In this document: piece by piece, positions 1 to 50,729 of the stretch
Numbering within the stretch: position 1 is the first letter of the stretch
Layout: every line of letters starts with the position of its first letter
Origin: Candidatus Poribacteria bacterium
GTDB lineage: Bacteria > Poribacteria > WGA-4E > WGA-3G
DNA: 50,729 bases
Assembly (NCBI GenBank): GCA_009845545.1
Contig: VXZK01000391.1
Coordinates: 1-50,729 of the forward strand
Direction of reading: 5' to 3'
The notes under the pieces: model-generated
What the model saw: the letters and a program-made list of their open reading frames with translations, nothing else
Told to the model about the DNA's origin: nothing
The model's database searches: none
Made by a program: the position numbers and the translations under genes

Positions 1-996
1 TTATTTATGACGTTTTGTATAATGTTTGTCAAATTCAATAAGAATTTCCGGTTTGAAGAACGGCTTCTTTTGACTTTTTGTATTGCTCGGATCAAGGTAA
101 CGAGTCTTGCAAACTTTATCCTTTTTTTCTTCGCATATAGATTTTTTAATATTGTGGAAAGTTTTATTGAGTTTAAAATCTGAGTACCGTTCCTTGCACT
201 TGTTAATAAACGTTTTGTAATCCCAAGGATACCGCTTAAGAACATCTTCTTCTGTTATGCGAACTGCTGGAGCATTGGAATTTGAAGAATCTACAATACG
301 TACACCAAGTGCATCGTTTGTCTTAGATTTTGTGAACTCCACGTTAATATTGACTGTAATTGAGTATTTGGGATCTGTTTCATCCGCTCCCGTCTCAAGT
401 TGCTCCAAATAATTCAAGAAATTCCTTTGCTCATTGTTTAACACAATTGCATTTGTCTGTGTAGGAAGTTCCATAAAAGATAAGGGCATCAGGTAGAAAT
501 TGAACTGGCTTAAATCGCGTTCAAACCATTCTTCTACAAGTGAAACGAAATTTTTGAGGCTGGCGGTTCCTATTTCCTGAAGTTTATTCGCAAAATTAGG
601 AGACGAATTGTAAAAGTGGACCGATGAATCACGCAATTCTAATAGTGCCTGTATGTTTGCCCATGCATTTTGCTCTAAATGCCCCTGTTCGATTAGTTTC
701 TTAGCCAGATAGTCAAGGCTATATGTGAATGGATTGCCTGACCGAGTGCGCTTGATTCTCAATTTCTTGCTTTTTGACCCATCTTTTTTTCTACGAGTTT
801 CCTTCACATAAATGGATTGGATTTTGTTATCATTTTGGTTTAACCATTTTGCCTTAATAAGGAGTTCCCACCCATTAATAGCAAGGATGCAAAAGGTTTC
901 CGCGCGATATTGAAAACCCGCTTTATTGTAAACCTCTATCGCGGAAACAGTGGCGGCTATTGCTTTATCAATCAATTCTTTGGAACGCGATTTCAT
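1..996 (-). CDS. DUF3644-like protein (R-M/defence-island associated, function unknown)
   Basis: Complete 331-aa ORF. The N-terminal block AIEVYNKAGFQYRAETFCILAINGWELLIKAKW fits the DUF3644 signature as I remember it (VEVYNKP..YR.E.F..L...AWELLLKA). It is the last gene of the minus-strand cluster 5672->1, and its stop codon occupies window positions 1-3. Confidence 0.6.
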   Translation of the reverse strand: MKSRSKELIDKAIAATVSAIEVYNKAGFQYRAETFCILAINGWELLIKAKWLNQNDNKIQSIYVKETRRKKDGSKSKKLRIKRTRSGNPFTYSLDYLAKKLIEQGHLEQNAWANIQALLELRDSSVHFYNSSPNFANKLQEIGTASLKNFVSLVEEWFERDLSQFNFYLMPLSFMELPTQTNAIVLNNEQRNFLNYLEQLETGADETDPKYSITVNINVEFTKSKTNDALGVRIVDSSNSNAPAVRITEEDVLKRYPWDYKTFINKCKERYSDFKLNKTFHNIKKSICEEKKDKVCKTRYLDPSNTKSQKKPFFKPEILIEFDKHYTKRHK

Positions 997-1172
997 ATAC
1001 TAACCTTCTTTTAGGCATTATATCTTGCTGGAGTATCTGATGGCGAAGACCTTCAAAAATTGAATAATGCATATTTTCTGATAGAAACAATAATATGTCC
1101 AGCGAGAAAATTCAACCGAATGTAGGAGAAAATGCCGATTACTGATAAGATGTGGCGATTCGGAGGTCGCTC

Positions 1173-3836
1173 CTATGAGGACTCTGTGGTCATTTCATTG
1201 TTGCGGATCCATGCGAAGACGGTGTTAATTTCGGTGACATTTTCTCTCAGAAATTCCGTATCCGTATAGATGATGTGATACTTGAAACGATCATTGGATT
1301 GTAAATCCTCCAAACATTCGACTGCTTTTCTTTTAGCTTCAACTGTCGGGTTTAGACGGTCCCTCTCAGACTTTATCTCAACGATATAGAATTCTCCAGT
1401 GTTCTTGACAATCACAAAATCTGGGAAGTAGTTGTGGTAATTATCATCAACACCTTTGTATTGAAAATGAAAATCCGTTTTCTTCGGATCCGTCAAGCCA
1501 CCGGTAAACAGGAATATCTCTACATCCTCCACCGATGTATTTAAGGACTCTAAGATGATCTCAAAAAACTGACGCTCTGGCTTGGTATCGAAGTTGTACG
1601 GTATATAGTGAAAACTGAGATCGTGTTCATCAGGTAGGTCATCTTCATTGAATAGCAGCCTGTCATCTCTCATACGTTCAGCGTTGCGCTTTTGTATCCG
1701 TAACCGGTGAATGTAGTCACCATTGGTATCTTTTTCAAAAAGAAGGTTTCCTTCATCATCGTGTGTATGGATGAGTGCAAGTACCTCTGATACTTCATCT
1801 TTAACCACCTTGTAATTTTGTAACTGGCTTTCCACCTGCTGGAATAACGGATAGAGATGTCCGTGTGGGACTTCGCCTTTTGGATAGAGGCGTTTGAGTT
1901 TTTTGAGTGTCTCCATAAACGGAAGGTGGTATTTTGCGCCAATGCGCCTTGCCAATGTGTAGCAGTCTGTCGCCCTGTCGGCGACCTCAATTTTGTCCGA
2001 TGCTTCAATGCCAGTCAGTGGGGAAGAGCTGCCACTTCGCGTAAAATTGGGAGTCAGTAAGTTACGAATAATCGGTGGCGGTTCCTGCACATCGGTGGGG
2101 AGGTTCAATTGGATCTCGGTAGAGATATTTTCGTCTCGGACGACACGCGGCACTAATCGAGAAATTTCAAGTTTCGGCAATTCTGTCTTGCGAATACGGA
2201 TTTCAACTTCTTCGGTCTCGGCAGTATGTCCGCTCAGTCTGCCAAGGGTCGTGCCGAAGTTTTCTTCCAATTCCTTATCCAAAATTAGTCTGTTCTTTGT
2301 GTCCAGAAAAATCTTCGCGGGGTGCATATTTCCTTCGACTTGACGCAGACAGCGCGTTGAGGCTTGCAGCACAAAGTTGCTACTCGTCGTCTGTTCCTTG
2401 ATTAGTGCACAAGCGAATAGACTGGGGCAATTCCATCCCTCTACACCTTTACCAATGAGCAGCAAAATACGCTTTTGACTGTCTGGATCGTTAAGTTGGT
2501 TGAACTCGTCAATATCTGCTTGACTTGACTTTTGTGTATTGACGAGTATTTGGGTAGGACTCTCATTGATATCTGCCAATGCCTTTTCAATGTGCAATCG
2601 TGAGATATCCAAATGCTCTTGGGTCTTGAAGTAGAAAGCGATTTTGGCTTTCGCACCGTTGGGCAGTGTTACGTCACCGAAGTTTTCAAAAAATAGGTCT
2701 ATGACGTTCTCAATGACTTCTTCCTCAGGACCATCTCCAATATGGTAATGAACAATACCGCGGTGGAGACTTTTAAGAATGTTATCTTTTATACCTTCGC
2801 CGAGACTATACCACGCGACGACCTCGCGGAGCATCTGCCGTTTGAAATAAGGGGTGCCAGTGGTATTGATAACGGCAATAACCCCTTTTTGCTCTTTGAT
2901 GTAGTTGACTGTTTCCCGCACTCGTTTGAGTTCTTTATCCATCCTATTGCCATAGGTATGGTGTGCCTCGTCTGAAAAGACACCTAAACTCGGTAGACTT
3001 GTAATCTTTTGGAGTCGGAGGTTTGCCTCTAACGTTGCTTGTTTCTCTTTTTCTGCAAATTCCAATTCGGTTTGATTCGCTCGTCTCCTTACGTTTGCCC
3101 GAAGTGCGATTTTTTCAGTGTTCGTGACGATGACGTTGTAGATACTCTCGCTTTGAACCTGAATTTCTTTTGCACCGGCTTGTGGGTAGGTGATTTTTAG
3201 GTTGGCGAGAAAATCACGGTGAAGACTGGCAGGTAGAATCTGATCGAAAGGAATGTCGCTAATCTCTCGTAGACTTTCAATAATCGTTGTGCCCGGGGCA
3301 AAGACGAGAGCATTTTTCATGAAGTCGCTCTCAGGATAGCGGAGTGCCATCGCAAATTCGGTTGCGATAATCGTACCGATGAGAACGGTTTTGCCGGTCC
3401 CCATGGCGAGAGCGAAAATATAACTCGGATACGGGAGCGTGACAGCCTCGTGAACGTGATCAATTCGCTTTTGTCTGACGAATTCTGGGTCATTTTTTAC
3501 CTTCTCAATAACTGAATCAACATCAGGGATCCATTGGAGTTCCGCTGGATCCACTGGAATACCGAACGCTTCAAAGAAATCTCGTTTATCGTCGCTGTAG
3601 TAGTGTTTATAGAGGTCAACTATATGTGGCGTTTTCTGAACAAGTCTCAGGAACCAATAGAGTTCCAGCGATTGGAATTGGGGTTCGCGGAGGTATTTCA
3701 GAGAGATTTGCTCTGGTGGTTCGCCTTCAAACTGATAGCGTAGTACTTCTCCGATGAGTGGGTAATCTGGGCAGGGATATCCTTCGTTGCGCCAGTTGAG
3801 TGTGTCTTCGCGTAGTTTTTCAAAAAGGTGTTGCAT
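1173..3836 (-). CDS. SF2 DEAH-box helicase fused to a C-terminal PD-(D/E)xK nuclease module (type III Res-like, no cognate methyltransferase seen)
   Basis: 887-aa ORF. Motifs read directly: motif I ALAMGTGKT, motif II FSDEAHHTYG, motif III-like NTTGTP. The C-terminus carries YFPDFVIVKNTGEFYIVEIKSE, a classical PD...ExK pattern. It lies 57 nt downstream of the 592-aa ORF on the same strand. Confidence 0.8.
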   Translation of the reverse strand: MQHLFEKLREDTLNWRNEGYPCPDYPLIGEVLRYQFEGEPPEQISLKYLREPQFQSLELYWFLRLVQKTPHIVDLYKHYYSDDKRDFFEAFGIPVDPAELQWIPDVDSVIEKVKNDPEFVRQKRIDHVHEAVTLPYPSYIFALAMGTGKTVLIGTIIATEFAMALRYPESDFMKNALVFAPGTTIIESLREISDIPFDQILPASLHRDFLANLKITYPQAGAKEIQVQSESIYNVIVTNTEKIALRANVRRRANQTELEFAEKEKQATLEANLRLQKITSLPSLGVFSDEAHHTYGNRMDKELKRVRETVNYIKEQKGVIAVINTTGTPYFKRQMLREVVAWYSLGEGIKDNILKSLHRGIVHYHIGDGPEEEVIENVIDLFFENFGDVTLPNGAKAKIAFYFKTQEHLDISRLHIEKALADINESPTQILVNTQKSSQADIDEFNQLNDPDSQKRILLLIGKGVEGWNCPSLFACALIKEQTTSSNFVLQASTRCLRQVEGNMHPAKIFLDTKNRLILDKELEENFGTTLGRLSGHTAETEEVEIRIRKTELPKLEISRLVPRVVRDENISTEIQLNLPTDVQEPPPIIRNLLTPNFTRSGSSSPLTGIEASDKIEVADRATDCYTLARRIGAKYHLPFMETLKKLKRLYPKGEVPHGHLYPLFQQVESQLQNYKVVKDEVSEVLALIHTHDDEGNLLFEKDTNGDYIHRLRIQKRNAERMRDDRLLFNEDDLPDEHDLSFHYIPYNFDTKPERQFFEIILESLNTSVEDVEIFLFTGGLTDPKKTDFHFQYKGVDDNYHNYFPDFVIVKNTGEFYIVEIKSERDRLNPTVEAKRKAVECLEDLQSNDRFKYHIIYTDTEFLRENVTEINTVFAWIRNNEMTTESS

Positions 3837-3893
3837 GTGTTTTCCTAAGGCTGCTTGTTCCTTCTATGCTGATTTCTACAAACGGATGATTTA

Positions 3894-5672
3894 TTACTCA
3901 ACGCCTCGTTCCGTAAAGTATGTCATTATGTCAGCGTGAATCTCATTAAATTTCTGGTCATAAAAAGTGTTTTGAGGTGGATTTTCCCTGAGTATAGAAT
4001 GTAAATAAGCGCTGAAAGGTAGCCTATCGTTCCCAGATGCTTGCCATTGCATCCATTCGTCTAGATGAACATGGAAAAGAGTGTGACTGAGAAACGGTTC
4101 TAACGATTCAAGATCTTCTATCGTTAACACCGTCAGAGGCATAATATCTAAATTCTCCATCTGATGAATGTCCGCCAAAAGCCGTTTGTATTCCAAATCT
4201 AAAAACCAATTCATGCATGGTACAGAGAAAATTCGATCAGAGAGCACCAAAACTGGGTAGATCTTTTTGATTCTGGAAATGTCTATCCCTTCAACGCTCT
4301 GTCTTTGGGTTTCGTCTGCGTGAAACAGAGACTGAATCGCATTGCACAGTTGCTTTATACCTCTCACCTTTTCAGGTCTTTCACCCTCAATGATTTTGTC
4401 CTTCAGCTCCGCGTAAAGTTTGTCAAAATCACCGCTAAACTTGGTGTCCGCTCGTAAAATAGGGGCTTTGCATTCTAACAAGACGAGGGTGTCACTGCCA
4501 CAGATTGCAACATCAGTGCATTCCTCCTCTTGCCTTTGGTCATAATTTGGGGCAATAATGTACTTTTCCACGCGTGGTGCTTGAGCATCTATTCCGCGCT
4601 TAATTATTGAGGCTGCGTAATTCTCAAAAATGTCTCCCCATAAGGCAATAATTTTTTGACCGTTGCCCCGACGTTGTTTTTCTAATTGGTTGCGCATGAT
4701 CCAGAACACACCGGTTTGAAGTTTCTCCAAAAGAAAATAAAAGTCAACACAAAGGATTTGGTCTTCACTTATTTGTACCAACGGGTACTGACGCCACAAG
4801 CGGAATTCATTTTTAAAGCTGGGTGAATTCTCTGCTTTCTCCTTTAGTTCATCTATTGAGATGCAGGTATGTGGTAGAAAATTCTCGTACAACGGTGCAA
4901 GGTCAGGAACTGAATTAGGATCGAAGAACAGCGATCTGTCCATAAAAGGATCCTGTCTAACAATTTCCTGTAGTGAATAATTCCAATACACCGCAAAAAT
5001 GCTAAAAACGAGATGTTGGTAGTCTTGTAGTGTCAATCCTGTAGCCTGCAAGAAAGTTTGGTTCGCGTCAACACCCAAGCACGCTTCCTCAGTTTCAGCG
5101 AGACGGCGCAAAAATTCCGCAGATCTAACCATTAATAACTTTGTGCGGTATCCAGGAGAGGTGTTTATAGCGTAATCTACAGTTGTAATAGTGTCAGCTA
5201 TTATCTCTTTACTAAGTTCCTCTCCAGACATTGTGTTAGAACCAGAACTACCATCATCAAGCATCCCATTGGCAATCAGATAGCATTTTGCCAAGTCATT
5301 CCGGGCATCGCGCCTCTCAAGAGTGTAGGTAGAGTGCTGGTCAGAAACGTGAGCACATTCGGTCAACAAATGCAGGGTAGATTGCCTATTGAAGATAGGG
5401 CGACCTCGCAACCGGCTAAGACTATCAATTGTAGCTAACCAAAAGTCGGAACAGAAAGCTTGCTTAAGTATTTCTTCATCCGATAAGTCTTCAATGCGCT
5501 GAAAAAAGAGGTTAATTCTGGCAAGGTTTACCAAAGCATTCTTGTAATTGAATTTACCTACGATTTGTGTTAGTTCTTCTGTTGATTCTGTATAACCGAG
5601 TTCACGCCCTGTAAGAAGAGGGGATATGTTTATATTTCCAAGTGTTAACTGTTTTCGTGGGTATCTGTTCAT
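3894..5672 (-). CDS. Hypothetical protein with a C-terminal PD-(D/E)xK-like core (first gene of the candidate defence operon)
   Basis: 592-aa uninterrupted ORF. I recognise no motif in the N-terminal ~330 aa. The C-terminal third shows FENYAAS...TDVAICGSDTLVLLECKAP (D...ExK) followed by GIKQL, a layout compatible with a restriction-endonuclease fold. Confidence 0.6.
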   Translation of the reverse strand: MNRYPRKQLTLGNINISPLLTGRELGYTESTEELTQIVGKFNYKNALVNLARINLFFQRIEDLSDEEILKQAFCSDFWLATIDSLSRLRGRPIFNRQSTLHLLTECAHVSDQHSTYTLERRDARNDLAKCYLIANGMLDDGSSGSNTMSGEELSKEIIADTITTVDYAINTSPGYRTKLLMVRSAEFLRRLAETEEACLGVDANQTFLQATGLTLQDYQHLVFSIFAVYWNYSLQEIVRQDPFMDRSLFFDPNSVPDLAPLYENFLPHTCISIDELKEKAENSPSFKNEFRLWRQYPLVQISEDQILCVDFYFLLEKLQTGVFWIMRNQLEKQRRGNGQKIIALWGDIFENYAASIIKRGIDAQAPRVEKYIIAPNYDQRQEEECTDVAICGSDTLVLLECKAPILRADTKFSGDFDKLYAELKDKIIEGERPEKVRGIKQLCNAIQSLFHADETQRQSVEGIDISRIKKIYPVLVLSDRIFSVPCMNWFLDLEYKRLLADIHQMENLDIMPLTVLTIEDLESLEPFLSHTLFHVHLDEWMQWQASGNDRLPFSAYLHSILRENPPQNTFYDQKFNEIHADIMTYFTERGVE

Positions 5673-5983
5673 AATGTAATCTCATTTTCAGGTGTTTGAT
5701 TTTCTTTTCGTGGCTGTTCCAGTGCTAATCAGAAAATGTGCCGCGTTCGTAGATTTCCTGCAAAGGTAGTTCGCATTGGATGGGGTGAGCGGTAGACTTT
5801 CCTCAAGTTCTTGGAAAGCTGCCATGATTTCCTTTCTATTTGATTTTGCTGGGTGTTTTATCCACTGTCTTGAAAGATACCAAAAACAGATTTTTTTCTG
5901 CCAAAAAGATACCAAGGCAAATGTAATATTGCGGTTGCTTCGGATTTTATGCATATTTTCCAACTTGTTTTTAGTATAGTATA

Positions 5984-6012
5984 ATTATACTGTTTTTTGG
6001 TGCGGATGTCAA
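5984..6012 (-). promoter_or_regulatory. Consensus sigma-70 promoter TTGACA-N17-TATAAT driving the 5672->1 operon
   Basis: The minus strand reads ttgaca(6012-6007)-tccgcaccaaaaaacag-tataat(5989-5984). The -10 box lies inside a perfect 14-bp palindrome AGTATAATTATACT (5978-5991). Two direct repeats TTGGTATCTTT sit in the ~300-nt leader (plus-strand aaagataccaa at 5873-5883 and 5905-5915). Confidence 0.7.
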
Positions 6013-6166
6013 GTTTTTTTCGTGGGTAAGTCAGGGGCATTTATAGTAGAATTAACAGGGCACTCTCAAACAATTCTTAATGCTCTCATCGTCCTTGAAA
6101 GTGCCACAGGAAACTAATGGTTTTGAAGTGCCATCATAAACCCAATTATTTCGTAAACCCTAAATC

Positions 6167-6514
6167 TCATCGTTCGTCAAGCAATCTCTCATATTCTGTA
6201 TGTGGACCGATCCAGAACCAAACGATAACGCGGATAGGTTTATCTGTGTTGCCACGTTCGTGTTTACTGACGAGACGCAAGTCTATCGGAAGCTTCAAGG
6301 CATCAGCGACTTGATTCAGATTGTAAAGTTCAAAGAGATAAGAAACACACAGCAACACGAGCGTCTCAACGATTTGCTGAGTCATCCGCTGAAAGTAAGA
6401 AGAAAGAAGGGCTTGAAAAAAGATTGTAGATTTGATAATCTGATGACGCATGAGATGTCCTCCACGTGTTGACTCAAAGGTGGTTCTCTGAGTCATCACC
6501 TCTTGGACACACAT
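6167..6514 (-). pseudogene. Possible degenerate HigB/RelE-superfamily toxin remnant
   Basis: Only the C-terminal tail ...GNTDKPIRVIVWFWIGPHTEYERLL resembles the end of HigB_toxin-type proteins (...GN.YRL......V.I.F.GTHAEYDK). The N-terminal 70 aa look like non-coding read-through. Confidence 0.25.
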
Positions 6515-6577
6515 TCAGGAAGCACGAACGAACTATGAAGTGCGGGAAGCTCAGCAAGAATTCGATATTGAGGAGTC

Positions 6578-7003
6578 ATGATCATGAATAAAACGATTTC
6601 ATTAGATGACCTTCCGCGTCAGGTTGAAAACTTACTACGGGCAACGTGGGAAGCGCATGAAAGTCTCGTACTCGAGCATAACGGGAAGCCTGTAGCTGCA
6701 ATCGTTCCAATGGATGAGTATCGCAAATTACATCCAGATGAGGACGAAAACGCCTTCGCTTATGAACTTCCAATGTACGTCCTTGAAGCGTATCACAATT
6801 TATTGGACAAGAAATTTTCTGCTGGACTGACGAAAGAAGAAGAAATTACGTTGTCGAAATTAGATCAGCAGTTAGATGATGCAGAAGTGGCACAGCCACT
6901 TATACAATCCATGCAGAAACGTGCTACCGCACGAGACGAAAACTGGATGCAAAGATTTGAAGAAGTCATGGCTAAGTTACGCGAGTTGAGGGAAGTGATG
7001 TGA
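6578..7003 (+). CDS. Phd/YefM-type antitoxin domain protein with a long helical C-terminal extension
   Basis: 141-aa ORF. The N-terminus LPRQVENLLRATWEAHESLVLEHNGKPVAAIVPMDEYRKL matches the Phd/YefM pattern (ep..It..gkp.aVl.s.eeYe.L). No recognisable toxin gene follows. Confidence 0.6.
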   Translation: MIMNKTISLDDLPRQVENLLRATWEAHESLVLEHNGKPVAAIVPMDEYRKLHPDEDENAFAYELPMYVLEAYHNLLDKKFSAGLTKEEEITLSKLDQQLDDAEVAQPLIQSMQKRATARDENWMQRFEEVMAKLRELREVM

Positions 7004-7100
7004 ACGACAAAACGGTGCCTCGTATCACACCGTGGAGAGGAATTGTCACCCTACACCCAGACATTGCAACACCGAGGCAGACGAAGAATAAGGACGCATT

Positions 7101-7646
7101 ATGAAGATGAAATTACGCTTTTCTGAATCTGAGATCGGATATTACGCGAACCGCTACACGGAACGTCAGAAAGAGAAAGACCAAATGAAAGAACAGTATC
7201 TGGTTGACCTCAAAAGCAAAGTTCAGAAGCGCGGCCACCTCACGAAAGAAGATTTGCATGATATAGCACGTTGGAAATCACCCCGACGAGCAAATCTTAC
7301 TTTAGAAAACACCGACGACTTCATAAAAGACATTACGAAAAGTGCTTTCACAGTTACAGATGACTGGACAAAGTTGCTAATTTTAACCTTGTTGCAGGGT
7401 GTGAAAGAGCCAACCGCTTCTGCAATCCTACATTTGTTTGACAACGGACAATATCCGCTCCTTGATATACACGCGCTTTGGTCTGTCGGGCTGGAGTGGA
7501 GAACAAGAGCCTCGTATCCGTTCTGGCTGGAGTACATTGAGTTTTGTCGTGAAATTGCGAACAGGAGCGGTGTTTCAATGCGAGAACTTGATAGGGCATT
7601 GTGGAAATTTTCATCTGACTATAGTAAAACCAAACGCCCGCGGTAA
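7101..7646 (+). CDS. OGG-fold (8-oxoguanine-glycosylase-like, HhH) protein of unknown function
   Basis: 181-aa ORF. RWKSPRRANL ... LLQGVKEPTASAILHLFDNGQYPLLDIHALWSVG resembles the family annotated as OGG-fold protein (WKS.R ... GV..PTASAIL ... YPI.D.RA). This is recalled from memory and was not searched. Confidence 0.45.
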   Translation: MKMKLRFSESEIGYYANRYTERQKEKDQMKEQYLVDLKSKVQKRGHLTKEDLHDIARWKSPRRANLTLENTDDFIKDITKSAFTVTDDWTKLLILTLLQGVKEPTASAILHLFDNGQYPLLDIHALWSVGLEWRTRASYPFWLEYIEFCREIANRSGVSMRELDRALWKFSSDYSKTKRPR

Positions 7647-7700
7647 TATAATACCAATTCTGATTGATGATTCTTCTTAAAAGCATCTACTGTTTTTGGT

Positions 7701-7986
7701 TATACCCGGTTCGGTTAGGAATGCAGGTCACATTTGGGCGTGTACGCCGCAAAACCGCACTATAGGTGTCAATTTAGCGATTTTTTCGCGTCATTTGGAT
7801 GCCCTACCTCTACAGATGCCGCCCCTCCGGGGCTTAGGTCTGTGTGGTCGCGTTTTTCTACATAGATACCATCCCTACGGGATTCAAGAGGGGTTTGAAG
7901 TCTTCAAGGTTTCCGCGTAGTATCCGATTCGGTTAGGAATGCAGGTCGCATTTGGGCGTGTACGCCGCAAAACCGAACCTACCGGG
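7701..7986 (+). repeat. Composite intergenic repeat: two ~66-bp hairpin modules (7701-7766, 7921-7986) flanking ~155 bp; MITE/REP-like
   Basis: The two modules are near-identical by eye: (c)ggttcggttaggaatgcaggtc(a/g)catttgggcgtgtacgccgcaaaaccg(c/a)ac. The arms ggttcggtt/aaccgaacc are complementary. The same family occurs in reverse orientation at 17943-18150, 41604-41634 and 50704-50729. Confidence 0.8.
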
Positions 7987-8066
7987 TCTGGGGACGACAA
8001 CAGTTATTTTTTCTAAAATTGACACTTATGGAGACTGAAAAAACATTCAACTAACAGAAACCTCTT

Positions 8067-8104
8067 AAAATCCGCGTAATCCGTGTCATCCGCGAAAATC
8101 CGCG
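8067..8104. repeat. Four tandem 9-10-nt units (aaaatccgcg / taatccgtg / tcatccgcg / aaaatccgcg)
   Basis: Read directly from the sequence, about 110 bp upstream of the 8213 CDS. Confidence 0.7.
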
Positions 8105-8212
8105 ATTCAGACAGCGAATAAATTTGCGTTTTTAAATCAAATATGTTATCGTATCCTTTCATTACCATCCCAGCGATTCACCTTATTCAGTGAAAACACG
8201 AAGATACTGACA

Positions 8213-9223
8213 ATGTCCAAACGCGCAATCCTCACACACATCATTATTCCCGCCCTATTAATTTCTGGGCTTATTATTTTCCTCGTCAACAACCCACGAG
8301 AATCCGCAACCGAGTTAATCCTCACACAGCAACACATTGACTTCGGAATTCTCCCTGAATGGGAAGGCACCGTCACACGATCCGTAATCGCACGAAATGT
8401 AGGCAAAAACGTCCTCCGCATCCAAAGCGTCCACACAGGTTGTAGTTACGCAAAAATTACGGGACCCGAACAAATCCAACCCGATGAAGCAGCAGCGTTC
8501 CACATAGGCATCAACCCAGAAATCCTACCGGCGGATCAGACCACAGCAACCGCCACCATTTTCACCGATAGTCCGAACACACCAAGCGTCGCTTTAACGA
8601 TTGTCGCCACCGCCAAACGATTTGCGACACTCAACCCGGATGTCTGCGATTTTGGCAATATCCTCCCAGAAACGGTGCATCAGAAGACGCTGAAACTCGC
8701 TGTGAACGCGCCTCTCAACACATCGGACATCCGTCTCTTGCCATCAAACTATCCGAGATTGACATGGGAGATGACACCTGACCCCGACACAGACAACTTT
8801 TTGATCACAATTCAACTCGGGCCGCGCAAAGACAGGGGCCCCTTTTCGTCGCTACTCACTGTGGCGTTTCCCAATGAACGGACGTTAACACTCCCCGTCA
8901 CTGCTGAAGTCATAGCACCCGTCACGGCACACCCGCAAACCCTCTCCTATGGCATGGCAGTGTCAGGCACACAACCGTCGTTAGCATTCACACTCTCCGC
9001 TGAATCCCCGTTTGAGGTGCTAAAAGTTGAAACCCCTACCGCTTTGGATGTGAGTGTTATAAGCGACACCGGTAAACAGCACCAGAAAAGACTAAAAGTC
9101 GTATGGCATGTCCCAGACGCGCCAGAACCTTTGCGCGAGAAAATCCAAATCCTAACCACAGCAGATCCGCTACCCATCCGCATCCCCGTCTACGGCTTCA
9201 TCCAGCTGAGAACTGCTAACTGA
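8213..9223 (+). CDS. Membrane-anchored protein with three DUF1573-like (Ig-fold) repeats
   Basis: 336-aa ORF with an N-terminal TM helix IIIPALLISGLIIFLV. The repeat pattern DFG....-x-....N.G...L.I.SV...C (HIDFGILPEWEGTVTRSVIARNVGKNVLRIQSVHTGCSY; VCDFGNILPETVHQKTLKL...) matches it. Confidence 0.55.
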   Translation: MSKRAILTHIIIPALLISGLIIFLVNNPRESATELILTQQHIDFGILPEWEGTVTRSVIARNVGKNVLRIQSVHTGCSYAKITGPEQIQPDEAAAFHIGINPEILPADQTTATATIFTDSPNTPSVALTIVATAKRFATLNPDVCDFGNILPETVHQKTLKLAVNAPLNTSDIRLLPSNYPRLTWEMTPDPDTDNFLITIQLGPRKDRGPFSSLLTVAFPNERTLTLPVTAEVIAPVTAHPQTLSYGMAVSGTQPSLAFTLSAESPFEVLKVETPTALDVSVISDTGKQHQKRLKVVWHVPDAPEPLREKIQILTTADPLPIRIPVYGFIQLRTAN

Positions 9224-9287
9224 AAATTGCTCTAATGATAATTTTCTTATAACTGCTAACTGAAAACTGACGATTGATAACTATTCC
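9211..9287 (+). repeat. Heptamer (CTGnnAA) micro-arrays, including a 16-nt direct repeat aactgctaactgaaaa (9211-9226, 9251-9266)
   Basis: The sequence reads ctgctaa ctgaaaa ... ctgctaa ctgaaaa ctgacga ttgataa ctattcc. The first unit overlaps the stop codon of the 8213-9223 CDS. Confidence 0.75.
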
Positions 9288-9290
9288 CAC

Positions 9291-9320
9291 TTGACAAAAT
9301 CGTGTAAATTGTAGTATCAT
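9291..9320 (+). promoter_or_regulatory. Sigma-70-like promoter TTGACA-N18-TATCAT
   Basis: ttgaca at 9291-9296 and tatcat at 9315-9320, about 40 nt upstream of the ATG at 9360. Confidence 0.45.
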
Positions 9321-9359
9321 TAATATACAAGCACCCGTTAAAAAGCAGAAGAATCCTTC

Positions 9360-10493
9360 ATGGAAAAACGATACTTTGATTTCAGGGATATTTTCCAAGT
9401 CATCCGTTACGGATTCAGTGGACGAAAGATCGCAGTTCATTTCATTGGACTCGTCATCGCGTATCTGATTTATGAACTTTTGGTATATCTCAGTCTTTTC
9501 GTTGAAGGTGGCACCGCTGCCCAGGACTTTTGGAATACGTTCGCACTCCTACCTGTACTGCCCTTCAGTAACGCAGAACTTGCACAGCTAACTGAGATCG
9601 CAATGTGGATAGGGGTCGCGAGTTTCGCGTGTCTCTTCTTCTTGGCAAGCACCGTGGCTTCCAAAATTACCATCGAACAACTCCGCGGGGATTTCTTCTT
9701 TTCGGTCGGCGATGCCGTGACTTTTCTCAAAGGGCATTGGAAATCTGTTTTGGGCGCGTTCATCGGTTTACTTCTCATCCTGATATTTCTCGCCCTAATA
9801 CCCCTTAGCATTGCCGGACTCGGAAAGTTACCGGTCGTCGGGAAACCGTTTCTCACGGTCGCTTCACTGTTCATGCCGATCGGATTTTTTCTCGGTGTGC
9901 TAATGGTATTCATCGCGATCGTTTTCGGTGTCAGCCTACTCTTTGTGCCAGCCGTTGTCGCTACGACAGGTGCCGATGCGTTTGAAACCATCTATCAGCA
10001 GTTTGCCATCGTTTGGAACAAATCGTGGCTCACGGTGTGTTATGAGGCGATGTTGTTTCTCATAAAACTCGTCTTTGTACCAATCTGGGCTTTTTTTTGC
10101 CTCGCAGGGTTTTCAATCGTGATGTTCCCGGTGTCTCTTCTACACACCGGACAGATGGAGCACATCACAGCGTGTGCAAACCTATGGCTCGGTGGGGCTA
10201 TCGAAAAATTAGCGATGCTGCCCTACGTTAACAGTTTCGGTGTCTTTAACATCGGTATGGCCATGAAAGAGACATCGACTTTCACGACAACAGTGACAGC
10301 TATTTTTCTCACAATCACGCTGCTCATGGGGATCGGGTTGGTGATCGCATACCTGTTCTCAATCGCTTCTGCCGGAAATACAGTGGTTTATACGATTTTA
10401 CGCAAGAAAATTGATGGACACAATTTGTTAGAGCCCTTTAACGAGAACGTAGTAGAGACACCGGATGTGGCGCGTGAACCGGAGTCCAAGTAA
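9360..10493 (+). CDS. Polytopic inner-membrane protein, unknown function
   Basis: 377-aa ORF with at least 8 long hydrophobic segments. No catalytic motif recognised. Confidence 0.7.
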   Translation: MEKRYFDFRDIFQVIRYGFSGRKIAVHFIGLVIAYLIYELLVYLSLFVEGGTAAQDFWNTFALLPVLPFSNAELAQLTEIAMWIGVASFACLFFLASTVASKITIEQLRGDFFFSVGDAVTFLKGHWKSVLGAFIGLLLILIFLALIPLSIAGLGKLPVVGKPFLTVASLFMPIGFFLGVLMVFIAIVFGVSLLFVPAVVATTGADAFETIYQQFAIVWNKSWLTVCYEAMLFLIKLVFVPIWAFFCLAGFSIVMFPVSLLHTGQMEHITACANLWLGGAIEKLAMLPYVNSFGVFNIGMAMKETSTFTTTVTAIFLTITLLMGIGLVIAYLFSIASAGNTVVYTILRKKIDGHNLLEPFNENVVETPDVAREPESK

Positions 10494-10507
10494 AGGTTTC
10501 ATATGTA

Positions 10508-10533
10508 CCACAAACTGTTTAGTTTGTGGTTTT
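10508..10533 (+). terminator. Rho-independent terminator
   Basis: Perfect 9-bp stem ccacaaact/agtttgtgg with loop gttt, followed by tttt. It starts 15 nt after the stop of the 9360-10493 CDS. Confidence 0.75.
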
Positions 10534-10610
10534 AGTAAGGTTGAATAGATATACGGAGCAAATCATCTCTGGGAAATCAGCCTTATCGAACCGCAAGGAA
10601 AATAAAAAAA

Positions 10611-13445
10611 ATGTTCCAAAAAGTGATAACAAAAGTCTTCGGTAGTAAAGAAGACCGGGATGTCAAAAAATTTCGTGACATCGTTGAAGCCGTCAACCAG
10701 CGCGAAGCGGATGTCAAAAAACTCACGGATGCCCAACTACAATCCAAAACAACCGAATTTCGCCAAAAATTGGACGCCGGCGCGTCGCTTGATGACCTCT
10801 TACCGGATGCGTTTGCTGTCGTCCGAGAAGCAGCCGTGCGGACATTGAAACAACGCCATTACGATGTCCAAATTATGGGTGGTGCCGCACTCCATCAGGG
10901 CAGCATCGCCGAGATGCGGACAGGTGAAGGGAAAACGCTCACCTCAACGCTTGCTGTCTACCTCAACGCACTCACCGGAAAAGGTGTCCATGTTGCCACT
11001 GTCAACGACTATCTGGCACGCCGCGACGCAGAATGGATGGGAAAAATCTATAACTTCCTCGGACTCTCCGTTGGGCTCACACTCAATCTCATACCGTATG
11101 AACAGAAAAAACTCGGATACAAGGCAGACATCACCTACGGTGTTCACAGTGAGTTTGGATTCAATTACCTGCACGATAACAGTGCCCTCTCGCTTGACGC
11201 GAAGGTGCAACGCGGGCATGCCTATGCGATCCTTGATGAAGTTGATAGTATTCTCATTGATGAGGCGCGGACACCGCTCATTATCTCAATCGCCGCCGGT
11301 AAACCCGCTGAACTCTATAGGCAAGTCAACAGCGTTGTCACACACCTCAAAGAAAGCGAACATTTTCAGATTGACCAGCAGGGGAAGTCGCGCGGCTCTG
11401 TAACGCTCACCGATGAAGGCGTTGAAGAAGTCGAACGCCGTCTCGGTGTCGGCAATCTCTACGAACATACCAATATCGCTATGGTGCATCACGTCAATCA
11501 GGCACTCACTGCAAACCACCTCTACAAACGCGATGTCGATTATCTCGTCGAAAACGGCGAAGTCCTCCTCGTCGATGAATTCACCGGACGAAAACAGATC
11601 GGGAGGCGGTTGAGCGAGGGATTACACCAAGCGATTGAGGCGAAAGAACGCGTTAAAGTCGTTCAGGAAAACGAAACCAGTGCCAAAATTACCTACCAGA
11701 ACTACTTCCGCATGTACGATAAACTCGCCGGTATGACAGGTACCGCCGCTACAGAGGCGAACGAATTCGCGCATATCTACGGCTTAGAGGTCGCCGTTAT
11801 CCCGACTAATGAACCCATGATCCGGATGGACAATCCTGACCAAATTTATGCGACCGAGGAAGCGAAATATGAGGCTGTCTTGAGCGATATCGTCGGGGAG
11901 CACGAAAAAGGGCGGCCAATACTCGTCGGGACGGCTTCGATTGAAAGCTCTGAGAAACTCAGTAAGATGCTCCGAACCAAACATCGAGACATCAAGCACC
12001 AGGTGCTGAACGCCAAAGAACACGCACATGAAGCCGATATCGTCGCACAAGCAGGTGTCCCCGGTGCCGTAACCATCGCTACGAATATGGCGGGGCGTGG
12101 TGTGGATATCCTCCTCGGCGGGAACCCGGAAGGCTTGGCAAAGGAGATGCTCCGCAAGCAGAAAACTAAAAGACAGGAACCCCATCCAGAGTCCGAAGAA
12201 TTCCAAGCAGCACTCGAAAAAGCGGAAGCAATTTGTAACGAAAACAAAGAGAAGGTGTTAGCCGCAGGTGGACTCCATATCGTCGGCACAGAACGCCACG
12301 AGTCGCGTCGTATTGATAATCAGCTCCGCGGACGTGCCGGTAGACAGGGCGATCCTGGCTCATCTCGCTTCTATCTCTCACTTGAAGACGAATTGATGCG
12401 GAAATTCGGATCCGAACGTTTGCAAGGGTTAATGACACGCGTCGGCATGGACGAAGAAGTACTATTAGAGCACCCGTGGATTACCAAGTCCATTGAAAAA
12501 GCGCAGACCCGTGTTGAGCAGATGCACTTTGAAATTCGTAAGAACCTTCTGAAGTTCGACGATGTCATGGATTCACAGCGCGACACCATCTATACCTTGC
12601 GCGACACCGTTTTGGCATCCGCGACCGACATGTTCGTATCATCTGAGGATGAGGATGTACCAGAAACAGAAGCACCGGCATCGACAGAAAACGGGAGTGT
12701 GCCAGAAGAGATCGGACTCGCAGCGCTCGCTGAAAAAGAAGGCAAAGCACCTGCTACCCTCAAAACGACAATCTGGCAGATGATTGAGAGAGTTGTTCAA
12801 GATGCAGTCGATGACAATCTGCCAGAAAAGGGCGGAAACACCCTTGAAAATCCCGATAGATATGAGCAGTGGTTGACAAGTAAATTTCCGGTCAAACCGA
12901 TTTGGAATCCGCCATTGGCACAGGCGAGTCTTGACGAGGTCGAGGAACATACCTTGGCAACATTGCGCGAGGTTTATGAGCAACGCGAAGCCGAATTCGG
13001 CCCCGAGATGATGCGTCTCCTCGAACGCCTACTCCTGCTTGATAGAATCGACGATCATTGGAAGGATCACCTCCAGAATATTGACTACATCGAGGAAGGC
13101 ATCCGTTTCGGCGCAGGATATGGCGGTAAAGACCCGATTGTCGTCTTCAAAAATGAAGCACTCGCGGTCTTTGAGAGTATGTATCAGCAAATTGAAGAAG
13201 AGGTCAGCGAATTCATCTTTAAATCTCAGGTTAACACACAAGCACCGCGCCGTGCCCCGGGCCGCCGCACAGGTAAACCGCGTAGACAACCGCCGAGGCG
13301 CGCCCAAGCACAGACCTCAACTTCAGCCAGCGATACAGCCGAATTCGCCTCTCAACAGGCGATGGGGAACATGCCGAAGGTCGGCAGAAATGCACCTTGT
13401 CCGTGCGGCAGTGGTAAGAAATATAAGAGATGCCACGGCGCATAG
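10611..13445 (+). CDS. secA: Preprotein translocase ATPase SecA
   Basis: 944-aa ORF with MRTGEGKTL (Walker A), [20 protein letters not shown] (DEAD-like) and LAGMTGTA. The C-terminal zinc motif is [14 protein letters not shown] (SEC-C). Confidence 0.97.
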
Positions 13446-13466
13446 TTGTCAGCTTTCAGTTAGGAG
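13446..13466 (-). repeat. Three heptamer units in reverse orientation (ttgtcag ctttcag ttaggag)
   Basis: Reverse complement of CTGAnnn-type units, immediately after the secA stop. They face the forward array at 13531-13579. Confidence 0.55.
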
Positions 13467-13530
13467 CGGTGTTTTTGATAGGGTGTTTCTTCATAGAATA
13501 ACCCAAAAGTGTTTGCTAAACCCGATACCT

Positions 13531-13579
13531 CTTTTAACTGACAACCGATAACGGACAACTGATAACTAATAATGGAGAA
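13531..13579 (+). repeat. Seven tandem heptamers (cttttaa ctgacaa ccgataa cggacaa ctgataa ctaataa tggagaa)
   Basis: Strict 7-nt phase with pattern CnnAnAA. The last unit supplies the GGAGA Shine-Dalgarno sequence of the Trm112-like gene. Confidence 0.8.
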
Positions 13580-13584
13580 CACCT

Positions 13585-13788
13585 TTGAATTCTGAAAACC
13601 CTTACACACTCTCGAAAACACTACTTGATATCCTCGCGTGTCCGGCATGTAAAGGCGGAATAGTACACGATGAAACGGCACAGAAACTGGTGTGTATCGG
13701 TGAGTGTCAGCGTCGCTACCCGATCCGAGATGGTATCCCTGTAATGCTCATTGACGAAGCAGAATTGCCTGACGAGGAACCGGGTTAA
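13585..13788 (+). CDS. Trm112/YcaR (UPF0434) family zinc-ribbon protein
   Basis: 67 aa, TTG start. LLDILACPACKGGIVHD...LVCIGECQRRYPIRDGIPVMLIDEA is the family signature. Confidence 0.85.
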   Translation: MNSENPYTLSKTLLDILACPACKGGIVHDETAQKLVCIGECQRRYPIRDGIPVMLIDEAELPDEEPG

Positions 13789-13955
13789 TGTAGAGGGACC
13801 ATAGTCTATATCCGATTAGAATTAATCAGAAATCATCTCGGGGAAATAGAACATCTAAAAATAACGCACGCAGCATCCATCGCGTCAAAATTAATCATAT
13901 CCCATCGTGGAACGAAGTGGAACGATGAGCGGAGGCCCATAGTTAAAAGAAAAAA

Positions 13956-15212
13956 ATGAAGATTTTATTTTTGAGCCTCCGGTGTCCGTATCCACCGCAT
14001 CGAGGCGATCGGATCCGGTCCTATAACTTTATCAAGCAACTCTCGAAACAACATGCCATAACACTCGTTTACTTTGCTGAGACCGAAACCGATATCGAAT
14101 CAGCGAAACATTTAGAACCTTTTTGTGAACGCGTAGAGTGGGTGCGGTTCCATCGTTCTTTTGCATACCTGAATACCGGGGTTCACTGTTTATCGCGGCA
14201 TCCGCTCCAGCTTCACTACTGGTACGCACCGCAGATGCAACGCAAGATCAACCAACTCCTCGCACAAGAACGGTTCGCGTTGATTCATGCACAACTCTTT
14301 CGGATGGGACAATATGTGACAGAAGTCCAAGGCCCCGTCAAAGTACTGGATTTATGTGATTCGTTAGCACTGAATCTCAATCGACGCGCCGAACTTGAAA
14401 GGAGTCCTTGGCTCGCAAAAATTAAATTAGATTGCACTCCAAAACGTTTTTTGGTAAAATTAGAGGAAAAGCGGGTACAGCGTTACGAAGTCGATATTAT
14501 GAAGGCTTTTGATTGCGGCACCGTTGTCGCACGCTTCGACCGCGACTACCTATTGAAACAGGACGATAGCTTGAATCTATCCATTGTGCCGATGGGCGTG
14601 GACCTCGAATACTTTCAGGCAGAACCGGGGGAGGCACCCGCACCCGTCCTGCTCTTTACAGGAACGATGAACTATTTTCCGAACGCTGATGCTGCAACCT
14701 ATTTCTGCGATGAAATTTTCCCGCGCATCCGAGAACGGCATCCGAAAGTCTGCTTTTATGTCGTCGGGAATCATCCATCGGAACCTGTAAAACGACTTGA
14801 GGCACAAGAAGGTGTTGTTGTTACCGGTTATGTTCCAGATGTCCGCCCTTATTTTCAGAAGGCATCTGTTTTTGTTGCCCCCTTACGCGCCGGGTCGGGT
14901 ATACAAACCAAAAATTTGGAGGCAATGGCGATGGGAGTGCCGGTTGTTACCACTTCTGTCGGCGCTATGGGCTTAGAAGCAGATATCGGCAAAGAACTAC
15001 TCGTCGCTGATACGCCGGAAGACTTTGCTGAGCAGGTCATTTATTTACTTGATAACGAGGACTTACGAAAGACATTTTCACAAACTGCCAGAACCCGTGT
15101 TGAAACCAATTATAGTTGGGAGGCTATTGGAGACCGTTTAGAGCATGTTTATGCACAAGCAGTCCATGCCCCACGATTCAAGGTAGAATCACAATCGCGC
15201 CAGAAAACCTAA
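13956..15212 (+). CDS. Glycosyltransferase family 4 (group 1)
   Basis: 418 aa. The N-terminus is MKILFLSLRCPYPPHRGDRIRSYNFIKQL. The C-terminal GT-B motif is GSGIQTKNLEAMAMGVPVVTT (E-x7-E region). Confidence 0.9.
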   Translation: MKILFLSLRCPYPPHRGDRIRSYNFIKQLSKQHAITLVYFAETETDIESAKHLEPFCERVEWVRFHRSFAYLNTGVHCLSRHPLQLHYWYAPQMQRKINQLLAQERFALIHAQLFRMGQYVTEVQGPVKVLDLCDSLALNLNRRAELERSPWLAKIKLDCTPKRFLVKLEEKRVQRYEVDIMKAFDCGTVVARFDRDYLLKQDDSLNLSIVPMGVDLEYFQAEPGEAPAPVLLFTGTMNYFPNADAATYFCDEIFPRIRERHPKVCFYVVGNHPSEPVKRLEAQEGVVVTGYVPDVRPYFQKASVFVAPLRAGSGIQTKNLEAMAMGVPVVTTSVGAMGLEADIGKELLVADTPEDFAEQVIYLLDNEDLRKTFSQTARTRVETNYSWEAIGDRLEHVYAQAVHAPRFKVESQSRQKT

Positions 15213-15249
15213 CGATCCGAAAAGTGACCAGAAAAACGAAGGAGGTTGT

Positions 15250-17265
15250 ATGGATAAACCCAAAATAAAATGGAGTTCTATAATTGTTGTTGATGCTCTT
15301 CTCGTCAATATAGCGTTTCTATGCGCTTACCTCACCAGTCTGCAATTCGGGTTTGACTTGTTAGAACAGTCAACGCCCCTGTTCGCCATATTGCAGAGTG
15401 TAGATGTAACCCCCACTCAGCATTTTTTGGGTGTCGCCGCTGTCGTCACGATAGTCCGCATCGGTTTTTTATTGGGGTTTAATCTCTACAAGCCAATGTG
15501 GCAACACGCCGCTGTACAGGAATTCCGTAAACTCACTGCCGCAATTATATTAGCGACTGTAGGCCTCATCGGGGTGTCTATACTCCTGAAGATCGCTTGG
15601 GTCTTATTCTTGATTGATGGATTCTATAACTTCGCGCTCATCGGATTTACCAAATTCTCTAAGCAAATCCTTCAAAAAGATAGACGCGTGGTCGTCACGA
15701 GTTCCCCGAACACCAAAGGTTCAAACACTGTAAACGCCATATCAAGTCTACCCGCTCGAAAACCGCCGACGAAAGTCCTTATTGTCGGCGCAGGTGAAAC
15801 AGGGATCGGTGTACTACGCGAACTCAGGAACCATCCTGAAAAAGGGTATGTACCGATAGGTTTCATTGACGACGCGCCGCGTAAAGTCGGTAGAACCGTC
15901 GCTGGGCTTGAAGTACTCGGTACAACTCGAGACCTAACGTATATTACCCGGAAACGGGAAGTTGACGAAGTCGTCATCGCTATCCCGTCAGCACCCGGCG
16001 GAAAAATCCGGGACATTATTCGGCAGTGTGAATATCGCGGATGCCAATTCAAGATTGTCCCCAACATTCACGCGATCCTTGAAGGGCGCGCGAGTGTCAG
16101 TCAGATTCGGGAAGTCCGATTTGAGGATCTCCTCAATCGCTCTATCTCCCAAATGGACATCGCCGAAGTTTCCAAATATCTCGCCGGTAAACGCGTGATG
16201 GTCACCGGGGCAGGCGGGTCTATCGGTTCCGAACTCTGTCGGCAGGTGGCGAAACTCGATCCTGAACTCCTTATCCTTTTCGGACGCGGTGAGAACAGCA
16301 TCTATCACACAGATATAGAACTTCGAGAGTTTGAACCCGAACTTAACCGCGCTTTGATCATCGGCGACATCCGAGATAACGCGAAGGTCTCCCAAATTAC
16401 GCGCAAATATCGACCACATATTATCTTCCATGCCGCCGCACACAAGCATGTCAAGTTCATGGAGAATCATCCAGACGAAGCCGTGAAAAATAACATCCTC
16501 GGCACCCAAAACCTGATTGATGCCGCAATTAAACACAACGTAGAGGCATTTATCCTCGTCTCGTCTGATAAAGCCGTGAACCCAACGAGCGTTTATGGGG
16601 CTTCCAAGCGCGTGACGGAAAAATTAATTCAGTGTAAGGCAAGACAAAACGCGACTCGGTTTATCGCTGTCCGCTTCGGAAACGTTATCGGCAGCCGAGC
16701 CAGCGTCCTCCCTAATTTCAAACGTCAAATTGCGAAAGGCGGCCCCGTCACCGTTACACATCGCGAAGCCACCCGCTATTTCATGACTATTCCTGAAGCC
16801 GTCCAACTGCTCATCCAAGCCGGTGTTATGGGAAATGATGGCGAAATTCTGATGTTGGATATGGGAGAACCTATTAAAATTCTTGACCTCGCACAAGACC
16901 TCATCCGACTCTCTGGGCTTGAGGTCGACAGAGACATCAAGATCGCATTTACAGGTTTAGAACCCGGTGAAAAATTATACGAAGAACTGCTTACACCGCA
17001 AGAAGGCGTTACAGCAACGAAGCACCAGCGTATTTTCGTAGCACAGTTGGAAGAGATTGAAGAACACCAACTCCTCTCACAGATTGAAGAACTCTCGCAG
17101 CTCGCGGACGCACTCGATTCAGAAGGGATTGTCACCAAATTCCAAGAGTTGGTGCCGACATATCAACCGAACCGCGCGTTCATTACAGAAACGGATACGG
17201 AGACCGGGTCTGAAATTATTCAGTTCCCCTCGGAAACGAAAACCGCCAGTGTCAATCGTCGGTAG
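15250..17265 (+). CDS. Membrane-bound nucleotide-sugar 4,6-dehydratase/epimerase (CapD/WbpM/PglF family)
   Basis: 671 aa with N-terminal TM helices and two Rossmann motifs (VLIVGAGETG; VMVTGAGGSIGSEL). SSDKAVNPTSVYGASK carries the catalytic YxxxK. Confidence 0.92.
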   Translation: MDKPKIKWSSIIVVDALLVNIAFLCAYLTSLQFGFDLLEQSTPLFAILQSVDVTPTQHFLGVAAVVTIVRIGFLLGFNLYKPMWQHAAVQEFRKLTAAIILATVGLIGVSILLKIAWVLFLIDGFYNFALIGFTKFSKQILQKDRRVVVTSSPNTKGSNTVNAISSLPARKPPTKVLIVGAGETGIGVLRELRNHPEKGYVPIGFIDDAPRKVGRTVAGLEVLGTTRDLTYITRKREVDEVVIAIPSAPGGKIRDIIRQCEYRGCQFKIVPNIHAILEGRASVSQIREVRFEDLLNRSISQMDIAEVSKYLAGKRVMVTGAGGSIGSELCRQVAKLDPELLILFGRGENSIYHTDIELREFEPELNRALIIGDIRDNAKVSQITRKYRPHIIFHAAAHKHVKFMENHPDEAVKNNILGTQNLIDAAIKHNVEAFILVSSDKAVNPTSVYGASKRVTEKLIQCKARQNATRFIAVRFGNVIGSRASVLPNFKRQIAKGGPVTVTHREATRYFMTIPEAVQLLIQAGVMGNDGEILMLDMGEPIKILDLAQDLIRLSGLEVDRDIKIAFTGLEPGEKLYEELLTPQEGVTATKHQRIFVAQLEEIEEHQLLSQIEELSQLADALDSEGIVTKFQELVPTYQPNRAFITETDTETGSEIIQFPSETKTASVNRR

Positions 17266-17287
17266 CCCTATAAGGTAGGGAAATCGC

Positions 17288-17923
17288 ATGCCGCAAACCG
17301 ATGTTATTATCGCACCGAAGCGGGCTTGGGTGAAACGAACGTTTGATCTCGGGGGGGCGCTGATCGCACTCCTGCTGATGGCACCGCTTTTTTTCATCGG
17401 TAGCCTGCTCGCAAAATTGCAATCCAAGGGACCTGTGTTCTATAAAGCAAAGCGCGTGGGTAAAGACGAAACCCTCTTTGAAATGTATAAATTCAGGACT
17501 ATGGTCGTCAACGCAGATACACTCGGCGGCAGCTTGACAACCTATCGCGACACACGGATCACACCCATCGGTAGATTTCTGAGGTGGACGAAACTTGACG
17601 AACTCCCAAACTTAATCAATGTTATCAAAGGAGAGATGAGTCTCATCGGACCGCGCCCGGAGGCACCTAACTACGTTAAATACTACACGGAAATACAGAA
17701 ACAGGTGCTGCAGGTGAAGCCGGGGATGACCGGGCCCTCGCAACTCGCTAACCGCGATGAAGAGGAGAAACTCAAAGGGCAGCAGGATGCAGAGCATTAC
17801 TACATTACAGAGTTAATGCCGAAAAAACTTGCCTTGGATCTTCACTATGTCGCAACACAGAGCATCGCCTCCGATATAGGGTGGTTATTAAAAACATTCT
17901 GGGTCGTCATCGTTAGACGATGA
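17288..17923 (+). CDS. Small monotopic phosphoglycosyl (sugar) transferase, PglC/WbaP-C-terminal type
   Basis: 211 aa with KRTFDLGGALIALLLMAPLF, EMYKFRTM and DELPNLINVIKGEMSLIGPRPE. Confidence 0.92.
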   Translation: MPQTDVIIAPKRAWVKRTFDLGGALIALLLMAPLFFIGSLLAKLQSKGPVFYKAKRVGKDETLFEMYKFRTMVVNADTLGGSLTTYRDTRITPIGRFLRWTKLDELPNLINVIKGEMSLIGPRPEAPNYVKYYTEIQKQVLQVKPGMTGPSQLANRDEEEKLKGQQDAEHYYITELMPKKLALDLHYVATQSIASDIGWLLKTFWVVIVRR

Positions 17924-17942
17924 ACTGGCATCATACCCCCGG

Positions 17943-18150
17943 CCCGGTAGGTGCGGTTTCCTAACCGCACCGGGTTTAGACCTAAACCTTGCACGCCAAA
18001 AGCCCTCTTGAGCCCTGTAAGGTTCATTTGCTTGGGTATGTTTTCAACATCCGTGTAGCAGTTTTAAAACCTTTAATCACCCCGATGTCGCTAAAACGCA
18101 TCGAAAACCCGATTTTGACAACGGAAAAATCGGCGCGAAAACCTAATAGT
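17943..18150 (-). repeat. Reverse-oriented copy of the 7.7-kb repeat family (short-loop hairpin version)
   Basis: The core cccggtaggtgcggtttcctaaccgcaccggg (17943-17973) forms a 9-bp stem GGTGCGGTT/AACCGCACC with loop TCCT. The reverse complement of the following ~180 bp aligns by eye with 7766-7920 (ccttacagggctcaagagggc vs ccctacgggattcaagagggg). Confidence 0.7.
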
Positions 18151-18165
18151 TAAAAAAATAAAAAA

Positions 18166-19035
18166 ATGAAGAAGAGACGTGTTTTTATTATCTTAGGCAC
18201 TATCATCGGTTTGTTTTTCTTGATGCTCATCTTATTACGTTCCATGGGCGGTAGTGCATCAATGGGACAGAAAGTCGCTGTGATAGATGTTACAGGAATT
18301 ATCTCCAAATCCGATGCGACGATTAAACTCATTCACGCCTATCGCGATGACCCAAGCGTCAAGGCAATCGTATTGAGAATCGATTCACCCGGCGGCAGTG
18401 TCGCCCCCGTCCAAGAGATCTATACGGAATTGGAAAAGATCGAAAAACCGATAGTCGCTTCAATGGCGGGCAGCGCTGCATCAGGCGGCTATTATATTGC
18501 CTGTGCCGCTGACACAATTCTCGCAAACCCCGGCACATTAACCGGTAGCATCGGCGTTATTATGCAATTCACGCGGATGAAAGGTTTATACGACAAAGTC
18601 GGATTAGAACACCAAGTCATTAAGAGCGGCCAATTTAAAGACACCGGTTCACCTTTCCGGACGCTAACAGAAGAGGAGCAGGCAGTACTCCAAGCCACTG
18701 TCGATGATGTTTACAATCAATTTGTGGATACGATCGCTGAGGCACGCAGTAACCTTTTAACGCGTACCGAAGTCCTTGAACTCGCAGATGGACGGATCTT
18801 CTCTGGAAGGCAGGCGTTGGATTCAAAAATGATCGACCAACTTGGCAATCTACCGGACGCGATTAAAATCGCTGGAGAACTCGGAGGCATTGAAGGCAGC
18901 CCTAAGGTGCTACGTAGGGAGAAAAAAACATCGCTGTTTGAACAACTCGTCGGTATTAAACAGATGCCCCCTTTCGATGAGATGTTTAGTCTCCCCGGTG
19001 TTACCTTCCGTTACCAAATGAACCTTGGCGACTAA
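18166..19035 (+). CDS. sppA: Signal peptide peptidase SppA, 36K type
   Basis: 289 aa with an N-terminal TM helix, VLRIDSPGGSV, and AASGGYYIACAAD (catalytic Ser region). Confidence 0.92.
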   Translation: MKKRRVFIILGTIIGLFFLMLILLRSMGGSASMGQKVAVIDVTGIISKSDATIKLIHAYRDDPSVKAIVLRIDSPGGSVAPVQEIYTELEKIEKPIVASMAGSAASGGYYIACAADTILANPGTLTGSIGVIMQFTRMKGLYDKVGLEHQVIKSGQFKDTGSPFRTLTEEEQAVLQATVDDVYNQFVDTIAEARSNLLTRTEVLELADGRIFSGRQALDSKMIDQLGNLPDAIKIAGELGGIEGSPKVLRREKKTSLFEQLVGIKQMPPFDEMFSLPGVTFRYQMNLGD

Positions 19036-19059
19036 ATTCCCCCACTATGAGACAGACAG

Positions 19060-20169
19060 ATGGATGACACCTACCAAGTTAACCCAGACTGGAGAAAACT
19101 TGCCAGTCAAGTTGTCAAGCCGCAACAGATTGTACTCGTGATAGGCGCGACCGATGCAGGAAAATCGACGTTTTGCCGTTTTTTAGCGGATTTCGCACTC
19201 GCAAAAGGATTCAAAGCCGCTTGCGTCGATGCAGACATCGGGCAGTCCCAAATCGGTCCCCCTACCACAATCGGTGTAAAGTCCTTCGCCGCGCGAAATG
19301 AAACCCAATTACCATCAGCGCAAGAAACGATGTTAGACAGCGGACAAAACCGAGGAGAAAAAAATATTGTATTTGATGGCACGGCGGATCAACTCTATTT
19401 CGTCGGTGATGTGTCACCGAATGGACACTTTCTTGAGACCCTCACTGGCGTCCGACTGATGGTAGATAGTGCACGCGATACCGATGCCGATTTCATTATT
19501 GTTGATACCACCGGCTATGTTCATGATCCCCCCGCAGTCATTCTCAAACAGCATAAAATTGAACTCATCAGACCCAACCACCTCATCTGCATCGGGCGTT
19601 CTACCGAATTCGAGCAGATAACGGCGTACTACAGCCAACAGGCGTGGCTCAATATTCATTATCTCTTGCCACACCGGAGCGTCCGATTGAAAAGCGGTAA
19701 TCTGCGAAGTCGGTACCGAAAGGACCGATTTGACATGTACTTCTCTGAGAGTCGCGTGCAACTGCTCCCTTTTGAACAGATTCGTGGTGGACGCACTCCC
19801 TTTTTCATAGGGCGTCCCGCAAATGAGAAAGAGTTAGAAATCCTCTCTCAGCTCGCCGAAACGCAAGTTTACTATGCTGAATGGGGAAATCGTACCTTAT
19901 GCTGCATTGTGGCGAGACATCTTTCCAAAGCAACGATCACCTATATTAAAAATTATTTAAGTTTGACGCGCGTTACAGTCGAGGTCTCTACCTACTTTAA
20001 ACGCCGCTTGGTTGGATTAATCGACAGGACCGGTAAAACTGCTGCCATCGGTGTCATTGAGGCTGTGGATTTCCAAAAGCGAGAACTTAGCGTTCGCTGC
20101 AAAACTGATGCTGTAAAGCAGGCGTGTGCGATTCAATTTGGCGATTATCAGTTAAGGTCAAGCAAGTAG
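19060..20169 (+). CDS. Clp1/Grc3-like P-loop polynucleotide 5'-kinase family protein
   Basis: 369 aa. VLVIGATDAGKSTFCRFLADFALAKGFKAACVDADIGQSQIGPPTTIG matches the Clp1_P layout (GKST...vDlDvGQ..i.pPG.i). Confidence 0.6.
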   Translation: MDDTYQVNPDWRKLASQVVKPQQIVLVIGATDAGKSTFCRFLADFALAKGFKAACVDADIGQSQIGPPTTIGVKSFAARNETQLPSAQETMLDSGQNRGEKNIVFDGTADQLYFVGDVSPNGHFLETLTGVRLMVDSARDTDADFIIVDTTGYVHDPPAVILKQHKIELIRPNHLICIGRSTEFEQITAYYSQQAWLNIHYLLPHRSVRLKSGNLRSRYRKDRFDMYFSESRVQLLPFEQIRGGRTPFFIGRPANEKELEILSQLAETQVYYAEWGNRTLCCIVARHLSKATITYIKNYLSLTRVTVEVSTYFKRRLVGLIDRTGKTAAIGVIEAVDFQKRELSVRCKTDAVKQACAIQFGDYQLRSSK

Positions 20170-20200
20170 ATTGGGGTGAACCGAACGGTCAGGATTAGGC

Positions 20201-22114
20201 ATGGATAAGGAACCTCTCACAAAAAACCCACTCTTTAAACGATTTGTGCGGTATCACACACCTTACACCGGTTCCATCCTCTTGGCGATGGCTTTCGCAT
20301 TCGTGGGTGCTGTGTGTGCCTTAGGTGTCCTTCAACTTGTTTTGCATGATGCCGTTAACGCTCTTGAAGCTGTCAGTGGCAATTCGTTTGACGAACCTGT
20401 ATCTGTCCGTTACTTCCAGCGCGAGGGTAATGAAGGAATGTTCGCTTTTGATGGTTTTGAGGTGGTATTAGTAGATGCTGACGATGCGCTTAAATACTTT
20501 TTATGGCTACTCGGTGGAATGCTTATTCTCGTTCTCATCAAAGGTTGCTTTGTTTACGGCAACGATTATGTGATAGCGCGTGTCGGGCATAAACTCGCCT
20601 TTCGGTTACGCAATGCCCTTTACGAGCGAATTGTTTCTGCACCGTTAGGTGTTTTACGCGAAGAGCGCACCGGCGACCTCATGACACGTATCACGGAAGA
20701 TGTTCGCGTCTGGCAGACGCTTGTTGCCGCGATGGCGGGTATCATACGCGCTGTTGTTCTTGTTGTTTCTTTCGTTTCTGTGATGCTAATTGATAGTTTC
20801 AAACTTACCTTCTTTGTTTTAGTGCTCCTTCCGCTGCTCGCTTATCTGATTACGCTTGTTGGTAGGCGAATTCGTAGTGCCAGCATAGAGATTCAACAAC
20901 AGAGTGCAGACATCTATTCACAACTCAAAGAGACATTTTCCGGCATCAAGATTATCAAAAGTTTTACATCTGAACAGACGGAAACAGAACGTTTCCGAAC
21001 CATTAATTGGAGTCAATACTGCTCAGCGATTCGGCGTGCCCGTTTCGCAGCACTCCTCCCGCCTCTGATTGAATGGTTGGGCGCTATTGGAATTGCAACA
21101 GTTTTTGGATTATGCTGTTGGCAAGTGATTAATGGGCAGCTCTCTATAGGGTGGTTCATCCGTTATGTTGGGATGGTAAGTTACATGTTCAAACCGATTA
21201 AAACAATTGGCAACGTCAACACTGCTTTACAACAGTGCCTTGCCTCTGCGGAACGGATTTTTTATCTCCTCGATTTCGGAGCTGAGACAGGTCCGCAAAA
21301 TAGCATAGATGGGCGCGACCTATCTACGGAAAAATCGACGGATCGGATTGAACTGAAAAATATCCGCGGCACCGTCACATTCCAAAACGTCACCTTCTCT
21401 TATTCGCAAGACTCAGAAAACCGGCAAGCACCTTCCAAACCTGTTATTGATAACGTGACTTTTGAGGCGAAGCCGGGAGAAGTCGTCGCACTCGTCGGAC
21501 CGAGTGGCAGTGGGAAAACGACGCTCCTCAATCTTTTGCTGCGTTTCTATGAAGTCAATTCTGGGAAAATTTTGATTGACGATGTACCTATTTCTGAAGT
21601 AAAACTCGAGTCGTTGCGACAAAATATTGCACTCGTTCCACAAGATACGTTCCTCTTTGACGGGACAATTCTGGAAAATATCGGTTATGGCTGCCCAGGG
21701 GCTACCGATGCGGCGATCGTTGCAGCGGCGCAGAAAGCAAACGCGCACGAGTTTATCACAAAAACTCCGAACGGATACGCTACACCAATAGGGGAAGCAG
21801 GCGTGAAACTCTCCGGCGGCGAACAGCAACGCCTCTCTATCGCGCGCGCACTCCTAAAAGATGCACCGATTCTTGTTTTAGACGAAGCCACGTCTTCACT
21901 GGATACGCAGTCTGAAGCACTCATTCAAGAATCGTTGACAAACCTCATGCAAGGGAGAACCAGTTTTATTATTGCACACCGGCTATCAACCGTTGTCCGA
22001 GCGGATAAAATTCTTGTTATCAAAGATGGAGAGATTTTGGAAACTGGAACACACCAAACACTGTTAGCGAAGGGCGGGTTGTATAAAAAATTCTGTGAGA
22101 TGCAACTCAGTTAA
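20201..22114 (+). CDS. ABC exporter, fused permease-ATPase (MsbA/lipid-flippase-like)
   Basis: 637 aa with a six-TM N-terminal half. Motifs: Walker A GPSGSGKTT, signature LSGGEQQR, Walker B ILVLDEATS. Confidence 0.92.
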   Translation: MDKEPLTKNPLFKRFVRYHTPYTGSILLAMAFAFVGAVCALGVLQLVLHDAVNALEAVSGNSFDEPVSVRYFQREGNEGMFAFDGFEVVLVDADDALKYFLWLLGGMLILVLIKGCFVYGNDYVIARVGHKLAFRLRNALYERIVSAPLGVLREERTGDLMTRITEDVRVWQTLVAAMAGIIRAVVLVVSFVSVMLIDSFKLTFFVLVLLPLLAYLITLVGRRIRSASIEIQQQSADIYSQLKETFSGIKIIKSFTSEQTETERFRTINWSQYCSAIRRARFAALLPPLIEWLGAIGIATVFGLCCWQVINGQLSIGWFIRYVGMVSYMFKPIKTIGNVNTALQQCLASAERIFYLLDFGAETGPQNSIDGRDLSTEKSTDRIELKNIRGTVTFQNVTFSYSQDSENRQAPSKPVIDNVTFEAKPGEVVALVGPSGSGKTTLLNLLLRFYEVNSGKILIDDVPISEVKLESLRQNIALVPQDTFLFDGTILENIGYGCPGATDAAIVAAAQKANAHEFITKTPNGYATPIGEAGVKLSGGEQQRLSIARALLKDAPILVLDEATSSLDTQSEALIQESLTNLMQGRTSFIIAHRLSTVVRADKILVIKDGEILETGTHQTLLAKGGLYKKFCEMQLS

Positions 22115-22410
22115 CGGGTATTCTAAGCACTTTTAGAACTCTACCCATTTGCCTACGGAGAGATGGAAGTGCTGTTAACCCGTTATAAAAAATCGTACAC
22201 GAATTATCCGAGGCAAAAAAATGAACTTTAGGTAAACCTCTTGTATTATGTTAACGTCACATATAATAGAAAAAAGGAGAAGTGCTATTAAGTATTTTAG
22301 TCTCAATCTCGGAATCATAGAAATAATCCGGGGATTGAGACTATCAGTCAGAAGTGCCAGTGAGGGCTATAACGAGTTACGGAAACCCGCGAAGAAGTTA
22401 ATTACGTTGC

Positions 22411-22986
22411 TTAATTTCGTCCTTTTTTGGTGATAGCACCTTTGAGATCGGATTCGCGATACACGGCTTCAGAGAGGTCTACCTCGTATAGATACGCATC
22501 TTTAAAATTAGCACCGAGCAAAACAGTGCCTTTCAGTTTGATTTCACCGAAAATCGCTTCTTCAAGGTTCGCATTCTCAAAACTCGTGAGTGAACCGAAA
22601 GGGCCCGGTACTTCGCATTGCGGACAGCCAAGCGTAGCGCGGCGCAAATCGGCATCTCGGAAGTTAGTACTACAAAGCAGACTGCCACTCAGGAAAGCAC
22701 CCTGTAGATTTGCTTTCTCAAGGTTTGCGTCTGTTAAATTAGAACCGACCAGATACGTCCGATGTAGCGTAGCACCAGAAAGGTCTGCACCGGCGAGATT
22801 CGCATCGTTTAGATTCGCTTCTGTTAAGTCCGTGTTCCGTAGGTCGGTACCGCTCAAATCCGCTGCCGACAGATCAATACCGGCGAGCGATTGATTCGCT
22901 AAATCAAGGTTTGCAAGATTTTCACCAGAACAGGATTCACCAGCTTGGCACCGTTTTATAATTTCGGCTTGTGTGAGTTGAGCCAT
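22411..22986 (-). CDS. Pentapeptide-repeat protein
   Basis: 191 aa with continuous A(D/N)LxG-type pentads (ADLSGTDLRNTDLTEANLNDANLAGADLSGA...). Confidence 0.9.
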   Translation of the reverse strand: MAQLTQAEIIKRCQAGESCSGENLANLDLANQSLAGIDLSAADLSGTDLRNTDLTEANLNDANLAGADLSGATLHRTYLVGSNLTDANLEKANLQGAFLSGSLLCSTNFRDADLRRATLGCPQCEVPGPFGSLTSFENANLEEAIFGEIKLKGTVLLGANFKDAYLYEVDLSEAVYRESDLKGAITKKGRN

Positions 22987-23201
22987 TAACTACCTCCAAT
23001 GGTTATACCGAGTTCGCTTTATCTGTTCGCCTATGTGGCTTCCTAAACTTGCAGGCTAATATTAAGATATATCAAATGATTACACTTAATAGCATATCAC
23101 ATACCTACTAAAAAGTTAAACCTTTTTTCATAATTTTCGCTATGTAGGACAAATTCAAAAACACTTCGGTCTGGAGATCGATACTACAGTGAGGTGAGGA
23201 C

Positions 23202-24836
23202 ATGAGAAACTATTATCCGGCATACCCGGTAGAACCTGAACTTTTTGCAGAGGAAGAGGAGAAGGATGAGGATCCAGTAGAAGCACCAAAGGATGAGACC
23301 TTTGCATACTTACAAAAAATAGCCAAGACACCTTTGTTGGATCCTAAACAAGAGACCGCACTCTTTGAAAAATACCAAGAAGGTCTCCAGATGTTCACCA
23401 CTAAATTAAATGAATTTCCGAAGTGGATGTTAGCCTCACTGAACATTGCTGAGGAAAATGCGCTAAACAATAAACACAAATTTGAACCTCCGCAATCAGA
23501 ACACGGGTTAATTATAAGCCAAATTCGCGCAGAAATTCAAGCACTGGGTGTTTTATTGGACAAATTAGAGACAAAGGCGAAATTACTCAAGCAAGCACGG
23601 TGGAAAATTTTTCAGGGGAACTTACATCTCCTGAAAAAATATGTTGACGAAACCTCGCCCCCCGAATTAATGCAGGCCGGAAGCCTTGGACTCTTGAAGG
23701 CAATTGACAATGACGATACAAAACGCGGGGCGGAATTCCGAACTTATGCCCGACAAACCATCCGGCGCAGCATTAGTGCATTTAACGAAAAAGTGGCAAA
23801 ATCGAGGCAACAGCCACGTGAAATGCCACTTACAGAAATACCACCGGTACGCGACTTTGCGCGTGTCGCACTTACGCCTTTTGACGAGGCGCAGGAATCC
23901 CACGCTTTTCAAGAGTACGACGTTATTCGTTGTGAGATCGAAACACTCTTGGAGGAATTACCACCCGATATGTTGCCCAACGGGACCGCTACGCGTTCGC
24001 TACGCGCATTACGGTTCGTTCTTGAAGACTTACGAAACGAATTCGCACATATCAAGTGGTTGGCGGATCAGTTGGAGACGGCGGATCAAATTACACACGG
24101 CACGAAACTGAAAATCGTTGAAGCGAATCTCCGCCTTGTTGCCAGCATCGCGAAGCAACATCACTTCAGCAAAACATCGTTAACCTTCCTCGATTTGATG
24201 CAGGAAGGCAGCCTCGGATTGATGCGCGCCGTGGATAAATTCGACCACACCCTCAAATTTCGATTCAGCACTTATGCAACATGGTGGATTATGCAGTCCA
24301 TCAAACGCGCACTCGACCAACAAGGGCAGATGATTCGCGTCCCGTGCTATATCGGCGAAGCCCGACGTGCCATTAAACAGGCGCAGTCGGACCTGACCAC
24401 CGAACTCGGACGCGAACCGACAACAACCGAAATCGCAAGCGCAGTTGAACTCACTGAAAAAAAGGTCTCTGAAATTTTCAACGCTACGCGGGACCCTGTA
24501 CCGCTTGACGCACCCATTAATGAGGATTCCCCGGACGGTTCATTTTCTGAACTCATTCCGGATCAATCTCAAATTACACCCGAAAACTATTTGCTCGATT
24601 ACGCCAAAATTGAGGTGATCACTGAAACACTCAACCGGACGCTCAACCCACGTGAAACACAGGTAATCATCTTACGATATGGGTTGATTGATGGCACTGA
24701 ATACACACTGGCGGATATCGGAGATAAACTCCGAATCAGCCGGGAGCGCGTGCGGCAAATCGAGTCTGAAGCCATTTTCAAACTCAAACGCCACGAATCT
24801 AAAGAATTGCTCCAAGAGTTGCTTCAGGTTTCTTAA
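23202..24836 (+). CDS. Sigma-70 family (group 1/2-like) RNA polymerase sigma factor with an extended N-terminal half
   Basis: 544 aa. Region 2 is [17 protein letters not shown]...[17 protein letters not shown]...[17 protein letters not shown]. Region 4 is [27 protein letters not shown]. The Shine-Dalgarno sequence gaggtgagga precedes the ATG. Confidence 0.9.
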
Positions 24837-24850
24837 AAGTGAGCAGTGCG

Positions 24851-24875
24851 ACGGTCACCTTGTTGAGGTGACCGT
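24851..24875 (+). terminator. Stem-loop after the sigma factor gene (possible terminator)
   Basis: 9-bp perfect stem acggtcacc/ggtgaccgt with loop ttgttga, 15 nt after the stop. The trailing sequence is T-rich but has no clean U-run. Confidence 0.4.
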
Positions 24876-24965
24876 TAACTCTTAATTCGGTCTTTGCATA
24901 GTCGTAGGCACACGCCGTGTGCCGGCACTACACGACACCAAATATCCAAAAAAGGTATAACCACG

Positions 24966-26273
24966 TTGAAGATTGCGTATTTTGACTGCTTTTCGGGGAT
25001 CAGTGGCGACATGACACTCGGTGCTTTGGTTGATGTAGGTGTACCACCCGAAATACTTACAGATCGATTGGCGACCCTCAAACTTGATGCTGAGTTCAGT
25101 CTTCGCTTTGAAAAATCCGTAAAACACGGTATCACCGGTACACGGGCGATTGTAGAGGTGCATCCAGCGCACACGCCTTCACACGAGGAAGCCGCCCATG
25201 AGCATACACATACGCACGCCCATGATCACGGGCATTCTCACCAGCATCATGAACACGGACCGAGTCGCCACCTCGCCGATATTTTCAAGCTGCTTGACGA
25301 TAGCGATGTGGATGCTGAGGTTCGGGATACCGCAAAACGCGTCTTTGACCGACTCGCGGAGGCGGAAGCAAAAGTTCACAATACAACGAAAGATAAAGTA
25401 CATCTCCACGAAGTCAGCGGAATCGATTCAATCGTAGACATCGTCGGTGCTGTCATCGGTCTTGCCCATCTGGATGTTGACGTTGTTTACGCATCTCCGC
25501 TCTCTCTGGGTCGCGGTTTCGTCCGGTGCGCACACGGATTTATGCCCGTTCCTGTCCCCGGCACGATGGAACTCCTACGGGGTGTGCCGATCCATCAAAC
25601 CGACATTCCGAAGGAATTAGTCACCCCGACGGGTGCTGCACTCATTACGACGCTATCGCAAGAATTCGGGGTCATGCCACAGATGCGATTGGACCGCGTC
25701 GGATACGGTGCCGGTACTCGCGACTTGGAACAACGTCCAAACCTTCTCCGCCTCTGTCTCGGCGAAAAAACGTCGGACATCAATTCAAAGACGACCCATC
25801 ATCACACTGAAACGGACAGTGTTGATATTATTGAAACCAATGTAGACGATATGTCGCCAGAGATTACCGGTTATGTTACCTCCCAACTCTTTGAACACGG
25901 CGCGCTTGATGTCTTTCTCATCCCCATCTTCATGAAAAAGGGTAGACCCGCGACACAAATCACTGTGCTAACCCCTACTGTGCATCGTGACAAACTCATC
26001 GAACTCCTCCTCACCGAAACCACGACTTTCGGCGTTAGGCTCTCTTCTGCTGATCGGATTAAACTGCGTCGTGATTTTGTCCAAGTCGAAACGCAGTGGG
26101 GCGCGATCCAAGCGAAACGTGGATATTTCAACGGCACGCTTATCAAGACCGTCCCTGAATATGAGGACTGCAAACGCCTCGCCGAACAAAATAACGTTCC
26201 ACTCCGACAAGTCTATACCGAAGCGCTCAGCAACCTCGGTTCTGTTAACCCAGTAGATCAGCCCGAAATCTAA
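24966..26273 (+). CDS. larC: LarC: nickel-pincer cofactor biosynthesis nickel insertase (DUF111)
   Basis: (L)KIAYFDCFSGISGDMTLGALVDVG is the canonical LarC N-terminus, so I place the start at TTG 24966. The ATG at 24894 lies in a repeat-like spacer. A His-rich tract HEEAAHEHTHTHAHDHGHSHQHHEHG is present. Confidence 0.88.
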   Translation: MKIAYFDCFSGISGDMTLGALVDVGVPPEILTDRLATLKLDAEFSLRFEKSVKHGITGTRAIVEVHPAHTPSHEEAAHEHTHTHAHDHGHSHQHHEHGPSRHLADIFKLLDDSDVDAEVRDTAKRVFDRLAEAEAKVHNTTKDKVHLHEVSGIDSIVDIVGAVIGLAHLDVDVVYASPLSLGRGFVRCAHGFMPVPVPGTMELLRGVPIHQTDIPKELVTPTGAALITTLSQEFGVMPQMRLDRVGYGAGTRDLEQRPNLLRLCLGEKTSDINSKTTHHHTETDSVDIIETNVDDMSPEITGYVTSQLFEHGALDVFLIPIFMKKGRPATQITVLTPTVHRDKLIELLLTETTTFGVRLSSADRIKLRRDFVQVETQWGAIQAKRGYFNGTLIKTVPEYEDCKRLAEQNNVPLRQVYTEALSNLGSVNPVDQPEI

Positions 26274-26405
26274 CGCTTCATTATTAGGGTAATACATCCC
26301 ATCTTCGTTATACCTATCAAAATTCCGAAGAAATCAGGTACTTGCGGGTTTACCCTAACAGTGCCTGTTTTCATTTATACCAAAAACGACACAGGATGGA
26401 TAAAA

Positions 26406-27188
26406 ATGAACACTTTAAACAACAAAATCGCGCTTAATTTTGACAGTGACGCAGAAGTGTCTGTCACAGGCTTCATTGCGCCGATTGCGCATACACTCTC
26501 TAACTTCCACGTTGAGTGGGAGACATTGGCGAATCTACGCGTTTCTGAGCCGGAGAAGCAGCATCACGTATCTATTTTTCAAGCATTTCTTCCAGATGAA
26601 CCAGTTTCAGTAGGTGAGTGCTGGCGGATTGAAGAGACCGGTGTAATGGAGCTGCTTCGACAACTAAATCCTAATCCAAATCTGGATATGCATATGACTT
26701 CCGGAGATTCTCTCGGTTTGTGGGCATGCCTACGCGCGTACAATGATCAATTCGCCGACATCGCGTTTCGGGTTCATGCGGAATTTAAATTAGAAGATGG
26801 CTGGCTTACGCCTTCGCAGTTTGCCGGAAACCTTATAATTGACCGACTTGAGGGAAAAATCGCTTTCTTTGAAATGTCCGTCCCCGCAGGTACGGTGAAC
26901 CTCGATATCGGTTGGAAAGAAGACAAAGAGGCATCTTATTCTATTACGGATGCAGGTTTTTGCTCGCAAATGCAACTCCGTGCTGGGGCGCGAGAGGTTG
27001 CGCAGAACATAGAACTTTCAACATCTATCACCCAAGAAGAAGCAGAACGCGTGTTAGCAGGACGTTTCTACAAGTCAGAACAAATTAACTGGGTATCCCC
27101 ATATCAAGCAGTGGAGAGAGCAGCGGCAGAGGTGAAGCTTATTCATGTGATTTCGATAGACGGTCCGTTGGCTGATGAATCCTGCTGA
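26406..27188 (+). CDS. N-terminal part of a thioredoxin-like protein, ending at an in-frame TGA directly after Cys
   Basis: The ORF ends ...INWVSPYQAVERAAAEVKLIHVISIDGPLADESC-TGA. The start is probably ATG 26406, because GTG 26361 abuts a long hairpin. See the finding on possible selenocysteine read-through. Confidence 0.6.
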   Translation: MNTLNNKIALNFDSDAEVSVTGFIAPIAHTLSNFHVEWETLANLRVSEPEKQHHVSIFQAFLPDEPVSVGECWRIEETGVMELLRQLNPNPNLDMHMTSGDSLGLWACLRAYNDQFADIAFRVHAEFKLEDGWLTPSQFAGNLIIDRLEGKIAFFEMSVPAGTVNLDIGWKEDKEASYSITDAGFCSQMQLRAGAREVAQNIELSTSITQEEAERVLAGRFYKSEQINWVSPYQAVERAAAEVKLIHVISIDGPLADESC

Positions 27189-27203
27189 GGGAGCGGCAAA
27201 GGC

Positions 27204-27986
27204 TTGAGGGCAGGTGTCCTCTCTGATGACCGAGTTATCGAATTCTTGAATGAAAATTTCATTAACGTTTGGGTTTCCAATGTCGAATTAGAACGCACGC
27301 CCAGAAAACAAGCCTACATGGCACGAAGACGTGAAGAACTATCCAAAACATTTGACAGAACACACCCGTTAGCAAAAGCTATCATGGAAGGGTGGAAAGA
27401 ACATTCACCTGTGGATTGTTTAGTTATTGCCCCAGAATACGATGTGATGGGGAAACTCCCTCTTAATGACTTCTTTGATGACTGTTTTCAAAAGGATATT
27501 CCAGAAGAGGATGCCTACCTTAAGTTTCTTGAGGATTCTTTAGGTGGTAAGTTGCCCGGATTTAAGGATGAACATTCAGATTCTCCTTCGAATGGTTTGA
27601 ACGTTGTGCTTAACCCTGAACAGACTGAACAAGAAGTACTGGACATCCTTCGGACACCGAGGTACGGTTATCAAGATTATACTGTCGTTGAGATTGATGC
27701 GACTGCCTTTGAAGACGGTGGCACACTCGCCATTGATATTCGGATGGGTACTGCAAAGCCGGGTGGGTCATTCGATCTGTATGATAGCGATACTGAACTG
27801 CCAACAAAAGGTTATCCTGATGACGCGCTTACCTCAGCATGGGATATCCCGTCCGGACAGATAGGAAGAATCCGACATCATTTTGATGAAGGCAAGGTTT
27901 TTAAGTTGGGTGCTACCGGTACGTGGTTCAATGAGAAAGGGAGCATCAACGCCTTTCTCGCAAAAATCTCTGTAGAGGAAAATTAA
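27204..27986 (+). CDS. C-terminal part of the same thioredoxin-like protein (same frame; nominal TTG start)
   Basis: It is in frame with 26406-27188 and separated only by TGA plus five sense codons (GSGKG). It begins ...LRAGVLSDDRVIEFLNENFINVWVSN, which continues the thioredoxin-fold pattern. Confidence 0.6.
   Translation: MRAGVLSDDRVIEFLNENFINVWVSNVELERTPRKQAYMARRREELSKTFDRTHPLAKAIMEGWKEHSPVDCLVIAPEYDVMGKLPLNDFFDDCFQKDIPEEDAYLKFLEDSLGGKLPGFKDEHSDSPSNGLNVVLNPEQTEQEVLDILRTPRYGYQDYTVVEIDATAFEDGGTLAIDIRMGTAKPGGSFDLYDSDTELPTKGYPDDALTSAWDIPSGQIGRIRHHFDEGKVFKLGATGTWFNEKGSINAFLAKISVEEN
27206..27221 (+). promoter_or_regulatory. Short stem-loop 18 nt downstream of the in-frame TGA (weak SECIS candidate)
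   Basis: gaggg-caggtg-tcctc forms 5 bp including one G-U pair, with GGU in the apical loop. Confidence 0.3.
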
Positions 27987-28370
27987 AATGAAAACATTAT
28001 CAAACGAAATTACCCCATCTAAATGTCGAGACCGCCGTTTTTTCTTAAACCTATCGGGCAATAATACCCCTCTTTATAACAACTGAACTTTAACGCTGCA
28101 TTCATCAAAAGTGCATCCATACGTGCGTATAAGTGAAAGTTCTCCACAAACCCACTATTTTCCTTAAACTCGATTCTGTCCATACCAAACCTTTTTTCGC
28201 TGCTCGTGATCCGATACAGACGCTAACGCGGAATCAACCTGACGGTTATGCCCTTTTCCGCGTTGAAATTGTATCAGTAATAAACAGCGACTTTAGCGAG
28301 TAAACACACGCAAAGATTATAACTGCCCGGCTCGACCGAGGAACGATACGGAGTATATTACCTTTACAAC

Positions 28371-29636
28371 ATGAAACTACATGATGCTATTGCTGCAGGT
28401 ATCGCGCACCTTGCGCAAAATCGGCTCCGCGCTGGGTTGTCCATTCTCGGTATCTTCATCGGGATCGCCAGCGTGTTATGCATGATGGCTATCGGTGATG
28501 GCGCAAAGAAAATTATCGCTGATCGGCTTGAAACGCTCGGCGGGATTGATCAAGTACAGTTACGGAACAACTACGGATATTACAGAAGAGGACGCTGGCA
28601 CCGAATAACAGAGCGGCTCAAATTCGAGGATGCGCTGGCAATTGAAGCCGAAGTCCCCAATATCCGATTTGTGCTGCCCAAAAATGAACGCTACCGTATC
28701 CTCGTTATCAGCCGAGATGGCAGCCAGGCTCGACCTATCCTGGAAGGCGTAACAGCAGACTATGCCCGTGGTATGCACTGGCGTGTCCAAGCGGGAAGAT
28801 TTATCTCTGAAGGCGATGTTGATCAAGCACTACAAGTCTGTGTCTTGGGGAACAACGTTGCCACAGAATTGTTTGGAAAAACATCCCCAATTGGAAAAGA
28901 GGTGAAGATCAAGTTTTATTATTGGCGTCGCGCATCTATCCGAGCACGTGTTGTAGGTGTAATGGCGGTAAAGGGTAGAGGTTTTGATTCTACGTGGACA
29001 CTTGATGATGTCGTTTGTGTGCCTTTGACGACACACCAGCAACGAATTTCAGGTTATGACTATATAGAGCGTATTACGATTTTCACCGAGAAGGATGCAG
29101 ATAAGGCAGCAGTTATCGCCTCGGCGCGTGCTGTCGTTCGTAAAAAACATCGGAACAGAGATGATTTTATTCGCCATTGGGTACCCACAGGCGGCGTGAA
29201 ACGGCTTGCGCATATCCAAAGAGTGATAAAAATCGCTTTGGGAAGCGTTGCCGCTTTCTCGCTGTTTGTGAGCGGCATCGGTATTATGAATATATGCCTT
29301 GTTTCTGTGGCGGAGAAGACGCGGGAAATAGGCGTGCGTAAATCTGTCGGTGCAAAACAGATTCACATTTTCTATCAGTTCTTGACGGAAGCCCTCTGCC
29401 TCTGTTTCTGTGGGGGCGTACTCGGGATCGCAGGCGGTTGGATCGCAGCGCACGGTATGGCACGCCTTGCTGTACGCATCGTGCCGATTGTACCGGAATG
29501 GCCCGTTGTGCTCTCTGGACAGTGGATACTCATTGCTATCGTTTTCTCGCTGTTTATGGGGGTTAGTTTCGGTGTCTATCCGGCAATGCGGGCAGCACGG
29601 CTTTCACCCATTGACGCACTCCGCACGGAAAATTAA
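28371..29636 (+). CDS. MacB/FtsX-family ABC transporter permease (orphan: no adjacent ATPase)
   Basis: 421 aa with the N-terminal TM helix LRAGLSILGIFIGIASV, a large periplasmic domain, and a C-terminal FtsX block GIGIMNICLVSVAEKTREIGVRKSVGA. Confidence 0.9.
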   Translation: MKLHDAIAAGIAHLAQNRLRAGLSILGIFIGIASVLCMMAIGDGAKKIIADRLETLGGIDQVQLRNNYGYYRRGRWHRITERLKFEDALAIEAEVPNIRFVLPKNERYRILVISRDGSQARPILEGVTADYARGMHWRVQAGRFISEGDVDQALQVCVLGNNVATELFGKTSPIGKEVKIKFYYWRRASIRARVVGVMAVKGRGFDSTWTLDDVVCVPLTTHQQRISGYDYIERITIFTEKDADKAAVIASARAVVRKKHRNRDDFIRHWVPTGGVKRLAHIQRVIKIALGSVAAFSLFVSGIGIMNICLVSVAEKTREIGVRKSVGAKQIHIFYQFLTEALCLCFCGGVLGIAGGWIAAHGMARLAVRIVPIVPEWPVVLSGQWILIAIVFSLFMGVSFGVYPAMRAARLSPIDALRTEN

Positions 29637-29645
29637 ATGACCGAG

Positions 29646-29673
29646 GGCTGATGGCTAATGGCTGATGGCTGTT
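29646..29673. repeat. Four tandem heptamers ggctgat ggctaat ggctgat ggctgtt
   Basis: Read directly. The array spans the 18-bp gap between the convergent permease and recQ genes and supplies the last codons and stop of recQ. Confidence 0.8.
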
Positions 29674-31490
29674 CCGCTGACAGTTTGCGTTTGGCATAAA
29701 TCGCAGGTACCGCATCGGTAATCTTCATCAATAGATTCTCCGAAATAGTCCCGAATCACGCGCATCCGGCAAGTCGTTTCTAATGCATAACGAATCATCT
29801 GATCAATCTGGCTCTGTTTTCGACGGACATAGTCACCAACTTCAATCTGCTCATCTGTCAACGTGCTGAGCATTTGGCTATCTTCAAGCAGTTCGATGAG
29901 TAATAAGTCCTCCTGCCCCCAGTACTGGATATAACCGTCGCTTTGCAGCTCGGCGAGATCCTCCATGATGACCTTCGGATTTTGACCGACGGCTTCGCAA
30001 AGTTCCAGAATCGTTTTTACCCCGCTACGCAATTGACGTAGGAGTTCCTGTTGTGCTGTATCTGCTGGTGCCGTTCCTTCAGTCCAGAGTTCTCGGAATC
30101 TCACAGAGAGTTGAGACGGGACATTATACCACCGCTTCAAAAATCCAAGCTTTTCGAGGTAACTGAGACTCACAAGAATCTTTGTCGCATTGCCCTCGCT
30201 CATCCACTCCAGTTCCTCGTTAGAGATTGTGCGGTACCTATCGCTGCCCCTGAAATTTTCAACGACCTTTAAGAGTTTAAGCAGGAATGGCTTATCCGGC
30301 GCGCTCTCTCTAATAAAGAACTCGTGTAACCCGCGGTCCTCGTGGCAGAAAAGGAGGACACAACGTGCGTCCTCTCCATCTCTCCCGGCTCTCCCGATCT
30401 CTTGGCAGTATGCTTCGAGCGTCCCCGTGAGTGTCCAATGCACAATATATCGGATGTCTGCTTTGTCGATGCCCATACCGAAAGCGTTCGTGGCAACGAC
30501 GACATCCAACCCGTTCGCGCTGTTGTCGAAAAAGGCTTCTTGGACACGCGTACGCTCTTGCTGCTCAAGTCCAGCGTGGTAGAAATCCGCACGGAACCCA
30601 CGTCTTTGGAGGAAATCTGCGATCTTTTCAGTGTCGCGCCGCCGTCCGGCATAGATGATCCCATTTTTCAACCGAAGTGGTAGCGATTCAGTGTCCGGCG
30701 TTGAAACAGGCACTCGCTGTTCGTTGAGAAACTTTTCGAGTTGCAGATACTTTTCATCGTCGTTTTCATTCTGCTGAACACTGAGTTTCAGGTTCGGACG
30801 CTCAATGCCTTCAACGAGGATATGCGGTGCCGGTATATGGAGCACATTGAGAATGTCGCCTTGGATCTCTGGCGGGGCTGTTGCTGTGAAAAGTGAAATA
30901 ACACGCGGCTGAAGGACATCAATCGTATCTTTGAGCGATAAGTAGGCGGGACGGAAATCACGACCCCATTGCGAGATACAGTGGGCTTCATCTATAACGA
31001 ACAGTGAAATAGGGAACGCATTCAAGATGTCTAAAAATCGACGACTTCGGAGACGTTCTGGAGAGATGTAAAGCAGTTTGATTTCGTTTCGCCGCAGACG
31101 TGCCAGTTCATTTTGGTATGCTTCCCACGTCTGTGTGCTATTTATCAGCGAGACCGCATCGATGCCTTGTTCGCGTAAAGCATCAACTTGGTCCTTCATC
31201 AACGAAATAAGAGGGGAGATGACGACTGTTATACCATCAAGCATCAGTGCCGGGAGTTGGTAACACAACGATTTTCCGTGTCCTGTTGGGAATACAGCGA
31301 ACACGTTTTTACCCTCTAAAATTGCCGCAACAATCTCACGTTGCCCTTTACGGAAGAACGTATAACTGAAATAGGTATCGAGTGCTTCCAGAAGCGGATC
31401 TCGCGGTTCGCAGTCTTGTCCCGGCTCTACTGCATCAGTTGACTCCAGAATAGCATCTACCTTTTTAAGCAAATCCTGCAAGTTGGGCAT
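29655..31490 (-). CDS. recQ: RecQ-family ATP-dependent DNA helicase
   Basis: 611 aa with FRKGQREIV, FPTGHGKSLCYQLPA, DEAHCISQWGRDFRPAY, ATNAFGMGIDKADIRYIVH and QEIGRAGRDG. The C-terminal zinc motif is TCRMRVIRDYFGE...CGTCDLC. Confidence 0.93.
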   Translation of the reverse strand: MPNLQDLLKKVDAILESTDAVEPGQDCEPRDPLLEALDTYFSYTFFRKGQREIVAAILEGKNVFAVFPTGHGKSLCYQLPALMLDGITVVISPLISLMKDQVDALREQGIDAVSLINSTQTWEAYQNELARLRRNEIKLLYISPERLRSRRFLDILNAFPISLFVIDEAHCISQWGRDFRPAYLSLKDTIDVLQPRVISLFTATAPPEIQGDILNVLHIPAPHILVEGIERPNLKLSVQQNENDDEKYLQLEKFLNEQRVPVSTPDTESLPLRLKNGIIYAGRRRDTEKIADFLQRRGFRADFYHAGLEQQERTRVQEAFFDNSANGLDVVVATNAFGMGIDKADIRYIVHWTLTGTLEAYCQEIGRAGRDGEDARCVLLFCHEDRGLHEFFIRESAPDKPFLLKLLKVVENFRGSDRYRTISNEELEWMSEGNATKILVSLSYLEKLGFLKRWYNVPSQLSVRFRELWTEGTAPADTAQQELLRQLRSGVKTILELCEAVGQNPKVIMEDLAELQSDGYIQYWGQEDLLLIELLEDSQMLSTLTDEQIEVGDYVRRKQSQIDQMIRYALETTCRMRVIRDYFGESIDEDYRCGTCDLCQTQTVSGTAISH

Positions 31491-31512
31491 ATTTTTCGGT
31501 GTCTATGATTTT

Positions 31513-32286
31513 CTACGAGAAAAATCGGAAGCGGAGAATGTGGAAAATTGCGGCAATGCCATCTTTCCAACTAACGGTCTTTCCTTCGTGATAATCTCTG
31601 CCGTGATAGGAGATCGGAACCTCAACGATTTTGCACTGCCGCTTGGCAAGTTTCGCTGTAATTTCCGGTTCAAACCCAAATCTGTCCGAGTAGAGCGAGA
31701 TCTCCTTTAGAATTGATGTCCGCATTACCTTGTAGCAGGTTTCCATGTCGGTAAGTTTTGTGCCGTTAACAATATTGGCGAGGGTCGTGAGAAATTGATT
31801 CGCGACATAACTCCGTAATAATCCTGCCTGCTTGCCCTTCATAAACCGGGAGCCGTATACCACATCGGCTTCGCCATTTAAGATAGGTGCCAGCAATTTC
31901 GGGTAATCTTGCGGATCATATTCCAGATCGGCATCCTGAATGAGCGTAATCTCGCCGGTAATATGTTGGAAACCGGTGCGGAGTGTCGCCCCTTTCCCTT
32001 TATTTACATCGTGATAAAAAACCTTTACCGATAGTTCGTCTATCTTTCCCGCATCTATGTTTATCGGCATCTCAGTTATTTCGAGGTAACTGCGTATTTC
32101 GTTTGGTATATCTTCAATACTTTCGATTTCCCCTAAAATATCGCGCGTGCCATCTGTTGAAAAATCGTCAACGAGAATCAATTCTTTTTTCATACCGATC
32201 TTAACGCTGACAACCTGTTGCAAAAGTTTGATTAGGCTTGTGACCTCGTTGTAAATCGGAATCACAATGGATAGCGTAGACTCCAT
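31513..32286 (-). CDS. Glycosyltransferase family 2 (polyprenol-phosphate sugar synthase-like)
   Basis: MESTLSIVIPIYNE start, LVDDFSTDGT, and IQDADLEYDP (DxD). The longer ORF to 32361 adds 25 non-conserved residues. Confidence 0.88.
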   Translation of the reverse strand: MESTLSIVIPIYNEVTSLIKLLQQVVSVKIGMKKELILVDDFSTDGTRDILGEIESIEDIPNEIRSYLEITEMPINIDAGKIDELSVKVFYHDVNKGKGATLRTGFQHITGEITLIQDADLEYDPQDYPKLLAPILNGEADVVYGSRFMKGKQAGLLRSYVANQFLTTLANIVNGTKLTDMETCYKVMRTSILKEISLYSDRFGFEPEITAKLAKRQCKIVEVPISYHGRDYHEGKTVSWKDGIAAIFHILRFRFFS

Positions 32287-32472
32287 CTGGATGTCCCCAA
32301 TGTTTTCCCACTGCTTTAGCGTAGGATATGATATAGTCGAAGCGAAGTTGAACACAATCAATTTCTTCTATCTAAATGATACCTAATCTTTTTATTAAAA
32401 GCAAGTATAAAAACGGAGGATTTCCTTTTTCCCTACCGATAGGCACACGTTGCAAGCGTGCTACGTCTATGG

Positions 32473-32649
32473 TCACAATCTATGCCCTCTGAATAGAGGA
32501 ATCAGTTGTTGCCTTGTGAACTCGAATTCTTGTAGAAATTGGTCTGAAGGGCTTAAGGGGGCCTCAACCGAGAAAAAGTCGTTTTCCAAGTATTTGATTC
32601 CGAATCTTTCTTGCACCTCAGGAATCGTCTTGAAATCGCTGAATGCCAT
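32473..32649 (-). CDS. Short ORF (58 aa), possibly the truncated 5' part of a larger gene
   Basis: A strong Shine-Dalgarno sequence (ggaggg, 9 nt upstream) precedes MAFSDFKTIPEVQERFGIKYLENDFF... The ORF stops right at a repeat-like hairpin (ggcacacgttgcaagcgtgc). It was not in the ORF track because it is shorter than 60 aa. Confidence 0.3.
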   Translation of the reverse strand: MAFSDFKTIPEVQERFGIKYLENDFFSVEAPLSPSDQFLQEFEFTRQQLIPLFRGHRL

Positions 32650-32691
32650 AAGTTTTACCCTCCTATAACTTCAATGTGAATCCAGCATCTT

Positions 32692-34239
32692 TTATGCATA
32701 CGACAACCGCTCAACCCGTTTTTCCAAAGGCTCCATCGTTTCAAGAATATGGCTCATCAAAGAGGCTTTATCGTCGGCGTAGGTAGCATTATCCCACAAA
32801 TTCTTCCGCTCACCCGGATCGTTCTCCAGATCATAGAGTTCACCATAAGTCTGTCCACAATACCATGTCAACTTCCGCGTATCGGTTACAATCGTTTTAA
32901 GCCGCAAGCCGCGCGGATCGTCTACACATTCAACTAACACGGCATCGCGGGCGGACACTGTCTCTCCCGTAAGCATCGGCATCGCGTCTACCCCATCTGT
33001 ATCTGTCGGAATCGGCAAACTGATCGCAGACAGAACTGTCGGCACAATATCAACGTGGCTAAAGAGCTCTTGCGTATTTTGCCCGGCAGGAATAGCCGCA
33101 GGAAACCGCAGCAACGTTGGTACGCGGACGAGTTGCTCGTAATGGAACGGCCCCTTCATCCACAACCCGTGGTCGCCGAGCAATTCACCGTGGTCAGTTG
33201 TAAAGAGTACTAACGTGTTTTCTGCCAACCCACACGTATCAAGGCACTCCAGAATACGTCCCATCTCCTGATCAATAATCTTCACCATATTGTAATAATA
33301 CGCCCTACCGAGGCGTGCATCGTTTTCCGAGACTTTACTGAAATCAGCACCGCCACCCTGTCCAGCGACGGCGTACGTTCCACGTATCTCTGACTTTTCA
33401 AGCTGCCCACATCGCGCCTCCAAGAAATGTGGCGGTTTGTCGGCTAACTCGCCGTCAACAAAATCAGGAAGTGGAACCTGCACAGGATTGACACGCGCCT
33501 CAAATTCAGTCGGGACGCAGTGCGGGTGGTGTGGATCTTGAAATCCGACTGCCAGCAGGAATGGTTGTGTAGCATCGTGGCTCGACAAGAAATCTACCGT
33601 TCGATCCGCTGTCCAAACACTATTATGGTATTTCAGCGGTATGTCCCAATCATAAGCCTCACCACCGAAACCTCTTTCACCGAGGCGTGTCGCTTTGCTG
33701 TAACCGTTGAACGTCTCCACAGACACTTGAGAGCGAACCCATTCGCCGTAATGTCCAGCGATCCCATAAGTCGCATGCCCAAGTGCCAATTCGACTGTTT
33801 CAAATCCGTAGTAGGGACCTTGGAAATCCGGGTAGCGCGTTGTATCACCACGTGTCTCCATGGATTGCTCTGGAGAGGCACCGAACGGTTGGAAGTGCGC
33901 TTTGCCGATATAGTGCGTGCGATATCCAACCTCACCCAGTCGATGCGACAACATCGGTTCGTCTTCGGGGACGTTCATACCGACGTTCCACGCACCATGA
34001 CGGCTCACATACCGTCCAGAAAAGATTGAGGCGCGGGCAGGCGTACAGACCGGATTCGCACAATACGCACGCTCCAAACAGACCCCTTCAGACGCGAACT
34101 TATCCAGATGCGGCGTGTCTGTGAACGTTGACCCGTAGCAGCTCAGGCTATCTGTCCGCTGCTGATCGGTTGTAATAATCAGGATGTTCGGTTGTTGTGT
34201 GCTCATAGTGTTGGGGACATTTCCTTTCTCTATCCACAA
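32692..34239 (-). CDS. Formylglycine-dependent sulfatase
   Basis: IITTDQQR and the CTPARASIFSGR (C-x-P-x-R) motif are present. The likely true start is ATG 34206 (MSTQQPN), 24 nt after the upstream stop. Confidence 0.92.
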   Translation of the reverse strand: MWIEKGNVPNTMSTQQPNILIITTDQQRTDSLSCYGSTFTDTPHLDKFASEGVCLERAYCANPVCTPARASIFSGRYVSRHGAWNVGMNVPEDEPMLSHRLGEVGYRTHYIGKAHFQPFGASPEQSMETRGDTTRYPDFQGPYYGFETVELALGHATYGIAGHYGEWVRSQVSVETFNGYSKATRLGERGFGGEAYDWDIPLKYHNSVWTADRTVDFLSSHDATQPFLLAVGFQDPHHPHCVPTEFEARVNPVQVPLPDFVDGELADKPPHFLEARCGQLEKSEIRGTYAVAGQGGGADFSKVSENDARLGRAYYYNMVKIIDQEMGRILECLDTCGLAENTLVLFTTDHGELLGDHGLWMKGPFHYEQLVRVPTLLRFPAAIPAGQNTQELFSHVDIVPTVLSAISLPIPTDTDGVDAMPMLTGETVSARDAVLVECVDDPRGLRLKTIVTDTRKLTWYCGQTYGELYDLENDPGERKNLWDNATYADDKASLMSHILETMEPLEKRVERLSYA

Positions 34240-35051
34240 AACGGTTTCAGATAAGTATAACTCTGTTCCGCTGCGTCTTCTGGCTCCATAATCTCACGAA
34301 ATGCCTGATGCACCGTTACGTAGCCGTCGTAACCGATCGCTTCCAGACCTTCAAATACCAGTGGGAAGTCGATACCGCCTTTGTCCTGTAGACGGATCGG
34401 ATCGTGCGGGACTTCACCCTGAATCCATGTCAGAAGTCGCGTTTTCCCTTCTGGTCGGCGGATATGGTTCTGAAGATAAACGTTCAAAAGATAGGGCGAA
34501 AACCGTTTGAGCGTCTCAACACCATAATCCTGTGCACAGAGATCGAGGTTAGCAGGTTCATAAATAATCCCGAAATTCTTTCTGCCGACGCGTTTCAGCA
34601 CATCAACCGAGCCATCTACCGTTTCAAATAGGCTCTGCGTATGTGATTGATGCGCAAGACGGATGCCACGTTCTGCGGCTTCGTCAGAGGCGCGTTGTGC
34701 CCAAGGAATGTCCGCTTCAACCTTCATCGCAATACGGATAAGGTCTGCACCAAGCAGCTCCGTTAGATCAAGATACGGGGTAATATTACGGAGTCCATCC
34801 GGGCCTTGCGCGTTGTTGAGTGGCACCGGGAAATCTCCAGTGACCATAGAGACCTTTAAATTGAGCGATGCTGCCTGTTTACGCGCGGCGGTAATCTGCT
34901 CCAAAGGCGACTGGATGCCGACTTGAGATGCACGCATACAGACGGCTTCGTAGCCGAGTCCTGCAGCGAGTTCAGTCAGTTGTGCAAAAGTATGTGTAGC
35001 ATCTCTTTTAGATGCTGTTTCTGCGACGCGTACGGAAAGTGAAAGTTTCAT
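34230..35051 (-). CDS. Xylose-isomerase-like TIM-barrel protein (sugar phosphate isomerase/epimerase family)
   Basis: 273 aa with the AP_endonuc_2-type pattern (IRLAHQSH..., IIYEPANL..., YVTVH). Confidence 0.75.
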   Translation of the reverse strand: MKLSLSVRVAETASKRDATHTFAQLTELAAGLGYEAVCMRASQVGIQSPLEQITAARKQAASLNLKVSMVTGDFPVPLNNAQGPDGLRNITPYLDLTELLGADLIRIAMKVEADIPWAQRASDEAAERGIRLAHQSHTQSLFETVDGSVDVLKRVGRKNFGIIYEPANLDLCAQDYGVETLKRFSPYLLNVYLQNHIRRPEGKTRLLTWIQGEVPHDPIRLQDKGGIDFPLVFEGLEAIGYDGYVTVHQAFREIMEPEDAAEQSYTYLKPFCG

Positions 35052-35181
35052 GTTTTTAATTTACCTTGCGGAGAAACAACGGAGGTTTGAACTTTAACGT
35101 GCGTTTCTCAAATCCGTCCTCCACTTCGTTACGGACTACGGGTTTTGGGATCATCTTAGGAGACATCCATTCCCCTGAAAA

Positions 35182-36033
35182 CTATAATAGTAAAATATCG
35201 GCAATTGAGAGTGCCATCAAAACAAGGCTAATCATACCGTTCAGTGTGAAGAAGGCGAGGTTGACACGGGATAGGTCTGTCGGTTTCACAATAGTGTGTT
35301 CGTAGATAAAAATTAGGACGACAATGCCGACACCGATGTAATAGAACAACCCCAATTCGACAAGGCGTGGGATGCTGAGGAGGAGCAGCACGGCAATAAC
35401 ATGCAGAGTGGAGGAAAGCCATAACGCCCACCGGATCCCGATTTTCGCTGGGACGGAGTGTAGCCCATGCTTTCTATCAAAGTTGACATCTTGACAGGCA
35501 TAGATAATGTCGAACCCCGCTGTCCAGAGCAGCACGACAAGACAGAGAACTATCGGTGGCAACGCGAAACTGCCCTCAATCGCAATCCACGCACCGACGG
35601 GTGAAATGGAGAGCGCAAGTCCAAGCCAAAAGTGAGAAAATGCGGTGAAACGTTTGGTATAGGAATACCCCATAACCACAGCAAGGGCGACAGGTGATAA
35701 GGCGAAGGCGAGCGGGTTCAACCGCCACGCCGCGAAAACCAACAGACCAGCAGAGATGATCGTAAAACACCACACCGCGCCCTTTGTGATTAAGCCTGCA
35801 GGAATCGCACGCATGGCAGTGCGCGGGTTTATACCATCAATCTCGGCATCGGCAAGCCGATTGAACGCCATAGCGCAGCTTCGCGCTCCTACCATCGCGA
35901 CGAGAATCCAGCCAAGTTTCGGCAGCGATGGGAATCCGTCTGCCGCGATAAAGGCACTCATGACCGCAAACGGAAGTGCGAAGACGGTATGTTCAAATTT
36001 GATCATCTCTAAGATAATCTTAAGTTTTCGCAT
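35182..36033 (-). CDS. UbiA-family aromatic prenyltransferase (4-hydroxybenzoate polyprenyltransferase-like/MqnP-like)
   Basis: 283 aa, polytopic. IKFEHTVFALPFA at the N-terminus, the Asp-rich motif NRLADAEIDGINPRT, and a second motif YACQDVNFD. Confidence 0.85.
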   Translation of the reverse strand: MRKLKIILEMIKFEHTVFALPFAVMSAFIAADGFPSLPKLGWILVAMVGARSCAMAFNRLADAEIDGINPRTAMRAIPAGLITKGAVWCFTIISAGLLVFAAWRLNPLAFALSPVALAVVMGYSYTKRFTAFSHFWLGLALSISPVGAWIAIEGSFALPPIVLCLVVLLWTAGFDIIYACQDVNFDRKHGLHSVPAKIGIRWALWLSSTLHVIAVLLLLSIPRLVELGLFYYIGVGIVVLIFIYEHTIVKPTDLSRVNLAFFTLNGMISLVLMALSIADILLL

Positions 36034-36177
36034 CTTTTAACTATTGGCCTTCCGCGCCTGTTTCGTCCGTTGTCCGAAACAGGGTTTCCGCTAAAGTTAT
36101 ACTGGGTTGGTACCATAAAATTTTTCTGTACCAAAGATAAGAAACGAATCAGTCAACCTTGACTGTGAGATGGTATT

Positions 36178-37431
36178 TTAAAACGGGAACAGATTGCCTG
36201 CAGCATCAAACGCAAACGGCTTCGTTTCACCGATAACCTCTAATCTTGAATGCAGCTTCGCATCTTCAAGCAGCACCTCAGAGATGTCGAGGTTCGTCAA
36301 TCTCAACGTGCTCTCAATACGGATGACCCGTGCATCTTCCGGTTCCGTGAGACCGATAGTGTCCAATGCCACTTCGATCGCTTCACGGTCGGTATCGTAG
36401 TAGAACGGGATTTTCGACTTCTGCGGTCCCAGCGCGGTGATACCGTTCATGTAAGTCGAGTGCCGGTCAATCTTATCTACAAGGCGGGTCGTTGTGAAAT
36501 CGGCAAGTCCGATACCCGTGGCGTTGCCATCGCTCTCTTCCGTGAGATCCCGGACGAATATACGGAGGATCGCGGGTTTCGCAGGCTCTGGTTCAAAGTT
36601 CTGCATCATCCGACCGATGACGTTCGTATCCATACCCGTGCCGCTGATATTTTTCCCTGTCCAATCCACGATCAACAGGTCGAGTTCATCGAACGGGAGT
36701 CGTCCCATCAGCGATTTCGCCTCAACGAGCAGTTCACGTTCGTTTTGAAGAAGTTGCGCGGCAGGCATCGCTACTGCTTTCGCGGTATCTTCGTGTGCGT
36801 TCTCAATTAATCCCAAACCGAAGGTGATTTTTCCGGTGTCGAGAATAAACCCACCGACTGCCATGATGACGTGTTCAAAACTGTACTGGAAGAAGGCGCG
36901 ATGATAGAGGTTTGCACCCTGCTGTTTGCCGAGTCCGATCACCATCATCTTCATCAAGCCGCTCTCGATGGAGCCATTGAAATCTGTGTGTGCCTTGATA
37001 CGATTGACCGGAACGACGTGGTCCGCTTCAGCGGCATATCGATCAAAGAAAACCGGTAAGCCATCCGCCGTTTTGCCGAGTTCCACGACCTCCATTGTCG
37101 CTTTCACCGGTGCACCGACAGTTTCTTCGGTGATACCGTAATGCGCCAATACGCTCCGCTGTCCTTCAGCGGTTGCACCGCCGTGGCTTCCCATCGCTGG
37201 AACCACAAACGGTTTTGCGCCGAGTCCTTTGAGGTAATCAACCGTTGCCTTGACGGCGATATCAACATTTGCGACACCGCGGCTGCCAGCGGTAATCGCG
37301 ACAGTCTCGCCCGGTTTGACAAGAGTAGCGGCGTTAATCCGATCTAATTCTGTGTGGATTGCTGCAGGAAGGTCCGTAAGAACAGGTGCTTCAAACTGCT
37401 GTTGAATCCGTGTCATTTTTGGAAGTGCCAT
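36178..37431 (-). CDS. LarA-like/DUF2088-type protein (putative nickel-pincer-dependent racemase/epimerase family)
   Basis: ITAGSRG, PAMGSHGGAT and NRIKAHTDFNGSIESGLMKM parallel the LarA blocks SDHTRP, ATGFHR and EGFIESHFFAGFSGG. The start is set at MALPK because the longer ORF would overlap the divergent promoter. Assignment is tentative. Confidence 0.45.
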   Translation of the reverse strand: MALPKMTRIQQQFEAPVLTDLPAAIHTELDRINAATLVKPGETVAITAGSRGVANVDIAVKATVDYLKGLGAKPFVVPAMGSHGGATAEGQRSVLAHYGITEETVGAPVKATMEVVELGKTADGLPVFFDRYAAEADHVVPVNRIKAHTDFNGSIESGLMKMMVIGLGKQQGANLYHRAFFQYSFEHVIMAVGGFILDTGKITFGLGLIENAHEDTAKAVAMPAAQLLQNERELLVEAKSLMGRLPFDELDLLIVDWTGKNISGTGMDTNVIGRMMQNFEPEPAKPAILRIFVRDLTEESDGNATGIGLADFTTTRLVDKIDRHSTYMNGITALGPQKSKIPFYYDTDREAIEVALDTIGLTEPEDARVIRIESTLRLTNLDISEVLLEDAKLHSRLEVIGETKPFAFDAAGNLFPF

Positions 37432-37544
37432 GCGTTTCCATCCTTTATATTTTACCTGTGGGTGGAATTTAAAGGCAATTTTATCAGAAACGGAATAAGA
37501 ATTCAAGGTAAATATCGAATGCGGACAGAGCCATTCGGTATTGC

Positions 37545-37573
37545 TTGATAGCAATACAGATGTGTGCTAAAAT
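37545..37573 (+). promoter_or_regulatory. Sigma-70 promoter TTGATA-N17-TAAAAT for the first WD40 gene
   Basis: ttgata at 37545-37550 and taaaat at 37568-37573, about 70 nt upstream of the ATG at 37646. Confidence 0.6.
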
Positions 37574-37645
37574 TTAAGCGTCAAAAATACTACCCTTACA
37601 GGGACGAAATTTCTTTCGAGACAACCGATAAGAGAAAAGAAAACG

Positions 37646-39529
37646 ATGAAAACAGTGAGATGTTTTAACATGACCCTTATGCTCTTGTTAATCGTTGGCT
37701 TCTGTCAATCCAACGGTTTTGCACAAGAATATGTCCGGTGGCAGCTGCCACAAGGTGCCATCGCGCGTTTGGGAAAAGGAAAAATAAATGAGGTTAAATA
37801 TTCACCCGATGGCAACACAATCGCAGTGGCGAGCAGCATCGGAATCTGGCTTTACAACGCGCACACCGGTGCGGAATTAGCACTGATGACGGGACACACA
37901 CGCAACGTCTACTGTGTCGCCTTCAGTCCAGACGGACAAACGTTAGCAAGCGGGAGTAGCGACAGCACGATTCGATTGTGGGATATACAGATACAAAGGC
38001 GGAAGGCGACCCTCGCTGGACACAGAAGCCGGGTGAGAGCCGTTGCCTTCAGTCCGGATGGTGACACGCTGGCAAGTACAGGGGCAGATGATACAGTGCG
38101 TTTATGGAGTCTTCGCCTCAAAAGGCTTAAGAAGATGCTCATTGGACATACAGATGGTGGACGGACAGTCGCGTTCAGTCCAGATGGCAAGGTGCTTGCG
38201 AGTGGGAGTGAGGATAGCACAATTCGGTTATGGGATGCCCACACCGGACACCCTTTGAAAACCGTGACAGGTCACAAACGAGCCGTAACTTCTATCGCGT
38301 TCAGTCCGGATGGACAAACGTTCGTCAGTGGTTGTGACGATAGCACAATTGGGGTATGGGACACACGTACTGGAGAACAACTACAGCACCTCCTCGGACA
38401 CACGTGGTATATTGCATCGGTGGTCTTTTTACCAGATGGAGAGACGGTCGTCAGTGTGAGTTGGGATAACGCTGTTCATCTGTGGAATCCGTACACCGGC
38501 AAACTCCTGCGAAGACTTAAGGCGCACACAGGCCCCGTCGTCTCAGCGACGTATGCTCCGAACGGAGAGACGCTCGTCAGTGGAAGTCACGATGGGACAA
38601 TTCGTTTCTGGAATACACAGACGTGGGAAGCGAAAAATACCATCGCTGGACATACGGGCGAGGTCAAGGCGGTCGCGTTTTCACCCGATGGACAGACAAT
38701 TGCAAGTGGGAATACAAGACACACGATTGATTTGTGGGATGCCAAAACCGGTGAACACAAAAACACACTCACCGGACACGGTTGGACAGTTGCTGCTGTC
38801 GCCTTTAGTCCCGATGGCAGCACACTTGCGAGCGGCAGCTGGGATAATAATATCCACTTGTGGGATCCAGAGACAGGGGAACACAAACAGACACTGAGTG
38901 GCCATTGGGATTACGTTGTAGCATTGGCGTTTTCGCCGGATGGGAACAGACTCGCGAGTGGGAGTAATGATGATACCGCTCGGTTGTGGGGCGCGAAAAC
39001 CGGCACCCCCTTGCATATCCTCAAAGGACATACAGGAGATGTCAGAGCCATCGCGTTTTCACCCGATGGCAGGACACTCGCAAGTGGCGATGGAAATGCT
39101 AACGAGATCCGTTTATGGGATGGACGTGCCGGAAGACACAAACTGACGCTTGAGGGGCATAGTAACGATATTACAGGGCTCGCCTTTAGTCCTGATGGTA
39201 GCACGCTTGCGAGTGCTTGTGACGATCGAACAGTAGGGGTATGGAACGCATATACCGGGCGGAACATACAGATGCTCAGAGGGCACACGACGTACGTTTT
39301 AACAGTAGCGTATGCACCTGATGGCGACACGCTCGCCAGCGCAAGTTGGGACATGATGGTTCGCTTGTGGGATACCAAAACTCGGAGACCTAAGTCAGGC
39401 TTGATTGGACACACAGGGTACGTTTTATCGATTGCGTACGCGCCTGACGGACGGACACTTGCCAGTGGTAGTGCTGATGGCACAGTGCTTTTGTGGGATA
39501 TGACACGGTTCCAGCCAAAAACTGATTAA
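37646..39529 (+). CDS. Secreted WD40-repeat protein (two seven-bladed propellers' worth of repeats)
   Basis: 627 aa with the signal peptide MTLMLLLIVGFCQSNGFAQE. About 14 units follow, of the form GHTxxVxxVAFSPDGxTLASGSxDxTIRLWD. Confidence 0.92.
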   Translation: MKTVRCFNMTLMLLLIVGFCQSNGFAQEYVRWQLPQGAIARLGKGKINEVKYSPDGNTIAVASSIGIWLYNAHTGAELALMTGHTRNVYCVAFSPDGQTLASGSSDSTIRLWDIQIQRRKATLAGHRSRVRAVAFSPDGDTLASTGADDTVRLWSLRLKRLKKMLIGHTDGGRTVAFSPDGKVLASGSEDSTIRLWDAHTGHPLKTVTGHKRAVTSIAFSPDGQTFVSGCDDSTIGVWDTRTGEQLQHLLGHTWYIASVVFLPDGETVVSVSWDNAVHLWNPYTGKLLRRLKAHTGPVVSATYAPNGETLVSGSHDGTIRFWNTQTWEAKNTIAGHTGEVKAVAFSPDGQTIASGNTRHTIDLWDAKTGEHKNTLTGHGWTVAAVAFSPDGSTLASGSWDNNIHLWDPETGEHKQTLSGHWDYVVALAFSPDGNRLASGSNDDTARLWGAKTGTPLHILKGHTGDVRAIAFSPDGRTLASGDGNANEIRLWDGRAGRHKLTLEGHSNDITGLAFSPDGSTLASACDDRTVGVWNAYTGRNIQMLRGHTTYVLTVAYAPDGDTLASASWDMMVRLWDTKTRRPKSGLIGHTGYVLSIAYAPDGRTLASGSADGTVLLWDMTRFQPKTD

Positions 39530-39631
39530 AGTTAGCGGTCAGCCTTCAGCATGCTTCGCAGTGAGAATGATCAGTAAGTGTCGCTCCTACAAGAGAAGTC
39601 CGCGATTAGAATCAAAATTACAGGAGAACTA

Positions 39632-41517
39632 ATGAAAAACCTGAATTTGCTTTCTATGCTGATAATCCTTATTCTTCTACTGTCGTTTTCAAGCAGCGTT
39701 GCCCAAGAATACACGCGATGGCATCTCCCTGAAGGGGCTATCGTCCGTTTTGGAAAAGGGAGAATCTATGGGGGTGTGACATATTTTCCGGATGGGACGC
39801 GACTTGCTGTCAAAAGTTCAATTGGCACTTGGATCTATGACGTAGACACCGGAAAAGAGGTTGAACTACTGACGGGTGATATGTGGGATACTGGTGCTAT
39901 GGCATTTAGTCCTGACGGAAAAACATTTGCTGTCGCAAGCGGCAATAACATCCATTTGTTGGACCCAGACACGAAAAACCAGAGAGATGTCCTCACGGGA
40001 CACACGTCTTCTGTCTATACGTTAGCATTCGGTCCGACCGGGGAAACACTCGCCAGTGGCAGTCGAGATACCACAGTTAGACTCTGGGATGTCCATACCG
40101 GTGAATTGCTGCAAACCCTCATAGGACATACAGATAGAGTCATATCCGTGGTATATTCACCTGATGGAAAGACACTTGCGAGTGTCGCGGGTTTTGAAGA
40201 TAACACGGTATGTTTATGGAATGTGCAAACAGGGCAACTCCTGCAAACGATTACCGAACATCCGGATAGAGTCTACCGTGTTGCTTACTCCCCTGATAGC
40301 CTGACACTTGCCAGTGGCGGACGCGATGCCAAGATCTGTGGAATGTCCATACCGGTGAACTCACAAAAACCATTACGACCGATATGAGGTCCGTTACTTC
40401 CGTTGTTTATTCATCTGATGGTGGCACACTTGCCAGCGGGAGTTGGTCGAATAACAATATCTATTTGTGGGATGTTCACACAGGCGAACTTCTGAAAACA
40501 TTGACGGGACATACCGACTCGGTTGATTCTCTCGGGTACGCGCCTAATGGTAAGACGCTTACCAGTGAAAGTGAAGACGGGACAATCCGATTTTGGGATG
40601 CTGACACCGGTGAACTGCTGAAAACTATCAGTGGACACACGTTTTTCGCAAGGGCGGTGACATTTTCACCGGATGGCCGCACACTTGTGAGTAGTGAGAT
40701 GGCAGACAATACAATTACCCTGCGAGATGTTCAAACTGGGGAAATTTTAAAAACACTTGCCGGGCATACAGAACACCTCAATTCTGTAGCATATTCGCCG
40801 GATGGAAAGATCTTGGCAAGTGGAAGTTGGGATGGACAAATTCGGCTGTGGAACGGGCAGACCGGAGAACTTCTGAAACTCCTCACTGGACATGAGAGAG
40901 GCGTTCCTGCGCTCTCATTTTCAATGGATGGGACAACCCTGGCGAGCGGAAGTTGGGATAACTCAGTCTATTTGTGGTATGTGCCAACTGGACACATCTT
41001 ACAAACCATCACCGGAAACATCACGGCATCAGAACGAAACAATGGAGTCAGATCTATTTCGCTTAACGCTGATGGGCGGACCCTTGCTGTGGCAACTGAC
41101 GAGAAAATAATTCGACTCTGGGATATTCACACAGGCAAAGTTAAAATGGAACTCATAGGACCTGAGCGGACGGTTGTTGCTGTTGCATATTCACCAAATG
41201 GATCAGTGCTCGCGAGTGGTGGCGATGACCGCAAAATTCGGTTATGGGATGCTGCTTCTGGCGAATTAGTGTCCATTTTTCCAAACCAGTCGGACGTGAT
41301 CGTGTCTATAGCATTCAGTCCAGATGGACAGACAATTGCAAGTGGAACTGTGAAGGATATCTATATCTCAGATGTAGCGACAGCCAAGCACATAGCAATC
41401 CTTACTGGACATAAGCGTCCGATTCGGTCCGTAGCGTTTAGTCCTGATGGGAAGATGCTCGCCAGTGGCAGTGATGATTGCACGGTAATATTATGGGATT
41501 TGACGCAGCTCCGATAA
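39632..41517 (+). pseudogene. Paralogous secreted WD40-repeat gene interrupted by a 1-nt frameshift near 40335
   Basis: ORFs 39578-40387 and 40384-41517 together reproduce the paralog's architecture. At 40331-40345 (aagatctgtggaatg) the expected ...DAKI(x)LWNVHTGEL... continues only in the -1 frame. The signal peptide MKNLNLLSMLIILILLLSFSSSVAQE starts at 39632 behind aggaga. Confidence 0.75.
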
Positions 41518-41603
41518 AGTAAATTTGAACAGAGCCATTCAGTTCTCGGTTTTTTTATCCAATTTTGGACCCCCGGGGTCCCCGCCCGTTACTGAGAAGG
41601 GGA

Positions 41604-41634
41604 CCCGGTAGGTGCGGTTTCTAACCGCATCGGG
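41604..41634 (-). repeat. Solo hairpin module of the repeat family
   Basis: The sequence is cccggtaggtgcggtttctaaccgcatcggg. It is preceded by the 14-bp palindrome ggaccccggggtcc. Confidence 0.7.
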
Positions 41635-41719
41635 CTTCACCAAAAAATTACCGAATTAAAAAATTAATCTTCATGAAACCCCGCCAGCGAAGATCAGTGC
41701 TTGGAGCAATGGGTGTTCT

Positions 41720-43126
41720 CTAAAAGGGTGTTCCGCGCGTTGTTAGCGCACACCAGCGCGAAGTAAATAGATGATTGAAAAGCGCGTCCTGTGCCTCTGG
41801 CGTTTGAATCTGCTTTAACGCCAATGCAGCATGGAAACGGACATATCGGTCTTCATCCTCAAGTTGCGCTACAAGCGCGGGCATCGCCGGTTCAGCAAGC
41901 GTTCCGAATTTCGCTAAGGCACGGGCAGCGTTATCGCGAACAGGAAGATAGGCATCGCTCAACCCGGTTGCCAAGACCTGCACAGTCTCAGACACATCCA
42001 TCTCGTCAGACACCAGTTGTCCAATGAGTCCCAACCCCTCTGTAGCGTGTCGCCGGACCGATTCGGAGGGGTCTTGTGCAGCACGTATCAACGCAGGCAG
42101 TGCCTCTTGCGCGGCTTTTCCCATATCCGCTAAGGCGAACGCTGCGCTTGCCCGCACTGAATCGTCGGTCTCTTGCAGGGCATCAATAAGCGTCGGAACA
42201 GCGGGTGCACCAGTGAGGCTTAAAGCATATCCTGCATACTCGCGAATGACATTAGATTCACTGTGTAACATCTGCTGCAAAGCAGGCACGGCATCGGCAC
42301 CGACCCGTCCCAACCGATACGCGGAATTTAGCCTCTCTTTTTCATTATCGCTATCGAAGGTTTCAATGAGGGTATCCACTTCAACGTCCGAAACACCGTT
42401 GGCAGTTCCGTTCTGTTTCCCGTAGTACCAATCCCATACCGACTCCCATAATTCCGGATGCTCAGATGCTTCGTCGTTGCCGAGAGCGTTCCAGTCGGGG
42501 GTATCATTCTGCCATAAAGGTGCTTGTGGCTCATCGAGTCGGATAAAGAGAAACTTCAACATATACCGTTTTTTGTCGCTCCGATTCGGCATCGCCCGAT
42601 GCCATAAGTCGTAGTGGACAATTGTCACAGTGCCTGCTTCGCCACAGAGTGCCATTTCTGGCTGTTCATGGGCACTTTCACCCGTCTCATAATACTGTGA
42701 GCCGGGTAGGACAGCAGTAGCTCCCATATCTTCCGTGACATCTTGCGGATAATAAAATGCCATCGTCCACCGGCACCGGTGCCGACGAATCTGTTCGTCA
42801 CCTGCGTAGCTATCTTTATGGAAATTCTGCCCTTCGCTCCCCTGTTGATTAAAATGGCAGTAACGGTGTGGATGCATGACGTAGTCTGCGCCGAGTACGC
42901 CTTGCATCGCACCGTGAACAACCGGATGATCAAAAACTTCTTGAATTTCTGGGATGGCTGGCAGCAAATTGTTCCCCAAATTCCCGGTTTCCTCAAACAT
43001 TGTATCCAATTGCTGGCAAATATTCTCATGAAAACTCGGCGGGAAATCGGTCTTTACCTTGACATAGCCGTTAATGATGAAATCCCGCATCTCTTCATCG
43101 GTGAGTTGCAGTGTCGGTCTATTCAT
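41720..43126 (-). CDS. Phytanoyl-CoA dioxygenase (PhyH)-like Fe(II)/2OG oxygenase fused to C-terminal HEAT repeats, paralog 1
   Basis: N-terminal PhyH-type block with HKDSY..D and VHYDLWHRA (HxD...H triad candidates). The C-terminal ~220 aa are PBS-lyase-type HEAT repeats (VR..A..AL..). The start is set at ATG 43126, 9 nt after GAGGAGG. Confidence 0.75.
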   Translation of the reverse strand: MNRPTLQLTDEEMRDFIINGYVKVKTDFPPSFHENICQQLDTMFEETGNLGNNLLPAIPEIQEVFDHPVVHGAMQGVLGADYVMHPHRYCHFNQQGSEGQNFHKDSYAGDEQIRRHRCRWTMAFYYPQDVTEDMGATAVLPGSQYYETGESAHEQPEMALCGEAGTVTIVHYDLWHRAMPNRSDKKRYMLKFLFIRLDEPQAPLWQNDTPDWNALGNDEASEHPELWESVWDWYYGKQNGTANGVSDVEVDTLIETFDSDNEKERLNSAYRLGRVGADAVPALQQMLHSESNVIREYAGYALSLTGAPAVPTLIDALQETDDSVRASAAFALADMGKAAQEALPALIRAAQDPSESVRRHATEGLGLIGQLVSDEMDVSETVQVLATGLSDAYLPVRDNAARALAKFGTLAEPAMPALVAQLEDEDRYVRFHAALALKQIQTPEAQDALFNHLFTSRWCALTTRGTPF

Positions 43127-43193
43127 CTCGCGCACCTCCTCTATTCCTTATGACAGAGAACCAAATTTGATTAGGGCATTTAAGGGCTGTACG

Positions 43194-44588
43194 CTAATAG
43201 GGCGTGCCCCGCGTTGTCAGTGCACACCACCGCGAAGCAAACAGGTGGTTGAAAAGCGCGTCCTGTGCTTCGGGGGTCTTAATCTGCTTTAACGCCAACG
43301 CTGCATGGAAACGGACATATCGGTTCTCATCTTCCAACTGCGCGACAAGCGTAGGAATTGCCTGTTCAGCGCGTGTGCCTAATTTCGCTAAGGCGCGGGC
43401 TGCATTATCGCGAATCCAGTAATAGTCGTCCTGCAATCCATTTGTTAGGACATCTACAGTCTCGGACAAATCCATCTCGTCGGAAACCTGTTGCCCGATT
43501 AATCCCAACGCTTCTGTAGCGTGTCGTCGAACCCATTCAGAAGGGTCTTGCGCGGCATGCGTTAAGGCAGGTATCGCCTCTTGCGCGGTTTTTCCCATAT
43601 CCGCCAAGGTATACGCAGCGGTTGCCCGCACCGAATCATCTGTTGTTTGCAATGCATCAATGAGTGTTGGAACAGCAGGTGCCCCGGTGAGACTCAACGC
43701 ATACCCGGCGTAGTTGCGGATGGCATCAGATTTACCCTGCAACGCCTGCTTTAAAGAAGGCACGGCAGCAGGACCAACCCGCCCTAAGCGATACGCGGCA
43801 TTTAGTCTTTCTCTTTCATTATCGCTGTCTAAAGTTTCGATGAGGGTCTCCACTTCATTGTGAGAAACGCCGTTGGCAATGCCGTTCTGTTTGCCATAGT
43901 ACCAATTCCACAACGATCCCCATAATTCTGGATGTTCAGATTCTTCGATGTTGTGCCAGTTAGCCGTATCACTATTCCACGTGGGTGTTTGTGGTTCACC
44001 GAGTCGGGAAAAGAGGAATTTCACCATGTAGCGTTTCTTGTCGCTCCGATTCGGGGTTGCGCGGTGCCATAGGTCGTAGTGGACGATTGTAACCGTGCCT
44101 GCCTCACCACAGAGCGAAAGGTCCGGCTGTTCATGTGCGCTTTCACCCGTCTCGTAATACTGTGAACCGGGCAGGACAGCGGTGGGTCCCATATCTTCCG
44201 TGACGTCCTGCGGATAATAGAACGCCATCGTCCAACGGCACCGATGCCGGCGGATCTGCTCATCGCCTTCATAGGTATCTTTATGGAAACCCTGTCCATC
44301 ACTCCCTTCAGGGTTGTAGTGGCAGTAGCGGTGTGGATGTAGGACGTAGTCTGGACCGAGTACGCCTTGCATTGCGCCGTGGACCACAGGATGGTCAAAA
44401 ACCTCTTGCATCTCAGGGATAAGTGGCAGGACGTTATTGCCTAAATTGCCCGTTTCAAACATTGCCTCAAGTTGTTCGTAAACATTTTCATGAAAGCTCG
44501 GCGGGAAATCCGGCTTCACCTTGATGTACCCGTTGATGATGAAATCCCGCATCTGTTCATCGGTGAGCTGCAGTACTGATCTGCTCAT
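43194..44588 (-). CDS. PhyH-like oxygenase-HEAT repeat fusion, paralog 2
   Basis: 464 aa, collinear with and mostly identical by eye to paralog 1, including the C-terminal tail SRWCALTTRGTPY. The Shine-Dalgarno sequence ggaggt precedes the ATG. Confidence 0.75.
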   Translation of the reverse strand: MSRSVLQLTDEQMRDFIINGYIKVKPDFPPSFHENVYEQLEAMFETGNLGNNVLPLIPEMQEVFDHPVVHGAMQGVLGPDYVLHPHRYCHYNPEGSDGQGFHKDTYEGDEQIRRHRCRWTMAFYYPQDVTEDMGPTAVLPGSQYYETGESAHEQPDLSLCGEAGTVTIVHYDLWHRATPNRSDKKRYMVKFLFSRLGEPQTPTWNSDTANWHNIEESEHPELWGSLWNWYYGKQNGIANGVSHNEVETLIETLDSDNERERLNAAYRLGRVGPAAVPSLKQALQGKSDAIRNYAGYALSLTGAPAVPTLIDALQTTDDSVRATAAYTLADMGKTAQEAIPALTHAAQDPSEWVRRHATEALGLIGQQVSDEMDLSETVDVLTNGLQDDYYWIRDNAARALAKLGTRAEQAIPTLVAQLEDENRYVRFHAALALKQIKTPEAQDALFNHLFASRWCALTTRGTPY

Positions 44589-44673
44589 CTGAGGAACCTC
44601 CGTTTACTCTTTTTCCAATTCGATTATAATGAGACTTCGGCATAATTTATCTGCTTCCAGAACACTGTGTTTG

Positions 44674-45012
44674 TCAGAGGTTTACGATCTGTTGCTTCAG
44701 CGTTTCTATTTCTTTTGTGAGTTCCTCTATTTTTCGGTCTCGCTCGCGGTTACCACTCTCGCGCAAAGTCAAGATCGCTTGTGGAATAACGACAGCGAGA
44801 ACAATAAGTGCTATCAGTCCAACTATGAGAGTTGTAACGAGTGAAAGCCTTTTATCAACACTCTCATTTTTTATGTTGATATACTCTTTTATCCGATCTT
44901 CGGACGCTCGTATTTTTGTATCAATTTTCTCGATATCTGCAACAGTTAACTCACCTACAGCGGGCAACACGACTGCACAGCACAATATGAAGAGCACAAG
45001 AATCGTTTTCAT
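44674..45012 (-). CDS. Small bitopic/secreted coiled-coil protein, unknown function
   Basis: 112 aa with a strong Shine-Dalgarno sequence (aaggaga), the signal-like N-terminus MKTILVLFILCCAVVLPAVG, a central TM helix LVTTLIVGLIALIVLAVVIP, and a charged helical tail. Confidence 0.5.
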   Translation of the reverse strand: MKTILVLFILCCAVVLPAVGELTVADIEKIDTKIRASEDRIKEYINIKNESVDKRLSLVTTLIVGLIALIVLAVVIPQAILTLRESGNRERDRKIEELTKEIETLKQQIVNL

Positions 45013-45090
45013 AGGTGTCTCCTTTTAGAGATAGTTAATCATATTTGTTCTGACGTGTCAATAACAAAATACTGATAATTAACAACTATT

Positions 45091-46293
45091 TTACTTTTTA
45101 ACTGCGCCGAACGTAACGCCTCTAAGCAGATGCCCACGCATTAAGAAGGTAAAGACAGCGACAGGGAGTAGGAAAACAAACGTTGCTGCAGCGATTTTTC
45201 CCCAATCCATGCCTGCAGAACCCGTCGCGCTTGTAATTGAGGGCGGTGCGGTTACCGCTTTGCCGCCGACCTCCGTGAGCACCAAAGCAAAGGCGAACTC
45301 ATTCCACGCTGTAATGAGACAAAATACCGCAGTCGCGGCGATACCCGTAACAGATTGTGGTAGGATCACCTTCATGAAGGTTTGGAACCGAGAGTAGCCG
45401 TCAACAAGCGCAGCATCTTCATACTCCTTCGGAATTTCATCAATGAACCCTTTCATGAGCCATACCGCAAACGAGACATTAAAGGTGGTATAGAGCAAAA
45501 TCAATCCAAAGTGTGTATCACGCAACCCAAGCTTGCTATACATCAGATAGATTGGAATGACAACCACAACAGGTGGTAACATCCGCGTACTGAGAATAAA
45601 AAAGAGGAGGTCATCCTTACCCGCCACGTCGAATCGGGAAAAGGCGTAAGCGGCAAGTGTGCCAAGCCCTACAGCGAGAATTGTACTACCGCCACCAATG
45701 ATAATGCTATTGAGCAGTTGGTAGAAATACTTGGATCCGCCGTTCGCCAATGCGACACAAATAGCGATCGTTCCAAAGACACTCGGTAAAACAAGCGTCA
45801 ATCGCAGTTTCTTCTCGGTTTGTCCAACGATGCCGCCCGTTTTCTTTAGTGGGACCATCAAAAGATAGGCGAGAATTGTACAGACGATCAGGAGTAGGAA
45901 ATTGAATCGGGCATCCGTTTGGAGACGACTCTGCAGCGGCGGTAGACTTATGAAGCTGTAGAGACAGGTTAAAACGAAAATACTATTCCAGACCAAACCA
46001 AGATAGCGCGGTAACTTCGCCTTCAACAGAGAGAAAATGCCGAACAGGAGCAGCCCTATAAATACCTCCGCGAGAAAGAGATATGTTACGCCCGGCACCC
46101 CTTCTGAAGGCATCAACTTCTGATAGTTTTCCAGCGAGACCTTAAAAACGAACTTCGGAAGTTTCGTGGTAATGTCTGCGAAACCTTTCAGGGAGGTAGC
46201 CAAAATCCAGTAAATCGGGGTGATGTAGACAATCACAGCGACGGCAATGAAGGCAATTATGAGGTAGCGCGCAAAATTTTTCCGATCCCGCAT
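45091..46293 (-). CDS. Carbohydrate ABC transporter permease (MalG-like) with a ~120-aa multi-TM insertion
   Basis: 400 aa. The conserved ends are PIYWILATSLK...ENYQKL and NSIIIGGGSTIL...AAYAFSRF...EYEDAALVDGYSRFQTFMKVILP (EAA loop). Four extra hydrophobic helices lie between them. Confidence 0.85.
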   Translation of the reverse strand: MRDRKNFARYLIIAFIAVAVIVYITPIYWILATSLKGFADITTKLPKFVFKVSLENYQKLMPSEGVPGVTYLFLAEVFIGLLLFGIFSLLKAKLPRYLGLVWNSIFVLTCLYSFISLPPLQSRLQTDARFNFLLLIVCTILAYLLMVPLKKTGGIVGQTEKKLRLTLVLPSVFGTIAICVALANGGSKYFYQLLNSIIIGGGSTILAVGLGTLAAYAFSRFDVAGKDDLLFFILSTRMLPPVVVVIPIYLMYSKLGLRDTHFGLILLYTTFNVSFAVWLMKGFIDEIPKEYEDAALVDGYSRFQTFMKVILPQSVTGIAATAVFCLITAWNEFAFALVLTEVGGKAVTAPPSITSATGSAGMDWGKIAAATFVFLLPVAVFTFLMRGHLLRGVTFGAVKK

Positions 46294-46298
46294 TTTCC

Positions 46299-47174
46299 TT
46301 ATGTTTCTCCCTTAACGCTATTCAGATATTTCACGTAGATATTGCTCAGCGCAACGATAATAATGAGCAATATATATGCCATCGCGCACGCTTTGCCGGT
46401 GTTATAGTTCCGAAAGGCGAGTTTATAAAGGTTCATAGATACAGTCTCTGTGGCGGTGCCGGGACCCCCCTCACGGGTTAGAACATAGACGATGTCGAAC
46501 ATTTTGAATGCATCCATCGTTCGGAACAGGAGCGCGATGAGTAGAAGCGGGGATACCAGAGGCAGCGTAATCCATCGAAACTTGAACCAAGCGGAGGCTC
46601 TATCAACATCAGCGGCTTCATAGAGATATTTCGGAACAGCGCTTAATCCCGCCAAAGCGATCAGCATCATAAATGGCGACCACATCCACGTATCCACAAT
46701 AACAACAGCCAACATCGCCACTTTCGGATGGGTCGTCCAACCGATAGGTGATTTCAGAACCGGGCTGAGGAAAAAGTTCAGCAACCCAGAATTATCTGAG
46801 GAAAGAATAAACCGCCAGAAGAGTCCGACCACTACAGGTGATAGCATCATCGGCAGCAGGAGGAGTGTTGTAATGAAGCCTTTATACCGGAACTCGCGAT
46901 TCAGGAGCAAAGCTAACCCGAATCCGATAAAGAATTGTGCCGTTACCGCAAGTAATACAAAGTAGGCAGTCGTTTGAAAATAACCCCAGATTTCTGGATC
47001 TTCAAAGAGGCGTGCATAATTACGAACACCGATAAACTTTGGGGCTGCGGGCATTGAGGCTTTGTAGCGATGGAAACTCAGATACAGAGACCAGAGCAGC
47101 GGAAAGATATTCATTAAGATGAGCAAAATCATGGTCGGCATGATAAATGCCATCTTTAATTGGTAGTCGCTCAT
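46299..47174 (-). CDS. Carbohydrate ABC transporter permease (MalF/UgpA-like)
   Basis: Start set at MSDYQLKMAFIMPTMILL... The upstream 54 codons of the track ORF are translated octamer repeats. The EAA-like loop is YEAADVDRASAWFKFRWITLP. Confidence 0.85.
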   Translation of the reverse strand: MSDYQLKMAFIMPTMILLILMNIFPLLWSLYLSFHRYKASMPAAPKFIGVRNYARLFEDPEIWGYFQTTAYFVLLAVTAQFFIGFGLALLLNREFRYKGFITTLLLLPMMLSPVVVGLFWRFILSSDNSGLLNFFLSPVLKSPIGWTTHPKVAMLAVVIVDTWMWSPFMMLIALAGLSAVPKYLYEAADVDRASAWFKFRWITLPLVSPLLLIALLFRTMDAFKMFDIVYVLTREGGPGTATETVSMNLYKLAFRNYNTGKACAMAYILLIIIVALSNIYVKYLNSVKGET

Positions 47175-47262
47175 CCCACGCGACGTTTGATGTGGTTGGT
47201 TGATTTGCATATTTCTAACGAAACTTGTGGAAGTGCTATAGAATGGAAGTGCGGAAGGATTT

Positions 47263-47342
47263 GGAGGGAAGGGTGGAAGGGTGGAAGGGTCGGATAACCT
47301 CCAATCTTCCAATCTTCCAATCTTCCAATCTTCCAATCTCTA
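47263..47342. repeat. Two abutting octamer arrays in one 8-nt phase: GGGTGGAA x ~4, then AATCTTCC x ~5
   Basis: The sequence reads ggagggaa gggtggaa gggtggaa gggtcgga taacctcc aatcttcc x4 aatctcta. The GGAAG and CTTCC cores are mutually complementary. The array lies between the binding-protein stop and the permease start. Confidence 0.9.
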
Positions 47343-48665
47343 CTCGTCGTAGTAGCCCGCGTCCTCGAAGATTTCTTCGTGTTTTCGTGCGATAGCGTCG
47401 AGTGCATCCTTAGGGGACTTGATTTTGGAGATCGCTGCATTCCATTGGGTTTGGCAAGCCGCTAAGAGTTCGGCATATTCCGGCACTGCCCAGAAATCGC
47501 GAAGGTATGGGAAACTCGCAGCGAAGGCTTCGTTAAAGGGGGTCGCTTTCTTGAAGGTATCCGACTGCAACACCTCTTTGTGTGGTGTGAAACCGCCGAG
47601 TGCCGCCCATTTTTCTTGTACCGGTTTCTGCATAAACCATTTCATGTACTGTTTGGCAAGATCCTTGTTTTTAGAATAGGAAGAGATAGACATGCCTTGC
47701 CCACCGATACTAATGTAGTGTCCTTTCGGACCGGCGGGAGCGATAAAGAAACCGCTCTTATCATGAGAGATCTTATTCACTTCTGGATTAATCACCCCAG
47801 GGAAAAAGGCGAAGTAATTCATCGCCATCGCGACCTTACCAGAGTTGTAAGCATTCAGCGTTTCTGACCAATAGTAGTTCGGCGCATCCGGGGGAGCGAA
47901 CTGGAGCAGGTCGGTGTAAAATTCGAGTGCCTTCGTAGCATCTTCGGAGTTAAGGTGCCCAGCGACCTTATAGGTCTCGGCATCACCATAAGTACCACCA
48001 AAGCTCCACATCACCTGTTGGAAACCCATCGTAATACCGTCATATTCCTTGCTATACCATGTTGCGATACCGTAAAGATCATCGTCCGGACGCGTAAAAA
48101 ATTCGGCGATATCGCGGAGTTGATCGTAGGTTTTCGGGGGCGCGAGTGCGTAGCCGTACTTCTTCTTAAAAGCCGCCATCTCCTTCGGGTCTTCAAACAG
48201 GTCTTTCCGATAGACGTATCCAGCAGCATCCACCTCAGCGGGCAATGCCCAGTATGTGCCGCTGCCTTTCGGGTATTCCGCAAACGCTGTCATCGCGGGA
48301 CCGTAGATCGCATCTACATCAATATTTTCATTAATCCAGTCGGTTAGATTGATATAGTTTTTACCTTGAGAGTTCCGACCGAGCCATTGGCTATCACCAA
48401 TGACGATGTCATAAAGGTCGCTCTTCCCGACAAAAGCCGTGAAGACCTTATCTTGGAAATTCGGCCACGGGATTTGGATGACATCAACAGTTATTCCGGT
48501 TTCAGCGGTAAAGTCCTTTGAGAGTTCCTGTAAATAATTAGCCGGATCCCATTCTGCCCAAACGATGGTTAAGGATGGGGATTGATGGTTATCAGCTTTC
48601 GGCGCACTAACAAACGCAAGTGCAAGTATCAGTGCTAAAACGAGACTTATGTGAACACTTTTCAT
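47340..48665 (-). CDS. ABC transporter extracellular solute-binding protein (family 1, sugar type)
   Basis: Start at ATG 48665 behind ggagga. The signal peptide is MKSVHISLVLALILALAFVSAPKA. It is followed on the same strand by two permease genes, and no ATPase gene lies in the cluster. Confidence 0.88.
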   Translation of the reverse strand: MKSVHISLVLALILALAFVSAPKADNHQSPSLTIVWAEWDPANYLQELSKDFTAETGITVDVIQIPWPNFQDKVFTAFVGKSDLYDIVIGDSQWLGRNSQGKNYINLTDWINENIDVDAIYGPAMTAFAEYPKGSGTYWALPAEVDAAGYVYRKDLFEDPKEMAAFKKKYGYALAPPKTYDQLRDIAEFFTRPDDDLYGIATWYSKEYDGITMGFQQVMWSFGGTYGDAETYKVAGHLNSEDATKALEFYTDLLQFAPPDAPNYYWSETLNAYNSGKVAMAMNYFAFFPGVINPEVNKISHDKSGFFIAPAGPKGHYISIGGQGMSISSYSKNKDLAKQYMKWFMQKPVQEKWAALGGFTPHKEVLQSDTFKKATPFNEAFAASFPYLRDFWAVPEYAELLAACQTQWNAAISKIKSPKDALDAIARKHEEIFEDAGYYDE

Positions 48666-48749
48666 GTTTGCTTTCCTCCATATAAAGATCATGCAAGTTG
48701 TTATCAGCACCTGTTAAAATCTGACATACGGTTCGGTGCTTTACCAAGC

Positions 48750-48778
48750 ATTATAAGGAAACAGAAAAATTTTTGCAA
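48750..48778 (-). promoter_or_regulatory. Sigma-70 promoter TTGCAA-N17-TATAAT for the sugar ABC operon
   Basis: The minus strand reads ttgcaa(48778-48773)-aaatttttctgtttcct-tataat(48755-48750). Confidence 0.65.
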
Positions 48779-48849
48779 GGAAATTTGTTTGCAGTGCAGG
48801 GGCAGGCATCGAACCGACCGAACTGCATTTATCTAAATGGGTGTGTCTG

Positions 48850-49572
48850 TCAAAGTTCACCGATGCAGAACACGGTATTTTTTGCTTTTAGACTCCGAAT
48901 TTCGGAATAGTGGTAAACTTGGGTAACTTCTACGCCATTTTCAATGATGGCAGTGGGGCGTTCGATAACGAAGTCAGCGAAGTGCGGTGCGTTGAAAGCA
49001 ACGTAAGCGAGGCTGAACGTCTCAATCTGCCGATCATATCGCTTTGACAGATCTGGAAAGAGAACTATCCCTGTATCCACTTGGTAGATGCCCGCGTTTT
49101 CATCTATGTTCATCGTTTTAACCGGACACTCGATAATTGCCCGCTGATCTGTATGGGTATCCCATATTTCTGTGTGCGTTACGATGGGTAGACATTTTTG
49201 CGTCGCCTCAAAAATGGCTGCATTGCTATCAAGGATCTGGACCGGCGATGCCTCTCGAACATCAAACAGGGGACCTCCCCAATAATCCCGTGCCGGTCTA
49301 TATTCGACATAGTTATCGTTGCAGTAAGCATGCCTTCTGAATACAGCTGTATGTTCTTTGCCAAAAACAGGGAGGAAGTCGTAGTTTGGATTTATGAAGA
49401 GATTTTTCTCCGCAAAAGTGTGTTCACTCTTACACGAACCGCATTGGTAATAATCGCTGAAACTTCCATGTGTGTTATCTATGATGCGGCATCGAGATTC
49501 GACCCAAAAGCGCGGAGCATTCCCGTTGCCAACAGTGTTAATAAAAGAAAGTTCATAATCAAGACAATTCAT
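48850..49572 (-). CDS. Hypothetical protein (240 aa), no recognisable domain
   Basis: Uninterrupted ORF. Its ATG overlaps the end of the hsdM-remnant reading frame (aatcaATGAATTGTCTTGA). Cys-rich positions include CGSC. Confidence 0.6.
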   Translation of the reverse strand: MNCLDYELSFINTVGNGNAPRFWVESRCRIIDNTHGSFSDYYQCGSCKSEHTFAEKNLFINPNYDFLPVFGKEHTAVFRRHAYCNDNYVEYRPARDYWGGPLFDVREASPVQILDSNAAIFEATQKCLPIVTHTEIWDTHTDQRAIIECPVKTMNIDENAGIYQVDTGIVLFPDLSKRYDRQIETFSLAYVAFNAPHFADFVIERPTAIIENGVEVTQVYHYSEIRSLKAKNTVFCIGEL

Positions 49573-49687
49573 TGATTTTCCTTAGCGTCAGGATGTAATC
49601 TTTGTATTGGAAAGCGTCCATCCCGCCGCGGAGTTCGTCACAGCTCTGCCAGAGTGAAGCGTAGAGTTGTGATTTCTTTATTGCCAT
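49559..49687 (-). pseudogene. hsdM: Remnant of a type I R-M methyltransferase gene (hsdM N-terminus only)
   Basis: The 42-codon frame MAIKKSQLYASLWQSCDELRGGMDAFQYKDYILTLRKINELS* is not in the ORF track. The first ~35 aa match the very common HsdM start MAIKKSELYSSLW.SCDELRGGMDASQYKDYVL.LLF.KY. Similarity then stops abruptly. Confidence 0.7.
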
Positions 49688-49717
49688 ACCTGAATCCTCT
49701 TTTGTGATGGTAGAGGA

Positions 49718-49746
49718 ATTATAGCATCAACCGGGGAACAAGTCAA
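49718..49746 (-). promoter_or_regulatory. Sigma-70 promoter TTGACT-N17-TATAAT upstream of the hsdM remnant
   Basis: The minus strand reads ttgact(49746-49741)-tgttccccggttgatgc-tataat(49723-49718), followed by the Shine-Dalgarno sequence agagga and ATG 49687. Confidence 0.65.
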
Positions 49747-49796
49747 TAGGTTCAAGGCAATTTGTTTGCGTCAGCCACCCCATCCCTTAGCTTTTT

Positions 49797-49825
49797 TTGA
49801 CATCTCATATCAAAGGTGTTATACT
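49797..49825 (+). promoter_or_regulatory. Sigma-70 promoter TTGACA-N17-TATACT for the LamG gene
   Basis: ttgaca at 49797-49802 and tatact at 49820-49825. A 14-bp perfect palindrome CTTAACGCGTTAAG (49890-49903) lies in the leader. Confidence 0.65.
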
Positions 49826-49924
49826 TTTTGCATACCAGTTGGCAGATATGTTAAGCGTAGTCTCTCTACTACGTGTCTGCCTACCCACTCTTAACGCGTT
49901 AAGTATTTTAATAGGAGCCGAAAA

Positions 49925-50710
49925 ATGAAAGTTGTAACTGTTACATTTGCCTTGCTATTACTCATTGGACTCACCGCGCAACCTGTGCTATCCCAAAATG
50001 TTAGTGATGGAATCGTCGCGTATTGGGACTTCAATGAAAAAGGTGGCGATACTGCCACTGACTCGAGCGGCAACGGACATGACGGGAAGCTGATGGGAGA
50101 CCCAAAATGGACGGAGGATGGCTACTTCGGCGGCGCGCTTGAATTTGATCAAGACGGCGATGAGGTGAACGTTCCTTATCATGAGGATCTTAATCAAGAG
50201 ATCTTTACGATATGTGCGTGGGCAAACGTGGAACCGGGGAGCGCAAACCATCGTGCAGTTGTCTCTTCTCGTGCGGACTTTCCCCAGCGCGGGTTTATCT
50301 TCTACGCTGAACCCGGCAATACGTGGGAGTTTTGGATTGGTGCCGGAGCAAATCATTGGAAACCCGTTCGAGGACCAGATGTGAATCTCGGTGAATGGGA
50401 TCACCTCGCTGGCACTTATGCTGATGGTAACCATAAGTTCTACGTAAACGGTGAATTTATAGGAGAAGAGAATTTTGACATTGATGTTAATCCGAGCGAG
50501 GAATTTCTCATAGGGGCAGGCGGGAATGAACGTCCTACGCATACGTACCTTTTCAAAGGTATAATTGATGAAGTACGTCTTTATGATCGTGTGCTGGACG
50601 AAGACGAAATTGCAGCGGTAATGGAAAGCGATTCATTAGCTGTTGAAGTCGTTGATAAGCTGACAACGACGTGGGGCAAACTCAAATTGGGGATCCTCCA
50701 GGCCCGGTAG
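49925..50710 (+). CDS. Secreted LamG-like (concanavalin A-type lectin/glucanase fold) protein
   Basis: 261 aa with the signal peptide MKVVTVTFALLLLIGLTAQPVLSQ. Family motifs: VAYWDFNE..G.TA.DSSGNGHDG, FTICAWANV and IDEVRLYDRVLDEDEI. The stop codon TAG lies inside a repeat copy. Confidence 0.85.
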   Translation: MKVVTVTFALLLLIGLTAQPVLSQNVSDGIVAYWDFNEKGGDTATDSSGNGHDGKLMGDPKWTEDGYFGGALEFDQDGDEVNVPYHEDLNQEIFTICAWANVEPGSANHRAVVSSRADFPQRGFIFYAEPGNTWEFWIGAGANHWKPVRGPDVNLGEWDHLAGTYADGNHKFYVNGEFIGEENFDIDVNPSEEFLIGAGGNERPTHTYLFKGIIDEVRLYDRVLDEDEIAAVMESDSLAVEVVDKLTTTWGKLKLGILQAR

Positions 50711-50729
50711 GTTCGGTTTTGCGGCGTAC
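50704..50729 (-). repeat. Truncated reverse-oriented copy of the long hairpin module, cut by the window end
   Basis: cccggtaggttcggttttgcggcgtac is the exact reverse complement of 7960-7986 (gtacgccgcaaaaccgaacctaccggg). Confidence 0.85.

What the first reader, a model, noticed from the sequence alone, without database searches (positions are those of the whole stretch)
26406..27986. In-frame TGA inside the redox-motif position of a thioredoxin-like domain: candidate selenoprotein (C-U-G-S)
Seen in sequence:
- ORF 26406-27188 stops at TGA 27186-27188.
- ORF 27204-27986 is in the same frame. Only five sense codons (GSGKG) intervene, and its nominal start is TTG.
- Read-through gives ...INWVSPYQAVERAAAEVKLIHVISIDGPLADESC-[TGA]-GSGKGLRAGVLSDDRVIEFLNENFINVWVSN...
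- A short stem-loop GAGGG-CAGGUG-UCCUC (27206-27221) starts 18 nt after the TGA, with GGU in its loop.
- Other genes here use TGA as a genuine stop (for example at 7001-7003 and 9221-9223), so this is not a genome-wide recoding.

Established knowledge:
- Thioredoxin_7/DUF255-type domains run W - helix - beta strand - CxxC - helix - D..V..fL...FV.V.V. The halves only make a complete domain when joined, and the TGA falls exactly at the redox motif, directly after Cys.
- Sec next to or near Cys is the rule in thiol-oxidoreductase selenoproteins (GCUG in thioredoxin reductase; thioredoxin-like and UGSC-motif families reported from marine metagenomes).
- The stem-loop distance is roughly what is expected for a bacterial SECIS, but the stem is weak.

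Alternatives:
- A nonsense pseudogene.
- A sequencing error.
- Two coupled genes, since GGGAG lies upstream of the TTG.
Basis: partly seen in the sequence, partly recalled or inferred. Interest (0 to 1): 0.75.

Follow-up and report, generated by a model that had tools for sequence, protein, structure and literature searches.

The report
Bacterial selenoprotein N homologue gene
The two "halves" are one gene in a sponge-symbiont bacterium (Poribacteria) whose internal TGA almost certainly encodes selenocysteine, and the protein is a previously unreported bacterial relative of selenoprotein N, the human muscle-disease protein.

Summary
ORFs 26406-27188 and 27204-27986 form one 526-codon gene with an in-frame TGA at 27186-27188.

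- **TGA conserved:** 218 of 219 family copies in 77 Poribacteria loci plus the window carry TGA at this column. All 206 reconstructable copies keep long open frames on both sides.
- **RNA element:** synonymous variation collapses only from codon -1 to +12. A 6-bp hairpin (27206-27221, loop A-G-G/U-U) is paired in 96.7% of cells and shows compensatory changes.
- **Cys forms exist:** distant relatives are single polypeptides with Cys at the column (…DESC-C-GSGK…).
- **Sec machinery:** a published COG table lists SelA, SelB and SelD for Poribacteria WGA-3G, a genome that carries the family.
- **Fold:** a high-confidence model shows a DsbH/Thioredoxin_7-type thioredoxin fold.

The new result is identity. 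The protein is homologous to animal selenoprotein N (SELENON; E=8e-28), with the same S-C-U-G-S-G-[K/R] motif. It matches no Pfam or NCBIfam model, and I found no report of prokaryotic SELENON homologues. In Poribacteria the family forms tandem arrays. Unresolved: Sec versus SECIS-directed Cys, biochemical function, and the direction of transfer between animals and bacteria.

The parts
26406..27986 (+). Complete selenoprotein N-like gene (526 codons including UGA; ATG start, TAA stop at 27984-27986)
   Evidence: Full-length homologues P0001-P0014 cover 99% of it. BLASTP to wombat SELENON-like P0250 gives E=8e-28.
26622..26987 (+). N-terminal beta-sandwich domain (about aa 73-194), shared with animal SELENON
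   Evidence: Boundaries transferred from the models of P0001 and P0132 through alignment A1. This region aligns to animal SELENON. Boundaries are approximate.
26994..27542 (+). DsbH/Thioredoxin_7-type thioredoxin-fold domain (about aa 197-379) spanning the TGA
   Evidence: Model of P0132 has pLDDT 89.5. Foldseek top hits are 2ju5 DsbH, 7tkv, 2lst, 3ira, AGR2/3 and ERp19. Boundaries are approximate.
27183..27185 (+). Cys260 codon (TGC), the partner of Sec in the S-C-U-G motif
   Evidence: Cys is present in all 217 distinct TGA-type copies, as TGC in 215. It is lost in 2 of 8 non-TGA paralogues.
27186..27188 (+). In-frame UGA, proposed selenocysteine codon (residue 261)
   Evidence: TGA in 218 of 219 aligned copies. 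Cys at this column in P0132, P0134, P0141, P0147, P0148 and P0186. UGA at the same column in Nematostella and Tupaia SELENON.
27206..27221 (+). SECIS-like hairpin: stem 27206-27211 / 27216-27221, tetraloop AGGU at 27212-27215
   Evidence: 96.7% of cells paired versus 47-80% in slid registers. Three of 6 pairs have compensatory changes and 0 of 500 shuffles reach the observed values. Loop G27 is present in 204 of 206 copies.
27183..27224 (+). Zone of suppressed synonymous variation (codons -1 to +12) marking the RNA element
   Evidence: Codon entropy is 0.06-0.43 bits at codons +7 to +11 against a background of 1.7-2.2 bits. Flanking codons are at background.
27600..27974 (+). C-terminal beta-sandwich (CBM-like) domain (about aa 399-523), absent from animal and Cys-type relatives
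   Evidence: P0001 model and Foldseek hits to PliG, the ColH collagen-binding domain and CBM6/22/35. P0132 and the animal proteins end after the thioredoxin-fold domain.

Best explanation
Positions 26406-27986 are one gene for a 526-residue selenoprotein, a bacterial homologue of selenoprotein N.

**Recoding (inferred mechanism).** During translation, the UGA at 27186 is not read as stop. The mRNA hairpin at 27206-27221 (6 bp, apical loop A-G-G-U, loop starting 26 nt after the U of UGA) acts as a bacterial SECIS. It recruits SelB·GTP·Sec-tRNA(Sec) to the ribosome, and selenocysteine is inserted directly after Cys260.

**Protein.** It has an N-terminal beta-sandwich, a DsbH-type thioredoxin-fold domain carrying the vicinal Cys-Sec pair in the motif S-C-U-G-S-G-K, and a C-terminal beta-sandwich.

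**Chemistry (inferred).** By analogy with the GCUG centre of thioredoxin reductase and the SCUG centre of SELENON, the pair most likely cycles between a selenolate/thiol and a selenenylsulfide, reducing oxidised thiols or peroxide-derived species on a partner protein that the flanking beta domains hold.

**Shown here:** the conserved UGA, the conserved and covarying hairpin, single-polypeptide Cys homologues, the thioredoxin fold, and homology to SELENON.

**Inferred:** SelB dependence, Sec rather than Cys, the redox chemistry, and the substrates.
For: - **Conserved UGA.** TGA is at the column in 218 of 219 copies from 77 Poribacteria loci plus the window. All 206 reconstructable copies keep open frames (median 552 aa, with 275 aa after U), and 72 of them end at a genuine TGA.
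- **Family-wide split.** Among the best 150 of 751 cluster representatives, 68 gene calls stop exactly at the Cys and C-terminal calls start at profile position 315.
- **RNA-level selection.** Synonymous entropy collapses only at codons -1 to +12.
- **Hairpin.** It is paired in 96.7% of cells, with compensatory G-C/A-U/U-A changes at 2-3 pairs. A subclade has a register-shifted 7-bp stem closing a GGUC loop. G at loop position 1 or 2 matches the bacterial SECIS consensus quoted in PMC13582414.
- **TGA-dependent constraint.** The constraint is not seen in six Gly-type paralogues.
- **Cys forms.** Relatives with Cys at the column are single polypeptides.
- **Functional coupling.** The partner Cys is invariant in TGA copies but lost in 2 of 8 non-TGA paralogues.
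- **No downstream start.** 43% of copies have no start codon within 12 codons after the TGA.
- **Sec machinery.** SelA=2, SelB=1 and SelD=1 are listed for Ca. Poribacteria WGA-3G (PMC5649159 Table S4), the genome holding loci L007 and L064. A Sec-type hydrogenase has been reported in Poribacteria.
- **Fold.** The hits are DsbH-type thioredoxin folds.
- **Homology to SELENON.** E=8e-28 with the motif in register. The animal UGA is at the same column.
Against: - No tRNA-Sec, selA, selB or selD was found in the window or in 1.6 Mb of fetched Poribacteria DNA. None is expected by chance, but the machinery is therefore shown only through a published COG table for one related genome.
- The hairpin is short. 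The single-sequence MFE fold prefers another pairing, and no Rfam family matches.
- Five of six Gly-type paralogues still have all six pairs, so the structure alone does not prove SECIS function.
- The nearest full-length homologues carry Gly or Trp rather than Cys at the column.
- Sequence cannot separate Sec from SECIS-directed Cys insertion by a tRNA-ReC.
- There is no protein-level or selenium-labelling evidence.
Confidence: 0.82

Rival explanations
1. The same SECIS/SelB-directed recoding occurs, but Cys rather than Sec is inserted by a non-canonical tRNA (tRNA-ReC/SelC*). The product would be a C-C protein like the metagenomic Cys-type relatives.
For: Such tRNAs exist and act with SelB and a SECIS (PMC13582414). 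Cys-Cys forms of the family are viable.
Against: SelA and SelD, which are needed only to make Sec, are listed for Poribacteria WGA-3G. Keeping a costly UGA plus hairpin in more than 200 paralogues when TGC would do the job is hard to explain. No tRNA-ReC was seen, although coverage is tiny.
Confidence: 0.07
2. These are two separate, translationally coupled genes. Translation terminates at the TGA and re-initiates at the TTG (27204), using GGGAG as a Shine-Dalgarno sequence, and the two polypeptides assemble non-covalently.
For: GGGAG lies upstream of the TTG. Gene callers annotate two ORFs everywhere.
Against: Codon +6 is CTG in 92 of 214 copies, and 43% of copies have no ATG, GTG or TTG within 12 codons. 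The residues between (G-S-G-K) are conserved as protein all the way to animals. The thioredoxin fold is cut in its active-site loop. Cys-, Gly- and Trp-type relatives and animal SELENON are single chains.
Confidence: 0.04
3. SelB-independent stop-codon read-through: the hairpin merely stimulates near-cognate decoding of UGA (Trp, Cys, Arg or Gly).
For: Paralogues tolerate Gly or Trp at the column. Animal SELENON has a read-through-promoting hairpin at the same place (the SRE literature is from memory).
Against: The invariant adjacent Cys, and its loss once the UGA is replaced, indicate a redox pair. The loop G and its distance from the UGA fit the SECIS consensus. Sec machinery is present in the phylum. 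The animal homologue has Sec at this site.
Confidence: 0.05
4. A nonsense pseudogene or a sequencing/assembly error at 27186-27188.
For: None beyond the bare presence of a stop codon.
Against: The same TGA occurs in 218 of 219 independent copies from dozens of assemblies, with both flanks intact and conserved.
Confidence: 0.005

Closest known systems
Selenoprotein N (SELENON/SEPN1) of animals (and a few algae)
   Same: Homologous over the beta domain plus the thioredoxin-fold domain (28% identity over 313 aa, E=8e-28). The profile search retrieves Nematostella and wombat proteins. The motif is identical, S-C-U-G-S-G-[K/R], with UGA at the same column. The pathogenic human Arg466 corresponds to the +4 Lys. 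Both have an RNA hairpin directly after the UGA with overlapping apices.
   Different: No EF-hand, and the window copy has no N-terminal membrane anchor. It has an extra C-terminal beta-sandwich. Recoding uses an in-ORF bacterial-type hairpin of 6-7 bp, whereas animals use a 3'-UTR SECIS plus a roughly 39-nt SRE. There is no intron. The gene is single-copy in animals but forms tandem arrays of up to 8 in Poribacteria.
Thioredoxin reductase C-terminal GCUG redox centre
   Same: A vicinal Cys-Sec dyad followed by Gly. This is the model for a selenenylsulfide redox cycle (established knowledge; also noted for SelN in PMC12839072).
   Different: An unrelated fold and position. TrxR carries the dyad on a flexible C-terminal tail of a flavoenzyme. 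Here it sits in the active-site loop of a thioredoxin fold.
DsbH / Thioredoxin_7 / Thioredox_DsbH (DUF255) thioredoxin-fold proteins, and ER proteins AGR2/AGR3/ERp19
   Same: These are the best structural matches (2ju5, 7tkv, 2lst, 3ira, 3ph9, 1sen; E 1e-4 to 1e-2, TMt 0.5-0.7).
   Different: No Pfam HMM match. The redox motif is C-U (vicinal), not CxxC. The domain is flanked by beta-sandwich domains.
Described bacterial selenoprotein families with a Trx-like fold or CU motifs (UGSC-containing protein NF041046, KCU-star/DUF466, SaoB CUxxT, Trx-like Sec.1/Sec.2)
   Same: All are bacterial selenoproteins. UGSC shares the tripeptide U-G-S, and KCU-star and SaoB share a C-U dyad (table in PMC13188914).
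   Different: No NCBIfam model matches the fused protein, its central domain or P0001, even at E<=10. The motif is U-G-S-G, not U-G-S-C.
E. coli fdhF-type bacterial SECIS
   Same: A hairpin just 3' of the UGA inside the ORF, with G in the first or second apical-loop position. The ANGK subclade even has a GGUC loop like fdhF (fdhF details are from memory).
   Different: The conserved stem is shorter. The loop begins at +26 rather than about +22. There is no evidence for a bulged U. It has not been tested with SelB.

Membership tests
Selenoprotein N (SELENON) | Significant sequence homology across the conserved core (beta domain plus thioredoxin-like domain) | tested here: met
   BLASTP window vs P0250: E=8e-28 over 313 aa. 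P0250's relatives are named Selenoprotein N, including the human protein. The profile of bacterial sequences retrieves P0213 (Nematostella) and P0250 at E about 1e-31 and 1e-27.
Selenoprotein N (SELENON) | S-C-U-G redox motif with Sec encoded by UGA at that column | tested here: met
   The window reads S-C-TGA-G-S-G-K. SCUGSGK occurs in 98 of 206 copies. Nematostella and Tupaia exons read …DDQSC-TGA-G.
Selenoprotein N (SELENON) | EF-hand calcium-binding domain N-terminal to the core | tested here: not met
   No EF-hand or any other Pfam hit. The alignment to the animal protein starts at window residue 76 versus animal residue 252.
Selenoprotein N (SELENON) | N-terminal transmembrane anchor with lumenal/extracytoplasmic catalytic domain | tested here: not met
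   The window copy has no N-terminal hydrophobic segment. 67 of 206 paralogues do, by a crude hydropathy test.
Selenoprotein N (SELENON) | Eukaryotic 3'-UTR SECIS element | tested here: not met
   No Rfam SECIS family anywhere in the window. An in-ORF hairpin is present instead.
Selenoprotein N (SELENON) | Conserved stem-loop immediately 3' of the UGA (SRE) | tested here: inconclusive
   Both have a hairpin, with apices at about +26 to +30. The animal one is about 39 nt and the bacterial one 16 nt. Homology versus convergence is not resolved.
Bacterial selenoprotein (general criteria) | In-frame UGA conserved across homologues, with conserved coding sequence on both sides | tested here: met
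   218 of 219 copies. 206 intact two-sided frames.
Bacterial selenoprotein (general criteria) | Bacterial SECIS: a stem-loop shortly 3' of the UGA with G at apical-loop position 1 or 2 | tested here: met
   Stem at +20..+35, loop A-G-[G/U]-U with G27 in 204 of 206 copies. Covariation and controls are, and synonymous constraint. No bSECISearch or SelB-binding test was available.
Bacterial selenoprotein (general criteria) | Cys-containing homologues at the Sec column | tested here: met
   P0132, P0134, P0141, P0147, P0148 and P0186 carry C-C.
Bacterial selenoprotein (general criteria) | selA, selB, selD and tRNA-Sec in the same genome | tested here: inconclusive
   Not found in the window or in the loci. 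SelA, SelB and SelD are listed for Poribacteria WGA-3G, which carries the family. The window's own genome could not be examined.
Bacterial selenoprotein (general criteria) | Selenium in the protein | not testable with these tools
   Needs 75Se labelling or mass spectrometry.
Thioredoxin_7 / Thioredox_DsbH (DUF255) Pfam families | Match to the family HMM above threshold | tested here: not met
   The only Pfam hit is CCG at E=0.18.
Thioredoxin_7 / Thioredox_DsbH (DUF255) Pfam families | Thioredoxin fold of the DsbH type | tested here: met
   Foldseek hits 2ju5, 7tkv, 2lst and 3ira, using a model with pLDDT 89.5.
Thioredoxin_7 / Thioredox_DsbH (DUF255) Pfam families | CxxC active-site motif | tested here: not met
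   The motif is a vicinal C-U (or C-C in the Cys forms), followed by G-S-G-K.
UGSC-containing selenoprotein (NF041046) | HMM match and U-G-S-C motif | tested here: not met
   No NCBIfam hit at E<=10. The motif here is U-G-S-G.

The most novel reading that the evidence does not exclude
The hairpin that drives Sec insertion in the bacterial genes and the 'Sec redefinition element' (SRE) that follows the UGA in animal SELENON mRNA are the same ancestral RNA element. On this reading SELENON moved between bacteria and early animals (sponge symbiont and host are the obvious pair). The in-ORF bacterial SECIS survived in animals as the SRE after a 3'-UTR SECIS took over, or, in the other direction, the SRE was co-opted as a bacterial SECIS. 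The apices overlap: +26..+29 in bacteria, +26..+30 in Tupaia and +24..+32 in Nematostella, all on the homologous codons of SG[K/R]xLRxxVL. Animals form one clade among deeper bacterial branches in a rough tree.
Probability: 0.25. Interest if true: 0.92.

Novelty: new variant of a known kind. Interest (0 to 1): 0.82.

Why it matters
- **A tractable model for a disease protein.** SELENON mutations cause SEPN1-related myopathies. I know of no experimental structure, and a PDB sequence search with the central domain found no relative. Its chemistry is understood mainly by analogy. Soluble bacterial homologues with the same SCUG centre, natural Cys-Cys and Gly variants, and a confident predicted fold offer material for structural and enzymological work.
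- **A likely gap in the catalogues.** The family appears to be missing from bacterial selenoprotein lists: no NCBIfam or Pfam model matches, and it is absent from the 2026 review table. It is annotated everywhere as two hypothetical proteins, so selenoproteomes of sponge symbionts are undercounted by many genes per genome.
- **An evolutionary question.** A family otherwise reported only from eukaryotes (animals and a few algae) is greatly expanded in an obligate sponge-symbiont phylum, and both lineages have a recoding hairpin in the same place. This bears directly on host-symbiont gene transfer and on how Sec-recoding signals are exchanged between domains of life.

Tried and rejected
- **Long alternative hairpin (+2..+38).** This is the MFE fold of the window sequence. 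Across 206 copies its variable pairs only break and never compensate, so I rejected it.
- **Rfam.** Nothing at gathering thresholds in the whole window, and only noise (E about 7) in an e-value scan of 27100-27320.
- **Family and sequence libraries.** Pfam and NCBIfam give no family for the fused protein, and a PDB sequence search finds no relative.
- **tRNA-Sec.** ARAGORN found none in the window or the 77 loci, which is uninformative given the small fraction of each genome sampled.
- **Other selenoprotein genes.** A scan of 1.6 Mb of loci for other TGA-interrupted genes produced only antisense-like frames.
- **A wrong recollection.** I remembered Chernorudskiy et al. (PNAS 2020) as using a Poribacteria SEPN1 orthologue. 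The paper mentions no bacteria.
- **Missing or uninformative sources.** Supplementary data for PMC13582414 are not held. The taxonomy of the Cys-type relatives could not be found, because all come from unnamed metagenome contigs.
- **Genome-wide UGA reassignment (code 4 or 25).** Rejected, because TGA terminates other window genes and 72 of the family's own copies.
Full report
**1. Observation.** An ORF from ATG 26406 ends at TGA 27186-27188. The same frame continues through five sense codons (G-S-G-K-G) to a nominal TTG start at 27204 and on to TAA at 27984-27986. TGA is a genuine terminator for five other plausible genes in the window (stop usage TAA 18, TAG 12, TGA 6). 27186 is the only TGA junction in the window between two long same-frame segments of a credible gene. 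The window has no paralogue, no tRNA and no Rfam match.

**2. The TGA is conserved, so it is not damage.** A homology search with the fused protein found two kinds of hit: full-length single-polypeptide relatives (P0001-P0014, about 50% identity) and many half-length hits. The half-length gene calls end exactly at …DE[AST]C or start just after the junction. One call (P0016) runs from a C-terminal half into the next paralogue's N-terminal half and stops again at …DDESC.
- A scan of one genome per GTDB species found 274 relatives. The best 80 are all from Candidatus Poribacteria or unnamed MAGs.
- In the 77 fetched loci plus the window, 219 copies span the junction. The aligned codon is TGA in 218 and TCA in one.
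- Copies lie in tandem arrays of up to eight per 21-kb locus.
- All 206 copies that can be fully reconstructed have long open frames on both sides (median 552 aa, 275 aa after the TGA). 72 of them end at a genuine TGA.
- An exhaustive profile search of 1.84 billion cluster representatives found 751 relatives (E<=1e-3). Among the best 150, 68 N-terminal gene calls stop exactly at the Cys (profile position 308), and C-terminal calls begin at position 315.

Pseudogene and sequencing error are excluded.

**3. An RNA element follows the TGA.** Among 217 distinct copies, synonymous-codon entropy falls to 0.06-0.43 bits at codons +7 to +11, against a background of 1.7-2.2 bits. It is reduced from codon -1 (Cys as TGC in 215 of 217) to +12. 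Codons -9 to -2 and +13 onward sit at background.
- Individual pairs are formed in 87-100% of 206 distinct copies. Compensatory changes occur at 23/32 (G-C 157, A-U 14, G-U 9) and at 24/31 (G-U 147, G-C 32, A-U 14, U-A 4).
- On a 148-sequence alignment, 96.7% of cells pair, against 47-80% when partners are slid. Three of six pairs have double changes, and no shuffle out of 500 reaches the observed values. RNAalifold finds the same helix.
- A divergent subclade (…C-U-A-N-G-K…) has a register-shifted 7-bp helix closing a GGUC loop.
- The loop G (204 of 206 copies) at apical position 2 fits the bacterial SECIS consensus quoted in PMC13582414.
- A longer alternative hairpin, favoured by single-sequence folding, shows only pair-breaking variation and was rejected.

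**4. Relatives without the TGA.** The closest full-length relatives carry Gly (GGA, GGC or GGT) or Trp (TGG) at the column.
- They form distinct clades. The Gly clade always follows an ECF sigma-factor gene and precedes ABC-2 permease genes.
- Five of six Gly-type genes still have all six hairpin pairs. However, their synonymous variation in that region (5 of 9 columns) is no lower than gene-wide (170 of 257), so the element looks inherited rather than selected there. The sample is small.
- The partner Cys, present in all 217 distinct TGA copies, has been lost in 2 of 8 non-TGA genes, and its codon has relaxed to TGT. That fits a functional Cys-Sec pair.
- More distant relatives from metagenomes are single polypeptides with Cys at the column, …DE[SA]C-C-[GA][ST]GK… (P0132, P0134, P0141, P0148, P0186; P0147 reads C-C-K-G-S-G-K). 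This meets the classical Sec/Cys-pair criterion.

**5. Sec machinery.** None is present in the window or in the fetched flanks, which is what chance would give. Table S4 of Slaby et al. 2017 (PMC5649159) lists COG1921 SelA=2, COG3276 SelB=1 and COG0709 SelD=1 for Ca. Poribacteria WGA-3G. That single-cell genome provides loci L007 and L064, both with the TGA. A Sec-type group 4 hydrogenase has also been reported from Poribacteria. The same paper warns that a tRNA-ReC can insert Cys at SECIS-UGA sites. Sequence data cannot exclude this.

**6. Against two coupled genes.** Codon +6, the window's TTG, is CTG in 92 of 214 copies. 43% of copies have no ATG, GTG or TTG within 12 codons of the TGA. The intervening G-S-G-K is conserved as protein out to animals. 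The junction lies in the active-site loop of a single domain.

**7. Fold.** No Pfam, NCBIfam or PDB sequence match exists.
- A first model (Gly-type P0001, pLDDT 64) suggested beta-sandwich, thioredoxin-like and beta-sandwich domains, with Foldseek hits to Thioredox_DsbH/DUF255 domains and to CBM-like modules.
- A second model, of the Cys-type P0132 with a diverse alignment, is confident (pLDDT 89.5, pTM 0.84). Its top PDB matches are all thioredoxin folds of the DsbH/Thioredoxin_7 type: 2ju5, 7tkv, 2lst, 3ira, AGR2/AGR3 and ERp19.
- The C-C/C-U dyad lies in the loop after strand beta-1, just before a short helix (312-315 in the P0132 model). In classical thioredoxins the CxxC sits in the corresponding region. 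The exact superposition is inferred, because I could not inspect coordinates.

**8. Identity.** Two junction-crossing hits from the profile search are animal proteins (wombat, Nematostella) annotated only as EF-hand proteins.
- The wombat protein's relatives are named Selenoprotein N across vertebrates, including human.
- The window protein aligns to it over 313 residues (28% identity, E=8e-28), with S-C-[U-G]-S-G-K/R in register. The animal gene models skip the U-G.
- In Nematostella and Tupaia genomic DNA the exon reads …DDQSC-TGA-G, followed by a phase-1 intron.
- The SelN literature gives the SCUG motif and the pathogenic Arg466 four residues after Sec, which corresponds to the Lys here.

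The window gene is therefore a bacterial homologue of SELENON. It lacks the EF-hand and, in this copy, any membrane anchor, and it has an extra C-terminal beta-sandwich.

**9. Is it known?** Within the searchable literature I found no report of prokaryotic SELENON homologues.
- The 2026 SelN review limits orthologues to vertebrates and some invertebrates.
- Other surveys add sponges, cnidarians and a few algae.
- The 2026 review of prokaryotic selenoproteomes lists no such family.
- No paper combines Poribacteria with selenoproteins except the hydrogenase study.
- NCBI names the Poribacteria halves "hypothetical protein".

My recollection of a bacterial orthologue in the 2020 PNAS paper was wrong. 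Subscription-only literature was not searchable.

**10. Mechanism and limits.** The best-supported reading is SelB/SECIS-directed insertion of Sec at 27186, giving a 526-residue thiol-selenol oxidoreductase with a vicinal Cys-Sec centre on a DsbH-like scaffold. The redox chemistry (a selenenylsulfide cycle as at the TrxR GCUG centre) and the substrates are inferred. About a third of paralogues have N-terminal hydrophobic segments, so part of the family is probably exported. The window copy appears cytoplasmic. Window neighbours give no functional clue: a sigma-70 factor, LarC, a MacB/FtsX permease, RecQ, a GT2 glycosyltransferase and a sulfatase.

**11. Evolutionary lead.** Spliced animal SELENON mRNAs fold into a strong hairpin after the UGA: Tupaia +9..+47 at -27.9 kcal/mol and Nematostella +8..+47 at -29.1 kcal/mol. 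Its apex overlaps that of the bacterial hairpin. This is presumably the SRE known from the SEPN1 literature (from memory). A rough NJ tree puts animals in one clade (100/100) among deeper bacterial branches, but the rooting is unreliable. Common ancestry of the bacterial SECIS and the animal SRE, and gene transfer between sponge symbionts and early animals, are open and testable possibilities.

Noticed in passing
L086 (Nematostella) 5560-5619 and 9008-9097; L088 (Tupaia) 10311-10382 and 11425-11514: Animal SELENON genes have a phase-1 intron immediately after 'TGA G', in both a cnidarian and a mammal. The spliced mRNA forms a strong hairpin of about 39 nt after the UGA. Its apex (+26..+30 in Tupaia, +24..+32 in Nematostella) overlaps the apex of the bacterial hairpin (+26..+29).
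   Followed up: partly
L078 1636-6425; L080 1610-7256; L081-L084: The Gly-type paralogues (GGN instead of TGA, with a signal-peptide-like N-terminus) always sit directly after an ECF sigma-factor gene and before ABC-2 permease genes. One metagenomic Cys-type relative (P0134) is fused to an ECF sigma domain. This suggests a sensor or anti-sigma role for some family members.
   Followed up: partly
L034:11200: This is the only copy of 219 without TGA. It reads TGC TCA GAG AGC (C-S-E-S), a Sec-to-Ser change with an altered next codon, while the downstream hairpin sequence is unchanged.
   Followed up: no
P0016 (541 aa): A gene call runs from the C-terminal half of one paralogue straight into the N-terminal half of the next and stops at …DDESC. 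Some tandem copies may therefore be fused into one reading frame with two UGA codons, giving a two-module selenoprotein.
   Followed up: no
P0015, P0022, P0028, P0051 (380-407 aa C-terminal halves): Many paralogues carry two copies of the C-terminal beta-sandwich domain, so the domain architecture varies within the family.
   Followed up: no
L087 (wombat) 25659-25926; P0307: The marsupial 'selenoprotein N-like' paralogue has Phe at the Sec column (…DDQSC-F-G) and a diverged GPGQGLRD segment. Many UniRef animal SELENON models simply skip the U-G dipeptide.
   Followed up: no
window 27183-27185 and homologous positions: The Cys codon before the UGA is TGC in 215 of 217 copies, and the codon after it is GGG in 160 of 182. 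This conserved C-UGA-G context relaxes to TGT in Gly-type paralogues.
   Followed up: partly
window 37646-41517 (+) and 41720-44588 (-): There are three consecutive WD40-repeat genes, the second and third overlapping by ATGA at 40384-40387, so they may be one split gene. Two HEAT-repeat/PhyH genes follow. These are eukaryote-like repeat proteins typical of sponge symbionts.
   Followed up: no
window 24894-26273 (+) and 36178-37554 (-): A LarC-type nickel-insertion gene lies directly upstream of the selenoprotein gene, and a gene with a lactate-racemase N-terminal domain lies 10 kb away. No link to the finding is apparent.
   Followed up: no
window 1173-5672 (-), 7101-7646 (+), 9360-10493 (+): Four sizeable ORFs (887, 592, 181 and 377 aa) have no Pfam match at E<=1e-5.
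   Followed up: no
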